Of a DNA stretch of 42,656 nt, positions 1 through 42,656 are shown piece by piece. Numbering within the stretch: position 1 is the first letter of the stretch; every line of letters starts with the position of its first letter. Both the position numbers and the translations under genes were made by a program. The DNA is from an uncultured Anaeroplasmataceae bacterium. Its GTDB lineage: Bacteria > Bacillota_I > Bacilli_A > Acholeplasmatales > Anaeroplasmataceae. The notes below the pieces were generated by a model, which was not told the origin of the DNA, made no database searches, and saw nothing but the letters and a program-made list of their open reading frames with translations. Location of the stretch: positions 1 to 42,656 of the forward strand of contig CAZSIA010000001.1 of NCBI GenBank assembly GCA_964606905.1, written 5' to 3'.

Positions 1-24
1 TTTGTTGTTCGCTTTATTCGTTCA

Positions 25-40
25 TGTTCAGTTTTCAAAG
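25..40 (-). promoter_or_regulatory. rRNA-operon leader-type motif (CTTTGAAAACTGAACA); the rRNA genes would lie beyond the left edge
   Basis: Minus-strand reading of 1-60 gives ...GGTCTTTGAAAACTGAACATGAACGAATAAAGCGAACAACAAA. The CTTTGAAAACT motif is typical of Firmicute rRNA leader and spacer regions. It lies about 30 nt downstream of a strong promoter (69-97). Confidence 0.35.
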
Positions 41-68
41 ACCTACTGACTCTTTAGAGCCGTCATAT

Positions 69-97
69 ATTTTATCACTTCAAAACTATACTGTCAA
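69..97 (-). promoter_or_regulatory. sigma-A type promoter with extended -10, firing leftwards out of the window
   Basis: Minus strand reads TTGACA (97-92), a 17-nt spacer, then TGaTAAAAT (77-69). The -35 is consensus and the -10 is a near-consensus extended box, directly after the tRNA-Tyr 3' end. Confidence 0.55.
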
Positions 98-130
98 CAC
101 TTTTTTCAATATTTTTTTAAATGATAAAAA

Positions 131-215
131 TGGTGGATGGGGACGGTTTCGAACCGCCGAACCCTTAGGGAGCAGATTTACAGTCTGCCGCGTTTAGCCT
201 CTTCGCTACCCATCC
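131..215 (-). tRNA. tRNA-Tyr (anticodon GTA), class II with long variable arm, CCA encoded
   Basis: Reverse complement is GGATGGGTAGCGAAGAGGCTAAACGCGGCAGACTGTAAATCTGCTCCCTAAGGGTTCGGCGGTTCGAAACCGTCCCCATCCACCA. It has a 7-bp acceptor stem GGATGGG/CCCATCC, an anticodon stem GCAGA/TCTGC with loop CTGTAAA, a T-arm GGTTCGAAACC and a terminal CCA. Confidence 0.95.
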
Positions 216-247
216 ATTTATAGGCACCAAATTCATAGTGCTTATTT

Positions 248-276
248 ATTCTACTATAAATGAAAATAAAATGCAA
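248..276 (-). promoter_or_regulatory. candidate promoter for tRNA-Tyr
   Basis: Minus strand reads TTGCAT (276-271), a 17-nt spacer, then TAGAAT (253-248), about 30 nt upstream of the mature tRNA 5' end. Confidence 0.45.
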
Positions 277-385
277 TACTTATTTTTCATTTTTTTACAC
301 TTTTTTTACAAAAGCCATTTTCGATGGTTTTTCATTCCACGTGCGCACGCACATACACATATTATATAATAAATAAGGATAACTA

Positions 386-1141
386 CTAACTACTTTTTGC
401 AACATAAAATTCAAAATATTCAATCCCGTTTTTATTCATTGTTCTTACAATTTCTGTCTTCAATATTCTATTAATTTCAAAGTGTTTAAATGATTTAGTC
501 TCACAAACTATTCTAACACTATAAAATAATTCATTTATTTCTTGAACACCTAAAATTCTTGGTACACTAATAATATTATGATGTTTTATCTTTTTTATGA
601 CACTTTCAATCAAAAAAATAACATCATCAACCGAATATTTATGTAAAATAGGTAAATCAACAATCGCAAGCGAATTATTACGCGAATAATTTATAACCGA
701 GGTAATATCTCCATTAGCGAAATAATGCATTTCCCCATTGTAAGTTAGAATTATTGTTGTTTTAAGTCCCAACTCTAAAACTTCACCAACAACATTATTA
801 ATGGAAACAAATTCTTTAACAACATATTGATTTTCAAAAATTATAAAAAATCCATTTATCATATCTTTCATAAGTTTTTGCAGGCCAAATCCTAATAAAA
901 TGCCCAATAGACTTGCACCAGCTAATACAGAGGCTGTATCAATACCACCAATAGCTAATATAATAAATAAACCAACCATTAATCCGCCATACTTAATAAG
1001 ATTAATCACTAACAAAAATATTGTTTCTTTCCGCTTTGATACTTTACCGATAATTATCTTTTTAAAAAATAAATTGGCAATGAAATGAATACTAAAAATC
1101 ACAACAACGACAAAAGCCATTAATAAGATCTTATCAAACAT
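386..1141 (-). CDS. small-conductance mechanosensitive channel (MscS family)
   Basis: 251-aa ORF with three N-terminal TM segments followed by an MscS-type beta domain (VGEVLELGLKTTIILTYNGEMHYFANGDITSVINYS). Confidence 0.8.
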   Translation of the reverse strand: MFDKILLMAFVVVVIFSIHFIANLFFKKIIIGKVSKRKETIFLLVINLIKYGGLMVGLFIILAIGGIDTASVLAGASLLGILLGFGLQKLMKDMINGFFIIFENQYVVKEFVSINNVVGEVLELGLKTTIILTYNGEMHYFANGDITSVINYSRNNSLAIVDLPILHKYSVDDVIFLIESVIKKIKHHNIISVPRILGVQEINELFYSVRIVCETKSFKHFEINRILKTEIVRTMNKNGIEYFEFYVAKSS

Positions 1142-1184
1142 TCTATCACCAATTAATATTTTGTATTTAATTATATTATTTATA

Positions 1185-1355
1185 CTACTTAGTTTGTTTT
1201 ATTTTTTTATCTAACTCAAATTTGCTCATCATTACAACTCGCCCACAACCACAACATTCAAGTTTAAAATCAGCTCCTGTTCTAATGATCTTCCATTCAT
1301 TACTGCCACAAACATGAGTTTTTTTAGTTTTAACTATTTGATTCAATTTATACAT
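1185..1355 (-). CDS. DUF951 family small protein (YyzM-like), 56 aa; not in the supplied ORF track
   Basis: Hand translation gives MYKLNQIVKTKKTHVCGSNEWKIIRTGADFKLECCGCGRVVMMSKFELDKKIKQTK, with ATG at 1355 and TAG at 1187-1185. The pattern HxCGSNEW..R.GAD.K..C..CG matches DUF951. It lies 11 nt after the rsmG stop. Confidence 0.75.
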   Translation of the reverse strand: MYKLNQIVKTKKTHVCGSNEWKIIRTGADFKLECCGCGRVVMMSKFELDKKIKQTK

Positions 1356-1366
1356 ATTATCACGTC

Positions 1367-2065
1367 CTACAATGGATTTTTCTTAATTGAAGCAAATGCA
1401 CGAGGATATTTTAAAGGACATTTTTCAAAATGTTCAATCAATATCAACACCCTTTTACTTTCTTCTTTAGGCAAATAATATTCAGCTTGACGAACGATTT
1501 TACCCTTTAACAAGTTCAACGAATTACCTTCGTTAATTTCTTCTTCAGCATTTTTACCCTTCATACTTATAAAATAACCACCAACTTTTACAAGAGGAAT
1601 ACATAATTCATTTAATATATTAGCTCTTGCTACAGCTCTTGCAGTCACAACATCAAATGACTCGCGATGATCTTTTGCATATTCTTCAGCTCTACCATGA
1701 ACCAAAGTAACATCAGATAATCCTAATTTAGCAACTAATTGTTTTAAAAATGTAATTCTTTTATCAAGTCCATCAACAATTGTAACCTTTAAATGTGGAT
1801 ATACAATCTTTAAAGGAATACTAGGAAAACCAGCTCCGCTTCCGACATCACAAATTGTTTCGACATCGTTTAAATCTAACACTTCGCCAACCAAAATACT
1901 ATCGTAAAAATGTTTAATGTAAACATCATCAACTTCAGTAATAGCGGTCAAATTTACATTTTCATTATATTCTACTAAAAATTTATAATAAATTCGAAAC
2001 TGTTCTAACTGTCTTTCAGATAATTGCTTATTAATTTTTTCTAACAAAATATTAAAATCCATCAA
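1367..2065 (-). CDS. rsmG: 16S rRNA (guanine527-N7)-methyltransferase RsmG (GidB)
   Basis: 232 aa with SAM motif DVGSGAGFPSIPLKI. It overlaps the mnmG stop by 4 nt, the classic mnmG-rsmG pairing. Confidence 0.9.
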   Translation of the reverse strand: MMDFNILLEKINKQLSERQLEQFRIYYKFLVEYNENVNLTAITEVDDVYIKHFYDSILVGEVLDLNDVETICDVGSGAGFPSIPLKIVYPHLKVTIVDGLDKRITFLKQLVAKLGLSDVTLVHGRAEEYAKDHRESFDVVTARAVARANILNELCIPLVKVGGYFISMKGKNAEEEINEGNSLNLLKGKIVRQAEYYLPKEESKRVLILIEHFEKCPLKYPRAFASIKKNPL

Positions 2066-3918
2066 CGTACACCGCCTTTTATATAGACTGACAACACCGC
2101 AATATCTGCTGGATTAACACCACTAATTCTAGATGCTTGACCGATTGTTAGAGGTCTTATTTCTTTAAGTTTTTCTCTTGCTTCTAATGCGATATTTAAA
2201 ATATCATCATAATTAATATCCGAAGGAATTTTACGCAATTCATTAGAAATTAATTTTTCAGCTTCTTTAAAAGCCTTCTTAATATATCCTTCATATTTTA
2301 TTTCAATTTCAGCTTGCTTAATAATACTTAAAGGATATTCGATGTCAAAATTATCCTTAATAAAAAATGAGGTAACTTCAGGACGCTTTATCAAATCAAA
2401 AAGCGTTGTTCCGTTATTAAGCATAGATGAATTAATTTTCAACAAAGCTTCATTAAGTGCTTTTGTTGGAGAAACCTTCATTCCTTTCATAAGTTCAATG
2501 CAATTAACAATGTCTTCTTTTTTCTTTAAAATTGCTTGATTTTGTTCCTCACTAATCAAACCTACTTTATATCCATATTCACGCAATCTTAAATCTGCAT
2601 TATCATGTCTTAATAATAAGCGATATTCAGCCCTAGATGTTAATAAACGATATGGTTCTGTAGTTCCTTTAGTAACTAAGTCATCAATCAATACGCCAAT
2701 ATAAGCTTCATGTCTTTGTAAAACAAATGGCTCCATATTGCGGATTTTTAAACTTGCATTAATCCCTGCCATAAGTCCTTGTGCAGCTGCTTCTTCATAT
2801 CCAGAAGTTGAATTAATCTGGCCAGCACAATACAAATTTTCAATTATTTTTGTCTCCAATGTTGGCCATAAATTAATCGGATTAATTGCATCATATTCAA
2901 TCGCGTAAGCATATTTAGTAATAACTGCATTTTCTAATCCTGGTATCAAATGAACCATTTTATCTTGTATTTCTATTGGCATCGAAGTAGAAAATCCACC
3001 TAAATATATTTCATCTAAAGATAAACTTTCAGGTTCAATGAAAATTTGATGACGTTCCTTATCATTAAAACGAACAACCTTAGTCTCAATAGATGGGCAA
3101 TATCTTGGACCAACGCCCTCAATAATTCCACCATACATCGCAGAAGCATCTAAATTGTTCATAATAATATTATGAATATCTTTATTAGTGTATGTTAAAT
3201 AACAAGGAACTTCATTCCCACTCAGATTAGGAATATATCCATCAAAACTAAAATTAGTAACTTCACTATCACCAGGCTCTAACGAAACCTTAGAATAATC
3301 AATCGAATCTTTTTTTATTCTTGGAGGAGTTCCTGTTTTAAGCCTTGTAACATCAAAACCTAAACGCTTAAGTTGTGCACTAATTCCATATGTTGTAACT
3401 TCACCATCGGGACCTTCAATTTTAAAGTCATGTCCTCTTAAAGTTTTACTGTTTAAATATGTACCAGTTGTTAAAATTATAGCCTTTGCATATAATTTAG
3501 TGTCATCCGCCAATTTTACTCCTACTGCTTTATCATCTTCTACTAATACTTCTTCTACTAATGCTTCTAAAAGTGTAAGATTTTCTAGTCTCTCTAAAGC
3601 TTTACGCATTTCTTTTGGGTATTCTACTTTATCAGATTGAACACGCAAAGCTTGAACAGCAGGACCTTTGGAACTGTTTAACATTTTGGTTTGAATTTGA
3701 GTTAAATCCGCAATTTTACCTTGAATGCCTCCTAGAGCATCTATCTCACGAACAACAATTCCTTTTGCCGGTCCACCAATAGATGGGTTACATGGTAATT
3801 TTGCTAATTGATTCAAATCTCCTGATATTAACATTGTTTTAAGTCCAATTTTGCTGACAGCATGGGCTGCTTCACATCCGGCGTGGCCACCACCAACAAC
3901 AATTACGTCATAATTCAT
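2062..3918 (-). CDS. mnmG: tRNA uridine 5-carboxymethylaminomethyl modification enzyme MnmG (GidA)
   Basis: 618 aa with N-terminal FAD motif YDVIVVGGGHAGCEAA. MnmG signatures GPRYCPSIE and AGQINGTSGYEEAA-like (AGQINSTSGYEEAAAQG) are present. Confidence 0.95.
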   Translation of the reverse strand: MNYDVIVVGGGHAGCEAAHAVSKIGLKTMLISGDLNQLAKLPCNPSIGGPAKGIVVREIDALGGIQGKIADLTQIQTKMLNSSKGPAVQALRVQSDKVEYPKEMRKALERLENLTLLEALVEEVLVEDDKAVGVKLADDTKLYAKAIILTTGTYLNSKTLRGHDFKIEGPDGEVTTYGISAQLKRLGFDVTRLKTGTPPRIKKDSIDYSKVSLEPGDSEVTNFSFDGYIPNLSGNEVPCYLTYTNKDIHNIIMNNLDASAMYGGIIEGVGPRYCPSIETKVVRFNDKERHQIFIEPESLSLDEIYLGGFSTSMPIEIQDKMVHLIPGLENAVITKYAYAIEYDAINPINLWPTLETKIIENLYCAGQINSTSGYEEAAAQGLMAGINASLKIRNMEPFVLQRHEAYIGVLIDDLVTKGTTEPYRLLTSRAEYRLLLRHDNADLRLREYGYKVGLISEEQNQAILKKKEDIVNCIELMKGMKVSPTKALNEALLKINSSMLNNGTTLFDLIKRPEVTSFFIKDNFDIEYPLSIIKQAEIEIKYEGYIKKAFKEAEKLISNELRKIPSDINYDDILNIALEAREKLKEIRPLTIGQASRISGVNPADIAVLSVYIKGGVR

Positions 3919-4093
3919 CTTATATCACCAACTTGCATTAGTATTATATCATAATTGCTAATGTTGCATAGGAAAAATATTACATATTTTTTTAAAAAAA
4001 GTTGTTAGCGTTTTCAAAAAAAAGTAGTGCAATTATAACTGACTTGTATTATAATAGTTATATAAAATCGATTTTGTTAGGGAGGAAATTGAA

Positions 4094-4396
4094 ATGAAAT
4101 TAATCTTAGGCAATCCAGGCAGTGGTAAAACTAAAGCACTTTTAGCATTAAGCGAAAAAAATAACGTTCCTATTCTTTGTGAATCTAGTGCTAGGGTACA
4201 ACGTCTTTTAGTAAAGGCTAGTAACTATGGATATCATATTCCTACTCCAGTTACTGCATTAGATTTAAACGCTGAAATTACTGAAGTATACATCGATGAC
4301 GTTAAGAGACTTTTAGACACTCTTTTACGTGTGAATGTTGAATGTGTTACAGTTAATAGAGATGACTCTTTAGAAATTAAGGATTTAGATTTATAA
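4094..4396 (+). CDS. hypothetical 100-aa protein with an N-terminal Walker A motif
   Basis: SD AGGGAGGAAA lies 6 nt before the ATG. The N-terminus reads MKLILGNPGSGKTKAL, with a possible Walker B at VYIDDV. A terminator follows. Confidence 0.5.
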   Translation: MKLILGNPGSGKTKALLALSEKNNVPILCESSARVQRLLVKASNYGYHIPTPVTALDLNAEITEVYIDDVKRLLDTLLRVNVECVTVNRDDSLEIKDLDL

Positions 4397-4427
4397 TTTT
4401 AGAAATCTTATCTTTTTTGAGAAAAAT

Positions 4428-4452
4428 AAAAACCGCGATTTGCGGTTTTTTT
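4428..4452. terminator. bidirectional rho-independent terminator between convergent genes
   Basis: Stem AACCGC (4431-4436) / GCGGTT (4442-4447) with loop GATTT. An A-run lies upstream and a T-run downstream, so it can act on both strands. Confidence 0.7.
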
Positions 4453-5107
4453 ATTCTTCAGTCGAATTATTTTCTTCAACTACTTCCTCTGTTAAATCAG
4501 CAGGAACTTCTTCTTCATCATTAATTCCAAAGAATTCATCATAATGAGCTTGTTGTTCATTTAATAAATCTTCAAAACGTTTATGACCGATAATGTTTTT
4601 AATTTTACCAATTGCTTCATCGTTGTGTTTATTAACAATTGAATCAACCTTTTTATTAACAACAACATTAACAATAATAAAGCCAACTAATGTAATAGCC
4701 ATAGCTACAGTTTGACCCGTTTGACCTAATTGATTTGCAAAAACCATTAATAAAACGAATACAACGAACACTAAAATTGAAACAGGAATAAAAATAAATT
4801 TCATTACCTTACCACGTTCTTTTTCTACTGCATCCCAAAAATCAATCATACATTGATTAACTCGTTTTCCATAAAGTTCGCGTAAACGAGGATAATAAGT
4901 ATCTTCTAATATTAATTTATATCTTTTTCCATCTACACTAGACCAAATTGCAAACTTTGCTTTTGGAGCGTATTCATTAAATAAAACTTCATTTGAATTT
5001 AAACTGTGTAATTCAATAACTACACCATTATTTAATTCTTGAACGTCAAAAGGGTCAGTTGTAACTGCATTATATATTTTAGGATTAATTTTCATAATTA
5101 TATTCAC
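4451..5107 (-). CDS. hypothetical membrane protein (soluble N-domain, two central TM helices, acidic C-tail)
   Basis: 218-aa ORF with TM segments FIFIPVSILVFVVFVLLMVF and VAMAITLVGFIIVNVVV. I recognise no family. Confidence 0.5.
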   Translation of the reverse strand: MNIIMKINPKIYNAVTTDPFDVQELNNGVVIELHSLNSNEVLFNEYAPKAKFAIWSSVDGKRYKLILEDTYYPRLRELYGKRVNQCMIDFWDAVEKERGKVMKFIFIPVSILVFVVFVLLMVFANQLGQTGQTVAMAITLVGFIIVNVVVNKKVDSIVNKHNDEAIGKIKNIIGHKRFEDLLNEQQAHYDEFFGINDEEEVPADLTEEVVEENNSTEE

Positions 5108-5120
5108 CTCAAAGAATATT

Positions 5121-5150
5121 TTAACATAAATAATTTATTTATGGTATAAT
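5121..5150 (+). promoter_or_regulatory. candidate promoter for the 5223-6997 two-component operon
   Basis: TTAACA (5121-5126), an 18-nt spacer, then extended -10 TGgTATAAT (5142-5150). Confidence 0.4.
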
Positions 5151-5222
5151 ATTTTAAAAGATTAGTTTTAAAAAATACTGGTTTTTTACAAAAATATAAA
5201 TTATGTTAGGAATTGATGTGGA

Positions 5223-5903
5223 ATGCTAAATAAAAACATCTTATTAGCAGAAGATGAACCAACAATACAACGCTTAGTTAGAACATATTTTGAACATGAC
5301 AATTACACTGTTTATACTGCTTCTAACGGTGAAGAAGCTATAAAAATCTTCAAAGAAGTTAAGATCGACTTAGTTTGTCTAGATATAATGATGCCAATAA
5401 TGGACGGATTTGAAGTTACAAAAATTATTCGTGCCTCATCTGAAGTCCCAATTATCGTAATGACAGCACTGCAATCAGAAGAAGATATATTAAAAGGGTA
5501 TAGCTTACATATTGATGATTATATTACAAAGCCTTTTAATCCTAAAGTTCTTTTAGCAAAAGTAAACAATTTAATGTTACGCCTTGATAAAGAAAATTCT
5601 TTGAGAATGGAATATAAAATTGGCGAATTATCCTTTGACTTTATCAACAATTCAGTTTCATTTGAAGGTAAACCGCTTGAATTAACAAAAACAGAATTTA
5701 AAATGTTATCATTCTTAGCTAAAAACAACAATAAGGTTTGCTCACGAGAACTTCTTTTGGATGAGGTTTGGGGACTAGATGTTTATGTAGATGATAGAAT
5801 AGTTGATGCATATATCAAAAAATTAAGAAAAATAATAGCTCCAAAAAAATATATAAGAACAGTTTTTGGTGTTGGCTATCGCTTTAGTATTGAGGAAAAA
5901 TGA
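5223..5903 (+). CDS. response regulator, OmpR/PhoB family (receiver plus winged-helix)
   Basis: Acidic pocket LLAEDEP, phospho-acceptor context DLVCLDIMMPIMDG, conserved KPF, and a C-terminal trans_reg_C-like end VFGVGYRF. Confidence 0.9.
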   Translation: MLNKNILLAEDEPTIQRLVRTYFEHDNYTVYTASNGEEAIKIFKEVKIDLVCLDIMMPIMDGFEVTKIIRASSEVPIIVMTALQSEEDILKGYSLHIDDYITKPFNPKVLLAKVNNLMLRLDKENSLRMEYKIGELSFDFINNSVSFEGKPLELTKTEFKMLSFLAKNNNKVCSRELLLDEVWGLDVYVDDRIVDAYIKKLRKIIAPKKYIRTVFGVGYRFSIEEK

Positions 5904-6997
5904 AAAAACTATTAAGAAAATTTTCGTTACAAACCCAAATCATTTTTGTCAATAGTTCTTTACTTCTGCTATCGTTAGTCATCTATTTTATATACATAAG
6001 CATAATTGATTCTTCCAACACATATATAAATAATCCTACTTTATTCAATGTTTTATATTGGATAGTAATAATTGTTGTTTTAATATTTATAAGTGCGTTT
6101 GTTACCGAAAAAATTACATTACCAGCAAAAGAATTTATAGGCTATGCAAAAGAATTTGAACATATAAACTTTAAAAAAATTGCAGACCAAATGACAAATT
6201 CAGATTTCATTAAACTAGCTAATGCTTTTAACGAGTTACAAACAAAACTTCATGAAACTATTGAAAAACTACAACTAAACAACAATAAAATTGTCAAGTT
6301 AAACGAAGATTTAAAAAATGAATTAATTCATAAAAGAAACCTTGTTGCCTCTATTTCACACGATATAAAAACGCCACTCACAATAATTGCAGCAACCATT
6401 TCAGCAATATCTGATGGTCTTTTTACGCCAGAAGAGACACAATTAGAATTAGAAAATGTTTTAAATGAAATAGAAACAACCAAAAAAATGTTACAAGATA
6501 CAATTAATATTTACAGAATTGAATCAGAAATTAGTGAAGAGAAATTTGAAGAATTTCAACTAATTGAAGTTATCAATTCAGTAACACACGATCTAAGCAA
6601 ATTAATTGCTAAATACAAACATTCACTTCATCTAAACCTTCCATGTGATATCAAACTTAACGCCGATAAAGAAAAAATTAGTATGGTAATTAAAAATTTA
6701 ATCATCAACGCAATCATCCATTCACCAGAAGGAAATAGTATTAATATAAACATTGTAACGAACAAAATAAATTCTATCTTAGAAATAATAAATACAGGAA
6801 TTAACATTTCTGATGAAGATATTAAAAACATCTTCAAACCGTTTTATAGAGTTGATAAATCTAGAACAAAAAAGGATGATTTCGGTAATGGATTAGGACT
6901 ATATATTACCAAAGAAATTTTAGACAAACACAATTTAAAAATTAATGTTGAAAACATCGAAAATGGAGTAAAATTTTATATCATTTTTAAGCAGTAA
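5900..6997 (+). CDS. sensor histidine kinase (two TM helices with a ~14-aa outer loop, HisKA plus HATPase_c)
   Basis: H-box SISHDIKTPLT, N-box LIINAIIHSPEG and G-box GNGLGLYITKEIL. The start overlaps the regulator stop (ATGA). Confidence 0.9.
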   Translation: MKKLLRKFSLQTQIIFVNSSLLLLSLVIYFIYISIIDSSNTYINNPTLFNVLYWIVIIVVLIFISAFVTEKITLPAKEFIGYAKEFEHINFKKIADQMTNSDFIKLANAFNELQTKLHETIEKLQLNNNKIVKLNEDLKNELIHKRNLVASISHDIKTPLTIIAATISAISDGLFTPEETQLELENVLNEIETTKKMLQDTINIYRIESEISEEKFEEFQLIEVINSVTHDLSKLIAKYKHSLHLNLPCDIKLNADKEKISMVIKNLIINAIIHSPEGNSININIVTNKINSILEIINTGINISDEDIKNIFKPFYRVDKSRTKKDDFGNGLGLYITKEILDKHNLKINVENIENGVKFYIIFKQ

Positions 6998-7026
6998 AGG
7001 GTAGCTCAAGCGAACTACCCTTTTTT
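6998..7026. terminator. rho-independent terminator after the kinase gene, shared with convergent potD
   Basis: Stem AGGGTAG (6998-7004) / CTACCCT (7015-7021) followed by TTTTTT. Confidence 0.7.
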
Positions 7027-7030
7027 AATT

Positions 7031-8152
7031 TTACTTCTTAACTTTCTTATAAATCAAATCATATTTTTCATAAGTCTTTGTTCCTAAATACTTATAAATT
7101 TGACCATTAGTAATATTACCTGGGTAATAAACAGGTAAATCAGTTATGCCTTCAAATTCAGAATCAGTTAACATTGCATTTAAAACACTCGTTTGTGTAG
7201 GGCAATATCCAACATATTGAGCATTTCTTAATGAGTTTTCATATCCAATCATAAAATCAATAAACTTATAAGCTAATTCTTCATTCATTGAATTATTTGG
7301 AATAACCATACCGTCAAAAAATACATTATTATTCATAGGCGCTATCATATCAAAAGAAATATGAGGGTCATCTGATTCTTCATATACTGAATAAAGTGTA
7401 TCAAAGAAGTCGCCAGAATATACTAAAGCTAAATCATACTTTCCGCTAGCTACGCCAGTTTTAAGTTCATCAGTAGCCCATGCATGATAATTCATACCCT
7501 CAAGCGAACTACTAGCTTTTTCTAATTCATCTTCTTTTTTTGTATTTAAACTATATCCATTATAAAGAAGTGAACTTGCGATACTATCGCGTGCACTTGC
7601 GTACATTCCAATCTTTACAGCACCTAATAATTCTTTTTCAAACAATACATTCCAACCATTTTCTTCAATAATTGAAACTTGCTCTTCACTTAAATTATCT
7701 GTATTATACATAATTCCCAAACTTCCCCAAAAATAAGGAACACAATAAGCTTCTAATTCTGGACAGTCTTTTCGAATCAAATTCATTAATTTAGAATCAA
7801 AATTATTCACGTTATAATTTTCCAATTTTGAAAAATCAAGAGGTTTAATAATAGGAACGTCTACTCCTTCTTCATCACATAAAATCATTTGACCAATCAT
7901 GTAATCTGATGGAATTGCGATATCATAAGGAGCGGCATCACTCATAATTTTTGAAAACATTGTTTCATTTGATTGAGCTATATCTAAAATCACATTGCAG
8001 TTATATAACTCTTCAAATTCCTCAATTAAATCTTCATCAATATATTCATCCCAATTCAAGATGTATAAATCGTTAGTATTATTACAACCAACTAAATTAA
8101 AAGATAAGACAGCAATTAAGAAAAGAAAAACCAACTCAATTTTATTTTTCAC
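7031..8152 (-). CDS. potD: spermidine/putrescine ABC transporter substrate-binding lipoprotein
   Basis: 373 aa with signal peptide and lipobox LVGC. It has PotD/PotF-like composition and is the last gene of a potABCD string. Confidence 0.85.
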   Translation of the reverse strand: MKNKIELVFLFLIAVLSFNLVGCNNTNDLYILNWDEYIDEDLIEEFEELYNCNVILDIAQSNETMFSKIMSDAAPYDIAIPSDYMIGQMILCDEEGVDVPIIKPLDFSKLENYNVNNFDSKLMNLIRKDCPELEAYCVPYFWGSLGIMYNTDNLSEEQVSIIEENGWNVLFEKELLGAVKIGMYASARDSIASSLLYNGYSLNTKKEDELEKASSSLEGMNYHAWATDELKTGVASGKYDLALVYSGDFFDTLYSVYEESDDPHISFDMIAPMNNNVFFDGMVIPNNSMNEELAYKFIDFMIGYENSLRNAQYVGYCPTQTSVLNAMLTDSEFEGITDLPVYYPGNITNGQIYKYLGTKTYEKYDLIYKKVKK

Positions 8153-8154
8153 TA

Positions 8155-9027
8155 TTATCTAACCGCCTTTCTTTTCGCTTGGTTTTTATTTGAAAGAACG
8201 TTATAAACTACTAAAACTACAAACATCACAACCGTTAAAATCGAATAAAATGCGTAAGCACTTTGAATATTTCCATAGCGGTTATTTCCACTACTTGAAT
8301 AAATCCAAATTGATAAATTTTGAATCTTAGCCCCACTTACAAAATATGAAATAGTAAAATCATCAATACTCATTGTAAACGCTAAGACAGCGCCAGAAAA
8401 AATCCCTCCCATAATCGATGGGATAATAACCTTTCTTAAGGCTTGGTTTGGTTTACAACCTAAATCTAGTGCCGCATCAAATAGATTTTCATCAATTTCA
8501 TTAAGTTTTGGTAGTACACTTAAAACTACATAAGGTAGACTAAAGAAAATATGGGAAATTAATAATGTAGTATATCCTAATGGATATCTAATATTAAGCA
8601 TATTTCCAATAACCTTAAATACAAAGAATAAAAATACACCAGAAACTATATCAGCATTTAAAATTGGAAGATTATTTAGTAGAATTAAACCTTGTCTTTT
8701 CTTTTTCGATAAAGAATTAATACCGATGGCGAATAAAGTTCCTAAAACTGTTGAGATAACAGTAGATAAAATAGAAATTGTCAAAGTATTCATAATAGCG
8801 TCTGTCAATTTCTTCTTTGAAAACATTTGTAAATACCAATTAAATGTAAAGTCTTTAAACTCGTTTCCTACAAGTGATGAGTTAAAAGATAAAATAATGA
8901 TAAATAAAACCGGAAGATACATTAATACTAAAATAATAGAAATATAAATAATTTGTGCAATCTTCCAAGAAGCATTTTTAACTTTTATTGACGTTGGAGT
9001 AGGAACAACATATGTATCATTCATCAT
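8155..9027 (-). CDS. potC: spermidine/putrescine ABC transporter permease
   Basis: 290 aa, six TM helices, EAA-type loop (FDAALDLGCKPNQALRKVIIP). Its start overlaps the potB stop. Confidence 0.85.
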   Translation of the reverse strand: MMNDTYVVPTPTSIKVKNASWKIAQIIYISIILVLMYLPVLFIIILSFNSSLVGNEFKDFTFNWYLQMFSKKKLTDAIMNTLTISILSTVISTVLGTLFAIGINSLSKKKRQGLILLNNLPILNADIVSGVFLFFVFKVIGNMLNIRYPLGYTTLLISHIFFSLPYVVLSVLPKLNEIDENLFDAALDLGCKPNQALRKVIIPSIMGGIFSGAVLAFTMSIDDFTISYFVSGAKIQNLSIWIYSSSGNNRYGNIQSAYAFYSILTVVMFVVLVVYNVLSNKNQAKRKAVR

Positions 9028-9857
9028 AACAATGTCTCTCCTTCCGGATCAGCTTTAGAAATAATCACAAGAGAACCGATAACTACAACAATAATAATTA
9101 ACGAAATCATACAGCCAATATTATATTGAGTAGCTACACCTTTCGCTCCTGAAATATAATTTTCTATTACATTTCCAATTAAATTAATTTTACCATTACC
9201 AATTATTTCTGGAATCGCAAAACCAGTAGCTGCAGGTAAAAACACCATAATTATTCCACTAGTAACACCCTTCATTGATAAAGGTAAAGTAACTTTTAAA
9301 AATGTTTTAATAGGTGTCGCACCTAAATCTTGACTAGCTTCAAATAAACTACGATCAATTTTTTGCAACTGAGTAAAGATTGGCAAAATCATAAATGGCA
9401 TATACATTAAAATCATAACTAATACAACCGCAAATTGTGTACCAGATAGATTTAGACTAATACCAAAAAATGATTCTAATAATCCTCCTTCACTCAACAT
9501 GTTATTAATTATCTTTAGACGCAATAACATACAAATCCACATTGGGAATAAAATTAATAAAATTGTTAAATACTTATTTTTAATTTTACTCATTGAAATA
9601 ATATACGAAACTGGATAGCCAAAAATAACACAACCAACTGTAGCTAAAAAGGCTAATTTTATACTATTCCAAAATGCTAATAAATTTTGTGCAGTAAAAA
9701 CAGATGAAACATGATCAACACTAAATCTAAACGAATCAAACGTTAAAGAATATTTAGTAGATGAGAAAGATAACAACGTTAAAAGAATTAAAGGTAATAA
9801 TACCAATACTCCTAACCAAATAACATACGGAATTGAAAAATGCTTAAATCGTTTCAT
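9024..9857 (-). CDS. potB: spermidine/putrescine ABC transporter permease
   Basis: 277 aa, six TM helices, EAA loop (FEASQDLGATPIKTFLKVTLP). Confidence 0.85.
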   Translation of the reverse strand: MKRFKHFSIPYVIWLGVLVLLPLILLTLLSFSSTKYSLTFDSFRFSVDHVSSVFTAQNLLAFWNSIKLAFLATVGCVIFGYPVSYIISMSKIKNKYLTILLILFPMWICMLLRLKIINNMLSEGGLLESFFGISLNLSGTQFAVVLVMILMYMPFMILPIFTQLQKIDRSLFEASQDLGATPIKTFLKVTLPLSMKGVTSGIIMVFLPAATGFAIPEIIGNGKINLIGNVIENYISGAKGVATQYNIGCMISLIIIVVVIGSLVIISKADPEGETLL

Positions 9858-11404
9858 TAACTTTCTTTTTCAACTTTCATCAAATGGATTTCATATGGAT
9901 CTACACTTAAACCGATTTGATCCCCAACTTTAGCCACTTCATAATCATGAATCACAAATTCCATTCCATTAATATTTGCACAAATTTCAAAATGAACACC
10001 TTTAAACACAACAGATTCTACAACACCAACAAGTTTTGCTTTATTAAGTGGAACCCTATCAAAGTCTTCCGGTCTAATTACAACATCACATTCTTCACCA
10101 ACGGCAAAGTTTTCATCAACACAATCAAATACTTGACCCATAAATTTAACTTTTTTATTGCCAACATATTCTCCTCTAATAATATTTGATTCACCGATAA
10201 AGTTCGCTACAAAGCGATTTTTTGGTTCATTATAAATATCTTCAGGAGTACCAATTTGTTGAATATAACCGTTATTCATAACAACAACTGTATCGCTCAT
10301 TGTTAAAGCTTCTTCTTGGTCATGAGTTACAAAGATAAATGTAATACCCAGCTTCCTTTGCATTTCTTTTAATTCATACTGCATGTTTTGTCTAAGCTTT
10401 AAATCAAGTGCGGCTAAAGGTTCATCTAACAACAAAATTTTAGGTCTATTAACTACTGCTCTAGCAATAGCTACTCGTTGTTGTTGCCCACCAGATAATG
10501 TATCAATTTTACGATGTTCAAAACCTTCTAATTTAACTAATTTTAAAGCCGCTAAAACTGCTTCATTAATTTGCTTTTTAGTCATCATCAAAGATTTAGC
10601 ACTTTTTATCTCATCTGCTTTATCCTTATGAGCTTGCTTTAATTCTGCTTCCAAACGGTCTAATTCAGCCCAAACCGCAATACTCCTAAGACGTTTTAAT
10701 TCTACTTCATATTTTTTAGTAGCTTTACTTTTACTAACACCACTAGCTACAGCTTCTTCAATAAGTTCATTAATTTCATTAATACGTTTTTTAGCGTTTT
10801 TAACTTCATCATCTTTATTCCACTCAATTTCAATTAACGCTTCAAGTTCAGGAATAATCTTTTCATATTTCTTTTCAACTTCTTCTAATCTACTTTCAAT
10901 TAGTTTTTGTTTTTCTTCGAAAATTTCTTCTTTAATCTTAACTTTTAGCGCCTTAAGTTGACCTCTAAGTTCAATCTTTTCCTCTTTAGTAATACTTTTA
11001 ACGTTTAATTTTCGTTGAATTTCTTTTCTTTCAGCTTCATGACTACGTCTAACATTACTTTTCAATTCCTCAAAAATTCGGTTATAATTTCTTAAACCAA
11101 AAGCTACATTATCAAAAATAGACAAATGTGGAAATAATGCATAACGTTGGAAAACTGTATTAATCGGACGTTGATAAGGTGGAAGATTATTAACTACTTC
11201 ACCATTTAAAATAATTTCTCCACTATCTGGTTCTTCAAATCCACCGATCATTCTAAGTGTTGTTGTTTTACCACAACCGCTAGGCCCTAAAAAAGTAATA
11301 AATTCATTGTCATTTACATAAAGATTCATCCCTTTTACAACTACATTATCACCATAAGCTTTTACTATATTTTTTAACTCAATAATTTTCTTTGCCATTT
11401 CCAT
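9857..11404 (-). CDS. potA: spermidine/putrescine ABC transporter ATPase with a large in-frame coiled-coil insertion
   Basis: Walker A GPSGCGKTT, Q-loop VFQRYALFPH, signature LSGGQQQRVAIARA, Walker B ILLLDEP and H-loop FVTHDQ. The C-terminal TOBE-like domain is present. About 168 extra K/E-rich residues lie between the Q-loop region and the signature motif. Confidence 0.85.
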   Translation of the reverse strand: MEMAKKIIELKNIVKAYGDNVVVKGMNLYVNDNEFITFLGPSGCGKTTTLRMIGGFEEPDSGEIILNGEVVNNLPPYQRPINTVFQRYALFPHLSIFDNVAFGLRNYNRIFEELKSNVRRSHEAERKEIQRKLNVKSITKEEKIELRGQLKALKVKIKEEIFEEKQKLIESRLEEVEKKYEKIIPELEALIEIEWNKDDEVKNAKKRINEINELIEEAVASGVSKSKATKKYEVELKRLRSIAVWAELDRLEAELKQAHKDKADEIKSAKSLMMTKKQINEAVLAALKLVKLEGFEHRKIDTLSGGQQQRVAIARAVVNRPKILLLDEPLAALDLKLRQNMQYELKEMQRKLGITFIFVTHDQEEALTMSDTVVVMNNGYIQQIGTPEDIYNEPKNRFVANFIGESNIIRGEYVGNKKVKFMGQVFDCVDENFAVGEECDVVIRPEDFDRVPLNKAKLVGVVESVVFKGVHFEICANINGMEFVIHDYEVAKVGDQIGLSVDPYEIHLMKVEKES

Positions 11405-11414
11405 AACCTCTTAA

Positions 11415-11957
11415 TTAAAAATTAGGCGGACAAGAAACCCAAATTAATTTTGCTGTTTTATTTGTCCTATTTTTTATATAATGAAATTTGTTTGTCTCAA
11501 TATAAAAGGCTTCACCCTTTTTACAACTTTTAACAACACTTCCGTAAACTACGTCAATACTTCCTTCTAAAACATAGCCAAACTCTTGACCTTCATGTGG
11601 AGTGTCTTCCATTGTTTTAGATAAAGGAGCTATTTCTACAAGAACTGATTCCATCATTAATTTCTGACTTGTCGGAATTAACCAGGTCATATCATATCCA
11701 TCAAAACTTTTTTTAATTTGTTCTTCTTTATTAAAAACAATCTTTTCGATTTGTTCTTCATTAAAAAAATCTGCCAAATTTGTCCCTAAAACTTCTAAAA
11801 TTTGTGTTAAGGTTGCCAGTGATGGACTCGTTTTATTATTCTCAAGTTGTGAAATATAACTCTTAGTTAATTCACATCTATTAGCCAACTCTTCTTGAGT
11901 AAGCGAAAGCATGGTTCGCATTTGTTTAATCTTTTTACCTAAATCCATTTCATACAC
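11415..11957 (-). CDS. XRE-family HTH plus cupin transcriptional regulator (PuuR-like), first gene of the pot operon
   Basis: N-terminal HTH_3 (LSLTQEELANRCELTKSYISQLENNKTSPS). C-terminal cupin (GQEFGYVLEGSIDVVYG...FYIETNKFHYIKN). It ends 10 nt upstream of potA. Confidence 0.8.
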   Translation of the reverse strand: MYEMDLGKKIKQMRTMLSLTQEELANRCELTKSYISQLENNKTSPSLATLTQILEVLGTNLADFFNEEQIEKIVFNKEEQIKKSFDGYDMTWLIPTSQKLMMESVLVEIAPLSKTMEDTPHEGQEFGYVLEGSIDVVYGSVVKSCKKGEAFYIETNKFHYIKNRTNKTAKLIWVSCPPNF

Positions 11958-12021
11958 AACCTTTCAGTTTTGACAAAATTAACTTATTGTTAACTTTTAC
12001 TAAACTATTATAGATAATTTA

Positions 12022-12049
12022 ATTATAGAACATTTCCCCCTTATGTCAA
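12022..12049 (-). promoter_or_regulatory. near-consensus sigma-A promoter of the regulator-potABCD operon
   Basis: Minus strand reads TTGACA (12049-12044), a 16-nt spacer, then TATAAT (12027-12022). A short inverted repeat TTAAC-N5-GTTAA at 11979-11993 sits in the leader. Confidence 0.6.
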
Positions 12050-12099
12050 CATAATAATTATAAATTATTAAACAATTAAATTATTATTAGCTTTGATTT

Positions 12100-12134
12100 T
12101 TTAAATAAAAGAAAAAGGAGAACTTTCATTCTCC
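12100..12134 (-). terminator. rho-independent terminator after cvpA
   Basis: Minus strand reads GGAGAA-TGAAAG-TTCTCC followed by TTTTTCTTTTATTT. Confidence 0.6.
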
Positions 12135-12140
12135 AAAATT

Positions 12141-12857
12141 TTAAAAAATTAAACCTAAAAAATTTCCAATCATATTGTTTTTGTAGATATACTTAGCTAA
12201 TCCAAATTCATCATCTTCTAGATGTAATTGTTCTTCAAAGAACAATACAAATCCACTATCTGGTGAAGCACTTTGCAAAATCAACGAAAGAATTAAAAAT
12301 AAAATATAAACCAATAACATAAATATTAAAAAGTAAAATACTATTCCGGCCAAACCATCTAAAACTCTAATAAAACCAACTGCTTTCCTTACGGTCTTAA
12401 CAATTAATTTTAAAATTAAGAAAGCTAAAGATGAAAACACTAGCAATAAGACAAATACAATCATGAAAACAAAGACGTAACTAACACCTTCTGAAATACT
12501 AGTTGCGATTTCTAGTGGGTCAACACTATCAACAATTCCGCCAGCTATAAAACTAGATATAAAGGATGGAAGACCTAATTCTTCAAGTAACTTACCAATC
12601 CCTTCAACTCCTTCTCCACCTTCAGTATAAGCCATAAAAGCATCAGATGACACGATATTGTTATATATTTTTTCTTCAATTGCACTATCCCATCCCCAGT
12701 TAACTACTAAATTTGTAACGGGTTTGGTAAAACAAATTGCAATAATTAATCCAGATAAAGCACTAGTTAATTTTAACAATGTAGTTAAAAAACCAACTTT
12801 ATATCCAATTATCGCAACGATTATAAATAATAGAATTAAAATTAAATCTAGTATCAT
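12141..12857 (-). CDS. cvpA: CvpA-family integral membrane protein
   Basis: The N-terminus MILDLILILLFIIVAIIGYKVGFL is typical of CvpA, and the protein has multiple TM helices. I prefer the ATG at 12857 (SD AAGGTGGTGG 4 nt upstream) over the GTG at 12878 used in the track. Confidence 0.65.
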   Translation of the reverse strand: MILDLILILLFIIVAIIGYKVGFLTTLLKLTSALSGLIIAICFTKPVTNLVVNWGWDSAIEEKIYNNIVSSDAFMAYTEGGEGVEGIGKLLEELGLPSFISSFIAGGIVDSVDPLEIATSISEGVSYVFVFMIVFVLLLVFSSLAFLILKLIVKTVRKAVGFIRVLDGLAGIVFYFLIFMLLVYILFLILSLILQSASPDSGFVLFFEEQLHLEDDEFGLAKYIYKNNMIGNFLGLIF

Positions 12858-12914
12858 ATAACCACCACCTTGTACCACAATTATACATTTTTTTTACCAT
12901 TTAGTAAATAAAAA

Positions 12915-13018
12915 GTCCAACTAAGTCCTATAATCACAACAATACGCTGCTTAAGGCTGCTACCTTCCGATCCTGACCTGGTTCACATGTATTCCTTGAA
13001 AATAAAACTTAGTTGAAC
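12915..13018 (-). ncRNA. ffs: signal recognition particle RNA, small (4.5S-like) type
   Basis: Minus strand contains AACCAGGTCAGGATCGGAAGGTAGCAGCCTTAAGCAGC, the conserved domain IV (compare E. coli ACCAGGUCAGGUCCGGAAGGAAGCAGCCAAGGCAG). The terminal helix CAACTAAGT/ACTTAGTTG closes the molecule and is followed by a T-run. The island is GC-rich against the AT-rich background. The tadA-ffs neighbourhood matches B. subtilis. Confidence 0.85.
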
Positions 13019-13024
13019 GATAGT

Positions 13025-13053
13025 ATTGTATCACTTTTATTAACGATTATCAA
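13025..13053 (-). promoter_or_regulatory. promoter of the SRP RNA gene (overlaps the tadA 3' end)
   Basis: Minus strand reads TTGATA (13053-13048), a 17-nt spacer, then TGaTACAAT (13033-13025). The predicted start coincides with the 5' arm of the SRP terminal helix. Confidence 0.55.
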
Positions 13054-13501
13054 CATTTTTTTGTCTTAACTCTTTAAAAAAATCTTTTATAATTCGACTA
13101 CATTCTTCTTCCATCACTCCGCCAACGACATTAACCTTGTGATTAAATGAGTAATCAAACAAGTTAAAAACACTTCCGCAAGCTCCTCCTTTTAAATCAT
13201 AAGCACCAAAATAAAGATTTTTTATGCGTGATTGAATAATCGCTCCACTACACATTGGGCATGGTTCTAATGTGACATAGATATCACATTCTTCTAAACG
13301 CCATGATCCGATTTTTTTATTAGCTTTTTTAATCGCATTAAGCTCAGCGTGTCCTAAAACACTTTGATCTACCTCACGAGTATTATGACCTCTAGCTATA
13401 ATTTTATCATTATAAACTATAACAGCACCAACAGGTACTTCAGCAATAAGATATGCCTTTTTAGCCTCGGCTAAAGCGGCCTTCATAAATTTATTTATCA
13501 C
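13040..13501 (-). CDS. tadA: tRNA-specific adenosine(34) deaminase
   Basis: 153 aa with CDA zinc motifs HAELNAI and PCPMCSGAI. Confidence 0.9.
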   Translation of the reverse strand: MINKFMKAALAEAKKAYLIAEVPVGAVIVYNDKIIARGHNTREVDQSVLGHAELNAIKKANKKIGSWRLEECDIYVTLEPCPMCSGAIIQSRIKNLYFGAYDLKGGACGSVFNLFDYSFNHKVNVVGGVMEEECSRIIKDFFKELRQKNVDNR

Positions 13502-14066
13502 GTTTTAGTACCATATGACAACGTCTACAGCGTGGTTCATAAGCTTCAGTTGCGCCAACAAGAATAATAGGATCATCCTCATATGCTGGTTGACCATCAA
13601 TGATTCTTTGAGTTCTAGTAGCTGATTGACCACAAACATTACAAATCGCATTTAATTTTGTAACGCTTTCCGCCCTTGCTAAAAGTTCAGCTAAAACTTT
13701 AAATGGATGTCCTTTAAAATCAGAATCTAAGCCGCCACAAATAACTCTTAAACCTTTATCAGCTAACCATTCAGCAACATTAATTACATTTTCATCAAAA
13801 AATTGTACTTCATCAATAATTACAGCATTAATTTCATCAGTTACATAATTTAAAATTTCATTAGAACTTTTAACACAGATTGAATTCTTACGATAATTAC
13901 TGTGAGAAACAATTTCAGTAGTTGAATAACGATTATCAATTGTGGGTTTAAAAACTAAATATTTCTTCTTTGCATATTCTAAACGATTAGCTCGACGAAT
14001 TAACTCTTCTGTTTTCCCTGCAAACATTGGTCCACAAATAACTTCAATTTGTCCCATTTTCTCCAT
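13491..14066 (-). CDS. tdk: thymidine kinase
   Basis: P-loop GPMFAGKTEE and zinc ribbon CNVCG...CRRCH. I prefer the start at 14066 (MEKMGQIEV), which has SD AAAGGAG 8 nt upstream. The track's extra 14 residues lack an SD. Confidence 0.9.
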   Translation of the reverse strand: MEKMGQIEVICGPMFAGKTEELIRRANRLEYAKKKYLVFKPTIDNRYSTTEIVSHSNYRKNSICVKSSNEILNYVTDEINAVIIDEVQFFDENVINVAEWLADKGLRVICGGLDSDFKGHPFKVLAELLARAESVTKLNAICNVCGQSATRTQRIIDGQPAYEDDPIILVGATEAYEPRCRRCHMVLKRDK

Positions 14067-14144
14067 AAAAACGACTCCTTTTACCTCTTTAATAATAGAA
14101 AAGGTCACTCGAAAGCGACCATTTTAATATCATTTTACAATAAA

Positions 14145-14354
14145 TTACTTTTGGTTTAAGCCATAACGTTTGTTGAACTTTTCAACGCGTCCATCAGCTT
14201 GAACGAAAGTTTGCTTTCCTGTATAGAATGGATGACAGTTAGCGCAAGTATCAACTTTAATTTCTTTTAAAATTGAACCTGTTTCAAACACTGCACCACA
14301 TGTTGTACAAGTAACTTTTGTCTTATGATAGTTTGGATGAATTCCTTTTTTCAT
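14145..14354 (-). CDS. rpmE: 50S ribosomal protein L31 (zinc-binding type A)
   Basis: [20 protein letters not shown]...[12 protein letters not shown]. The start at 14354 is preceded by GGAAGGAG. The upstream 29 residues in the track cover the promoter. Confidence 0.9.
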
Positions 14355-14412
14355 TACGTCTACACTCCTTCCGCCATAGTTTATTAAAACTATAGTAAGT
14401 AACACTTCTTGG

Positions 14413-14441
14413 ATTATAACACAATTCATTTTATGTTGCAA
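14413..14441 (-). promoter_or_regulatory. promoter of rpmE
   Basis: Minus strand reads TTGCAA (14441-14436), a 17-nt spacer, then TATAAT (14418-14413). Confidence 0.55.
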
Positions 14442-14448
14442 TACCTTT

Positions 14449-15456
14449 TCATTTATAATTTTCGATAATTTTTAAAGCAATTAAAACTGCATTACTGGCG
14501 GCACCTCTACGTAAATTATCCGCAACACAATAAAACAATAAAGAATTGCTAGAACAAAGATCTTTTCTTATTCTACCTACATAAACATAATCAGTATTAT
14601 TTGCAACAGTTGATACTGGATATATACTATTTTTTGTATCATCTAATATTATAATGCTTTTTTGTTTTTTTAACTCTTCTATAACTTCATCAATATCAAA
14701 AGTATTTTCAATTTCAACCCTAACACTTACACCGTGACAGTATAAAACAGGAACTCTTACACAAGTAGAAGACACACATAAATTGGGTAAATGTAAAATC
14801 TTTCGTGTTTCATTAACCATCTTCATTTCCTCTTTTGTATATCCATTATCTAAAAATATATCAATTTGAGGAATACACGTCTTACTAATATCATATGGAT
14901 AAAAATTTCCTTTTTCATTTTTTCTTGAAAGTTCTAAATCATTAATTCCATTCATACCACTACCACTGACTGCTTGAAATGTTGTATAATTGACTTTTTT
15001 TAAACCATATTTTTTTAAACAATTTAAAACTAAAACACACTGAATAGTAGAACAATTTGGATTTGATATCAATCTAGAACAATCATTAAAATCACTAAAA
15101 TTAATTTCCGGAACAATTAACGCAACGTCTTTATTCATTCTATAAAAACTAGAATTATCAATAACAATACAACCTGCCTTTAACGCAATAAGACACCACT
15201 TTTCTGAAATAGTAGCCTTAGCTGTAAAAAAAGCAAAATCAACATCAACAAATGATTTATCTGTTAACTTTTCAACAAAATAAACTTTATTATTATAAAT
15301 AATTTCTTTACCCACACTTTTATCACTAGCGAACAAAAAAAGCTTATTAATTGGAAAATTATATTCTGATAAAACTTTTAATAAAACACTTCCTACAACC
15401 CCTGTAGCACCCACTATAGCCACATTATATTTTTTTATAATTAATCCCTCTTTCAA
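14449..15456 (-). CDS. asd: aspartate-semialdehyde dehydrogenase
   Basis: 335 aa with NAD-binding N-terminus [13 protein letters not shown] and active-site context SNPNCSTI. The start codon is uncertain (see findings). Confidence 0.85.
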
Positions 15457-15485
15457 AAGTTAATTTCTTTTAACTAAGCCATTAA

Positions 15486-16034
15486 TTATATGTTATTATT
15501 AACAAAATTATTAATACCATAAAGATTAGTATTCGGATCTTTAAAGATTTCTATTTTTGGTTGATAAAAAGTAAATAAAACAAATAAAATTCCAATTGTA
15601 ATAACTAAAAAGAAATAACTATTTGAAACCTCATTAAGACTTTCTTTCTTTTTAAATAGTTTAATCTCAAATATATAAGTCACACAAACTGAAATAATAA
15701 AAATACCTATATTTATCCAATCTGGTGATTTTCCTATTACACCATTATAAAAATAAAATAACAACGGAATTAATAATAGTCCAAGAACAATTCCTTTAAA
15801 TTTTATATTCCAAAAGCTTTGATATTCTTTAAAGAAAAAACTTTCTACAATCGCAAAGATCACCATTGGGAAAAATAATAGTTTCATATGTTCCCAAGTT
15901 GACTCATTAACTCCTGAAAAAGGAGCGACAAAAACTGACTTATTAGTCCACTCATATAAAAAATGTAAAATAACACCAAATGCTACAGTAAATACAATAC
16001 CACTAATTTGCCACTTTAATAATGACTTTTTCAC
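15486..16034 (-). CDS. hypothetical integral membrane protein (DUF6512-like)
   Basis: 182 aa, about five TM helices. The motif YEW...PF..VNES.WEHMKLLFFP resembles, from memory, a conserved Firmicute membrane family. Confidence 0.5.
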   Translation of the reverse strand: MKKSLLKWQISGIVFTVAFGVILHFLYEWTNKSVFVAPFSGVNESTWEHMKLLFFPMVIFAIVESFFFKEYQSFWNIKFKGIVLGLLLIPLLFYFYNGVIGKSPDWINIGIFIISVCVTYIFEIKLFKKKESLNEVSNSYFFLVITIGILFVLFTFYQPKIEIFKDPNTNLYGINNFVNNNI

Positions 16035-16077
16035 TATATCACCTTTATATTAGTTTATTCAAAAAAATCAGAAAAAT

Positions 16078-16106
16078 ACTAAAAAAAAACCTTCAAAACT
16101 GAAGGT
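16078..16106 (-). terminator. rho-independent terminator after mgsA
   Basis: Minus strand reads ACCTTC-AGTTTT-GAAGGT followed by a run of 9-10 T. Confidence 0.7.
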
Positions 16107-16120
16107 GCATATATTTAAAA

Positions 16121-16519
16121 TTATTTTCTAGTAATTTTTTGACTAGGCAACTCTGATTTATCTAAAGCTTTCAACATTATTTTTGCACTAGCTACATTTG
16201 TCGCAAGTGGAATATTAACCACATCGCATAAACGCAAAAGCGCACTAACATCAGGTTCATGTGGTTGAGCAGTTAAAGGATCTCTTAGGAAAATAACCAA
16301 GTCTAATTGATTATCCGCAATCATTGAACCAATTTGTTGATCTCCACCAAGCGGACCCGATTTTAAACGTGTTATTGTCAGTCCTGTTTCGCCCATAACA
16401 AGCGCCCCAGTAGTACCTGTTGCGTATAATCCATGCAAAGCTAAAACATGCTTATATTCTTTAGTTAATTCAATCATTTCATTTTTCTTTTTGTCATGTG
16501 CAATTAAAGCTATCCTCAC
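16121..16519 (-). CDS. mgsA: methylglyoxal synthase
   Basis: 132 aa: [12 protein letters not shown]...GTTG...[11 protein letters not shown]...DPL..QPHEPDV, the MGS family signature. Confidence 0.9.
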
Positions 16520-16555
16520 AATAACACCCTCTTTCTTCTTTATTATATATTACGA

Positions 16556-17896
16556 TTAATTAGTTGTCCAACTTCTAAACTGTTTAAATATTTCAAAATT
16601 ATAAAAATCTTCATTTGTATTAGAACATCTTACACCAGTACCAGTAGCATCAGCATAAACAACAATATCTCCATTTGCTGCTTCATATCCACTTCCATTA
16701 TCACTTACCATGCTTGGTACATAAAAATGTTTCACACCATATTTAACCAAATTATCAACAGCAGTTTTAGTAGGAAAAATATTATCTAAATCACTAGTAT
16801 ATTCAGTAGTAAAAGCCACACAAGTAGCAATTGCTACTTCAGGCCTAATAACAGAAAGTAAAGCATCTGAAGAGCTTGTTTTAGAACCATGATGACCTAA
16901 TTTATAAAGATAAACTTCACCTAAATCATTATTTTCTACTAAATACTCTTCCGCTTTTCCTTCGTTTTCTAAATCACCAGTAAACAAAAATTGTTCTTCA
17001 CCTCTACGCAACATAAAGCAAACCGAATAATTATTTTCATTATTTGTCTCATGTTCATAATAATAATTATATAAAATTTCTATTTCAATTCCTGCAGCTA
17101 CTTCAATAACTCTTTCTGCGCCATTAGTATTATTATAACATTCTAACGCAGTATATCTTTTCACACCATTTGTTTCTAATCTATCTACTGCTTCTCTATA
17201 TTCTTTATATAAATCACTTGTTTTTCCTGTTTTTGCAAATTCAATAATTGTATCAATTTTAATATTTGAATCATTGAATATACCATCACTACCAACAAAT
17301 GCGGCAATATGATCTTGATCAGCGTGTGTTACAATAACATACTCTAACTTATTATCTTCTACATAACCATGTAGGTTAGAGTTACTATCAAATAAATAAT
17401 TCTTTATTGTTGGCGCGCTATTCTTTCTCGAACCAGCATCTACTAAAATATCAGTATCACCAGCTTTAATATATATACAATCACCTGCATATTTATTACC
17501 AAGCATCATAAAATTAATTTCTAAGTCTTCAAATTCTACAACATTAACAACCCTAGTGAGTGTAGAAGTAATCTTAGAATTATCTATTTTATATGTGACA
17601 TAATAAGTTGTTAAACTAGTAGTTGCAATTTCATTAACTTCATTCTTTTGTACATCATAATATGTAATTTCTAAGTCGTTTGAATAATCAACACCTCTAA
17701 AATTACAAACTGCCCCTTTTTCTTTATATGTAGAACCAATACCAACATTTACCTCTAATTTACCAACCAAATGAAACTCTAAATCATTACTTAAATAAAC
17801 ATTAGTTGCTAAATAGCCAACCATAACACCAATAATTAAAGCTAAAATTGAAATAACTACCGTTTTAAAAGGTGATGTCTTCTTCTTACTCGCCAC
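16556..17896 (-). CDS. membrane-anchored metallo-beta-lactamase-fold hydrolase (ComEC C-terminal-domain-like) with an N-terminal Ig-like (DUF5011-like) domain
   Basis: Signal-anchor TM, then a G..Y.E.G...DYS...Y.VTY...R.VNV module, then MBL motifs VTHADQDHIAAF and KLGHHGSKTSSS. I prefer the GTG at 17896, preceded by GGGAGGTG, which overlaps the upstream stop by 11 nt. Confidence 0.75.
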   Translation of the reverse strand: MASKKKTSPFKTVVISILALIIGVMVGYLATNVYLSNDLEFHLVGKLEVNVGIGSTYKEKGAVCNFRGVDYSNDLEITYYDVQKNEVNEIATTSLTTYYVTYKIDNSKITSTLTRVVNVVEFEDLEINFMMLGNKYAGDCIYIKAGDTDILVDAGSRKNSAPTIKNYLFDSNSNLHGYVEDNKLEYVIVTHADQDHIAAFVGSDGIFNDSNIKIDTIIEFAKTGKTSDLYKEYREAVDRLETNGVKRYTALECYNNTNGAERVIEVAAGIEIEILYNYYYEHETNNENNYSVCFMLRRGEEQFLFTGDLENEGKAEEYLVENNDLGEVYLYKLGHHGSKTSSSDALLSVIRPEVAIATCVAFTTEYTSDLDNIFPTKTAVDNLVKYGVKHFYVPSMVSDNGSGYEAANGDIVVYADATGTGVRCSNTNEDFYNFEIFKQFRSWTTN

Positions 17897-18260
17897 TATA
17901 AACACCTCCCATAACATTAATTACTCTACTTAAGATAATGTTATGACCATCCTCGTTAAGTGTATACGTAATAACATATGTGCCCGCAACATTAGTATCT
18001 AATTTTCTTTCAACAACAACCATCTCGCTATAGTCTTTATCATCAATAACAAAAGTAAACCCTTCTTCTTGATAGATATCACCAACATTTAAAACAACAA
18101 TACTATCTCCACTTAGTTCAATTTTGGTAAATCCTTCTTTATTAGTAAAAGAATAAACTAAAAACCCAACTACTAACCCTATTACCAAAAAAAGAATTCC
18201 AAAAGCTAAAGATATGCCAGTCAAATGTTTCTTTAATACTTTTTTCACTTTCTTTTTCAT
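17886..18260 (-). CDS. membrane-anchored Ig-like (DUF5011-like) domain protein
   Basis: N-terminal TM GISLAFGILFLVIGLVVGFLVY, then LNVGDIYQEEGFTF...DYS...GTYVITYTL...SRVINV. I prefer the ATG at 18260 (SD GGGTGA). Confidence 0.6.
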   Translation of the reverse strand: MKKKVKKVLKKHLTGISLAFGILFLVIGLVVGFLVYSFTNKEGFTKIELSGDSIVVLNVGDIYQEEGFTFVIDDKDYSEMVVVERKLDTNVAGTYVITYTLNEDGHNIILSRVINVMGGVYSGE

Positions 18261-18292
18261 ACAAATTTCACCCAAGTTGATTATACACTAAA

Positions 18293-19525
18293 TTATTCTA
18301 ATTTAAAGTTTAATCCTATTTTTTTTAATTTTTTATAAATATCGTCATATCCTCTTTCTAAATAATTTAGATTATAAATAGTAGAATTTTGATTGATAAC
18401 TCCTTCTATAAGTAAAGAAGCTGCCGCTCTTAAATCAGTTGGAAATAAAGAAGCACCACAAATGTCTTTTTTACCATAGATAAACACTTTATTATCCATA
18501 ACAGCAATGTTCGCATTTGTTTTTTTTAACTCGTCACAAACACAAAACCGATTTTCAAAAATACCCTCAACAAACACACTAACACCTATAACCCTCGTAA
18601 AAACCGGATATAATAAAGGCATTTGATCAGTAGATAAAGAAGGATAATCACCACTATTAACTCTTATATTTTTTAAAATACTTTTCTTAACAATCAAACT
18701 TTTTTTATTAACTTTAATATCCGCACCTGCATTTTTAAAAAAGCAAATAGGCATTGCTAAATGATTTTTATTTACGTTTTTAATTTTAAGTTTTTCACTA
18801 TTAAGACCAATACACATATATGTAAAACATTCTATTCTATCTGGAATAATTTTATGATTAATTTTAGAAACAACACCATTATTCCCTACAATTATAACAT
18901 CATTATTTTTTCGATAAACTTTTGAACTGCCCTTATTAATAAAAGTTATTAAATCATCAATTTCTGGCTCAGTTGATGCATTTTTTATAATAGAAGTCCC
19001 TTCTATTTTACTACCTAAAATAATTAAATTAACTGTAGCTCCGAGTGATTTTTTCTTTAATCTATATATAAATGGTTTTAACTCACTTGAACTTACCTTT
19101 ATAACCTCATCATTTTCTACAACAGTACAGCCCGCACTCTTAAAACCTTCTAAATGAAAATCGATTGGTCTACTACCAATCGCACATCCACCCGGATAAT
19201 AAATTTCAACCTCACCAAAAAGGGCTATAAAAACACTCATCAAATAATATGAAGCCCTAAACTTCTTTACCTCATCAAAAAGAAGCAAGTTTTTCTTTAT
19301 TTCATTATCAATTTTTAAAGTCTTATTTTTATATACATTCCTACATCCAATTTTACTTAAAATAATTAAAAGATTATTTATATCATCAATATTTGGAACA
19401 TTTTTAAGTTTAATATTTCTAGCACTAACAAGTGATGCTGCAATTATAGGTAAGGCAGCATTTTTTGAACCACTAATTTTGACATTTCCTTTTATTTTAG
19501 AAGGATATATTATCATTTTCTTCAA
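18293..19525 (-). CDS. murA: UDP-N-acetylglucosamine 1-carboxyvinyltransferase
   Basis: 410 aa. N-terminus GSKNAALPIIAASL and catalytic Cys context PGGCAIGSRPIDFHL. Confidence 0.9.
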   Translation of the reverse strand: MKKMIIYPSKIKGNVKISGSKNAALPIIAASLVSARNIKLKNVPNIDDINNLLIILSKIGCRNVYKNKTLKIDNEIKKNLLLFDEVKKFRASYYLMSVFIALFGEVEIYYPGGCAIGSRPIDFHLEGFKSAGCTVVENDEVIKVSSSELKPFIYRLKKKSLGATVNLIILGSKIEGTSIIKNASTEPEIDDLITFINKGSSKVYRKNNDVIIVGNNGVVSKINHKIIPDRIECFTYMCIGLNSEKLKIKNVNKNHLAMPICFFKNAGADIKVNKKSLIVKKSILKNIRVNSGDYPSLSTDQMPLLYPVFTRVIGVSVFVEGIFENRFCVCDELKKTNANIAVMDNKVFIYGKKDICGASLFPTDLRAAASLLIEGVINQNSTIYNLNYLERGYDDIYKKLKKIGLNFKLE

Positions 19526-19627
19526 TTTTCATCACCACACCTTATATATATGCCCATAACTATAAAGAGTGCTAAATAAACTAGAAAAAGAAAAGGAATT
19601 GTAGTATAATAACGATTGGTGATTGTT

Positions 19628-21007
19628 ATGTTATCAAGAATAGAAAAAGATGAATTCGGCGAAATGGAATTACCCCTTAATGCTTATTACGGAATACAAT
19701 CATTAAGAAACAAAGAAAATTTCGCTGTAACAAAAATGAAAATATATAAGCAAATAATAAAATCATTAGCGATTGTTAAAAAAGCTTGTGCCTTATCAAA
19801 TTTTGATGCAGGTTATTTGTCTATTGAAAAAGCCAAGGCCATAGCCGCAGCATGCGATGAAGTCATAAATGGACGATTTTATAATCAATTTATTACGGAC
19901 GCAGTTCAAGGTGGTTCTTGTACCGCCTTTAACATCAATATGAATGAAGTATTATCTAATAGAGCCACAGAAATTTTAGGTGGAGAATTAGGAAAATACG
20001 ATTTAGTTACACTTGAAGATGTCAACTTATTTCAATCCGCTAATGACGTAGTACCAACTGCCGCTAAACATTCAATGATTGTTATTGGAAAAGGATTAAT
20101 AGTTGAAGCTAAAAAACTATTTAAAAGTTTTCAAGATAAAGCAAAAAAATATAATAAAGTTCTTAAGTTAGGTCGAAACCATTTACAAGATAGTCTTCCT
20201 ATATCCTTTGGCCAATTATTTGGTTCAATGGCTTCTACTATTACACGCGATATTACTAGACTAAATAAATCCCTTGAGAATCTATACACCGTAAATTTAG
20301 GAACCGGATCAATCGGTGTTTTATATTATTCTGACGATAAATATGTTGAAAGTATATTAAAAAGATTTAATGAATTTACAGGAATGGAATTTGTTCATCC
20401 GGATAACACAATAGACGAATCAAGAAACTTAGATGAATTTGTAGAATTAGGAAATACTATAAAATTAATGGCAATCAATCTAAGCAAAACTGCAACCGAC
20501 ATAAGACTGATGGCAAGTGGTCCAAACTGTGGATTTAATGAAGTAAAATTACCAGCATACGAAAGACTAGATGGACTTAACTGCTCACAGGCAAGTCAAA
20601 GTATTCCAGAAATTGTAAACCAAGTTTGCTTCTTAATAATTGGAAAAGAAACTTCTATTACATTAGCCGCAGAACATGGAGAAATGGAAGCTAACGCTTT
20701 CGCATCTATCGTTTATTCATTAATTTTTGATTGCCTAGAATATATGCGTAGAGCCTTAAGAATATTAAGAGAATATTGTATTGAAGGTATGATTATAAAT
20801 GAAGTTGATTGTGCACAAAACATTGAAGAAAGCGATGGAATAATCGTTGCATTGTTAGGTAAAGTTGATTATCAAACTTGTATTAACATCCTTGAAGAAA
20901 CTGTGAAAAATGGAAAAACAATTAAAGAAGTTTGCTTAGAAATGAATATTATGAGCGAAGAAAAACTAAATAAATTATTAACTGTTGAAAATATAAAGGT
21001 AAAATAA
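19628..21007 (+). CDS. aspartate ammonia-lyase/class II fumarase superfamily protein with a degenerate active site
   Basis: Collinear with AspA from RIEKDEFGEMELP..AYYG to the C-terminus (DIRLMASGP...IPEIVNQVCFLIIG). The SS-loop GSSxMPxKxNP is replaced by LDGLNCSQASQ. The ATG at 19628 has GGTGAT 4 nt upstream; the track starts at the TTG at 19616. Confidence 0.8.
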   Translation: MLSRIEKDEFGEMELPLNAYYGIQSLRNKENFAVTKMKIYKQIIKSLAIVKKACALSNFDAGYLSIEKAKAIAAACDEVINGRFYNQFITDAVQGGSCTAFNINMNEVLSNRATEILGGELGKYDLVTLEDVNLFQSANDVVPTAAKHSMIVIGKGLIVEAKKLFKSFQDKAKKYNKVLKLGRNHLQDSLPISFGQLFGSMASTITRDITRLNKSLENLYTVNLGTGSIGVLYYSDDKYVESILKRFNEFTGMEFVHPDNTIDESRNLDEFVELGNTIKLMAINLSKTATDIRLMASGPNCGFNEVKLPAYERLDGLNCSQASQSIPEIVNQVCFLIIGKETSITLAAEHGEMEANAFASIVYSLIFDCLEYMRRALRILREYCIEGMIINEVDCAQNIEESDGIIVALLGKVDYQTCINILEETVKNGKTIKEVCLEMNIMSEEKLNKLLTVENIKVK

Positions 21008-21036
21008 AAAATTGATGAAATCCATCAATTTTTTAT
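21005..21036. terminator. bidirectional rho-independent terminator
   Basis: Stem TTGATG (21012-21017) / CATCAA (21023-21028), with an A-run before and TTTTTTATTTTT after, between convergent genes. Confidence 0.6.
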
Positions 21037-21038
21037 TT

Positions 21039-21431
21039 TTATTCACCCATTAATTCGTTAGATAATTTTATTATCTCATCTGCGTATTTTTCTTTTAATT
21101 TTTTGATTGTTTTTTTATAAATTGGATAAGCTAAAATCATTAAAATAATCCCAACAATACCAAACGGAATTCCTACATACCACACACTTTTCCATTCTAA
21201 GAAAAACGTCATACCTGTGCCAAAAATTAAACATCCAACAACACCCAAAGATAAAGATAAAATTAAAGGAGTGTTTTTCACTTTGCTATCTAATTTTTTA
21301 AGTAATTCAAATTTTTGTTCTCTTTCATTTTTTGGTAAATATTCTCTTCTAATACTTTCTATTTCTTCACGCTCACTTTGTGTTGGAGCGCTATAATTAT
21401 ACTCAAATTTTTTACTCATGTTATTTATCAC
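21039..21431 (-). CDS. small two-TM membrane protein, paralogue of 24159-24506
   Basis: 130 aa with a helical N-domain, a TM hairpin and the C-terminal helix YPIYKKTIKKLKEKYADEIIKLSNELMGE. Its start overlaps the kinase stop by 4 nt. Confidence 0.55.
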   Translation of the reverse strand: MINNMSKKFEYNYSAPTQSEREEIESIRREYLPKNEREQKFELLKKLDSKVKNTPLILSLSLGVVGCLIFGTGMTFFLEWKSVWYVGIPFGIVGIILMILAYPIYKKTIKKLKEKYADEIIKLSNELMGE

Positions 21432-22444
21432 CTTATAATTATTTTAAAAGTTGTCCCAAGACCAACTTCACTACTAACATTTATTTCTCCACCTAAAATG
21501 TCAATTACTTTTTTAACAAGGGCTAAGCCTAAACCATTTCCTTCATTATAATGAGATGTATCCCCTTGATAAAATTTATCAAATATGTGTTTTCCTGTTT
21601 CTTCATCCATACCACACCCATTATCCTTAATAACAACTATAAAACTATTATCAACTTTTATTAAAGAAACATAAATATAATCTTTTGTAAATTTAATAGC
21701 GTTACTAATTAAATTATTAAAGATAATTTCAAGATAACTTGCTTCACTTTCTATAACTAAATCTTCTTCAATTTCACATCTTAAATTTATCTTTTTATTT
21801 TCAATCAAGGATTCAAATTGTAAGATTTGTTCTGCAAGTAAATCACTTATATTAAATTTAGTTAAAGAAGGACGCAACCTTTGATTTTCTAATTTATTAA
21901 GTTGCAAAATATTCATAACTAATTTATTTAATTTGCCACAAGCTTCAATAAGACTATTCAAATATTTAGTCCTTTCTTCAACAGATAAACAATTATCATT
22001 TAATAAATTGGCATAATTCTTAATTACTTGAAGTGGTGTTTTAATCTCATGTGATACATTAGCTATAAAGTCGTTTTTCAAAATTTCACTCTTGCTAAGT
22101 TCACTAGCCATCTTATTTAAATCATATTTAATTAAATCAAATTCATCAAAATTACCATAGGAATGATTGGGCTTTAAATCAATCTTGAAATTACCTCTAG
22201 CCATCGCTTTTGTTGCATAAAGTATTTCCTCTAGTGGTTTTTGAATCATGTACCTTCTTCTAACAACATCAATAATTGAACATAATAACGCGTTAATAAT
22301 TATAATTAAAATTAGTAAAATAGCAATATGTGTTTTCTCCCACGTTTCAATCATTGAGAAAACTAACACACCAACACTTACATCAACAGTAGTCACAATT
22401 AAAAAGCCTAAAAAACCAAAAATAAAATATTTAAACTTTTTCAT
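21428..22444 (-). CDS. sensor histidine kinase, intramembrane-sensing architecture
   Basis: Two TM helices are separated by about 9 residues (MIETWEKTH). H-box NVSHEIKTPLQ, N-box LISNAIKFT, G1 DNGCGM and G2 GNGLGLALVKKVI. Confidence 0.9.
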   Translation of the reverse strand: MKKFKYFIFGFLGFLIVTTVDVSVGVLVFSMIETWEKTHIAILLILIIIINALLCSIIDVVRRRYMIQKPLEEILYATKAMARGNFKIDLKPNHSYGNFDEFDLIKYDLNKMASELSKSEILKNDFIANVSHEIKTPLQVIKNYANLLNDNCLSVEERTKYLNSLIEACGKLNKLVMNILQLNKLENQRLRPSLTKFNISDLLAEQILQFESLIENKKINLRCEIEEDLVIESEASYLEIIFNNLISNAIKFTKDYIYVSLIKVDNSFIVVIKDNGCGMDEETGKHIFDKFYQGDTSHYNEGNGLGLALVKKVIDILGGEINVSSEVGLGTTFKIIIR

Positions 22445-23112
22445 CGAATAACCACCTTATATCCAAGTCCATGAACTGTTTGAATTTCAAAACCGTCACA
22501 TTCTTTTGTTTTGTCTCGAATTTTTGCCATGTAAACATCAACAGTTCTACTAGTAGCACTTGAGTCAAAATCCCAAAATTCCTCCATAAGTCTTGATCTA
22601 CTAAATGTTTTCTTAGGAAAAGATAACATTGCGTATAAAATATCAAACTCTCTTACAGTAAAAGAAATTTCTTCACCATTAATATAGGCAGCATATTCTT
22701 CTTTATTCATTCTAAAATTACCAACAACAAGTTCATTATTCATTTCAATTTTCAATCTTCTCGCCATTGATTTAATCTTCATAACTAACTCATCTAAGTC
22801 AAAAGGTTTAACAATATAATCATCGATTCCTATTGTATAACCAATTTGTTTTGATATTTTATCTTCTCTAGCTGTAGTAAAAATAATTGGTATTAATTCA
22901 TTTTCTTCTCTAACTCTTCTAGCAAATTCAAACCCATCACATAAAGGCATCATAATATCTGTTATAATCAAATCAATTTTTTGATTATCAAATTCAGTTA
23001 AAGCATCTAATCCATTATAAACACTAATAACTTCATAGCCCTCTTTTTTCATTCTAAGAGTTGTTAAATAATTTAAATCTTTATCATCTTCAACTAACAA
23101 AATTCTTAACAT
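22441..23112 (-). CDS. response regulator, OmpR/PhoB family
   Basis: LLVEDDKD, DLIITDIMMPLCDG, KPF, and a C-terminal winged helix ending VHGLGYKV. Confidence 0.9.
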   Translation of the reverse strand: MLRILLVEDDKDLNYLTTLRMKKEGYEVISVYNGLDALTEFDNQKIDLIITDIMMPLCDGFEFARRVREENELIPIIFTTAREDKISKQIGYTIGIDDYIVKPFDLDELVMKIKSMARRLKIEMNNELVVGNFRMNKEEYAAYINGEEISFTVREFDILYAMLSFPKKTFSRSRLMEEFWDFDSSATSRTVDVYMAKIRDKTKECDGFEIQTVHGLGYKVVIR

Positions 23113-23116
23113 ACAC

Positions 23117-24064
23117 CTATTCCTCCTTTATTTTATAACAGCTTAGTTCAGCCATTTTTTTATCTAAAATATCAATAAGCTTTCTATTTTTAACATAAAA
23201 GATAAAAGCACCGACAGCATAAGGGAAAATTAGTATTTCTGATAAAACAACAACTAAAATATTGATATAAACATTCCACTTTAAAATAGGACTTTTTAAT
23301 CTAATTATGTGTCCATCAATTTTATCATCAACACGTTTTCCAACATACATATAGTCAGCATAAAATTTACTATTAGTTAATCTAATTGAAACTTCACTCA
23401 TATAAAAAGTTTCTAAATTTTGTATTTTATAAATGTTGTGTTCACGGTCAACAATACTGATTTTATGAGCTACAAAAATAAACACACCCATAAGCACAAT
23501 AATCGCACCGACAACTAACCCAAAAATTCCATCAAGCATTCTTGAATCAGTTTCACTAGCAAAACTCATCAATGCTACTTCAGTTAATACAATGGCTGTC
23601 ATTGCTGAACACAAATTTATGATTTTTATATTACGATAATAATGACCTTTACCATTCACTTTAAAACACCCTATTATCGCAATCGCTATTTCGACAAATG
23701 AAACAGTAGCTATTGAAATACCTAAAATCATATCATACTCCATTAATTCAACATTAGTATATAACATTCTGCCCATATAAATTGCATATTGTAATCCAGC
23801 TAATATTAAAAATAATCCTGTCATAAAATTACGATATTCAAAAGTTTTCTTATTTGGAAATTTTACTCCTAAATAACATTCAGATTTTGACATCATCATA
23901 AAGATATTTAATACTCCAGAAACCAAAAAGAATATCCCAAAGAAAAAAGATAAAAATATTTTCCCAACTGCCATAACAGCATTAAAAAGAATCGAAAATG
24001 TTGTTGAGAATATTGTTTTATCTTCAAATGATAAAGTTCGATATTTTTTTATTATTTTAAGCAT
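23117..24064 (-). CDS. hypothetical polytopic membrane protein, first gene of the two-component operon
   Basis: 315 aa, about six N-terminal TM helices, a soluble segment of about 70 aa, and a final TM. It ends 4 nt upstream of the regulator gene. I recognise no family. Confidence 0.5.
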   Translation of the reverse strand: MLKIIKKYRTLSFEDKTIFSTTFSILFNAVMAVGKIFLSFFFGIFFLVSGVLNIFMMMSKSECYLGVKFPNKKTFEYRNFMTGLFLILAGLQYAIYMGRMLYTNVELMEYDMILGISIATVSFVEIAIAIIGCFKVNGKGHYYRNIKIINLCSAMTAIVLTEVALMSFASETDSRMLDGIFGLVVGAIIVLMGVFIFVAHKISIVDREHNIYKIQNLETFYMSEVSIRLTNSKFYADYMYVGKRVDDKIDGHIIRLKSPILKWNVYINILVVVLSEILIFPYAVGAFIFYVKNRKLIDILDKKMAELSCYKIKEE

Positions 24065-24099
24065 AAAATCATCCCTTAATATATTAAGATTATAACATT

Positions 24100-24141
24100 T
24101 TAAAAAAATAAATTAAAGAGATACAAAAATTATATCTCTTT
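24100..24141 (-). terminator. rho-independent terminator after the 24159-24506 gene
   Basis: Minus strand reads AAAGAGATA-N9-TATCTCTTT followed by the T-rich AATTTATTTTTTA. Confidence 0.55.
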
Positions 24142-24158
24142 AAATAATTATATTTATT

Positions 24159-24506
24159 TTATTCTCCTAATAATTCATCGCTTAACGCTTTAATTTGGGC
24201 AGCATATTTTGCTTTACCTTTAGCAAGTATTTTTTTATAAATAGGATAATTGATACAAACCATAAAAATACCTACTAATCCTACCACTATTCCTAACCAC
24301 ATCACTCCTGGAAAAATCACTTCCATTGCAACACACATCCCAAATCCTAAAACAAGAGAACCAATAATACCAAACACTAAAGCAAATGTTAATGCAGGCT
24401 TAATAGATTTTGCGACTAACGCTCTTAACTCATCTAATTTAGTTGGTTCTGTTTCAGTATAACTTTTTAAAATTCTTTCAACATATTTTTTTTCGTTTGT
24501 ACTCAT
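24159..24506 (-). CDS. small two-TM membrane protein, paralogue of 21039-21431
   Basis: 115 aa with the same architecture and C-terminus (YPIYKKILAKGKAKYAAQIKALSDELLGE). Monocistronic, with its own terminator. Confidence 0.55.
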   Translation of the reverse strand: MSTNEKKYVERILKSYTETEPTKLDELRALVAKSIKPALTFALVFGIIGSLVLGFGMCVAMEVIFPGVMWLGIVVGLVGIFMVCINYPIYKKILAKGKAKYAAQIKALSDELLGE

Positions 24507-24599
24507 AAAATTTACCTCTTTCTTAATTTACAACTATATTTTAAAAAAAGATTATTAAATATTTCTTATCAAAATGTTAAAGAATTGTAAAACATATTA

Positions 24600-25430
24600 T
24601 TATTCTGTTTCAAATCCAATTAAAATGCCACCAGATTCTGCATAATAAGTAACTAAGCCTCTAGCATTGCAAATTTTTATATCAACTTCTTTAAACAAAT
24701 CAACAAAATATCCTTTAATTGAATTTGCAAACTCTAAGTTATTGACGTGCGAAATTCTTATCTTTCCACCTCGATATTTAGCGTTTATTAAATGTTCAAT
24801 AACTGTTCGAAACGTTCTTTTAAACCCTATGCACTTATTGAGAAGTTGAAGTTGACCTTCATAAGCTTTTCCAACAATCCTAATATTTAAAATTTTAGCA
24901 GCAAATTCTGATAACCTACTGATTCTTCCATTATGAGCTAAATTATGTAGTGATTCTAAAGAAAAGAATAATTCAGTATTACTTAAATAATTTGTCGCCT
25001 TAGTTACAACATCATCAAAAGAATTATTCTCTTTGATTAATTCCAAAATTTTCTCAATTAATAATTGCATTTCTGGCCCTGTAGAAAGCGAATCAAAAAC
25101 ATGAATCTTAACATTTGGATTACTTTCTAAATACATCTTTTTAGCGATTGATGCAGAATTATAAGAACCAGACAGCTTACTTGTAATTGTTACAACATAA
25201 ATCTCATCAAATCCTTCAAAACTTTCTAACCATACTCCACATGATGGACATGATGTTCCAGATTTCCCCTTATATTCACTTAAGTCTCGTACCATTTCAT
25301 CTATATTTAAAAAAACATCATCAACATACTCTTTTTCATTAGCAATAATTGTCAAAGGAATACAAGAAAACGCTACTCCTTCTAAAACCAATAAATCAGC
25401 AGATGAATCCGCAACAATTTTTATTTTCAT
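24600..25430 (-). CDS. DegV family fatty-acid-binding protein
   Basis: 276 aa. N-terminus MKIKIVADSSADL, TSCPS and SGSYNSA motifs typical of DegV. Confidence 0.85.
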   Translation of the reverse strand: MKIKIVADSSADLLVLEGVAFSCIPLTIIANEKEYVDDVFLNIDEMVRDLSEYKGKSGTSCPSCGVWLESFEGFDEIYVVTITSKLSGSYNSASIAKKMYLESNPNVKIHVFDSLSTGPEMQLLIEKILELIKENNSFDDVVTKATNYLSNTELFFSLESLHNLAHNGRISRLSEFAAKILNIRIVGKAYEGQLQLLNKCIGFKRTFRTVIEHLINAKYRGGKIRISHVNNLEFANSIKGYFVDLFKEVDIKICNARGLVTYYAESGGILIGFETE

Positions 25431-25507
25431 TTAAAATCCCCATTTCTTATAAATCTATTACACTTTTAAAATTAGATTTAATTTACAATTATATTTTACT
25501 AATATGA

Positions 25508-25636
25508 AATGACGAATTTTGGTATAAAAAGAGGAAAATAATTCTTTTTAATAACTTTCGACTAAAAAGGAATTTAAAAGGCATGACACCAAACGAAGTT
25601 AGATATCATGCCAATTATAATTTTATTTACTTTTAA
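25508..25636 (+). pseudogene. C-terminal remnant of a DDE (rve/integrase-core) transposase
   Basis: Hand translation gives NDEFWYKKRKIILFNNFRLKRNLKGMTPNEVRYHANYNFIYF*. The stretch FNN.R....LKGMTP.E.R matches the canonical YNN.R....L.g.sP.eYR tail of IS3/rve-type transposases. There is no start codon, and a stop lies immediately upstream. Confidence 0.45.
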
Positions 25637-25656
25637 TTTTTTTACATCGCATCTAC

Positions 25657-25899
25657 ATGACAAAAGGAAGTTCAAATTACTTAACAAGAATAATACTAAA
25701 TTATTTAAAAATAATTCTGAATTTTAACAAGGATTCATTTGATGAAGGTGTAATAAAAGCAATTTGTAATTCATCATCAAATACGCCAAGAATAATTGAT
25801 CGAACAATGGATTACGCATTACTAATAGCTGACAAATTGAATCCATCAATCATCACTAAAGAAATAATTCAAAAAGCAATTGAACAAACAATTTTATAA
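25657..25899 (+). pseudogene. C-terminal remnant of an ExeA/TniB-like AAA+ transposition-helper ATPase
   Basis: The 80-aa ORF YLTRIILNYL...FDEGVIKAICNSSSNTPRIIDRTMDYALLIA...IITKEIIQKAI resembles the C-terminal lid of ExeA-type ATPases (F.e.a...i...s.G.PR.IN...d.aLl.a). The whole P-loop half is missing. Confidence 0.4.
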
Positions 25900-25949
25900 T
25901 AAAAAACATGGTTAGTTTTAGTTACTTCACTAATTCTAAACATTTAATT

Positions 25950-26156
25950 CGAAAATATTCATCCTCTAATATGCAAAATTCATCTATAATTAATGTGCAA
26001 TTCAACACCATAACTCTTTCCTCGTTGGACCACGATTTCGCTATTGCTTCTTTCACGCTCCATCACCGGTTTACGCTTTGCAAGTTGCTATCGAGTTCGT
26101 CTACAACTTTGCCTCTTAGGACTTTCACCCTAGATATCATGACATGCCCGTCATAT
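25950..26156 (-). mobile_element. group II intron-like RNA fragment (class C-like domain I, 5' portion); no IEP ORF, no domain V/VI
   Basis: By hand count 26011-26150 is 46% G+C, in an approximately 28% genome. The minus-strand sense is purine-rich and dense in GNRA-type loops (GTGA, GCAA, GTAA, GAAA). AUAUG-ACGGGCAUGU-...CUAGGGUGAAAGUCC... and GAUGAAUUUUGCAUA resemble my recollection of the group IIC intron 5' region. It starts directly after the yebC terminator T-run. Confidence 0.45.
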
Positions 26157-26189
26157 AAAAAAGTTCAACTGCTTTTACACAATTGAACT
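26157..26189 (-). terminator. rho-independent terminator of yebC
   Basis: Minus strand reads AGTTCAATTG-TGTAAAAG-CAGTTGAACT followed by TTTTTT (26162-26157). Confidence 0.7.
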
Positions 26190-26204
26190 CTCTATAATTA
26201 AAAT

Positions 26205-26924
26205 TTATGCATTACTTGCATTATGATAAACTACGTCAACATCATCTAAAGCTTCTAATGTTGCTAATAGTTTTTCAAATTTTTCTTTATGTTCTTCATC
26301 TAAATCAACATAACTCATAGGTACAAAAGTAACTTTGCTTTCGATAAATTCTAATTCTGGTTTTGCAGCTAATAATGCTTCTTTACAAGCCTCATAATCA
26401 TCAGGTTCTGTTGTAACAATAACACAATCATCATCAGTTACTACATCTTTAGGATTGCAATCAGCAAGAAGTAATGCTTCTAAGGCTTCATCTTCGTTCA
26501 TACCTTCAAATACTAAATATCCAGCATGATCAAACATATGCATTGCACAACCCGTAACACCAAGTTTTCCACCAGATTTATTAAAAGCTGTACGAACATC
26601 TGTGTATGTTCTATTATTATTGTCTGTCATACAGTCAACGATAACTAATACATTACCAGGGCCAAATCCTTCATAACGCATTTCTGTATAGTTTTCATCA
26701 GAACCGCCCTTAGCTTTTTCGATAGCTCTTTTAATAACATCAGCAGGAACATTTTCTTTTCTTGCTTTTTCTACTACTTTACGTAAAGTTAAGTTTGTAT
26801 TTGGATCAGGAACACCGCTCTTAGCAGCCATAAATATTTCTTTTCCGTATTTTGCGTATAATTTAGATTTCATCGCAGCAGTTTTGGCCATAGACGCAGC
26901 GCGAACTTCATGGGCTCTTCCCAT
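26205..26924 (-). CDS. yebC: YebC/PmpR family DNA-binding transcriptional regulator
   Basis: MGRAHEVRAASMAKTAA...YEGFGPGNVLVIVDCMTDNNNRT. The ATG at 26924 is preceded by AAGGAAAGGAA. Confidence 0.9.
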   Translation of the reverse strand: MGRAHEVRAASMAKTAAMKSKLYAKYGKEIFMAAKSGVPDPNTNLTLRKVVEKARKENVPADVIKRAIEKAKGGSDENYTEMRYEGFGPGNVLVIVDCMTDNNNRTYTDVRTAFNKSGGKLGVTGCAMHMFDHAGYLVFEGMNEDEALEALLLADCNPKDVVTDDDCVIVTTEPDDYEACKEALLAAKPELEFIESKVTFVPMSYVDLDEEHKEKFEKLLATLEALDDVDVVYHNASNA

Positions 26925-26961
26925 CACAAATCATTCCTTTCCTTATTTTTCTTACTTTTTT

Positions 26962-26990
26962 ATTTTAACAAATTAATACTAATATAACAA
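26962..26990 (-). promoter_or_regulatory. candidate promoter of yebC
   Basis: Minus strand reads TTGTTA (26990-26985), a 17-nt spacer, then TAAAAT (26967-26962). Confidence 0.45.
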
Positions 26991-27003
26991 GTTATTTTGT
27001 ACA

Positions 27004-27537
27004 TTATTCCGCAAGATCAATTGTTTGGTCAAGTCCACTAGATACAAATCTATTATCCCTTTGCAATCGATAATAGGCATAAAGATTCGTAACAACAACA
27101 ATTATAACGGATGTTAAAATATCTTGTTCATCATGAAAAGGGTGAGGTGCATGATATAAATCTGCTTTATGATTATAAAAATCATGCCTTGCATGTGCAT
27201 TAAATGCCCAAACTATAATTATTACAGCTATTGTGTCTTGGACTAATTCAGGCATGCTCAAAGTAGATACTAAATCAGTCTCACCAATTTTATTAACAAA
27301 AAAATCATTTGTATATGCATAAACAATATTTCGCATACCAGTTGAAGTAATATCATCGATATAAGGCTCCGTTATTCCATTAGCTACTCCAGCACTCGTT
27401 GCGGCAATATAGGCTGGTGTTGGTGAAATATTAGTTATTACATCAAAAAAATCTTTTCGCTCATAAATAAAAATATTAAAAAACAAATCACTTATATATT
27501 GTCCAATAATTGAACCAATAACGCCAGTTCTAATCAA
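27004..27537 (-). CDS. hypothetical protein; coding status uncertain
   Basis: 177-aa ORF that opens only with a TTG lacking an SD. It has a His-rich segment HARHDFYNHKADLYHAPHPFHDEQD and two hydrophobic stretches. I recognise no family. Confidence 0.3.
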   Translation of the reverse strand: MIRTGVIGSIIGQYISDLFFNIFIYERKDFFDVITNISPTPAYIAATSAGVANGITEPYIDDITSTGMRNIVYAYTNDFFVNKIGETDLVSTLSMPELVQDTIAVIIIVWAFNAHARHDFYNHKADLYHAPHPFHDEQDILTSVIIVVVTNLYAYYRLQRDNRFVSSGLDQTIDLAE

Positions 27538-27599
27538 TTTAGGAAAATCATAATCAAATAAGCTAATATAACACCACCATATTAGTATATGAGTATTTA

Positions 27600-29477
27600 T
27601 TATCTTCGATATTTTCTATGCATCTTTTCATAACCTTTACCACCTTTTTGATAATAAGGTTTTGTCGATTTACCATCATAGTTATCACTTCTTGGTTTGA
27701 TTAAACATTTAGAATCATAACCAATCAAATCTAATCTGTTCGCCTTTTTCAAAGCTTCTTCAACTAAGAAATAATTTTGAGGTAATTTATATTGCATCAA
27801 AGCTCTTTGCATTGCTTTTTCATGCGGGTCTTTTGGTACATACACTTTCTCCATTGTAAATGGATCAACTCCGGTATAATACATACAAGTACTAGCGGTA
27901 GCTGGAGTAGGATAAAAATCTTGAACTTGTTCTACTTGATGACCGATATCTCTTAAATATTCAGCTAATTTAATTGCAGAATCTAAAGTAGAACCAGGAT
28001 GCGAAGACATTAAATATGGAACTATAAATTGTTTCATATTATTCTTTTCATTTAACTCGTAATAAAGTTTACAAAATTCATCATATAAACTTCTAGATGG
28101 TTTACCCATACGAATTAATACATTATCATCAATATGTTCAGGAGCTACTTTTAATTGACCAGAAACATGGAATTTAATCAACTCTTCAAAAAACTCTTTA
28201 TTTTTATCATACATTATATAATCATAACGTAAGCCGCTTCGAACAAACACTTTTTTAATGCCATCTAGTTTTCTCACTTCACGCAAAATATCTAAATAAG
28301 CGCTATGATCAACAACGAGATTTTTACATGGGTTCATCCCTAAACACTCTTTGTGAGTACATACACCATGCTCAACTTGTTTAGTACATGCAGGATGGTA
28401 AAAGTTAGCTGTAGGTCCACCAATGTCATGAATATAGCCCTTGAAATTAGGCATTTCTTTAATCACTTTAGCTTCGGTAACAACACTTTCTTTTGAACGA
28501 GACTGAACCATTCTACCTTGGTGCATTGCCAAAGCACAGAAATGACAACCACCAAAACATCCTCTATTTATAATAATCGAAAACTGTACTTCATCAATTG
28601 CGGGAACATGTCCTTTAGCTTCGATTAATGGATGAGTTTCACGCATAAAAGGAAGAGAATAAACAGCGTCCATCTCCTCTTGTGATAAGGGGAACTCAGG
28701 TGGATTTTGAACAACAAAAATATCTTTATACTCTTCAACAATGGCTTTTGCAGTAAAAGCGTCCGTATTCTTATATTGAATTTGAAAACTTTCCAAATAC
28801 TTCATCTTATCACTAACAACTTCTTTATATGAAGGAAGAAGGATATACTCAAAAGAAAGTCTAGATAAATCTTTAGTCTTCCAAACACTATTTCTAATAT
28901 AAACAATATCACTAACAGCAATCCCTGCATCAAGTGCATCCGCAACCTCAACAATTGTCTTCTCACCCATACCATACAAAACTAAATCAGCTTGAGAATC
29001 AATTAAAATTGATTTCATTACTTTATCAGACCAATAATCATAATGTGATAATCTTCTCAAAGAAGCTTCAACTCCACCAGTAATAATAGTAGCGTCTGGA
29101 TATAATTGTCTTAATTTATTACAATACTTAATTACGGCTCTATCTGGTCGTTTTCCCATTTCGCCATTCGGTGTATAATAATCTTTTTTTCTTCTTTTTT
29201 TAGCCACAGTATAATGATTAACCATTGAATCAATATTACCACTAGAAACCAAAAATCCTAAACGTGGTTCCCCAAATAGTGTAAAGTCACTGTCTTTATT
29301 AATATCAGGCTGAGAAATAATACAACAAGTATAACCAAAGTTTTCCAAAACTCTAGTAATAATAGCAGGACCAAAAGAAGGATGATCAATATAAGCATCA
29401 CCTGTAACATACACAAAGTCGGGTTGACTCCATCCATATTCAGCCATTTCTTCTAATGTAATTGGTAAAAAAGGCAT
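27600..29477 (-). CDS. ygiQ: YgiQ family radical SAM protein (UPF0313)
   Basis: 625 aa. N-terminus MPFLPIT.EE....GW...DFVYVTGDAYIDHPSFG, a radical SAM cluster CFGGCHFC, and a basic C-tail. Confidence 0.9.
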   Translation of the reverse strand: MPFLPITLEEMAEYGWSQPDFVYVTGDAYIDHPSFGPAIITRVLENFGYTCCIISQPDINKDSDFTLFGEPRLGFLVSSGNIDSMVNHYTVAKKRRKKDYYTPNGEMGKRPDRAVIKYCNKLRQLYPDATIITGGVEASLRRLSHYDYWSDKVMKSILIDSQADLVLYGMGEKTIVEVADALDAGIAVSDIVYIRNSVWKTKDLSRLSFEYILLPSYKEVVSDKMKYLESFQIQYKNTDAFTAKAIVEEYKDIFVVQNPPEFPLSQEEMDAVYSLPFMRETHPLIEAKGHVPAIDEVQFSIIINRGCFGGCHFCALAMHQGRMVQSRSKESVVTEAKVIKEMPNFKGYIHDIGGPTANFYHPACTKQVEHGVCTHKECLGMNPCKNLVVDHSAYLDILREVRKLDGIKKVFVRSGLRYDYIMYDKNKEFFEELIKFHVSGQLKVAPEHIDDNVLIRMGKPSRSLYDEFCKLYYELNEKNNMKQFIVPYLMSSHPGSTLDSAIKLAEYLRDIGHQVEQVQDFYPTPATASTCMYYTGVDPFTMEKVYVPKDPHEKAMQRALMQYKLPQNYFLVEEALKKANRLDLIGYDSKCLIKPRSDNYDGKSTKPYYQKGGKGYEKMHRKYRR

Positions 29478-29503
29478 TTATAAAACCTCCTTAAAAAACA
29501 AAA

Positions 29504-29512
29504 TTATTATAA
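29504..29512 (-). promoter_or_regulatory. extended -10 element (TGTTATAAT) upstream of ygiQ
   Basis: Minus strand reads TGTTATAAT about 25 nt upstream of SD AAGGAGG and the ygiQ ATG. The -35 is weak. Confidence 0.4.
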
Positions 29513-29539
29513 CATACTTTTTGTATAAATACTTAAATT

Positions 29540-29578
29540 ATAAAAAGAAAATCTTCAAAATATAAAACCTTGAAGATT
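29540..29578 (-). terminator. rho-independent terminator ending the long operon after folD
   Basis: Minus strand reads AATCTTCAA-N11-TTGAAGATT followed by TTCTTTTTAT. Confidence 0.7.
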
Positions 29579-29588
29579 AAAATTATTT

Positions 29589-30440
29589 TTATTTAAATTT
29601 TCTTTTAAAAGCCAAAATTGTATTTTCCATCAAACAAGTAATAGTCATTGGCCCAACTCCGCCAGGAACCTTTGTTATTACGCTAGCGATCCTTTCAACT
29701 TCATCAAAATCAACATCACCACATAATTTTCCGTTTTCATCTCTATTAACTCCAACATCAATAACAACTGCGCCTGCCTTAACCATTTCCTTTTTAAGCA
29801 TCCTTGCCTTACCAACAGCTACAATTAAAATATCAGCTTCCCTTGTGACACTAGCTAAATCAACAGTTTTTGAATGAGCGATTGTAACTGTAGCGTTTCT
29901 ATCCAAAAGTAATTTAGAAATAGGAAGACCAACAATATTACTTCTACCAATAACTACAGCTTTTTTTCCTGCAATCTCTATATTAGCTTTTTCTAATAAT
30001 TTAATGATACCTTTAGGTGTACAAGGCAACATACATTCTTTTTTTAACCATAAATTAGCAACATTAAGTGGATGGAATCCATCTACATCCTTACTAATAG
30101 CGATACTTTCAATAATTTTTTCTTCTTTAATATGAATTGGTAATGGTAATTGAACTAAAATACCATCAACACAATCATCTTCATTTAATTCATTAATTAG
30201 ATTAATTAATTCTTCTTCACTAATCGTCTCATCTAATCTAATCGTAGTATTTTTAATCCCAACAAATTCGCAAGCTTTACTCTTACCAGTCACATAAGAA
30301 ATACTGCTTGGATTATTACCTACTAAAACAACCACTAAATGAGGAGCTCTTTGATATTTATAAACCAAGTCTAAAACCTCAAGACGCATTGCTTCTTTTA
30401 ATTCTTGGCTTAATTCTTTCCCACTAATAATTGTAGCCAC
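29589..30440 (-). CDS. folD: bifunctional methylenetetrahydrofolate dehydrogenase / methenyltetrahydrofolate cyclohydrolase
   Basis: 283 aa: YV..K.KAC, DGILVQLPLP, CTPKGI, VVIGRSNIVG.P and PGGVGPMT motifs. Confidence 0.95.
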   Translation of the reverse strand: MATIISGKELSQELKEAMRLEVLDLVYKYQRAPHLVVVLVGNNPSSISYVTGKSKACEFVGIKNTTIRLDETISEEELINLINELNEDDCVDGILVQLPLPIHIKEEKIIESIAISKDVDGFHPLNVANLWLKKECMLPCTPKGIIKLLEKANIEIAGKKAVVIGRSNIVGLPISKLLLDRNATVTIAHSKTVDLASVTREADILIVAVGKARMLKKEMVKAGAVVIDVGVNRDENGKLCGDVDFDEVERIASVITKVPGGVGPMTITCLMENTILAFKRKFK

Positions 30441-30443
30441 TTA

Positions 30444-32036
30444 TTATTCCTCCTTTAATTTCTTTAATAATTCTGTTGCTGCATAAACTGGATTTTCTGC
30501 CCCATTAGCTAAGGCAAGACCAGTATAAATTTCACCAACCTTAATATTATATTCAAAGAAATAACTAAAGTATTTATCCAATAATATATTTGTTTCTTCT
30601 TGAAGTTGGACAGGTCCAAAAGGATTTGCAAAAAAAGTTGTAACTAAGCCAGTTTCTCCAGTTGTACCTTTCGCCACTCTCGCACCTTTTTTAAACACTT
30701 CAAGTGCACTTTCTAAACTAGAAAATAATCTAATTTTACTATCTTTTTCTTCATAATTATTTGCGTAGAAAATTGCATCAACCTCAACACCCATAGTTAT
30801 ATCATCATAACTAGAAATTGGTAAAACAATACGAGCGTTTGACAAACTTGGATTCATAAAAATTGCACGGTCAAACACCTTATATGTATATCCATTTTCT
30901 AAGTCGTCAGTTCTTACAAAAGCACCTATTTCTGTACCATACGCCTTAAGTTTCCCATCATCAAATAAAAGCGTACCCATATCGTCAAATATAGTAGTCA
31001 TATCTACAACATAATCATTAGCAATCTTTCTTAAAGCTTCTAAAGTTTCACTCTTACCAGCACCACTATCACCTATTAAGATAATATTTTTTTGACGATG
31101 ATCTTTTAATGTTAAACTTACACAAGCACCGTGAATTGGCAAACCACCAACACTAATCATTTCCATATTATACGCAGTTAAAATAATCTTTTTCATATAG
31201 CCAAAATAATCTATTTCATCGCGTTCAATAAGTGAAGCTATATGAACATCATTATCTGCATCATAATAAATTCCTTCTTTAGTATCAGAACCAAATAAAA
31301 TGATAATATCAGGTTTATTTTCTTTATATTCATCATCATGTTCAAATAGGTTTGACAAAGCAAGAGCAAGTGACATATAACGGTCTTTAAAATATACAAA
31401 CACTCTTTTTTTACCAACTAAAATTGGATAACAATAAAAACCTTCTTTATCTAATCCATAAACAGGATTACTATCAATAATAGGGAAAATCCCTTGACGT
31501 TTATTTGATTTAGAATTGACAACAAATGGTGGTCTAAAAATAATACTATGTAAAACAGGAATATCTTTTAATTCGTTGTAAACAGGATAGTTTGTCCTAT
31601 TCAATAAAATAAATGCATTTCCTCCTGCTGGAAGTTCGCGCATGATATTAAATTTAACTCCCAAATTTAAACAAATCCTACGATACATATCTAAAACAGT
31701 ACGATTAAAATTATTAAATATGTCATGGAAATTTGTTTCGTTAATAACATAAGAAACACTCAAATCAGCAAACAAATATCTTTTATAATCACGCCAAAAA
31801 TCATAAATGTTTTCAACAATATGATATAAACCATTCAAACTAACAACATTATTTAAATTATTAGCTAAAACTTCTAACATAACTTCTGTTAAATCAGGTT
31901 TACTAATGATTTTATCTAATAATAAATCTGGATGTTCTTCTAAATAATCATCAACTACTGTTTTTAAAACATTATTGTGAAAATGATTAAAACCCGGATC
32001 TGTAAAATTAATAAAAAATGTTTTATCTGCCCTCAT
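30444..32036 (-). CDS. uncharacterised protein with an HPr-kinase/PEP-carboxykinase-type P-loop domain
   Basis: 530 aa. The C-terminal half reads IHGACVSLTLKDHRQKNIILIGDSGAGKSETLEALRKIANDYVVDMTTIFDDMG, with the P-loop at 31047-31073. I do not recognise the N-terminal ~300 aa. It lies 12 nt after fhs and 3 nt before folD. Confidence 0.7.
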   Translation of the reverse strand: MRADKTFFINFTDPGFNHFHNNVLKTVVDDYLEEHPDLLLDKIISKPDLTEVMLEVLANNLNNVVSLNGLYHIVENIYDFWRDYKRYLFADLSVSYVINETNFHDIFNNFNRTVLDMYRRICLNLGVKFNIMRELPAGGNAFILLNRTNYPVYNELKDIPVLHSIIFRPPFVVNSKSNKRQGIFPIIDSNPVYGLDKEGFYCYPILVGKKRVFVYFKDRYMSLALALSNLFEHDDEYKENKPDIIILFGSDTKEGIYYDADNDVHIASLIERDEIDYFGYMKKIILTAYNMEMISVGGLPIHGACVSLTLKDHRQKNIILIGDSGAGKSETLEALRKIANDYVVDMTTIFDDMGTLLFDDGKLKAYGTEIGAFVRTDDLENGYTYKVFDRAIFMNPSLSNARIVLPISSYDDITMGVEVDAIFYANNYEEKDSKIRLFSSLESALEVFKKGARVAKGTTGETGLVTTFFANPFGPVQLQEETNILLDKYFSYFFEYNIKVGEIYTGLALANGAENPVYAATELLKKLKEE

Positions 32037-32048
32037 AAATCATCACTC

Positions 32049-33716
32049 CTAAAATAATCCTACTGCCTTGCCATCAACATAATCCATTTTTAAAGCTTGT
32101 GGTACTTTTGGTAAACCAGGCATCGTCATAATAGCACCAGTTAAAACAACTATAAAACCCGCACCCTTTGAAACACGCAACTCCTTAACTGTAATTCTAA
32201 AGCCTGTAGGCCTACCCATAACCTTTGCATCATCAGTTAATGAATTAGGTGTTTTAGCCATACAAATTGGCATCTTATCATAACCTAAACGGTAAAAATC
32301 AGCAAGTTGCACTAACGCATTTTCTGTGTAATCTACACCATCAGCACCATAAATTTCCTTAGCAATTGTTTCAATTTTCTTTTCAATAGATTCGTTATAA
32401 TCATATAATTTTTCATAAGTATAATAACCATCATTTTTAGCAATTGTCTCAACAACCTTATTAGCTAAATCAACTCCACCTTCTCTACCTTTAGCAAACA
32501 CTTCAGATAAACTTACTGTATGATTATTTCTTCTAGCCCAGTCTTGCAACATTTCAATTTCACGATCAGTATCACTTAAAAAACGGTTAATTGCTACTAC
32601 ATACGGCAATTTATATTTTTTAATATTTTCAATATGTTTTGCTAAATTTGCCATACCAGCTTCAAGTGCAGGTAAATCTTCAATCGTATAATCTGTAGCA
32701 CCACCATGCATCTTAAGTGCTCTAATTGTAGCTACAATCACAACACAACTTGGTTTAATATTAGCAATAGGACATTTAATATCTAAAAACTTTTCAGCAC
32801 CCAAGTCAGCACCGAAACCAGCTTCAGTAACAACATAATCAGCTAATTTCATCGCCATTTTAGTTGCAATAATTGAATTACATCCATGTGCAATATTAGC
32901 AAATGGTCCGCCATGAATAAGCGCTGGAGTGTGATATAGTGTTTGACAAAGATTTGGCTTGATAGCATCTTTTAAAATCAAAGTTATGACACCTTCACAG
33001 CCTAAATCCCGAACAGTAACAGCTTCATCATCAAAGTTATAAGCAACCACAATATTTGCAATTCTCTCTTTTAAGTTTTCAACACTAGTAGCTAAACATA
33101 AAATCGCCATAATTTCACTAGCTACTGTAATATTAAATCCATCTTTTCTTTCAACACCATTTGACTTAGGACCTTGTCCAACAGTAACTTCTCTTAATGC
33201 GCGATCATTTAAATCTAAACATCTTTTCCAAACAATTTTTTCTGGATTAATATTTAATTCATTTCCTTGATGTAAATGATTGTCAATAATCGCACTTATT
33301 GTGTTATTCGCTGTTGTAATAGCATGCATATCACCAGTAAAATGCATATTAATATCTTCCATTGGTTGAACTTGAGCATATCCTCCACCAGCGGCACCAC
33401 CTTTAATACCTAAAACAGGCCCAAAAGAGGGTTCTCTTAAAGCAACAATGCTTTTTTTACCAATAAAAGCCAACGCATCAGCCAAACCAATCGTAGTAGT
33501 TGATTTACCTTCACCAGCTTTAGTAGGATTAATTGCTGTAACTAAGATAACTTTCCCATCTTTCTTTTCCTTTAAAGAGGAAAAAATATCTAAACTAATT
33601 TTAGCTTTATATTTCCCATAAGCTTCTAAATACTCATCACTAATATTAGCCCTTTTAGCAATTTTACTAATTAATTCCATCTCATTTTCATAAGCAATTT
33701 GTAAATCTGTTTTCAT
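32049..33716 (-). CDS. fhs: formate--tetrahydrofolate ligase
   Basis: 555 aa. [16 protein letters not shown]-type P-loop ([17 protein letters not shown]) and the [13 protein letters not shown] motif. Confidence 0.95.
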
Positions 33717-33721
33717 CTTAA

Positions 33722-34936
33722 CTACTCCTCTAATTCTTTTTTAGCATTAAAAATAATGCTTGGTAATTTAAGCGCTTCTAATTCATTTATCGCACAAAGC
33801 GCTACCCTTATACATGTTTTAGTAACGACAACATAAACATCACTATCGTGTAATTTATTCATTAAAGCCACTGGATCAGTAGAAGGAATACAAACAAAAA
33901 ATCCTTTTTCATATGGCAATAATTCTAAACCAATTCTCCTAGCTTCATTAATAAAAACTTCACTTCTTTTTTGTAACATAACAGCTACATTCTTAACTTC
34001 TTCAACAAACATTTCATAATAATATGGATTTAAAACTAATTTACTAATAACTGATATTCCTAATTTTGAAGAACTTCCCCAATTACTACGAGCTGTATAA
34101 CTAACCGCATCAACAAAATTACAAACATCTCTTTCATTCCTACTTAATAAGATATTCGCACCAATACGTAATCCATAAAGGCCAAATGTCTTCGAACCAC
34201 TAAATGCAAAATTAATTAAAACATTCTCATTTAATCTACTTAATTTATAATAACGACTTCTAATAATATTAGGATTACAATCATAAAAATCAAAATAAGC
34301 AACATCCATCAGCAAAACAAATGGATAATAAAATTCATTTAGCAAATCAACCAACTTATCATAATCGCTATCTTTCATACAAAAACCAGTAGGATTATGA
34401 CAAGGGTCATTAATGACTAAAATAATACTTTCTTGACTTTTCATTAAAGAGATAATATTTTCCCTTAAATTATCAATGTTGAAATTATTCTCTCTATCAT
34501 ATAGTTTATATTTAACAAACCCACATTCTCTTTCTCTAGCTAAAGTAATATATGTTTCCCACATAACATCAGGTACTAAAACAGCGTCATGTTTATGCAT
34601 ATAATTTTGAAATGTCGTCGCAATCGCTCCAGAACCACCTGGAGTAGCTACAACTCCAATCTTATGTGTAGTTCTAAACAAAGCTAAATAATCGCCAAAT
34701 ACCCATTTTAAAACCGCTTCTTGAAAATCCTTTCCGCCATCAGTATCAGCATATGAAAAAGCTTCATAACTAGAAACTGTTTTTAAAACCTCATTAACTG
34801 CATTAAAAGTATAAAATTTATTTGACTCATCATTAAACATTCCAATAGTCGCATTAATAACACTTGGATTATTCTTCTTAGCTTCTGCCGCTATTTGCGA
34901 TAAAGTTAAAATGTTATTAGATAATTTCTTAACCAT
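33722..34936 (-). CDS. class I aminotransferase, AspC/TyrB (aspartate/aromatic) subfamily
   Basis: 404 aa. PLP-lysine context [15 protein letters not shown] (compare AspC SYSKNFGLYNERVG) and NPTG at HNPTGF. Confidence 0.85.
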
Positions 34937-34947
34937 ACACCCATCTC

Positions 34948-35778
34948 CTAACTAAAGTAAACAATAAGAATAATTATACCTAAAAGGATTCGGTAAAAAC
35001 CAAAAACTTTAAAACTATATTTTTTAACAAAATCTAATAATTTTTTAATAACAAACAAACTAACCATTACCGCCACTAACATTCCAATCAACAAAATAAT
35101 TAGTTCATTTAAATTAATTCCATAACTTATAAGATATTTTCCCATCTTATAAATTGAAGCACCAAACATAATTGGAATTGATAAAAAGAAAGAATACTCA
35201 GTCACAACTACTCTACCTAATTTAAACATTCTACCAAAGATAATCGTTACTCCGCTACGACTTGTCCCGGGAATCAAAGCTAAAACTTGAACGCAACCAA
35301 TCATAAAAGATTTCTTCATACCTAAATCTTTAATATCCAAGACTTCTTCTTCCTTACAATAACTTTCAACTATGATAAATACTAAACCATATACAATCAG
35401 TACAATTCCAATCATTAAAAGATTATAAAAGTACGTAGTCACAAAACTATCTGTGAAAAAGCCAACAATAACTATCGGAATACAAGCTACAAAAACTTTA
35501 ATCCAAACATCTATTTTCTCTTTCTTACTATAAGTATTACTTTCCTTAAAAGGATTAAGCCTATTAAAGTAAATAATAACTACTGCAATAATCGCTCCTA
35601 ACTGAACGACCACATCAAACACCAACTTAAATTCTTCATTAAATATCGTATTACTACTTAAAAAACCTTCAAAGCTATTTAACACTAAAATAAGATGAGC
35701 TGTACTACTTATTGGTAACCACTCCGTAATACCCTCTACAACCCCTAAAACAATCGCACACAACAAATCAATTATCAT
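34948..35778 (-). CDS. uppP: undecaprenyl-diphosphate phosphatase
   Basis: 276 aa, eight TM helices, with BacA motifs GVVEGITEWLPISSTAHL and PGTSRSG. Confidence 0.9.
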   Translation of the reverse strand: MIIDLLCAIVLGVVEGITEWLPISSTAHLILVLNSFEGFLSSNTIFNEEFKLVFDVVVQLGAIIAVVIIYFNRLNPFKESNTYSKKEKIDVWIKVFVACIPIVIVGFFTDSFVTTYFYNLLMIGIVLIVYGLVFIIVESYCKEEEVLDIKDLGMKKSFMIGCVQVLALIPGTSRSGVTIIFGRMFKLGRVVVTEYSFFLSIPIMFGASIYKMGKYLISYGINLNELIILLIGMLVAVMVSLFVIKKLLDFVKKYSFKVFGFYRILLGIIILIVYFS

Positions 35779-35784
35779 GTTTTA

Positions 35785-37692
35785 TTATCCCATTATTTTA
35801 TTTGTCAAATAATTATCATTTGAAATCTTAAACTCTTTTATTATTAAAACTTCCTGAATCATTTGTTCATAAGTAATATCACTATAATATTCAAAATCAC
35901 CATTTTTTAAACTATAAAAGAAATCATCAGTAATAATATCCAAACTCTTTGGCTCTATTACAAAAGATTTTTCATCACTAAAGATATTAACACCTAAGAG
36001 ATGATTATAATTATCCAAACTATACAAACTTTTAATCGTTGAAAATAAATCAATTTGACTTAATACTCTATCAAAATCTATATTTAATCCATTTTCGATT
36101 AAATAATTATTTATTTTTCCACTTGGATCATATACAACAACAGGTATTTCTAACAATAATTTTCGATATTCTAAATCAGATAAGCTTAAACCTAATGCCT
36201 CCTCATAACCTTCCTTAGGTAAAGTATTACCATGATCACCATAAATAAGAAAAACAGTATTTTTAAGTTTTTCTTTTCCCATCATCAACAATTCGTATAG
36301 AACTTCATCAATATAATGAATTTGATTTAAATAATTTCTAAATTTATTATCCAAACCACTAAATTCATAATTAGGAAATCTATTATAAAATGGTAATCCA
36401 ACAAAAGGATAATGTGGAGATATTGTTTGAGAAAATATATAAAAATTATTTCCATCATTAAGTATCTGATTAGCCTCAGTAAAACTAAAATTTAACATCG
36501 CCCAATCAGAAACCCAACTTTTATAAAGATATGAATCGCTATATAAATCAATCGGATATAACTTGTTGAAACTTTCAAATCCCTTAAACGAATCAAACTT
36601 ATATAAATTCTCAAAAACATATTTATGAGCATAAAACCCTTCAATAGTTGGATTATATGCCTTTGATATATAATTAGGAAACATTTTTGGCAAACTCTGA
36701 ATATCAAAAAGCTTATCATACGCTTCCCAAACGATTGTTAAATCCCCTAAAGGATAATAACCAGTATTAAACGCAAACTCTGCATCACTTGTATTCCCCA
36801 TTCCAACAACAGTATGCAAATTAGAAAAGTAAAATACATTTTTATCTAAAATAAGTTTATTTAGATTAGGAGTAACAAATACACCTTCGTACTCTAAATC
36901 AATAACAAAATTACCTAAAGACTCAGCTTGAATAACAAACAAATTCATTCCTTCTAAAACACCGATATCATTAGTGTTTTTGTTATAGTTAAATAAATTA
37001 TCATCAGCAATTTTTTTATAATACAATTCATTATAATTCATACCTATTACAAGTTCTGCAAAATAATAATTATAAACTCCACATGTACTAACACCATATA
37101 AAGCATACTCGCTTCTAAAAGGCCAATTTCGCTCTACGTCTATCCTAAAGTAGATAACGCTAGAAAGTGACGATATTAAAGAAATGATTAACAAAATAAA
37201 CAAACTTCTAATTTTAATACCATTTTTACCAACAATTCTTTTTCTAACAATAAAATAAATTAACATTAACAAAACAAAAGGTAAAAATGAAAGAAATTGC
37301 CAACCTGCAAACATTTCCCTTAATCCATCATAAGCGATTTGTTCCGCAAATCCAGCATCAGGATTTCTAAATAAACTCAAATTATAAAAAGATAACATAG
37401 CTTTAAAATTTCTTGTAAAATATCCAATCAAGAATATAAAGAAATTCAAAAGAAAAGTAATAATAATCATATACTTAAATAGGATACGCTCTTTTTTTAA
37501 AAATTGGATACCTATAAGTAACAAAAGTAATAAAATCGCAACATTCCCAATTACCGCAAACAAATAATTAATCAACGGTAATTTAAACGATACAATATTA
37601 GGGTTAAGGTAAGATGATGTAACTAAAAATGTAGTTAACACATTTAAAACAAAATACAAAACAATAAATACTATTTTTACTTTCTTCATCAA
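35785..37692 (-). CDS. ltaS: LTA synthase family protein (polytopic N-domain plus extracellular sulfatase-fold domain)
   Basis: 635 aa with five N-terminal TM helices. The sulfatase-type core has ESLGNF, GNTSDAEF and YGDHG motifs. Confidence 0.8.
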   Translation of the reverse strand: MMKKVKIVFIVLYFVLNVLTTFLVTSSYLNPNIVSFKLPLINYLFAVIGNVAILLLLLLIGIQFLKKERILFKYMIIITFLLNFFIFLIGYFTRNFKAMLSFYNLSLFRNPDAGFAEQIAYDGLREMFAGWQFLSFLPFVLLMLIYFIVRKRIVGKNGIKIRSLFILLIISLISSLSSVIYFRIDVERNWPFRSEYALYGVSTCGVYNYYFAELVIGMNYNELYYKKIADDNLFNYNKNTNDIGVLEGMNLFVIQAESLGNFVIDLEYEGVFVTPNLNKLILDKNVFYFSNLHTVVGMGNTSDAEFAFNTGYYPLGDLTIVWEAYDKLFDIQSLPKMFPNYISKAYNPTIEGFYAHKYVFENLYKFDSFKGFESFNKLYPIDLYSDSYLYKSWVSDWAMLNFSFTEANQILNDGNNFYIFSQTISPHYPFVGLPFYNRFPNYEFSGLDNKFRNYLNQIHYIDEVLYELLMMGKEKLKNTVFLIYGDHGNTLPKEGYEEALGLSLSDLEYRKLLLEIPVVVYDPSGKINNYLIENGLNIDFDRVLSQIDLFSTIKSLYSLDNYNHLLGVNIFSDEKSFVIEPKSLDIITDDFFYSLKNGDFEYYSDITYEQMIQEVLIIKEFKISNDNYLTNKIMG

Positions 37693-37716
37693 TCATTCCC
37701 CTAACCAATTTAAAAC

Positions 37717-39258
37717 CTAAAATAAAGGCCCAAAAATTGATAAGAAGAAACTTAATATTTTCCTTAATGGATTCCTTTTTTTATTAACTTCTAAATCTAC
37801 TTCACTCGACAGAAGTAAAGTATCCTCAAAATCTTTTTTAATATCTTTTACAAGTGGCGTCTTCATTAATAAATTAGCACACTCAAAATGTAAAAACATA
37901 CTTCGATAATCAATATTAACAGTTCCTACAATAGCGTATTCATCATCAATCACTAACGTTTTTGCATGATTAAATCCGCCTTTAAATTTATAAATCTTTC
38001 CACCAGCGTTAAGTATTTCTGTAAAATTATTTTCGGTCATCAAATATACAAGTTTTTTATCAGCAACTTCAGGAACTAAAAAAACGACTTCAACATTTGA
38101 TTTTGCTTGATTAGCTAACGCTTTTAAAAAGACATTATCAATAATAAGATATGGTGTTGAAATATAAATGCTTTTTTTTGCATTTTCAATAAGTTTTATA
38201 TATAAATCATATGCAGGATTTAATTTATTATGTGGTCCATCCCCAAAAGGAAAGATATATCCAGCTAATATTTCAAAACTTTTCAGCGATTTATATTTTT
38301 CAACATCTAATTTAATATCAGTAGTCATGTACCAATTTTTAGCAAATAAAATCAAATAATTATAACAAGCATCTCCTGTTATTTTCATTCCATTATCACG
38401 CCAAAAACCAAAACGCTCTTTTTCATGAATATATTCATCAGCAATATTAATACCACCAACAAAAGCACAATCACCATCAATAAGTAAAATCTTTCGATGA
38501 TCTCGATAATTAATTCCCAAATTTAAAGTGATTCCTGGCGGATTATAGGCAGCAATCTGGCAATTAGGAATATCTTTTAATCTCTTTAAATCTTTCCTAC
38601 TTAAAACTTTAGGTACATTACAACCTACATAATCATAAAGAAACTTGATTTCTACACCACGAAAAGCAGCAAGTTCTAAATGATCAACAAGTTCATCCAA
38701 CATAACGCCACTAGCTACAATAAAATACTCTAAGAAAATATATTTTTCGGCTTTATCAATTTCTTCTAGCATCGCTTTAAACAAGACTCTTCCGTCATTA
38801 TAAAAAGTTTCGCCCTGATTAGTTGAAGGATATAAACCAGTAGTATTGTGCAAAAAAGTAGATAATCTATAGGATAAATTATCTTCTTCTTCAAGCGTGG
38901 TAATTATATCTTTTATTTGTACTTCGTTTTGTAAATATCCAACTATTTTTTTATGTTTTCGCTTTGGCAAATTATTTCCATTACCAAAACATAAATACAA
39001 AATTGGACCTGTACCACTAAATAACAACATAATAATAATCCATAAAATTTTATAAGAAACATTATCATTACTATTATATAAACGGATTACTAAAATAATA
39101 CTTAAAATCCATGATACTAAATAAATATATGGTAGTTGTAAACTACCAACAAATAACCACCAATAAATAATTATTTGCAAAGCTATTAAAATTAAAGCAA
39201 CAACAATACGCAAAACAACTCTTATCGGTGATTGAATAGTTCTTTCATTAATCCCCAC
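37717..39258 (-). CDS. cls: cardiolipin synthase
   Basis: 513 aa, two N-terminal TM helices, and two PLD HKD motifs (HRKILLIDGDCAFVGGINI and HAKTLVIDDEYAIVGTVNI). GTG start preceded by AAAGGGG. Confidence 0.9.
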   Translation of the reverse strand: MGINERTIQSPIRVVLRIVVALILIALQIIIYWWLFVGSLQLPYIYLVSWILSIILVIRLYNSNDNVSYKILWIIIMLLFSGTGPILYLCFGNGNNLPKRKHKKIVGYLQNEVQIKDIITTLEEEDNLSYRLSTFLHNTTGLYPSTNQGETFYNDGRVLFKAMLEEIDKAEKYIFLEYFIVASGVMLDELVDHLELAAFRGVEIKFLYDYVGCNVPKVLSRKDLKRLKDIPNCQIAAYNPPGITLNLGINYRDHRKILLIDGDCAFVGGINIADEYIHEKERFGFWRDNGMKITGDACYNYLILFAKNWYMTTDIKLDVEKYKSLKSFEILAGYIFPFGDGPHNKLNPAYDLYIKLIENAKKSIYISTPYLIIDNVFLKALANQAKSNVEVVFLVPEVADKKLVYLMTENNFTEILNAGGKIYKFKGGFNHAKTLVIDDEYAIVGTVNIDYRSMFLHFECANLLMKTPLVKDIKKDFEDTLLLSSEVDLEVNKKRNPLRKILSFFLSIFGPLF

Positions 39259-39271
39259 AACAATTACCCCT

Positions 39272-39703
39272 TTATAATATTTTTTCTATTTCATCTTCTG
39301 TGTAAACGACAATTCCATTATCCATTAAAAGCTTCGCTGCTACACCATCACCTTCAACAACAATATGTGAAAAAGACCCATCATAAATATAGCCTTTGCC
39401 ACAAGATGGGCTTCTACTTTTTAAAATTGCAATCTTACATCCATTTTCCCTAGCTAAAACTAACGATTTATATGCTCCCCTAGTAAAGGCTTCTGTAACA
39501 TCTTCCCCAATATTGTTCAAAACCTTACTACCAACAATTTCTGATGGGTTTCTTGGTGTAGATAAACCACCAAAAACTTCTGGACAAATCAAAACAAATT
39601 CATACTTTTCCCTAAGTTTAATAATATTTTCATTTATATTCGTTCCACCATTAAATTTATATCCTTCATGAAGAAAACAAGCAGATACTAATATTTTTTC
39701 CAT
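39272..39703 (-). CDS. DUF523 domain protein (thiouracil-desulfurase-like family)
   Basis: 143 aa. Conserved cysteines in SACFLHEGYKFNGG, ICPEV.GGL..PR and SPSCG. Confidence 0.75.
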   Translation of the reverse strand: MEKILVSACFLHEGYKFNGGTNINENIIKLREKYEFVLICPEVFGGLSTPRNPSEIVGSKVLNNIGEDVTEAFTRGAYKSLVLARENGCKIAILKSRSPSCGKGYIYDGSFSHIVVEGDGVAAKLLMDNGIVVYTEDEIEKIL

Positions 39704-39705
39704 AA

Positions 39706-41118
39706 TTACTTTTCTAAAGACTTAACAATATCCCTAGCAACCCAAACACCATTAGCTTCCGCTTGTGCTAAACCTCTAGTTAAGCCAGCCCCATCACCAG
39801 CTACATATAAGCCTTTAATCTTTGTTTCAAATTTATCATTAACTTCTGGACGAGCTGAATAAAATTTAGCTTCCACACCATAAAATAACGTATGATCACT
39901 AGCGATACCTGGAGTTACATGATCTAATGCTTCAATCATTTCAATAATTGATTTCATAGTGTTATATGGTAATACTAAGCCTAAATCACCAGGAACTGCT
40001 TCTTTAAGTGTTGGAATAACAAATCCTTCAGAGATACGTTTTAAACTACTTCTTCTTCCGCGTTTCAAATCACCATATTTTTGAATAATTACACTACCCA
40101 TTGATAATTGATTTGCAAGTCTTGAAACCTCAGATGCATATTCGTTTGGTTTATCAAATGGTTCACTAAACTTATGCGACACTAAAAGCGCAAAGTTTGT
40201 ATTACGAGAACCTAAATTAGGATCTTGATAAGCATGTCCGTTAGCTAACATAATTCCACTATGATTTTCAACAACAACATGCCCACTTGGATTACTACAG
40301 AATGTTCTAACTGTAGTACCTACACTTGATTTATATAAAAACTTGCCTTCATATAAATTGCGATTAATTTCCTCCATGATGATATCATTAGTTTCAACAC
40401 GAACACCAACATCAACTTGATTATTACTCATTCTAATTCCATTTGATGTACAAACATCACTCAACCATTTTGCACCATCACGTCCAACAGCCAACACCAC
40501 TTTATCAGCTAAATATTCATCTGTAGCTGTTTTAATCCCTTTAATCGCATTACCTTCTATAATTACTTCTATAACTTTTGTTTTAAACACCATTGTAATT
40601 TTATCTTCAAGATACTTATAAATCTTTTTAAGAATTTCCAAATTTTGTTCAGTACCTAAATGTCTTACTTTAGCACGTAATAATTTAAGACCGACCGCAA
40701 TCGCACGCTTTTCAATTTGTAAGACCTCTGATGTATCAGGGTCTGTTATTTGCGTTGTAGCTCCAAATTTTAAATTAATATCATCAACATAATGAATTAA
40801 ATCTTCAACTAAATTTGAGTCTAAATAATCAGTCATCCAACCACCAAATTCAGAAGTAATATTAAACTTACCATCTGAATAAGCTCCAGCTCCACCAAAT
40901 CCATCAGTTATAGAACAAGCAGGTTGACAACCACTTACTCCTCTAACAATTGGACATTTAGCAATCTTATGTTCTAAAACAGGACATCTTCTATTAAAAA
41001 TATCATATCCCTTTTCAATTAATAAAACCTTCAAATTAGGATTTTTTTCAACTAATTCGTAAGCACAATAAATCCCTGCAGGACCAGCTCCAACAATAAT
41101 AACGTCAAATTTATTCAT
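39706..41118 (-). CDS. FAD-dependent oxidoreductase (COG2509-like uncharacterised dehydrogenase)
   Basis: Dinucleotide-binding N-terminus FDVIIVGAGPAGIY and C-terminal GLYVAGDGAG. I prefer the ATG at 41118 (SD GGGGGT 8 nt upstream). Confidence 0.8.
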   Translation of the reverse strand: MNKFDVIIVGAGPAGIYCAYELVEKNPNLKVLLIEKGYDIFNRRCPVLEHKIAKCPIVRGVSGCQPACSITDGFGGAGAYSDGKFNITSEFGGWMTDYLDSNLVEDLIHYVDDINLKFGATTQITDPDTSEVLQIEKRAIAVGLKLLRAKVRHLGTEQNLEILKKIYKYLEDKITMVFKTKVIEVIIEGNAIKGIKTATDEYLADKVVLAVGRDGAKWLSDVCTSNGIRMSNNQVDVGVRVETNDIIMEEINRNLYEGKFLYKSSVGTTVRTFCSNPSGHVVVENHSGIMLANGHAYQDPNLGSRNTNFALLVSHKFSEPFDKPNEYASEVSRLANQLSMGSVIIQKYGDLKRGRRSSLKRISEGFVIPTLKEAVPGDLGLVLPYNTMKSIIEMIEALDHVTPGIASDHTLFYGVEAKFYSARPEVNDKFETKIKGLYVAGDGAGLTRGLAQAEANGVWVARDIVKSLEK

Positions 41119-41162
41119 AAAAAATACCCCCATTTATAAATACAATTTTCAAGGACTATTTA

Positions 41163-41191
41163 AGTATATCATTAATAATGACCAAATACAA
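41163..41191 (-). promoter_or_regulatory. candidate promoter of the 11-gene string 41118 to 29589
   Basis: Minus strand reads TTGTAT (41191-41186), a 17-nt spacer, then TATACT (41168-41163). Confidence 0.4.
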
Positions 41192-41261
41192 TAAACGAAA
41201 CTATAAATAATTTTTTACAAAAGTAAAAAAATTAAAACAAATTCTTATAATTTATATGTAT

Positions 41262-41289
41262 AAAAATAAAAAACTGTACAAACAGTTTT
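41262..41289 (-). terminator. rho-independent terminator after spoVT
   Basis: Minus strand reads AAAACTGT-TTGT-ACAGTTTT followed by TATTTTTA, immediately after the stop at 41290. Confidence 0.65.
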
Positions 41290-41811
41290 TTACAATTGAA
41301 TATATTCAGAACAAAAATAATGAATTAAATCAAGTATTTCCTGTTGAATGTTAATTGAATCAAATTCACTAAACAAAATAACAGCACCAAAGAGATCTCC
41401 ATAAGAAATAATAGGTTTAATCAATAAATTTTGGTTTGTCTTATAACTATCTGTAATTAAAACAGCCATGCTTTTATTGATTTGAACCTGTTCTTTTTGA
41501 TTTAATAACTCAATAAATAATTCAGTAATAGGCTCTTCAATATTTATCTCATTTTTCGTAGAAGCAATAACTTTAACTAAATCAGTAACAACAATAGTAA
41601 CGTTATTAATTTTTTTATATGCCTCTAACAAAACAGAAAGGATAACTTCTAAATCATTAAGCGGACTATATTTTTTTAAAATAACATTGTCCTCACTAAC
41701 AAAAATATCTAAATTATCTCCTTCTCTTATTTTGAGCTTCTTACGAATCTCCTTAGGAACAACTATTCTACCTAATTCATCAATTCGTCTTAATATTCCA
41801 GTTTCTTTCAT
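41290..41811 (-). CDS. spoVT: AbrB/SpoVT-type transcriptional regulator (SpoVT-like, swapped-hairpin N-domain plus GAF-like C-domain)
   Basis: MKETGILRRIDELGRIVVPKEIRKKLKIREGDNLDIFV...KKYSP closely parallels B. subtilis SpoVT. It lies directly downstream of mfd, as in Bacillus. The ATG at 41811 has SD GGTGA. Confidence 0.8.
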   Translation of the reverse strand: MKETGILRRIDELGRIVVPKEIRKKLKIREGDNLDIFVSEDNVILKKYSPLNDLEVILSVLLEAYKKINNVTIVVTDLVKVIASTKNEINIEEPITELFIELLNQKEQVQINKSMAVLITDSYKTNQNLLIKPIISYGDLFGAVILFSEFDSINIQQEILDLIHYFCSEYIQL

Positions 41812-41849
41812 AAATATCACCAGTAATATTTTGACGAAAAATAGAAAAA

Positions 41850-42656
41850 TTATACAATTTTAGCTAAATATTCACAAATTAATAATAACCATGTTTTTTT
41901 ATCAGAAGATGTTTTTAAAGTAATAGTTATTTTACGATCATGATAACTTAAAATAAAATTATTACTCAAAGAATATGCAGTTTTATACACATACTCTCCA
42001 TCAACCGCTTGGCTCTTTTCTTCTGATAATGTTAAAACAACTAATTTTGGCTTAATTTCAAGCTTTTCTACACTTGCTTTATTACACAAACTATAGAACA
42101 ATTTTTCATACATATAAATAAGTAAATCTTCATTAAGTGTACCAAAACGGTCAACAAATTCCATCCTCAAATTCTCTAAATCATCAAAAGATTCAATAGC
42201 GGAAATTTTATTATGTAACTCGATTTTTATATCTTCTGTTAAATCATAATCATCAGGAATATATCGATTAGAAATCACTTTACTTCCTAAAGTTGTATTT
42301 TGCTTTTTATTAATCTTTTCACCTTTTAATTCACTTAACGTTTCATCAAGTATTTGCATATACATGTCAATACCAACACTATTAATAAAACCTGATTGCT
42401 CAGGACCTAATAAATCACCAGCTCCACGAATTGATAAATCCCGCATCGCAATCTTAAATCCACTTCCAAGTTCAGTAAATTCTTTAATTGTCTCTAATCT
42501 CTTTTCAGCTTCAACTGTTAATACTTTTCGCGGTTCATACATTAAATATGCATAAGCAATTTTATCACTTCGACCAATTCTACCTCGCACTTGGTAAAGT
42601 TGAGATAATCCTAGTCTATCCGCATCATGAATAATTATTGTATTAGCATTCGGTAT
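41850..42656 (-). CDS. mfd: transcription-repair coupling factor, C-terminal part (gene continues beyond the right edge)
   Basis: The frame is open to the window end. It reads ...NTIIIHDADRLGLSQLYQVRGRIGRSDKIAYAYLMY (helicase motif VI QxRGRxGR) followed by the TRG and C-terminal D7 domain. Confidence 0.9.
   Translation of the reverse strand: MPNANTIIIHDADRLGLSQLYQVRGRIGRSDKIAYAYLMYEPRKVLTVEAEKRLETIKEFTELGSGFKIAMRDLSIRGAGDLLGPEQSGFINSVGIDMYMQILDETLSELKGEKINKKQNTTLGSKVISNRYIPDDYDLTEDIKIELHNKISAIESFDDLENLRMEFVDRFGTLNEDLLIYMYEKLFYSLCNKASVEKLEIKPKLVVLTLSEEKSQAVDGEYVYKTAYSLSNNFILSYHDRKITITLKTSSDKKTWLLLICEYLAKIV

Follow-up and report, generated by a model that had tools for sequence, protein, structure and literature searches.

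Gene X, which lies between fhs and folD in the window (the whole 42,656-nt stretch of DNA analysed here), encodes a member of a large, very divergent and deep-branching family of proteins with the phosphoenolpyruvate carboxykinase (PEPCK) fold. The family is experimentally uncharacterised, and a literature search found no paper or biochemical report on it, although some members are already named 'phosphoenolpyruvate carboxykinase' in RefSeq. The evidence set out below tips us, with moderate confidence, towards a PEPCK-type enzyme that supplies oxaloacetate for aspartate, a purine precursor.

The gene is genuine and conserved: its homologues at E ≤ 1e-3 number more than 5,479 (sequence neighbours reach 89% identity), and clustering at 50% identity divides the family into 704 clusters. 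Lineages that carry it include Clostridium sensu stricto, Turicibacter, Erysipelotrichaceae, Anaeroplasma/Acholeplasmatales, Izemoplasmatales and Limosilactobacillus fermentum.

Gene X and its locus

The open reading frame of X begins with ATG and is read from the minus strand (Table 1). A sequence-only reading of this DNA, which left the strand unstated, had proposed the same 530-aa frame; the frame is real. Along this strand a class I aminotransferase gene is followed by fhs, X and folD, assignments that Pfam and NCBIfam confirm. The fhs stop is separated from the X ATG by 12 nt and the X stop from the folD GTG by 3 nt, so both the order and the gaps given earlier are exact. The AGGAG of X is 9 nt from its ATG, and an AAGGAGG for folD sits within the last codons of X. 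Further upstream, the tight same-strand array also takes in uppP, cls and an LtaS-like gene between them. Close packing in the window is therefore not itself evidence for shared function.

When the window and five further loci were scanned with Rfam, neither a ZTP, THF, purine or glycine riboswitch near X nor a T-box adjoining it was detected; the sole matches were distant T-boxes, tRNAs and SRP RNA. A promoter and terminator scan gave matches at or below the shuffle expectation.

Table 1. Features of gene X and its neighbours. PckA counterparts are predicted from alignment.
Feature	Position	Strand	Basis and remarks
Gene X, 530-aa PEPCK-fold protein	30444..32036	minus	ORF list and translation; ATG at 32036, TAA at 30444-30446
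Ribosome-binding site of X, AGGAG	32046..32050	minus	Direct sequence reading; overlaps fhs TAG stop (32049-32051)
fhs, formate-tetrahydrofolate ligase	32049..33716	minus	Pfam FTHFS E 3.5e-256; NCBIfam equivalog 882 bits
Class I aminotransferase, distantly AspC/TyrB-like	33722..34936	minus	Pfam Aminotran_1_2 E 3e-33; NCBIfam PRK09257 E 1e-40, below cut-off
folD, bifunctional methylene-THF dehydrogenase/methenyl-THF cyclohydrolase	29589..30440	minus	Pfam/NCBIfam; GTG start
Residues 1-130, mostly helical N-terminal extension	31647..32036	minus	A1 alignment; model secondary structure
Residues 178-180, N-K-R	31497..31505	minus	N178 and R180 kept in 12/14 compared sequences, absent from both fusion proteins
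Residues 276-283, DYFGYMKK	31188..31211	minus	Counterpart of PckA Y207-G-G-E-M-K212-K213; hhalign, invariant in A1
H302 in LPIHGA	31131..31133	minus	Counterpart of PckA H232; hhalign, opposite PckA 'mHc' His; family-invariant
Residues 322-330, GDSGAGKSE, Walker A/kinase-1a P-loop	31047..31073	minus	At position of PckA GLSGTGKTT
D351-D352 in IFDDMG	30981..30986	minus	Counterpart of PckA D268-D269 (kinase-2); invariant in A1; manual register
Residues 368-375, TEIGAFVR	30912..30935	minus	Counterpart of PckA F-E-G-G-C-Y-A-K288; manual register
N400-A-R402	30831..30839	minus	Counterpart of PckA N331-T-R333; hhalign

Overall fold of X

The structure of X was predicted with AlphaFold2 (AF2; pLDDT 89.8, pTM 0.90). 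When the model was compared with the PDB using Foldseek, the best 50 matches were all PEPCKs, of both the ATP and the GTP types. The best match, 2pc9_D, has an E value of 4.2e-16, a probability of 1.00 and a TM score of 0.48-0.50 over 439 aligned columns, and ATP-type entries align with the model over up to ~440 columns. In the model, the whole protein, beyond the P-loop region, adopts the two-domain fold of PEPCK. Using hhalign, the X family was aligned with eight PckA sequences from plasmid and chromosome records, with a probability of 95% and an E value of 8e-9 over 395 columns. The eight-sequence alignment was used instead of E. coli PckA alone, against which the register was partly wrong around H232.

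Curated sequence models score X much lower. Specifically, Pfam PEPCK_ATP gives X 16.5 bits and does not reach its cut-off of 26.5, with sub-threshold matches in 28 of 30 family members. The NCBIfam PEPCK model NF006821 matches residues 213-382 collinearly (E 1.7e-8) with 33.6 bits against a cut-off of 369. PDB sequences were searched with X (phmmer) and with the family profile (hmmsearch). All the matches were generic P-loop or spurious ones, and no PEPCK came from the family profile; as far as these searches go, sequence alone makes no connection between X and PEPCK. A structure match to PEPCK, which the sequence-only reading had named as evidence against its own proposal, was thus found at the level of the fold, but by sequence X is not a bona fide PckA. 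Membership in PckA was rejected on the scores below cut-off and the missing C-terminal segment; the PckA mechanism was not rejected.

X resembles PckA (EC 4.1.1.49; PF01293) in length and in its two-domain fold over ~440 columns. The Y-x-G-x-M-K-K motif, the Mn-binding His, the position of the P-loop, the DD strand and N-x-R are collinear in the two proteins, as are the (A)K..GT.E.G and F.A.(P)FG segments. In other respects the proteins differ: identity is 14-18% in the Foldseek alignments, GLSGTGKTT is replaced by GDSGAGKSE and K288 by Arg, the R65 loop is not identifiable, X lacks the final ~70 residues of PckA, and it has an extra ~130-residue helical N-terminal module with invariant residues of its own. 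GTP-PEPCKs (EC 4.1.1.32) match the model as well as the ATP class does (2fah, 4wie and 3dt4; TM 0.46-0.49), but they are 590-625 aa long and share 11-13% identity with X. Judged from the model, X looks roughly equidistant from the two classes.

The P-loop region itself reads differently. Residues 301-354 contain the motifs quoted earlier, IHGACVSL...NIILIGDSGAGKSETLEALRK...VVDMTTIFDDMG, and the region was rightly placed in the PEPCK/HprK superfamily, with a Walker A motif of the HprK/P type and not GLSGTGKTT. HprK/P and PEPCK have a common P-loop domain fold. The Walker A pattern G-x-S-G-x-G-K-S-E and the helix that follows it (GDSGAGKSETLEAL), the H-G before them (IHGA...GDSGAGKSE, residues 301-330) and the acidic DD strand after them all fit HprK/P, and on these grounds X could regulate the enzymes of the operon as an HprK/P-like protein kinase/phosphorylase. 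We consider this most improbable. Hpr_kinase_C and Hpr_kinase_N match 0 of 30 family members in Pfam even at E ≤ 1, against the 28 with weak PEPCK_ATP matches, and all 530 residues take the two-domain PEPCK fold in the model. Y-x-G-x-M-K-K, to our knowledge specific to PEPCK and absent from HprK/P, is invariant in the family, as are the Mn-binding His and Asp and N-x-R. HprK/P is a protein of ~310 aa with an N-terminal MurE-like domain and a C-terminal kinase domain, whereas members of the X family are 530-580 aa long; X is ~220 residues longer than HprK/P and has the full N-terminal domain of PEPCK. The genomic partners of X are metabolic, and neither PTS nor ccpA genes were seen beside it in the surveyed loci. 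The flanking N- and C-terminal parts, which the earlier reading could not place in any family, make up the rest of a full PEPCK fold according to AF2, Foldseek and hhalign.

Predicted active-site residues

Residues of X were compared with those of E. coli PckA, whose functional roles serve as the reference. Invariance within the family was taken from alignment A1, and comparison across subfamilies used 14 sequences. The residues of X aligned with the PckA catalytic core (Y207/K212/K213, H232, S250/K254/T255, D269, K288 and N331/R333) are family-invariant, and Y277, K282, K283, H302, D352, E369, N400 and R402 are identical in 14/14 sequences across subfamilies. In PckA, K213, H232 and D269 are the Mn2+ ligands, and R333 is the arginine that binds phosphate and substrate. 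In the P-loop, S324, K328 and S329 align with S250, K254 and T255 of PckA, so the functional residues are retained while the wording of the signature differs. The counterpart of D269 was assigned by hand: hhalign put the non-conserved N340-D341 opposite the DD of PckA, and the manual register that equates D352 with D269 is supported by invariance. The position of K288 is taken by R375.

The core motifs extend to distant relatives. Conserved proteins of ~2,100 aa from Peregrinibacteria and KSB1 consist of a class I/II aminotransferase domain fused to an X-like domain. These proteins (P0269, P0270 and 40 related clusters; E ~1e-42 against the family profile) contain DYVGFFKK, LPIHGS, GDSGTGKSE, GTEEGDFMR, NPRATLP and ANNY. 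They differ from X in the attached aminotransferase domain and long extra regions, in a Gly in place of the first Asp of DD, and in a divergent FANPFG segment. Elsewhere in the family, one subfamily has the P-loop moved to the C-terminus, and some subfamilies look like pseudoenzymes.

Terminal regions of X

Residues 1-130 have no alignable counterpart in PckA. Within the module, E75, Y78, W81, R82, R86, Y87, Y118 and R119 are invariant in the core family and not retained in distant subfamilies. The R65 loop of PckA (T-G-R-S-P-K-D-K) binds oxaloacetate/CO2. When the N-domain of X alone was aligned with PckA by hhalign, the match was weak with nothing upstream of residue 179, and no equivalent of R65 was located. 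R180 (S-N-K-R-x-G) is a candidate substrate-binding arginine that, judging by its conservation, could replace R65.

At the other end, hhalign places residue 530 of X near residue 470 of the E. coli enzyme, and the final ~70 residues of PckA are left unmatched. In PckA this segment carries the adenine-binding residues R449, I452 and T455. X ends ~25 residues beyond its TGL motif (NTGW in PckA), with a tail that has no conserved Arg.

Gene neighbourhoods of the X family

The neighbourhood survey covered 94 loci, which represent 46 lineages at 70% identity; the locus count for fhs was made on 85 loci. The commonest neighbour is fhs, directly upstream of X in 27/85 loci and 17/46 lineages, always in the order fhs-X and often followed by folD or purE. 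The association proposed from the window is thus conserved elsewhere. In Anaeroplasmataceae and Acholeplasmatales, the arrangement is fhs-X-purE(-purK-purL-purC), and the fhs-X-purE trio survives even with purK and purL encoded on the opposite strand, with a FocA-like transporter nearby. No informative neighbours are present in 23/46 lineages, mostly Clostridium sensu stricto.

Enzymes of aspartate metabolism recur next to X. An aspartate aminotransferase (AspAT) of type Ic is directly upstream in three loci (L001, L002 and L093; 582-586 bits with the NCBIfam equivalog, whose cut-off is 435), and in L093 the pair AspAT(Ic)-X is a bare two-gene unit amid unrelated genes. The class I aminotransferase family found in the window lies upstream of fhs-X in eight loci (L004, L007, L016, L037, L090, L092, L095 and L097) and adjoins X without fhs in L044. 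In Turicibacter, purF-M-N-H-D are followed by a class V aminotransferase, most similar to glyoxylate/phosphonate-type enzymes, and then by X. The neighbouring aminotransferases thus belong to three families. AsnA is directly upstream of X in L006 and L020. The most telling partners, namely aminotransferases, AsnA and the fusions, as well as purine operons, suggest a link of X to aspartate.

The fhs linkage and the persistence of fhs-X-purE near a FocA-like transporter would also fit an ATP-dependent step of one-carbon or folate metabolism, or of the handling of formate or CO2 for purine synthesis. We regard such a role as distinctly unlikely. X is found without fhs, as AspAT-X, as AsnA-X and at the end of the Turicibacter pur operon; the fusion partner is an aminotransferase domain and, as far as Pfam shows, no folate enzyme; no folate-binding family was detected in X by Pfam; and the riboswitch scan, over six sources, gave no ZTP, THF or purine element close to X. 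Substitution of PurK by X was rejected, because purK co-occurs with X and adjoins X-purE in several loci. The two roles offered in the sequence-only reading, a regulatory kinase and an extra ATP-dependent C1 step, are both less likely than a metabolic PEPCK-type reaction: what turns up beside X time and again, in settings independent of one another, is aspartate enzymes and purine genes.

Proposed function of X

As a PEPCK-type enzyme, X would catalyse metal-dependent transfer of a phosphoryl group between a nucleotide (or other phosphoryl carrier) and enolpyruvate, coupled to carboxylation/decarboxylation. The predicted reaction is PEP + CO2 + NDP <-> oxaloacetate + NTP; for its substrates, direction and phosphoryl donor we infer these from a fold, a set of invariant core residues and a recurrent gene linkage that are themselves observed. 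The aminotransferase whose gene lies two places upstream is the probable partner enzyme and would turn the oxaloacetate into aspartate by transamination. Aspartate, together with 10-formyl-THF from Fhs/FolD, would then feed purine synthesis. Because both compounds are purine precursors, this would explain the location of X between fhs and folD or among pur genes.

Several observations count against this reading. The single most frequent neighbour of X is fhs and not an aminotransferase, and 23/46 lineages lack informative neighbours. Every curated PEPCK model stays below its cut-off, an R65-loop equivalent is not identifiable, the C-terminal ~70 residues are missing, and the N-terminal helices have invariant Arg and aromatic residues of their own.

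It is possible, if doubtful, that X keeps the phosphoryl-transfer machinery of PEPCK and acts on a different small-molecule substrate or with a different phosphoryl donor, as a new activity linked to aspartate or purine precursors. For example, the substrate could be another 2-oxo/enol acid that is then transaminated, or PPi or polyphosphate could replace the nucleotide. The low model scores and the unidentified R65 loop are consistent with such a change, as are the unique N-terminal helical module with several invariant Arg, Tyr and Trp residues and the lack of the C-terminal segment that carries the adenine-binding residues in PckA. In wording, the P-loop follows HprK/P, which can use PPi besides ATP, and the adjoining aminotransferases are of three families, one of them nearest the glyoxylate/phosphonate-type class V enzymes. 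However, the counterparts of the Mn2+/phosphate/enolate core of PckA (Y207, K212, K213, H232, D269, N331 and R333) are all kept, and the direct neighbours, AspAT type Ic equivalogs and AsnA, point specifically to oxaloacetate/aspartate. Moreover, ATP- and GTP-PEPCKs diverge from each other to a similar degree and yet catalyse the same reaction, and Foldseek scores X about equally to both.

More speculatively, X may represent a fourth class of PEPCK-type enzymes beside those that use ATP, GTP and PPi. Such a class would have an HprK-type P-loop and an N-terminal substrate module peculiar to it, would lack the classical adenine pocket, and might rely on another phosphoryl donor or act on something other than oxaloacetate. 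With an aminotransferase, fused to it in some candidate-phylum bacteria, it would make up a dedicated two-enzyme module that feeds aspartate into purine synthesis. This is possible, though less likely than not.

Implications

If X has PEPCK activity, the enzyme at the anaplerotic or gluconeogenic node of many gut and rumen Bacillota escapes the curated PEPCK models, and metabolic reconstructions of the lineages that carry X would either omit this step or depend on a name that has yet to be verified. If instead the substrate or the phosphoryl donor differs, the family carries out a new reaction on an old fold. With its HprK-like P-loop on a PEPCK scaffold, its relocated P-loop and its pseudoenzyme-like subfamilies, the family offers natural experiments in fold evolution. 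Its repeated coupling with aminotransferases, AsnA, fhs/folD and pur operons would mark X as part of a module that supplies the purine precursors aspartate and formyl-THF.

Gene position and array

X, the gene of the 530-aa protein between fhs and folD, starts with ATG and lies on the minus strand at the position assigned by the sequence-only reading. The spacing described there also holds, with 12 nt between the fhs stop and the X ATG, and 3 nt between the X stop and the folD GTG. The AGGAG before X overlaps the fhs stop, and the AAGGAGG of folD lies within the 3' end of X. uppP, the LtaS-like gene and cls belong to the same tight same-strand array as aminotransferase-fhs-X-folD (34948–39258, minus strand; gaps of 5–24 nt), indicating a walled Bacillota organism. 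Locus L090, one of the sampled loci carrying X homologues, repeats the array as cls-(684-aa gene)-aminotransferase-fhs-X-folD. The array with X thus combines unrelated functions. Because cell-envelope genes share it, packing alone is little evidence on the function of X.

Features of the window
Feature	Coordinates	Strand	Remark
cardiolipin synthase (cls)	37717–39258	minus	
LtaS-like sulfatase-family protein	35785–37692	minus	
UppP	34948–35778	minus	
class I aminotransferase	33722–34936	minus	
Fhs	32049–33716	minus	
X	30444–32036	minus	
FolD	29589–30440	minus	
YgiQ radical-SAM protein		minus	111 nt past folD
177-aa ORF	27004–27537	minus	TTG start; between ygiQ and yebC
Lyase_1 protein	19616–21007	plus	aspartate ammonia-lyase-like
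aspartate-semialdehyde dehydrogenase	14449–15456	minus	
small bacterial SRP RNA	12921–13009	minus	Rfam
tRNA gene	134–215	minus	Rfam

The G+C content is ~29%, the GC skew stays strongly negative across the whole window, and almost every gene is on the minus strand. The 177-aa ORF has no match in Pfam or NCBIfam. The Lyase_1 protein scores 447 bits with the NCBIfam AspA subfamily model (cut-off 510) and lower with the fumarase II model, while the aspartate-semialdehyde dehydrogenase scores above its cut-off. Both genes represent further aspartate metabolism within 17 kb of X.

Fold and family of X

X has the fold of phosphoenolpyruvate carboxykinase (PEPCK). In Pfam, X draws a sub-threshold PEPCK_ATP match (E 0.0035), accompanied by unspecific P-loop matches, and in NCBIfam a collinear match to PEPCK over residues 213–382 (E 1.7e-8) that stays far under the cut-off. 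Sequence searches of the PDB with X and the family profile returned no relevant match. A confident AlphaFold2 model was computed from a 30-sequence alignment (pLDDT 89.8, pTM 0.90). With it, each of the 50 listed Foldseek matches in the PDB is a PEP carboxykinase, of either the ATP or the GTP class, and by these matches X looks about equally distant from both classes. The best match has E 4e-16, probability 1.00 and ~440 aligned columns; TM is ~0.45–0.50 and identity 11–18%. Aligned by hhalign with eight PckA sequences (the ATP-dependent class), the X family reaches 95% probability across 395 columns (E 8e-9). What the sequence-only reading left unplaced at both ends of the protein is the remainder of this fold.

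The motif from which an HprK-like domain had been proposed is present at residues 301–354, and its wording does resemble HPr kinase/phosphorylase (HprK/P), but Hpr_kinase_C matches none of 30 family members in Pfam, PEPCK_ATP matches 28 of the 30 weakly, and the whole chain has the PEPCK fold. An HprK-like protein kinase is therefore highly improbable.

The family comprises more than 5,479 clusters (90% identity) at E<=1e-3; at 50% identity, its profile finds 704 clusters, and for 208 of these E is 1e-30 or lower. Hosts include Clostridium sensu stricto, Anaeroplasmataceae, Acholeplasmatales, Izemoplasmatales, Turicibacter, Erysipelotrichaceae, Anaerotignum and Limosilactobacillus fermentum, as well as MAGs labelled Fusobacterium and Ilyobacter. 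Pfam and NCBIfam hold no model covering the family, and a full-text literature search found no paper on it. RefSeq labels some members 'phosphoenolpyruvate carboxykinase', an unverified guess, and others 'hypothetical protein'.

Active site

Residues of X and their E. coli PckA counterparts
X	PckA	Remark
D276-Y-F-G-Y-M-K-K283	Y207-G-G-E-M-K212-K213	
H302	H232	
G322-D-S-G-A-G-K-S-E330	G248-L-S-G-T-G-K-T-T256	
D351-D352	D268-D269	register set by hand; hhalign wrongly paired an ND that is not conserved
E369...R375	E...K288	
N400-A-R402	N331-T-R333	
AKGTTGETG...FFANPFG	AKLAGTERG...FSACFG	

All listed X residues are invariant in the family alignment; in addition, Y277, K282, K283, H302, D352, E369, N400 and R402 are identical in 14 of 14 sequences compared across subfamilies. 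X thus retains the residues aligned with those for Mn2+, Mg2+ and phosphate binding and enolate stabilisation in PckA, roles that we take from E. coli structures. The PEPCK fold together with the full set of aligned core residues makes a PEPCK-type reaction supplying or removing oxaloacetate the simplest account.

X differs from PckA in that it falls outside ATP-PEPCK in sequence-based membership tests and shows no alignable counterpart of two segments that define PckA. The R65 substrate loop has no equivalent alignable by hhalign in X, its N-terminal domain included; a candidate to replace it is the N178/R180 motif, which 12 of the 14 sequences preserve. The last ~70 PckA residues, which carry the adenine-binding residues, are without counterpart in hhalign. 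At its N-terminus X carries ~130 residues of extra helices with invariant E75/Y78/W81/R82/R86/Y87/Y118/R119, which are specific to the core family in the alignment across subfamilies. These differences, with a P-loop of HprK type, leave room for the main rival reading, the same machinery acting on another substrate or phosphoryl donor, which is less probable but serious.

Distant relatives depart further. P0231, P0243 and P0268 (637–660 aa) keep YFGY.KK, LH(C)G, ADDMG, GTE.GAF, N.R, NNY and ANPF; Walker A is absent from its usual position, and G-D-S-R-x-G-K-S-E stands at the very C-terminal end. This apparent relocation of the P-loop suggests a permutation-like rearrangement of the fold. A ~500-aa subfamily (P0225, P0254, P0260, P0273, P0277; 483–502 aa) has a different N-terminus, degenerate P-loops (GEERSGKSE, GCETCGIHE, GDTFSGKSE) and lost catalytic residues (e.g. 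FGCLKD, HAAM, FEDCG). These are probably inactive or repurposed paralogues.

Genomic neighbourhood

The survey of neighbourhoods covered the window, 80 loci from genomes, 12 from metagenomes, two of which nearly duplicate others, and one L. fermentum record. The fhs association recurs beyond the window: in 27 of 85 tallied loci and 17 of 46 lineages (70% identity), the gene directly upstream of X is fhs. Relatives with 53–65% identity share the order aminotransferase-fhs-X-folD, as does an Anaerotignum genome (47%). Anaeroplasmataceae and Acholeplasmatales have (aminotransferase/guaB)-fhs-X-purE-purK-purL-purC-purF/M or fhs-X-folD-purB. Rfam scans of six sources found no riboswitch beside X. 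In L099, a FocA-like formate/nitrite transporter family gene (7376–8020, minus strand) lies just downstream of fhs-X-purE, and purK and purL lie upstream in divergent orientation.

X also occurs without fhs, adjoining aspartate enzymes. Aspartate aminotransferase type Ic is directly upstream in L001, L002 and L093 (NCBIfam equivalog, 582–586 bits; cut-off 435), and AsnA (aspartate-ammonia ligase) in L006 and L020. Turicibacter has purF-M-N-H-D, followed by a class V aminotransferase and then X. In L093 the pair of aspartate aminotransferase and X is isolated amid defence and glycosyltransferase genes. Its surroundings (1–5285) hold an RVT_1 reverse transcriptase, STM3845, FRG, a CAP12-PCTIR TIR-domain protein and an HTH/MqsA-like gene, and look like a defence island.

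In conserved ~2,100-aa proteins of Peregrinibacteria and KSB1, a class I/II aminotransferase domain is fused to an X-like domain. These distant relatives, P0269, P0270 and P0279–P0318 (~2,000–2,200 aa; Candidatus Peregrinibacteria, KSB1), are named just 'aminotransferase class I/II-fold PLP-dependent enzyme'. Their aminotransferase domain is apparently intact (NPHNPTG, DEAY, TK...GGRRTG lysine motif), the X-like PEPCK-fold domain lies near residues 1415–1733, and ~1,000 residues fall outside both.

In half of the lineages, chiefly Clostridium sensu stricto, only conserved housekeeping synteny surrounds X. The block there (e.g. L010, L012, L025, L026, L028) comprises ArgRS, RNase_H_2-like, metallo-beta-lactamase-fold and acyltransferase genes and X, followed by a convergent Lrp/AsnC-type regulator (31 loci) and CvfB.

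The sole homologue in the whole plasmid collection is on the 251-kb 'plasmid unnamed2' of L. fermentum DR9 (CP033373.1, 8701–10410). This 569-aa protein (40% identity), annotated 'phosphoenolpyruvate carboxykinase', is encoded between the genes of a cytosine deaminase and a RarA-like protein. As a culturable species, L. fermentum would be a handy experimental host.

Proposed function

The repeated partnering with aminotransferases of three unrelated families, AsnA and purine operons fits a PEPCK-type reaction. On balance we favour, by a little, an enzyme supplying oxaloacetate for aspartate, a purine precursor; the analysis shows the fold, the conserved motifs and the linkage, and from these we infer substrate, direction and phosphoryl donor. 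X would supply, or remove, oxaloacetate, and transamination by the partner enzyme would give aspartate. Purine synthesis would then be fed with aspartate, which PurC and PurA consume, and with 10-formyl-THF, made by Fhs/FolD. Apart from glutamine, these two are the precursors it takes from central metabolism, so the fhs/folD/pur neighbourhood can be explained without X acting on folates. A C1-specific ATP-dependent step, suggested by the fhs linkage, is accordingly improbable. The regulatory kinase or new C1 step of the sequence-only reading is disfavoured by the PEPCK fold, the PckA core and the aspartate and purine partners. As an oxaloacetate-forming PEPCK-type family, X and its homologues would be a widespread class of enzymes acting at a central point of metabolism in gut Bacillota and in Mollicutes-like bacteria.
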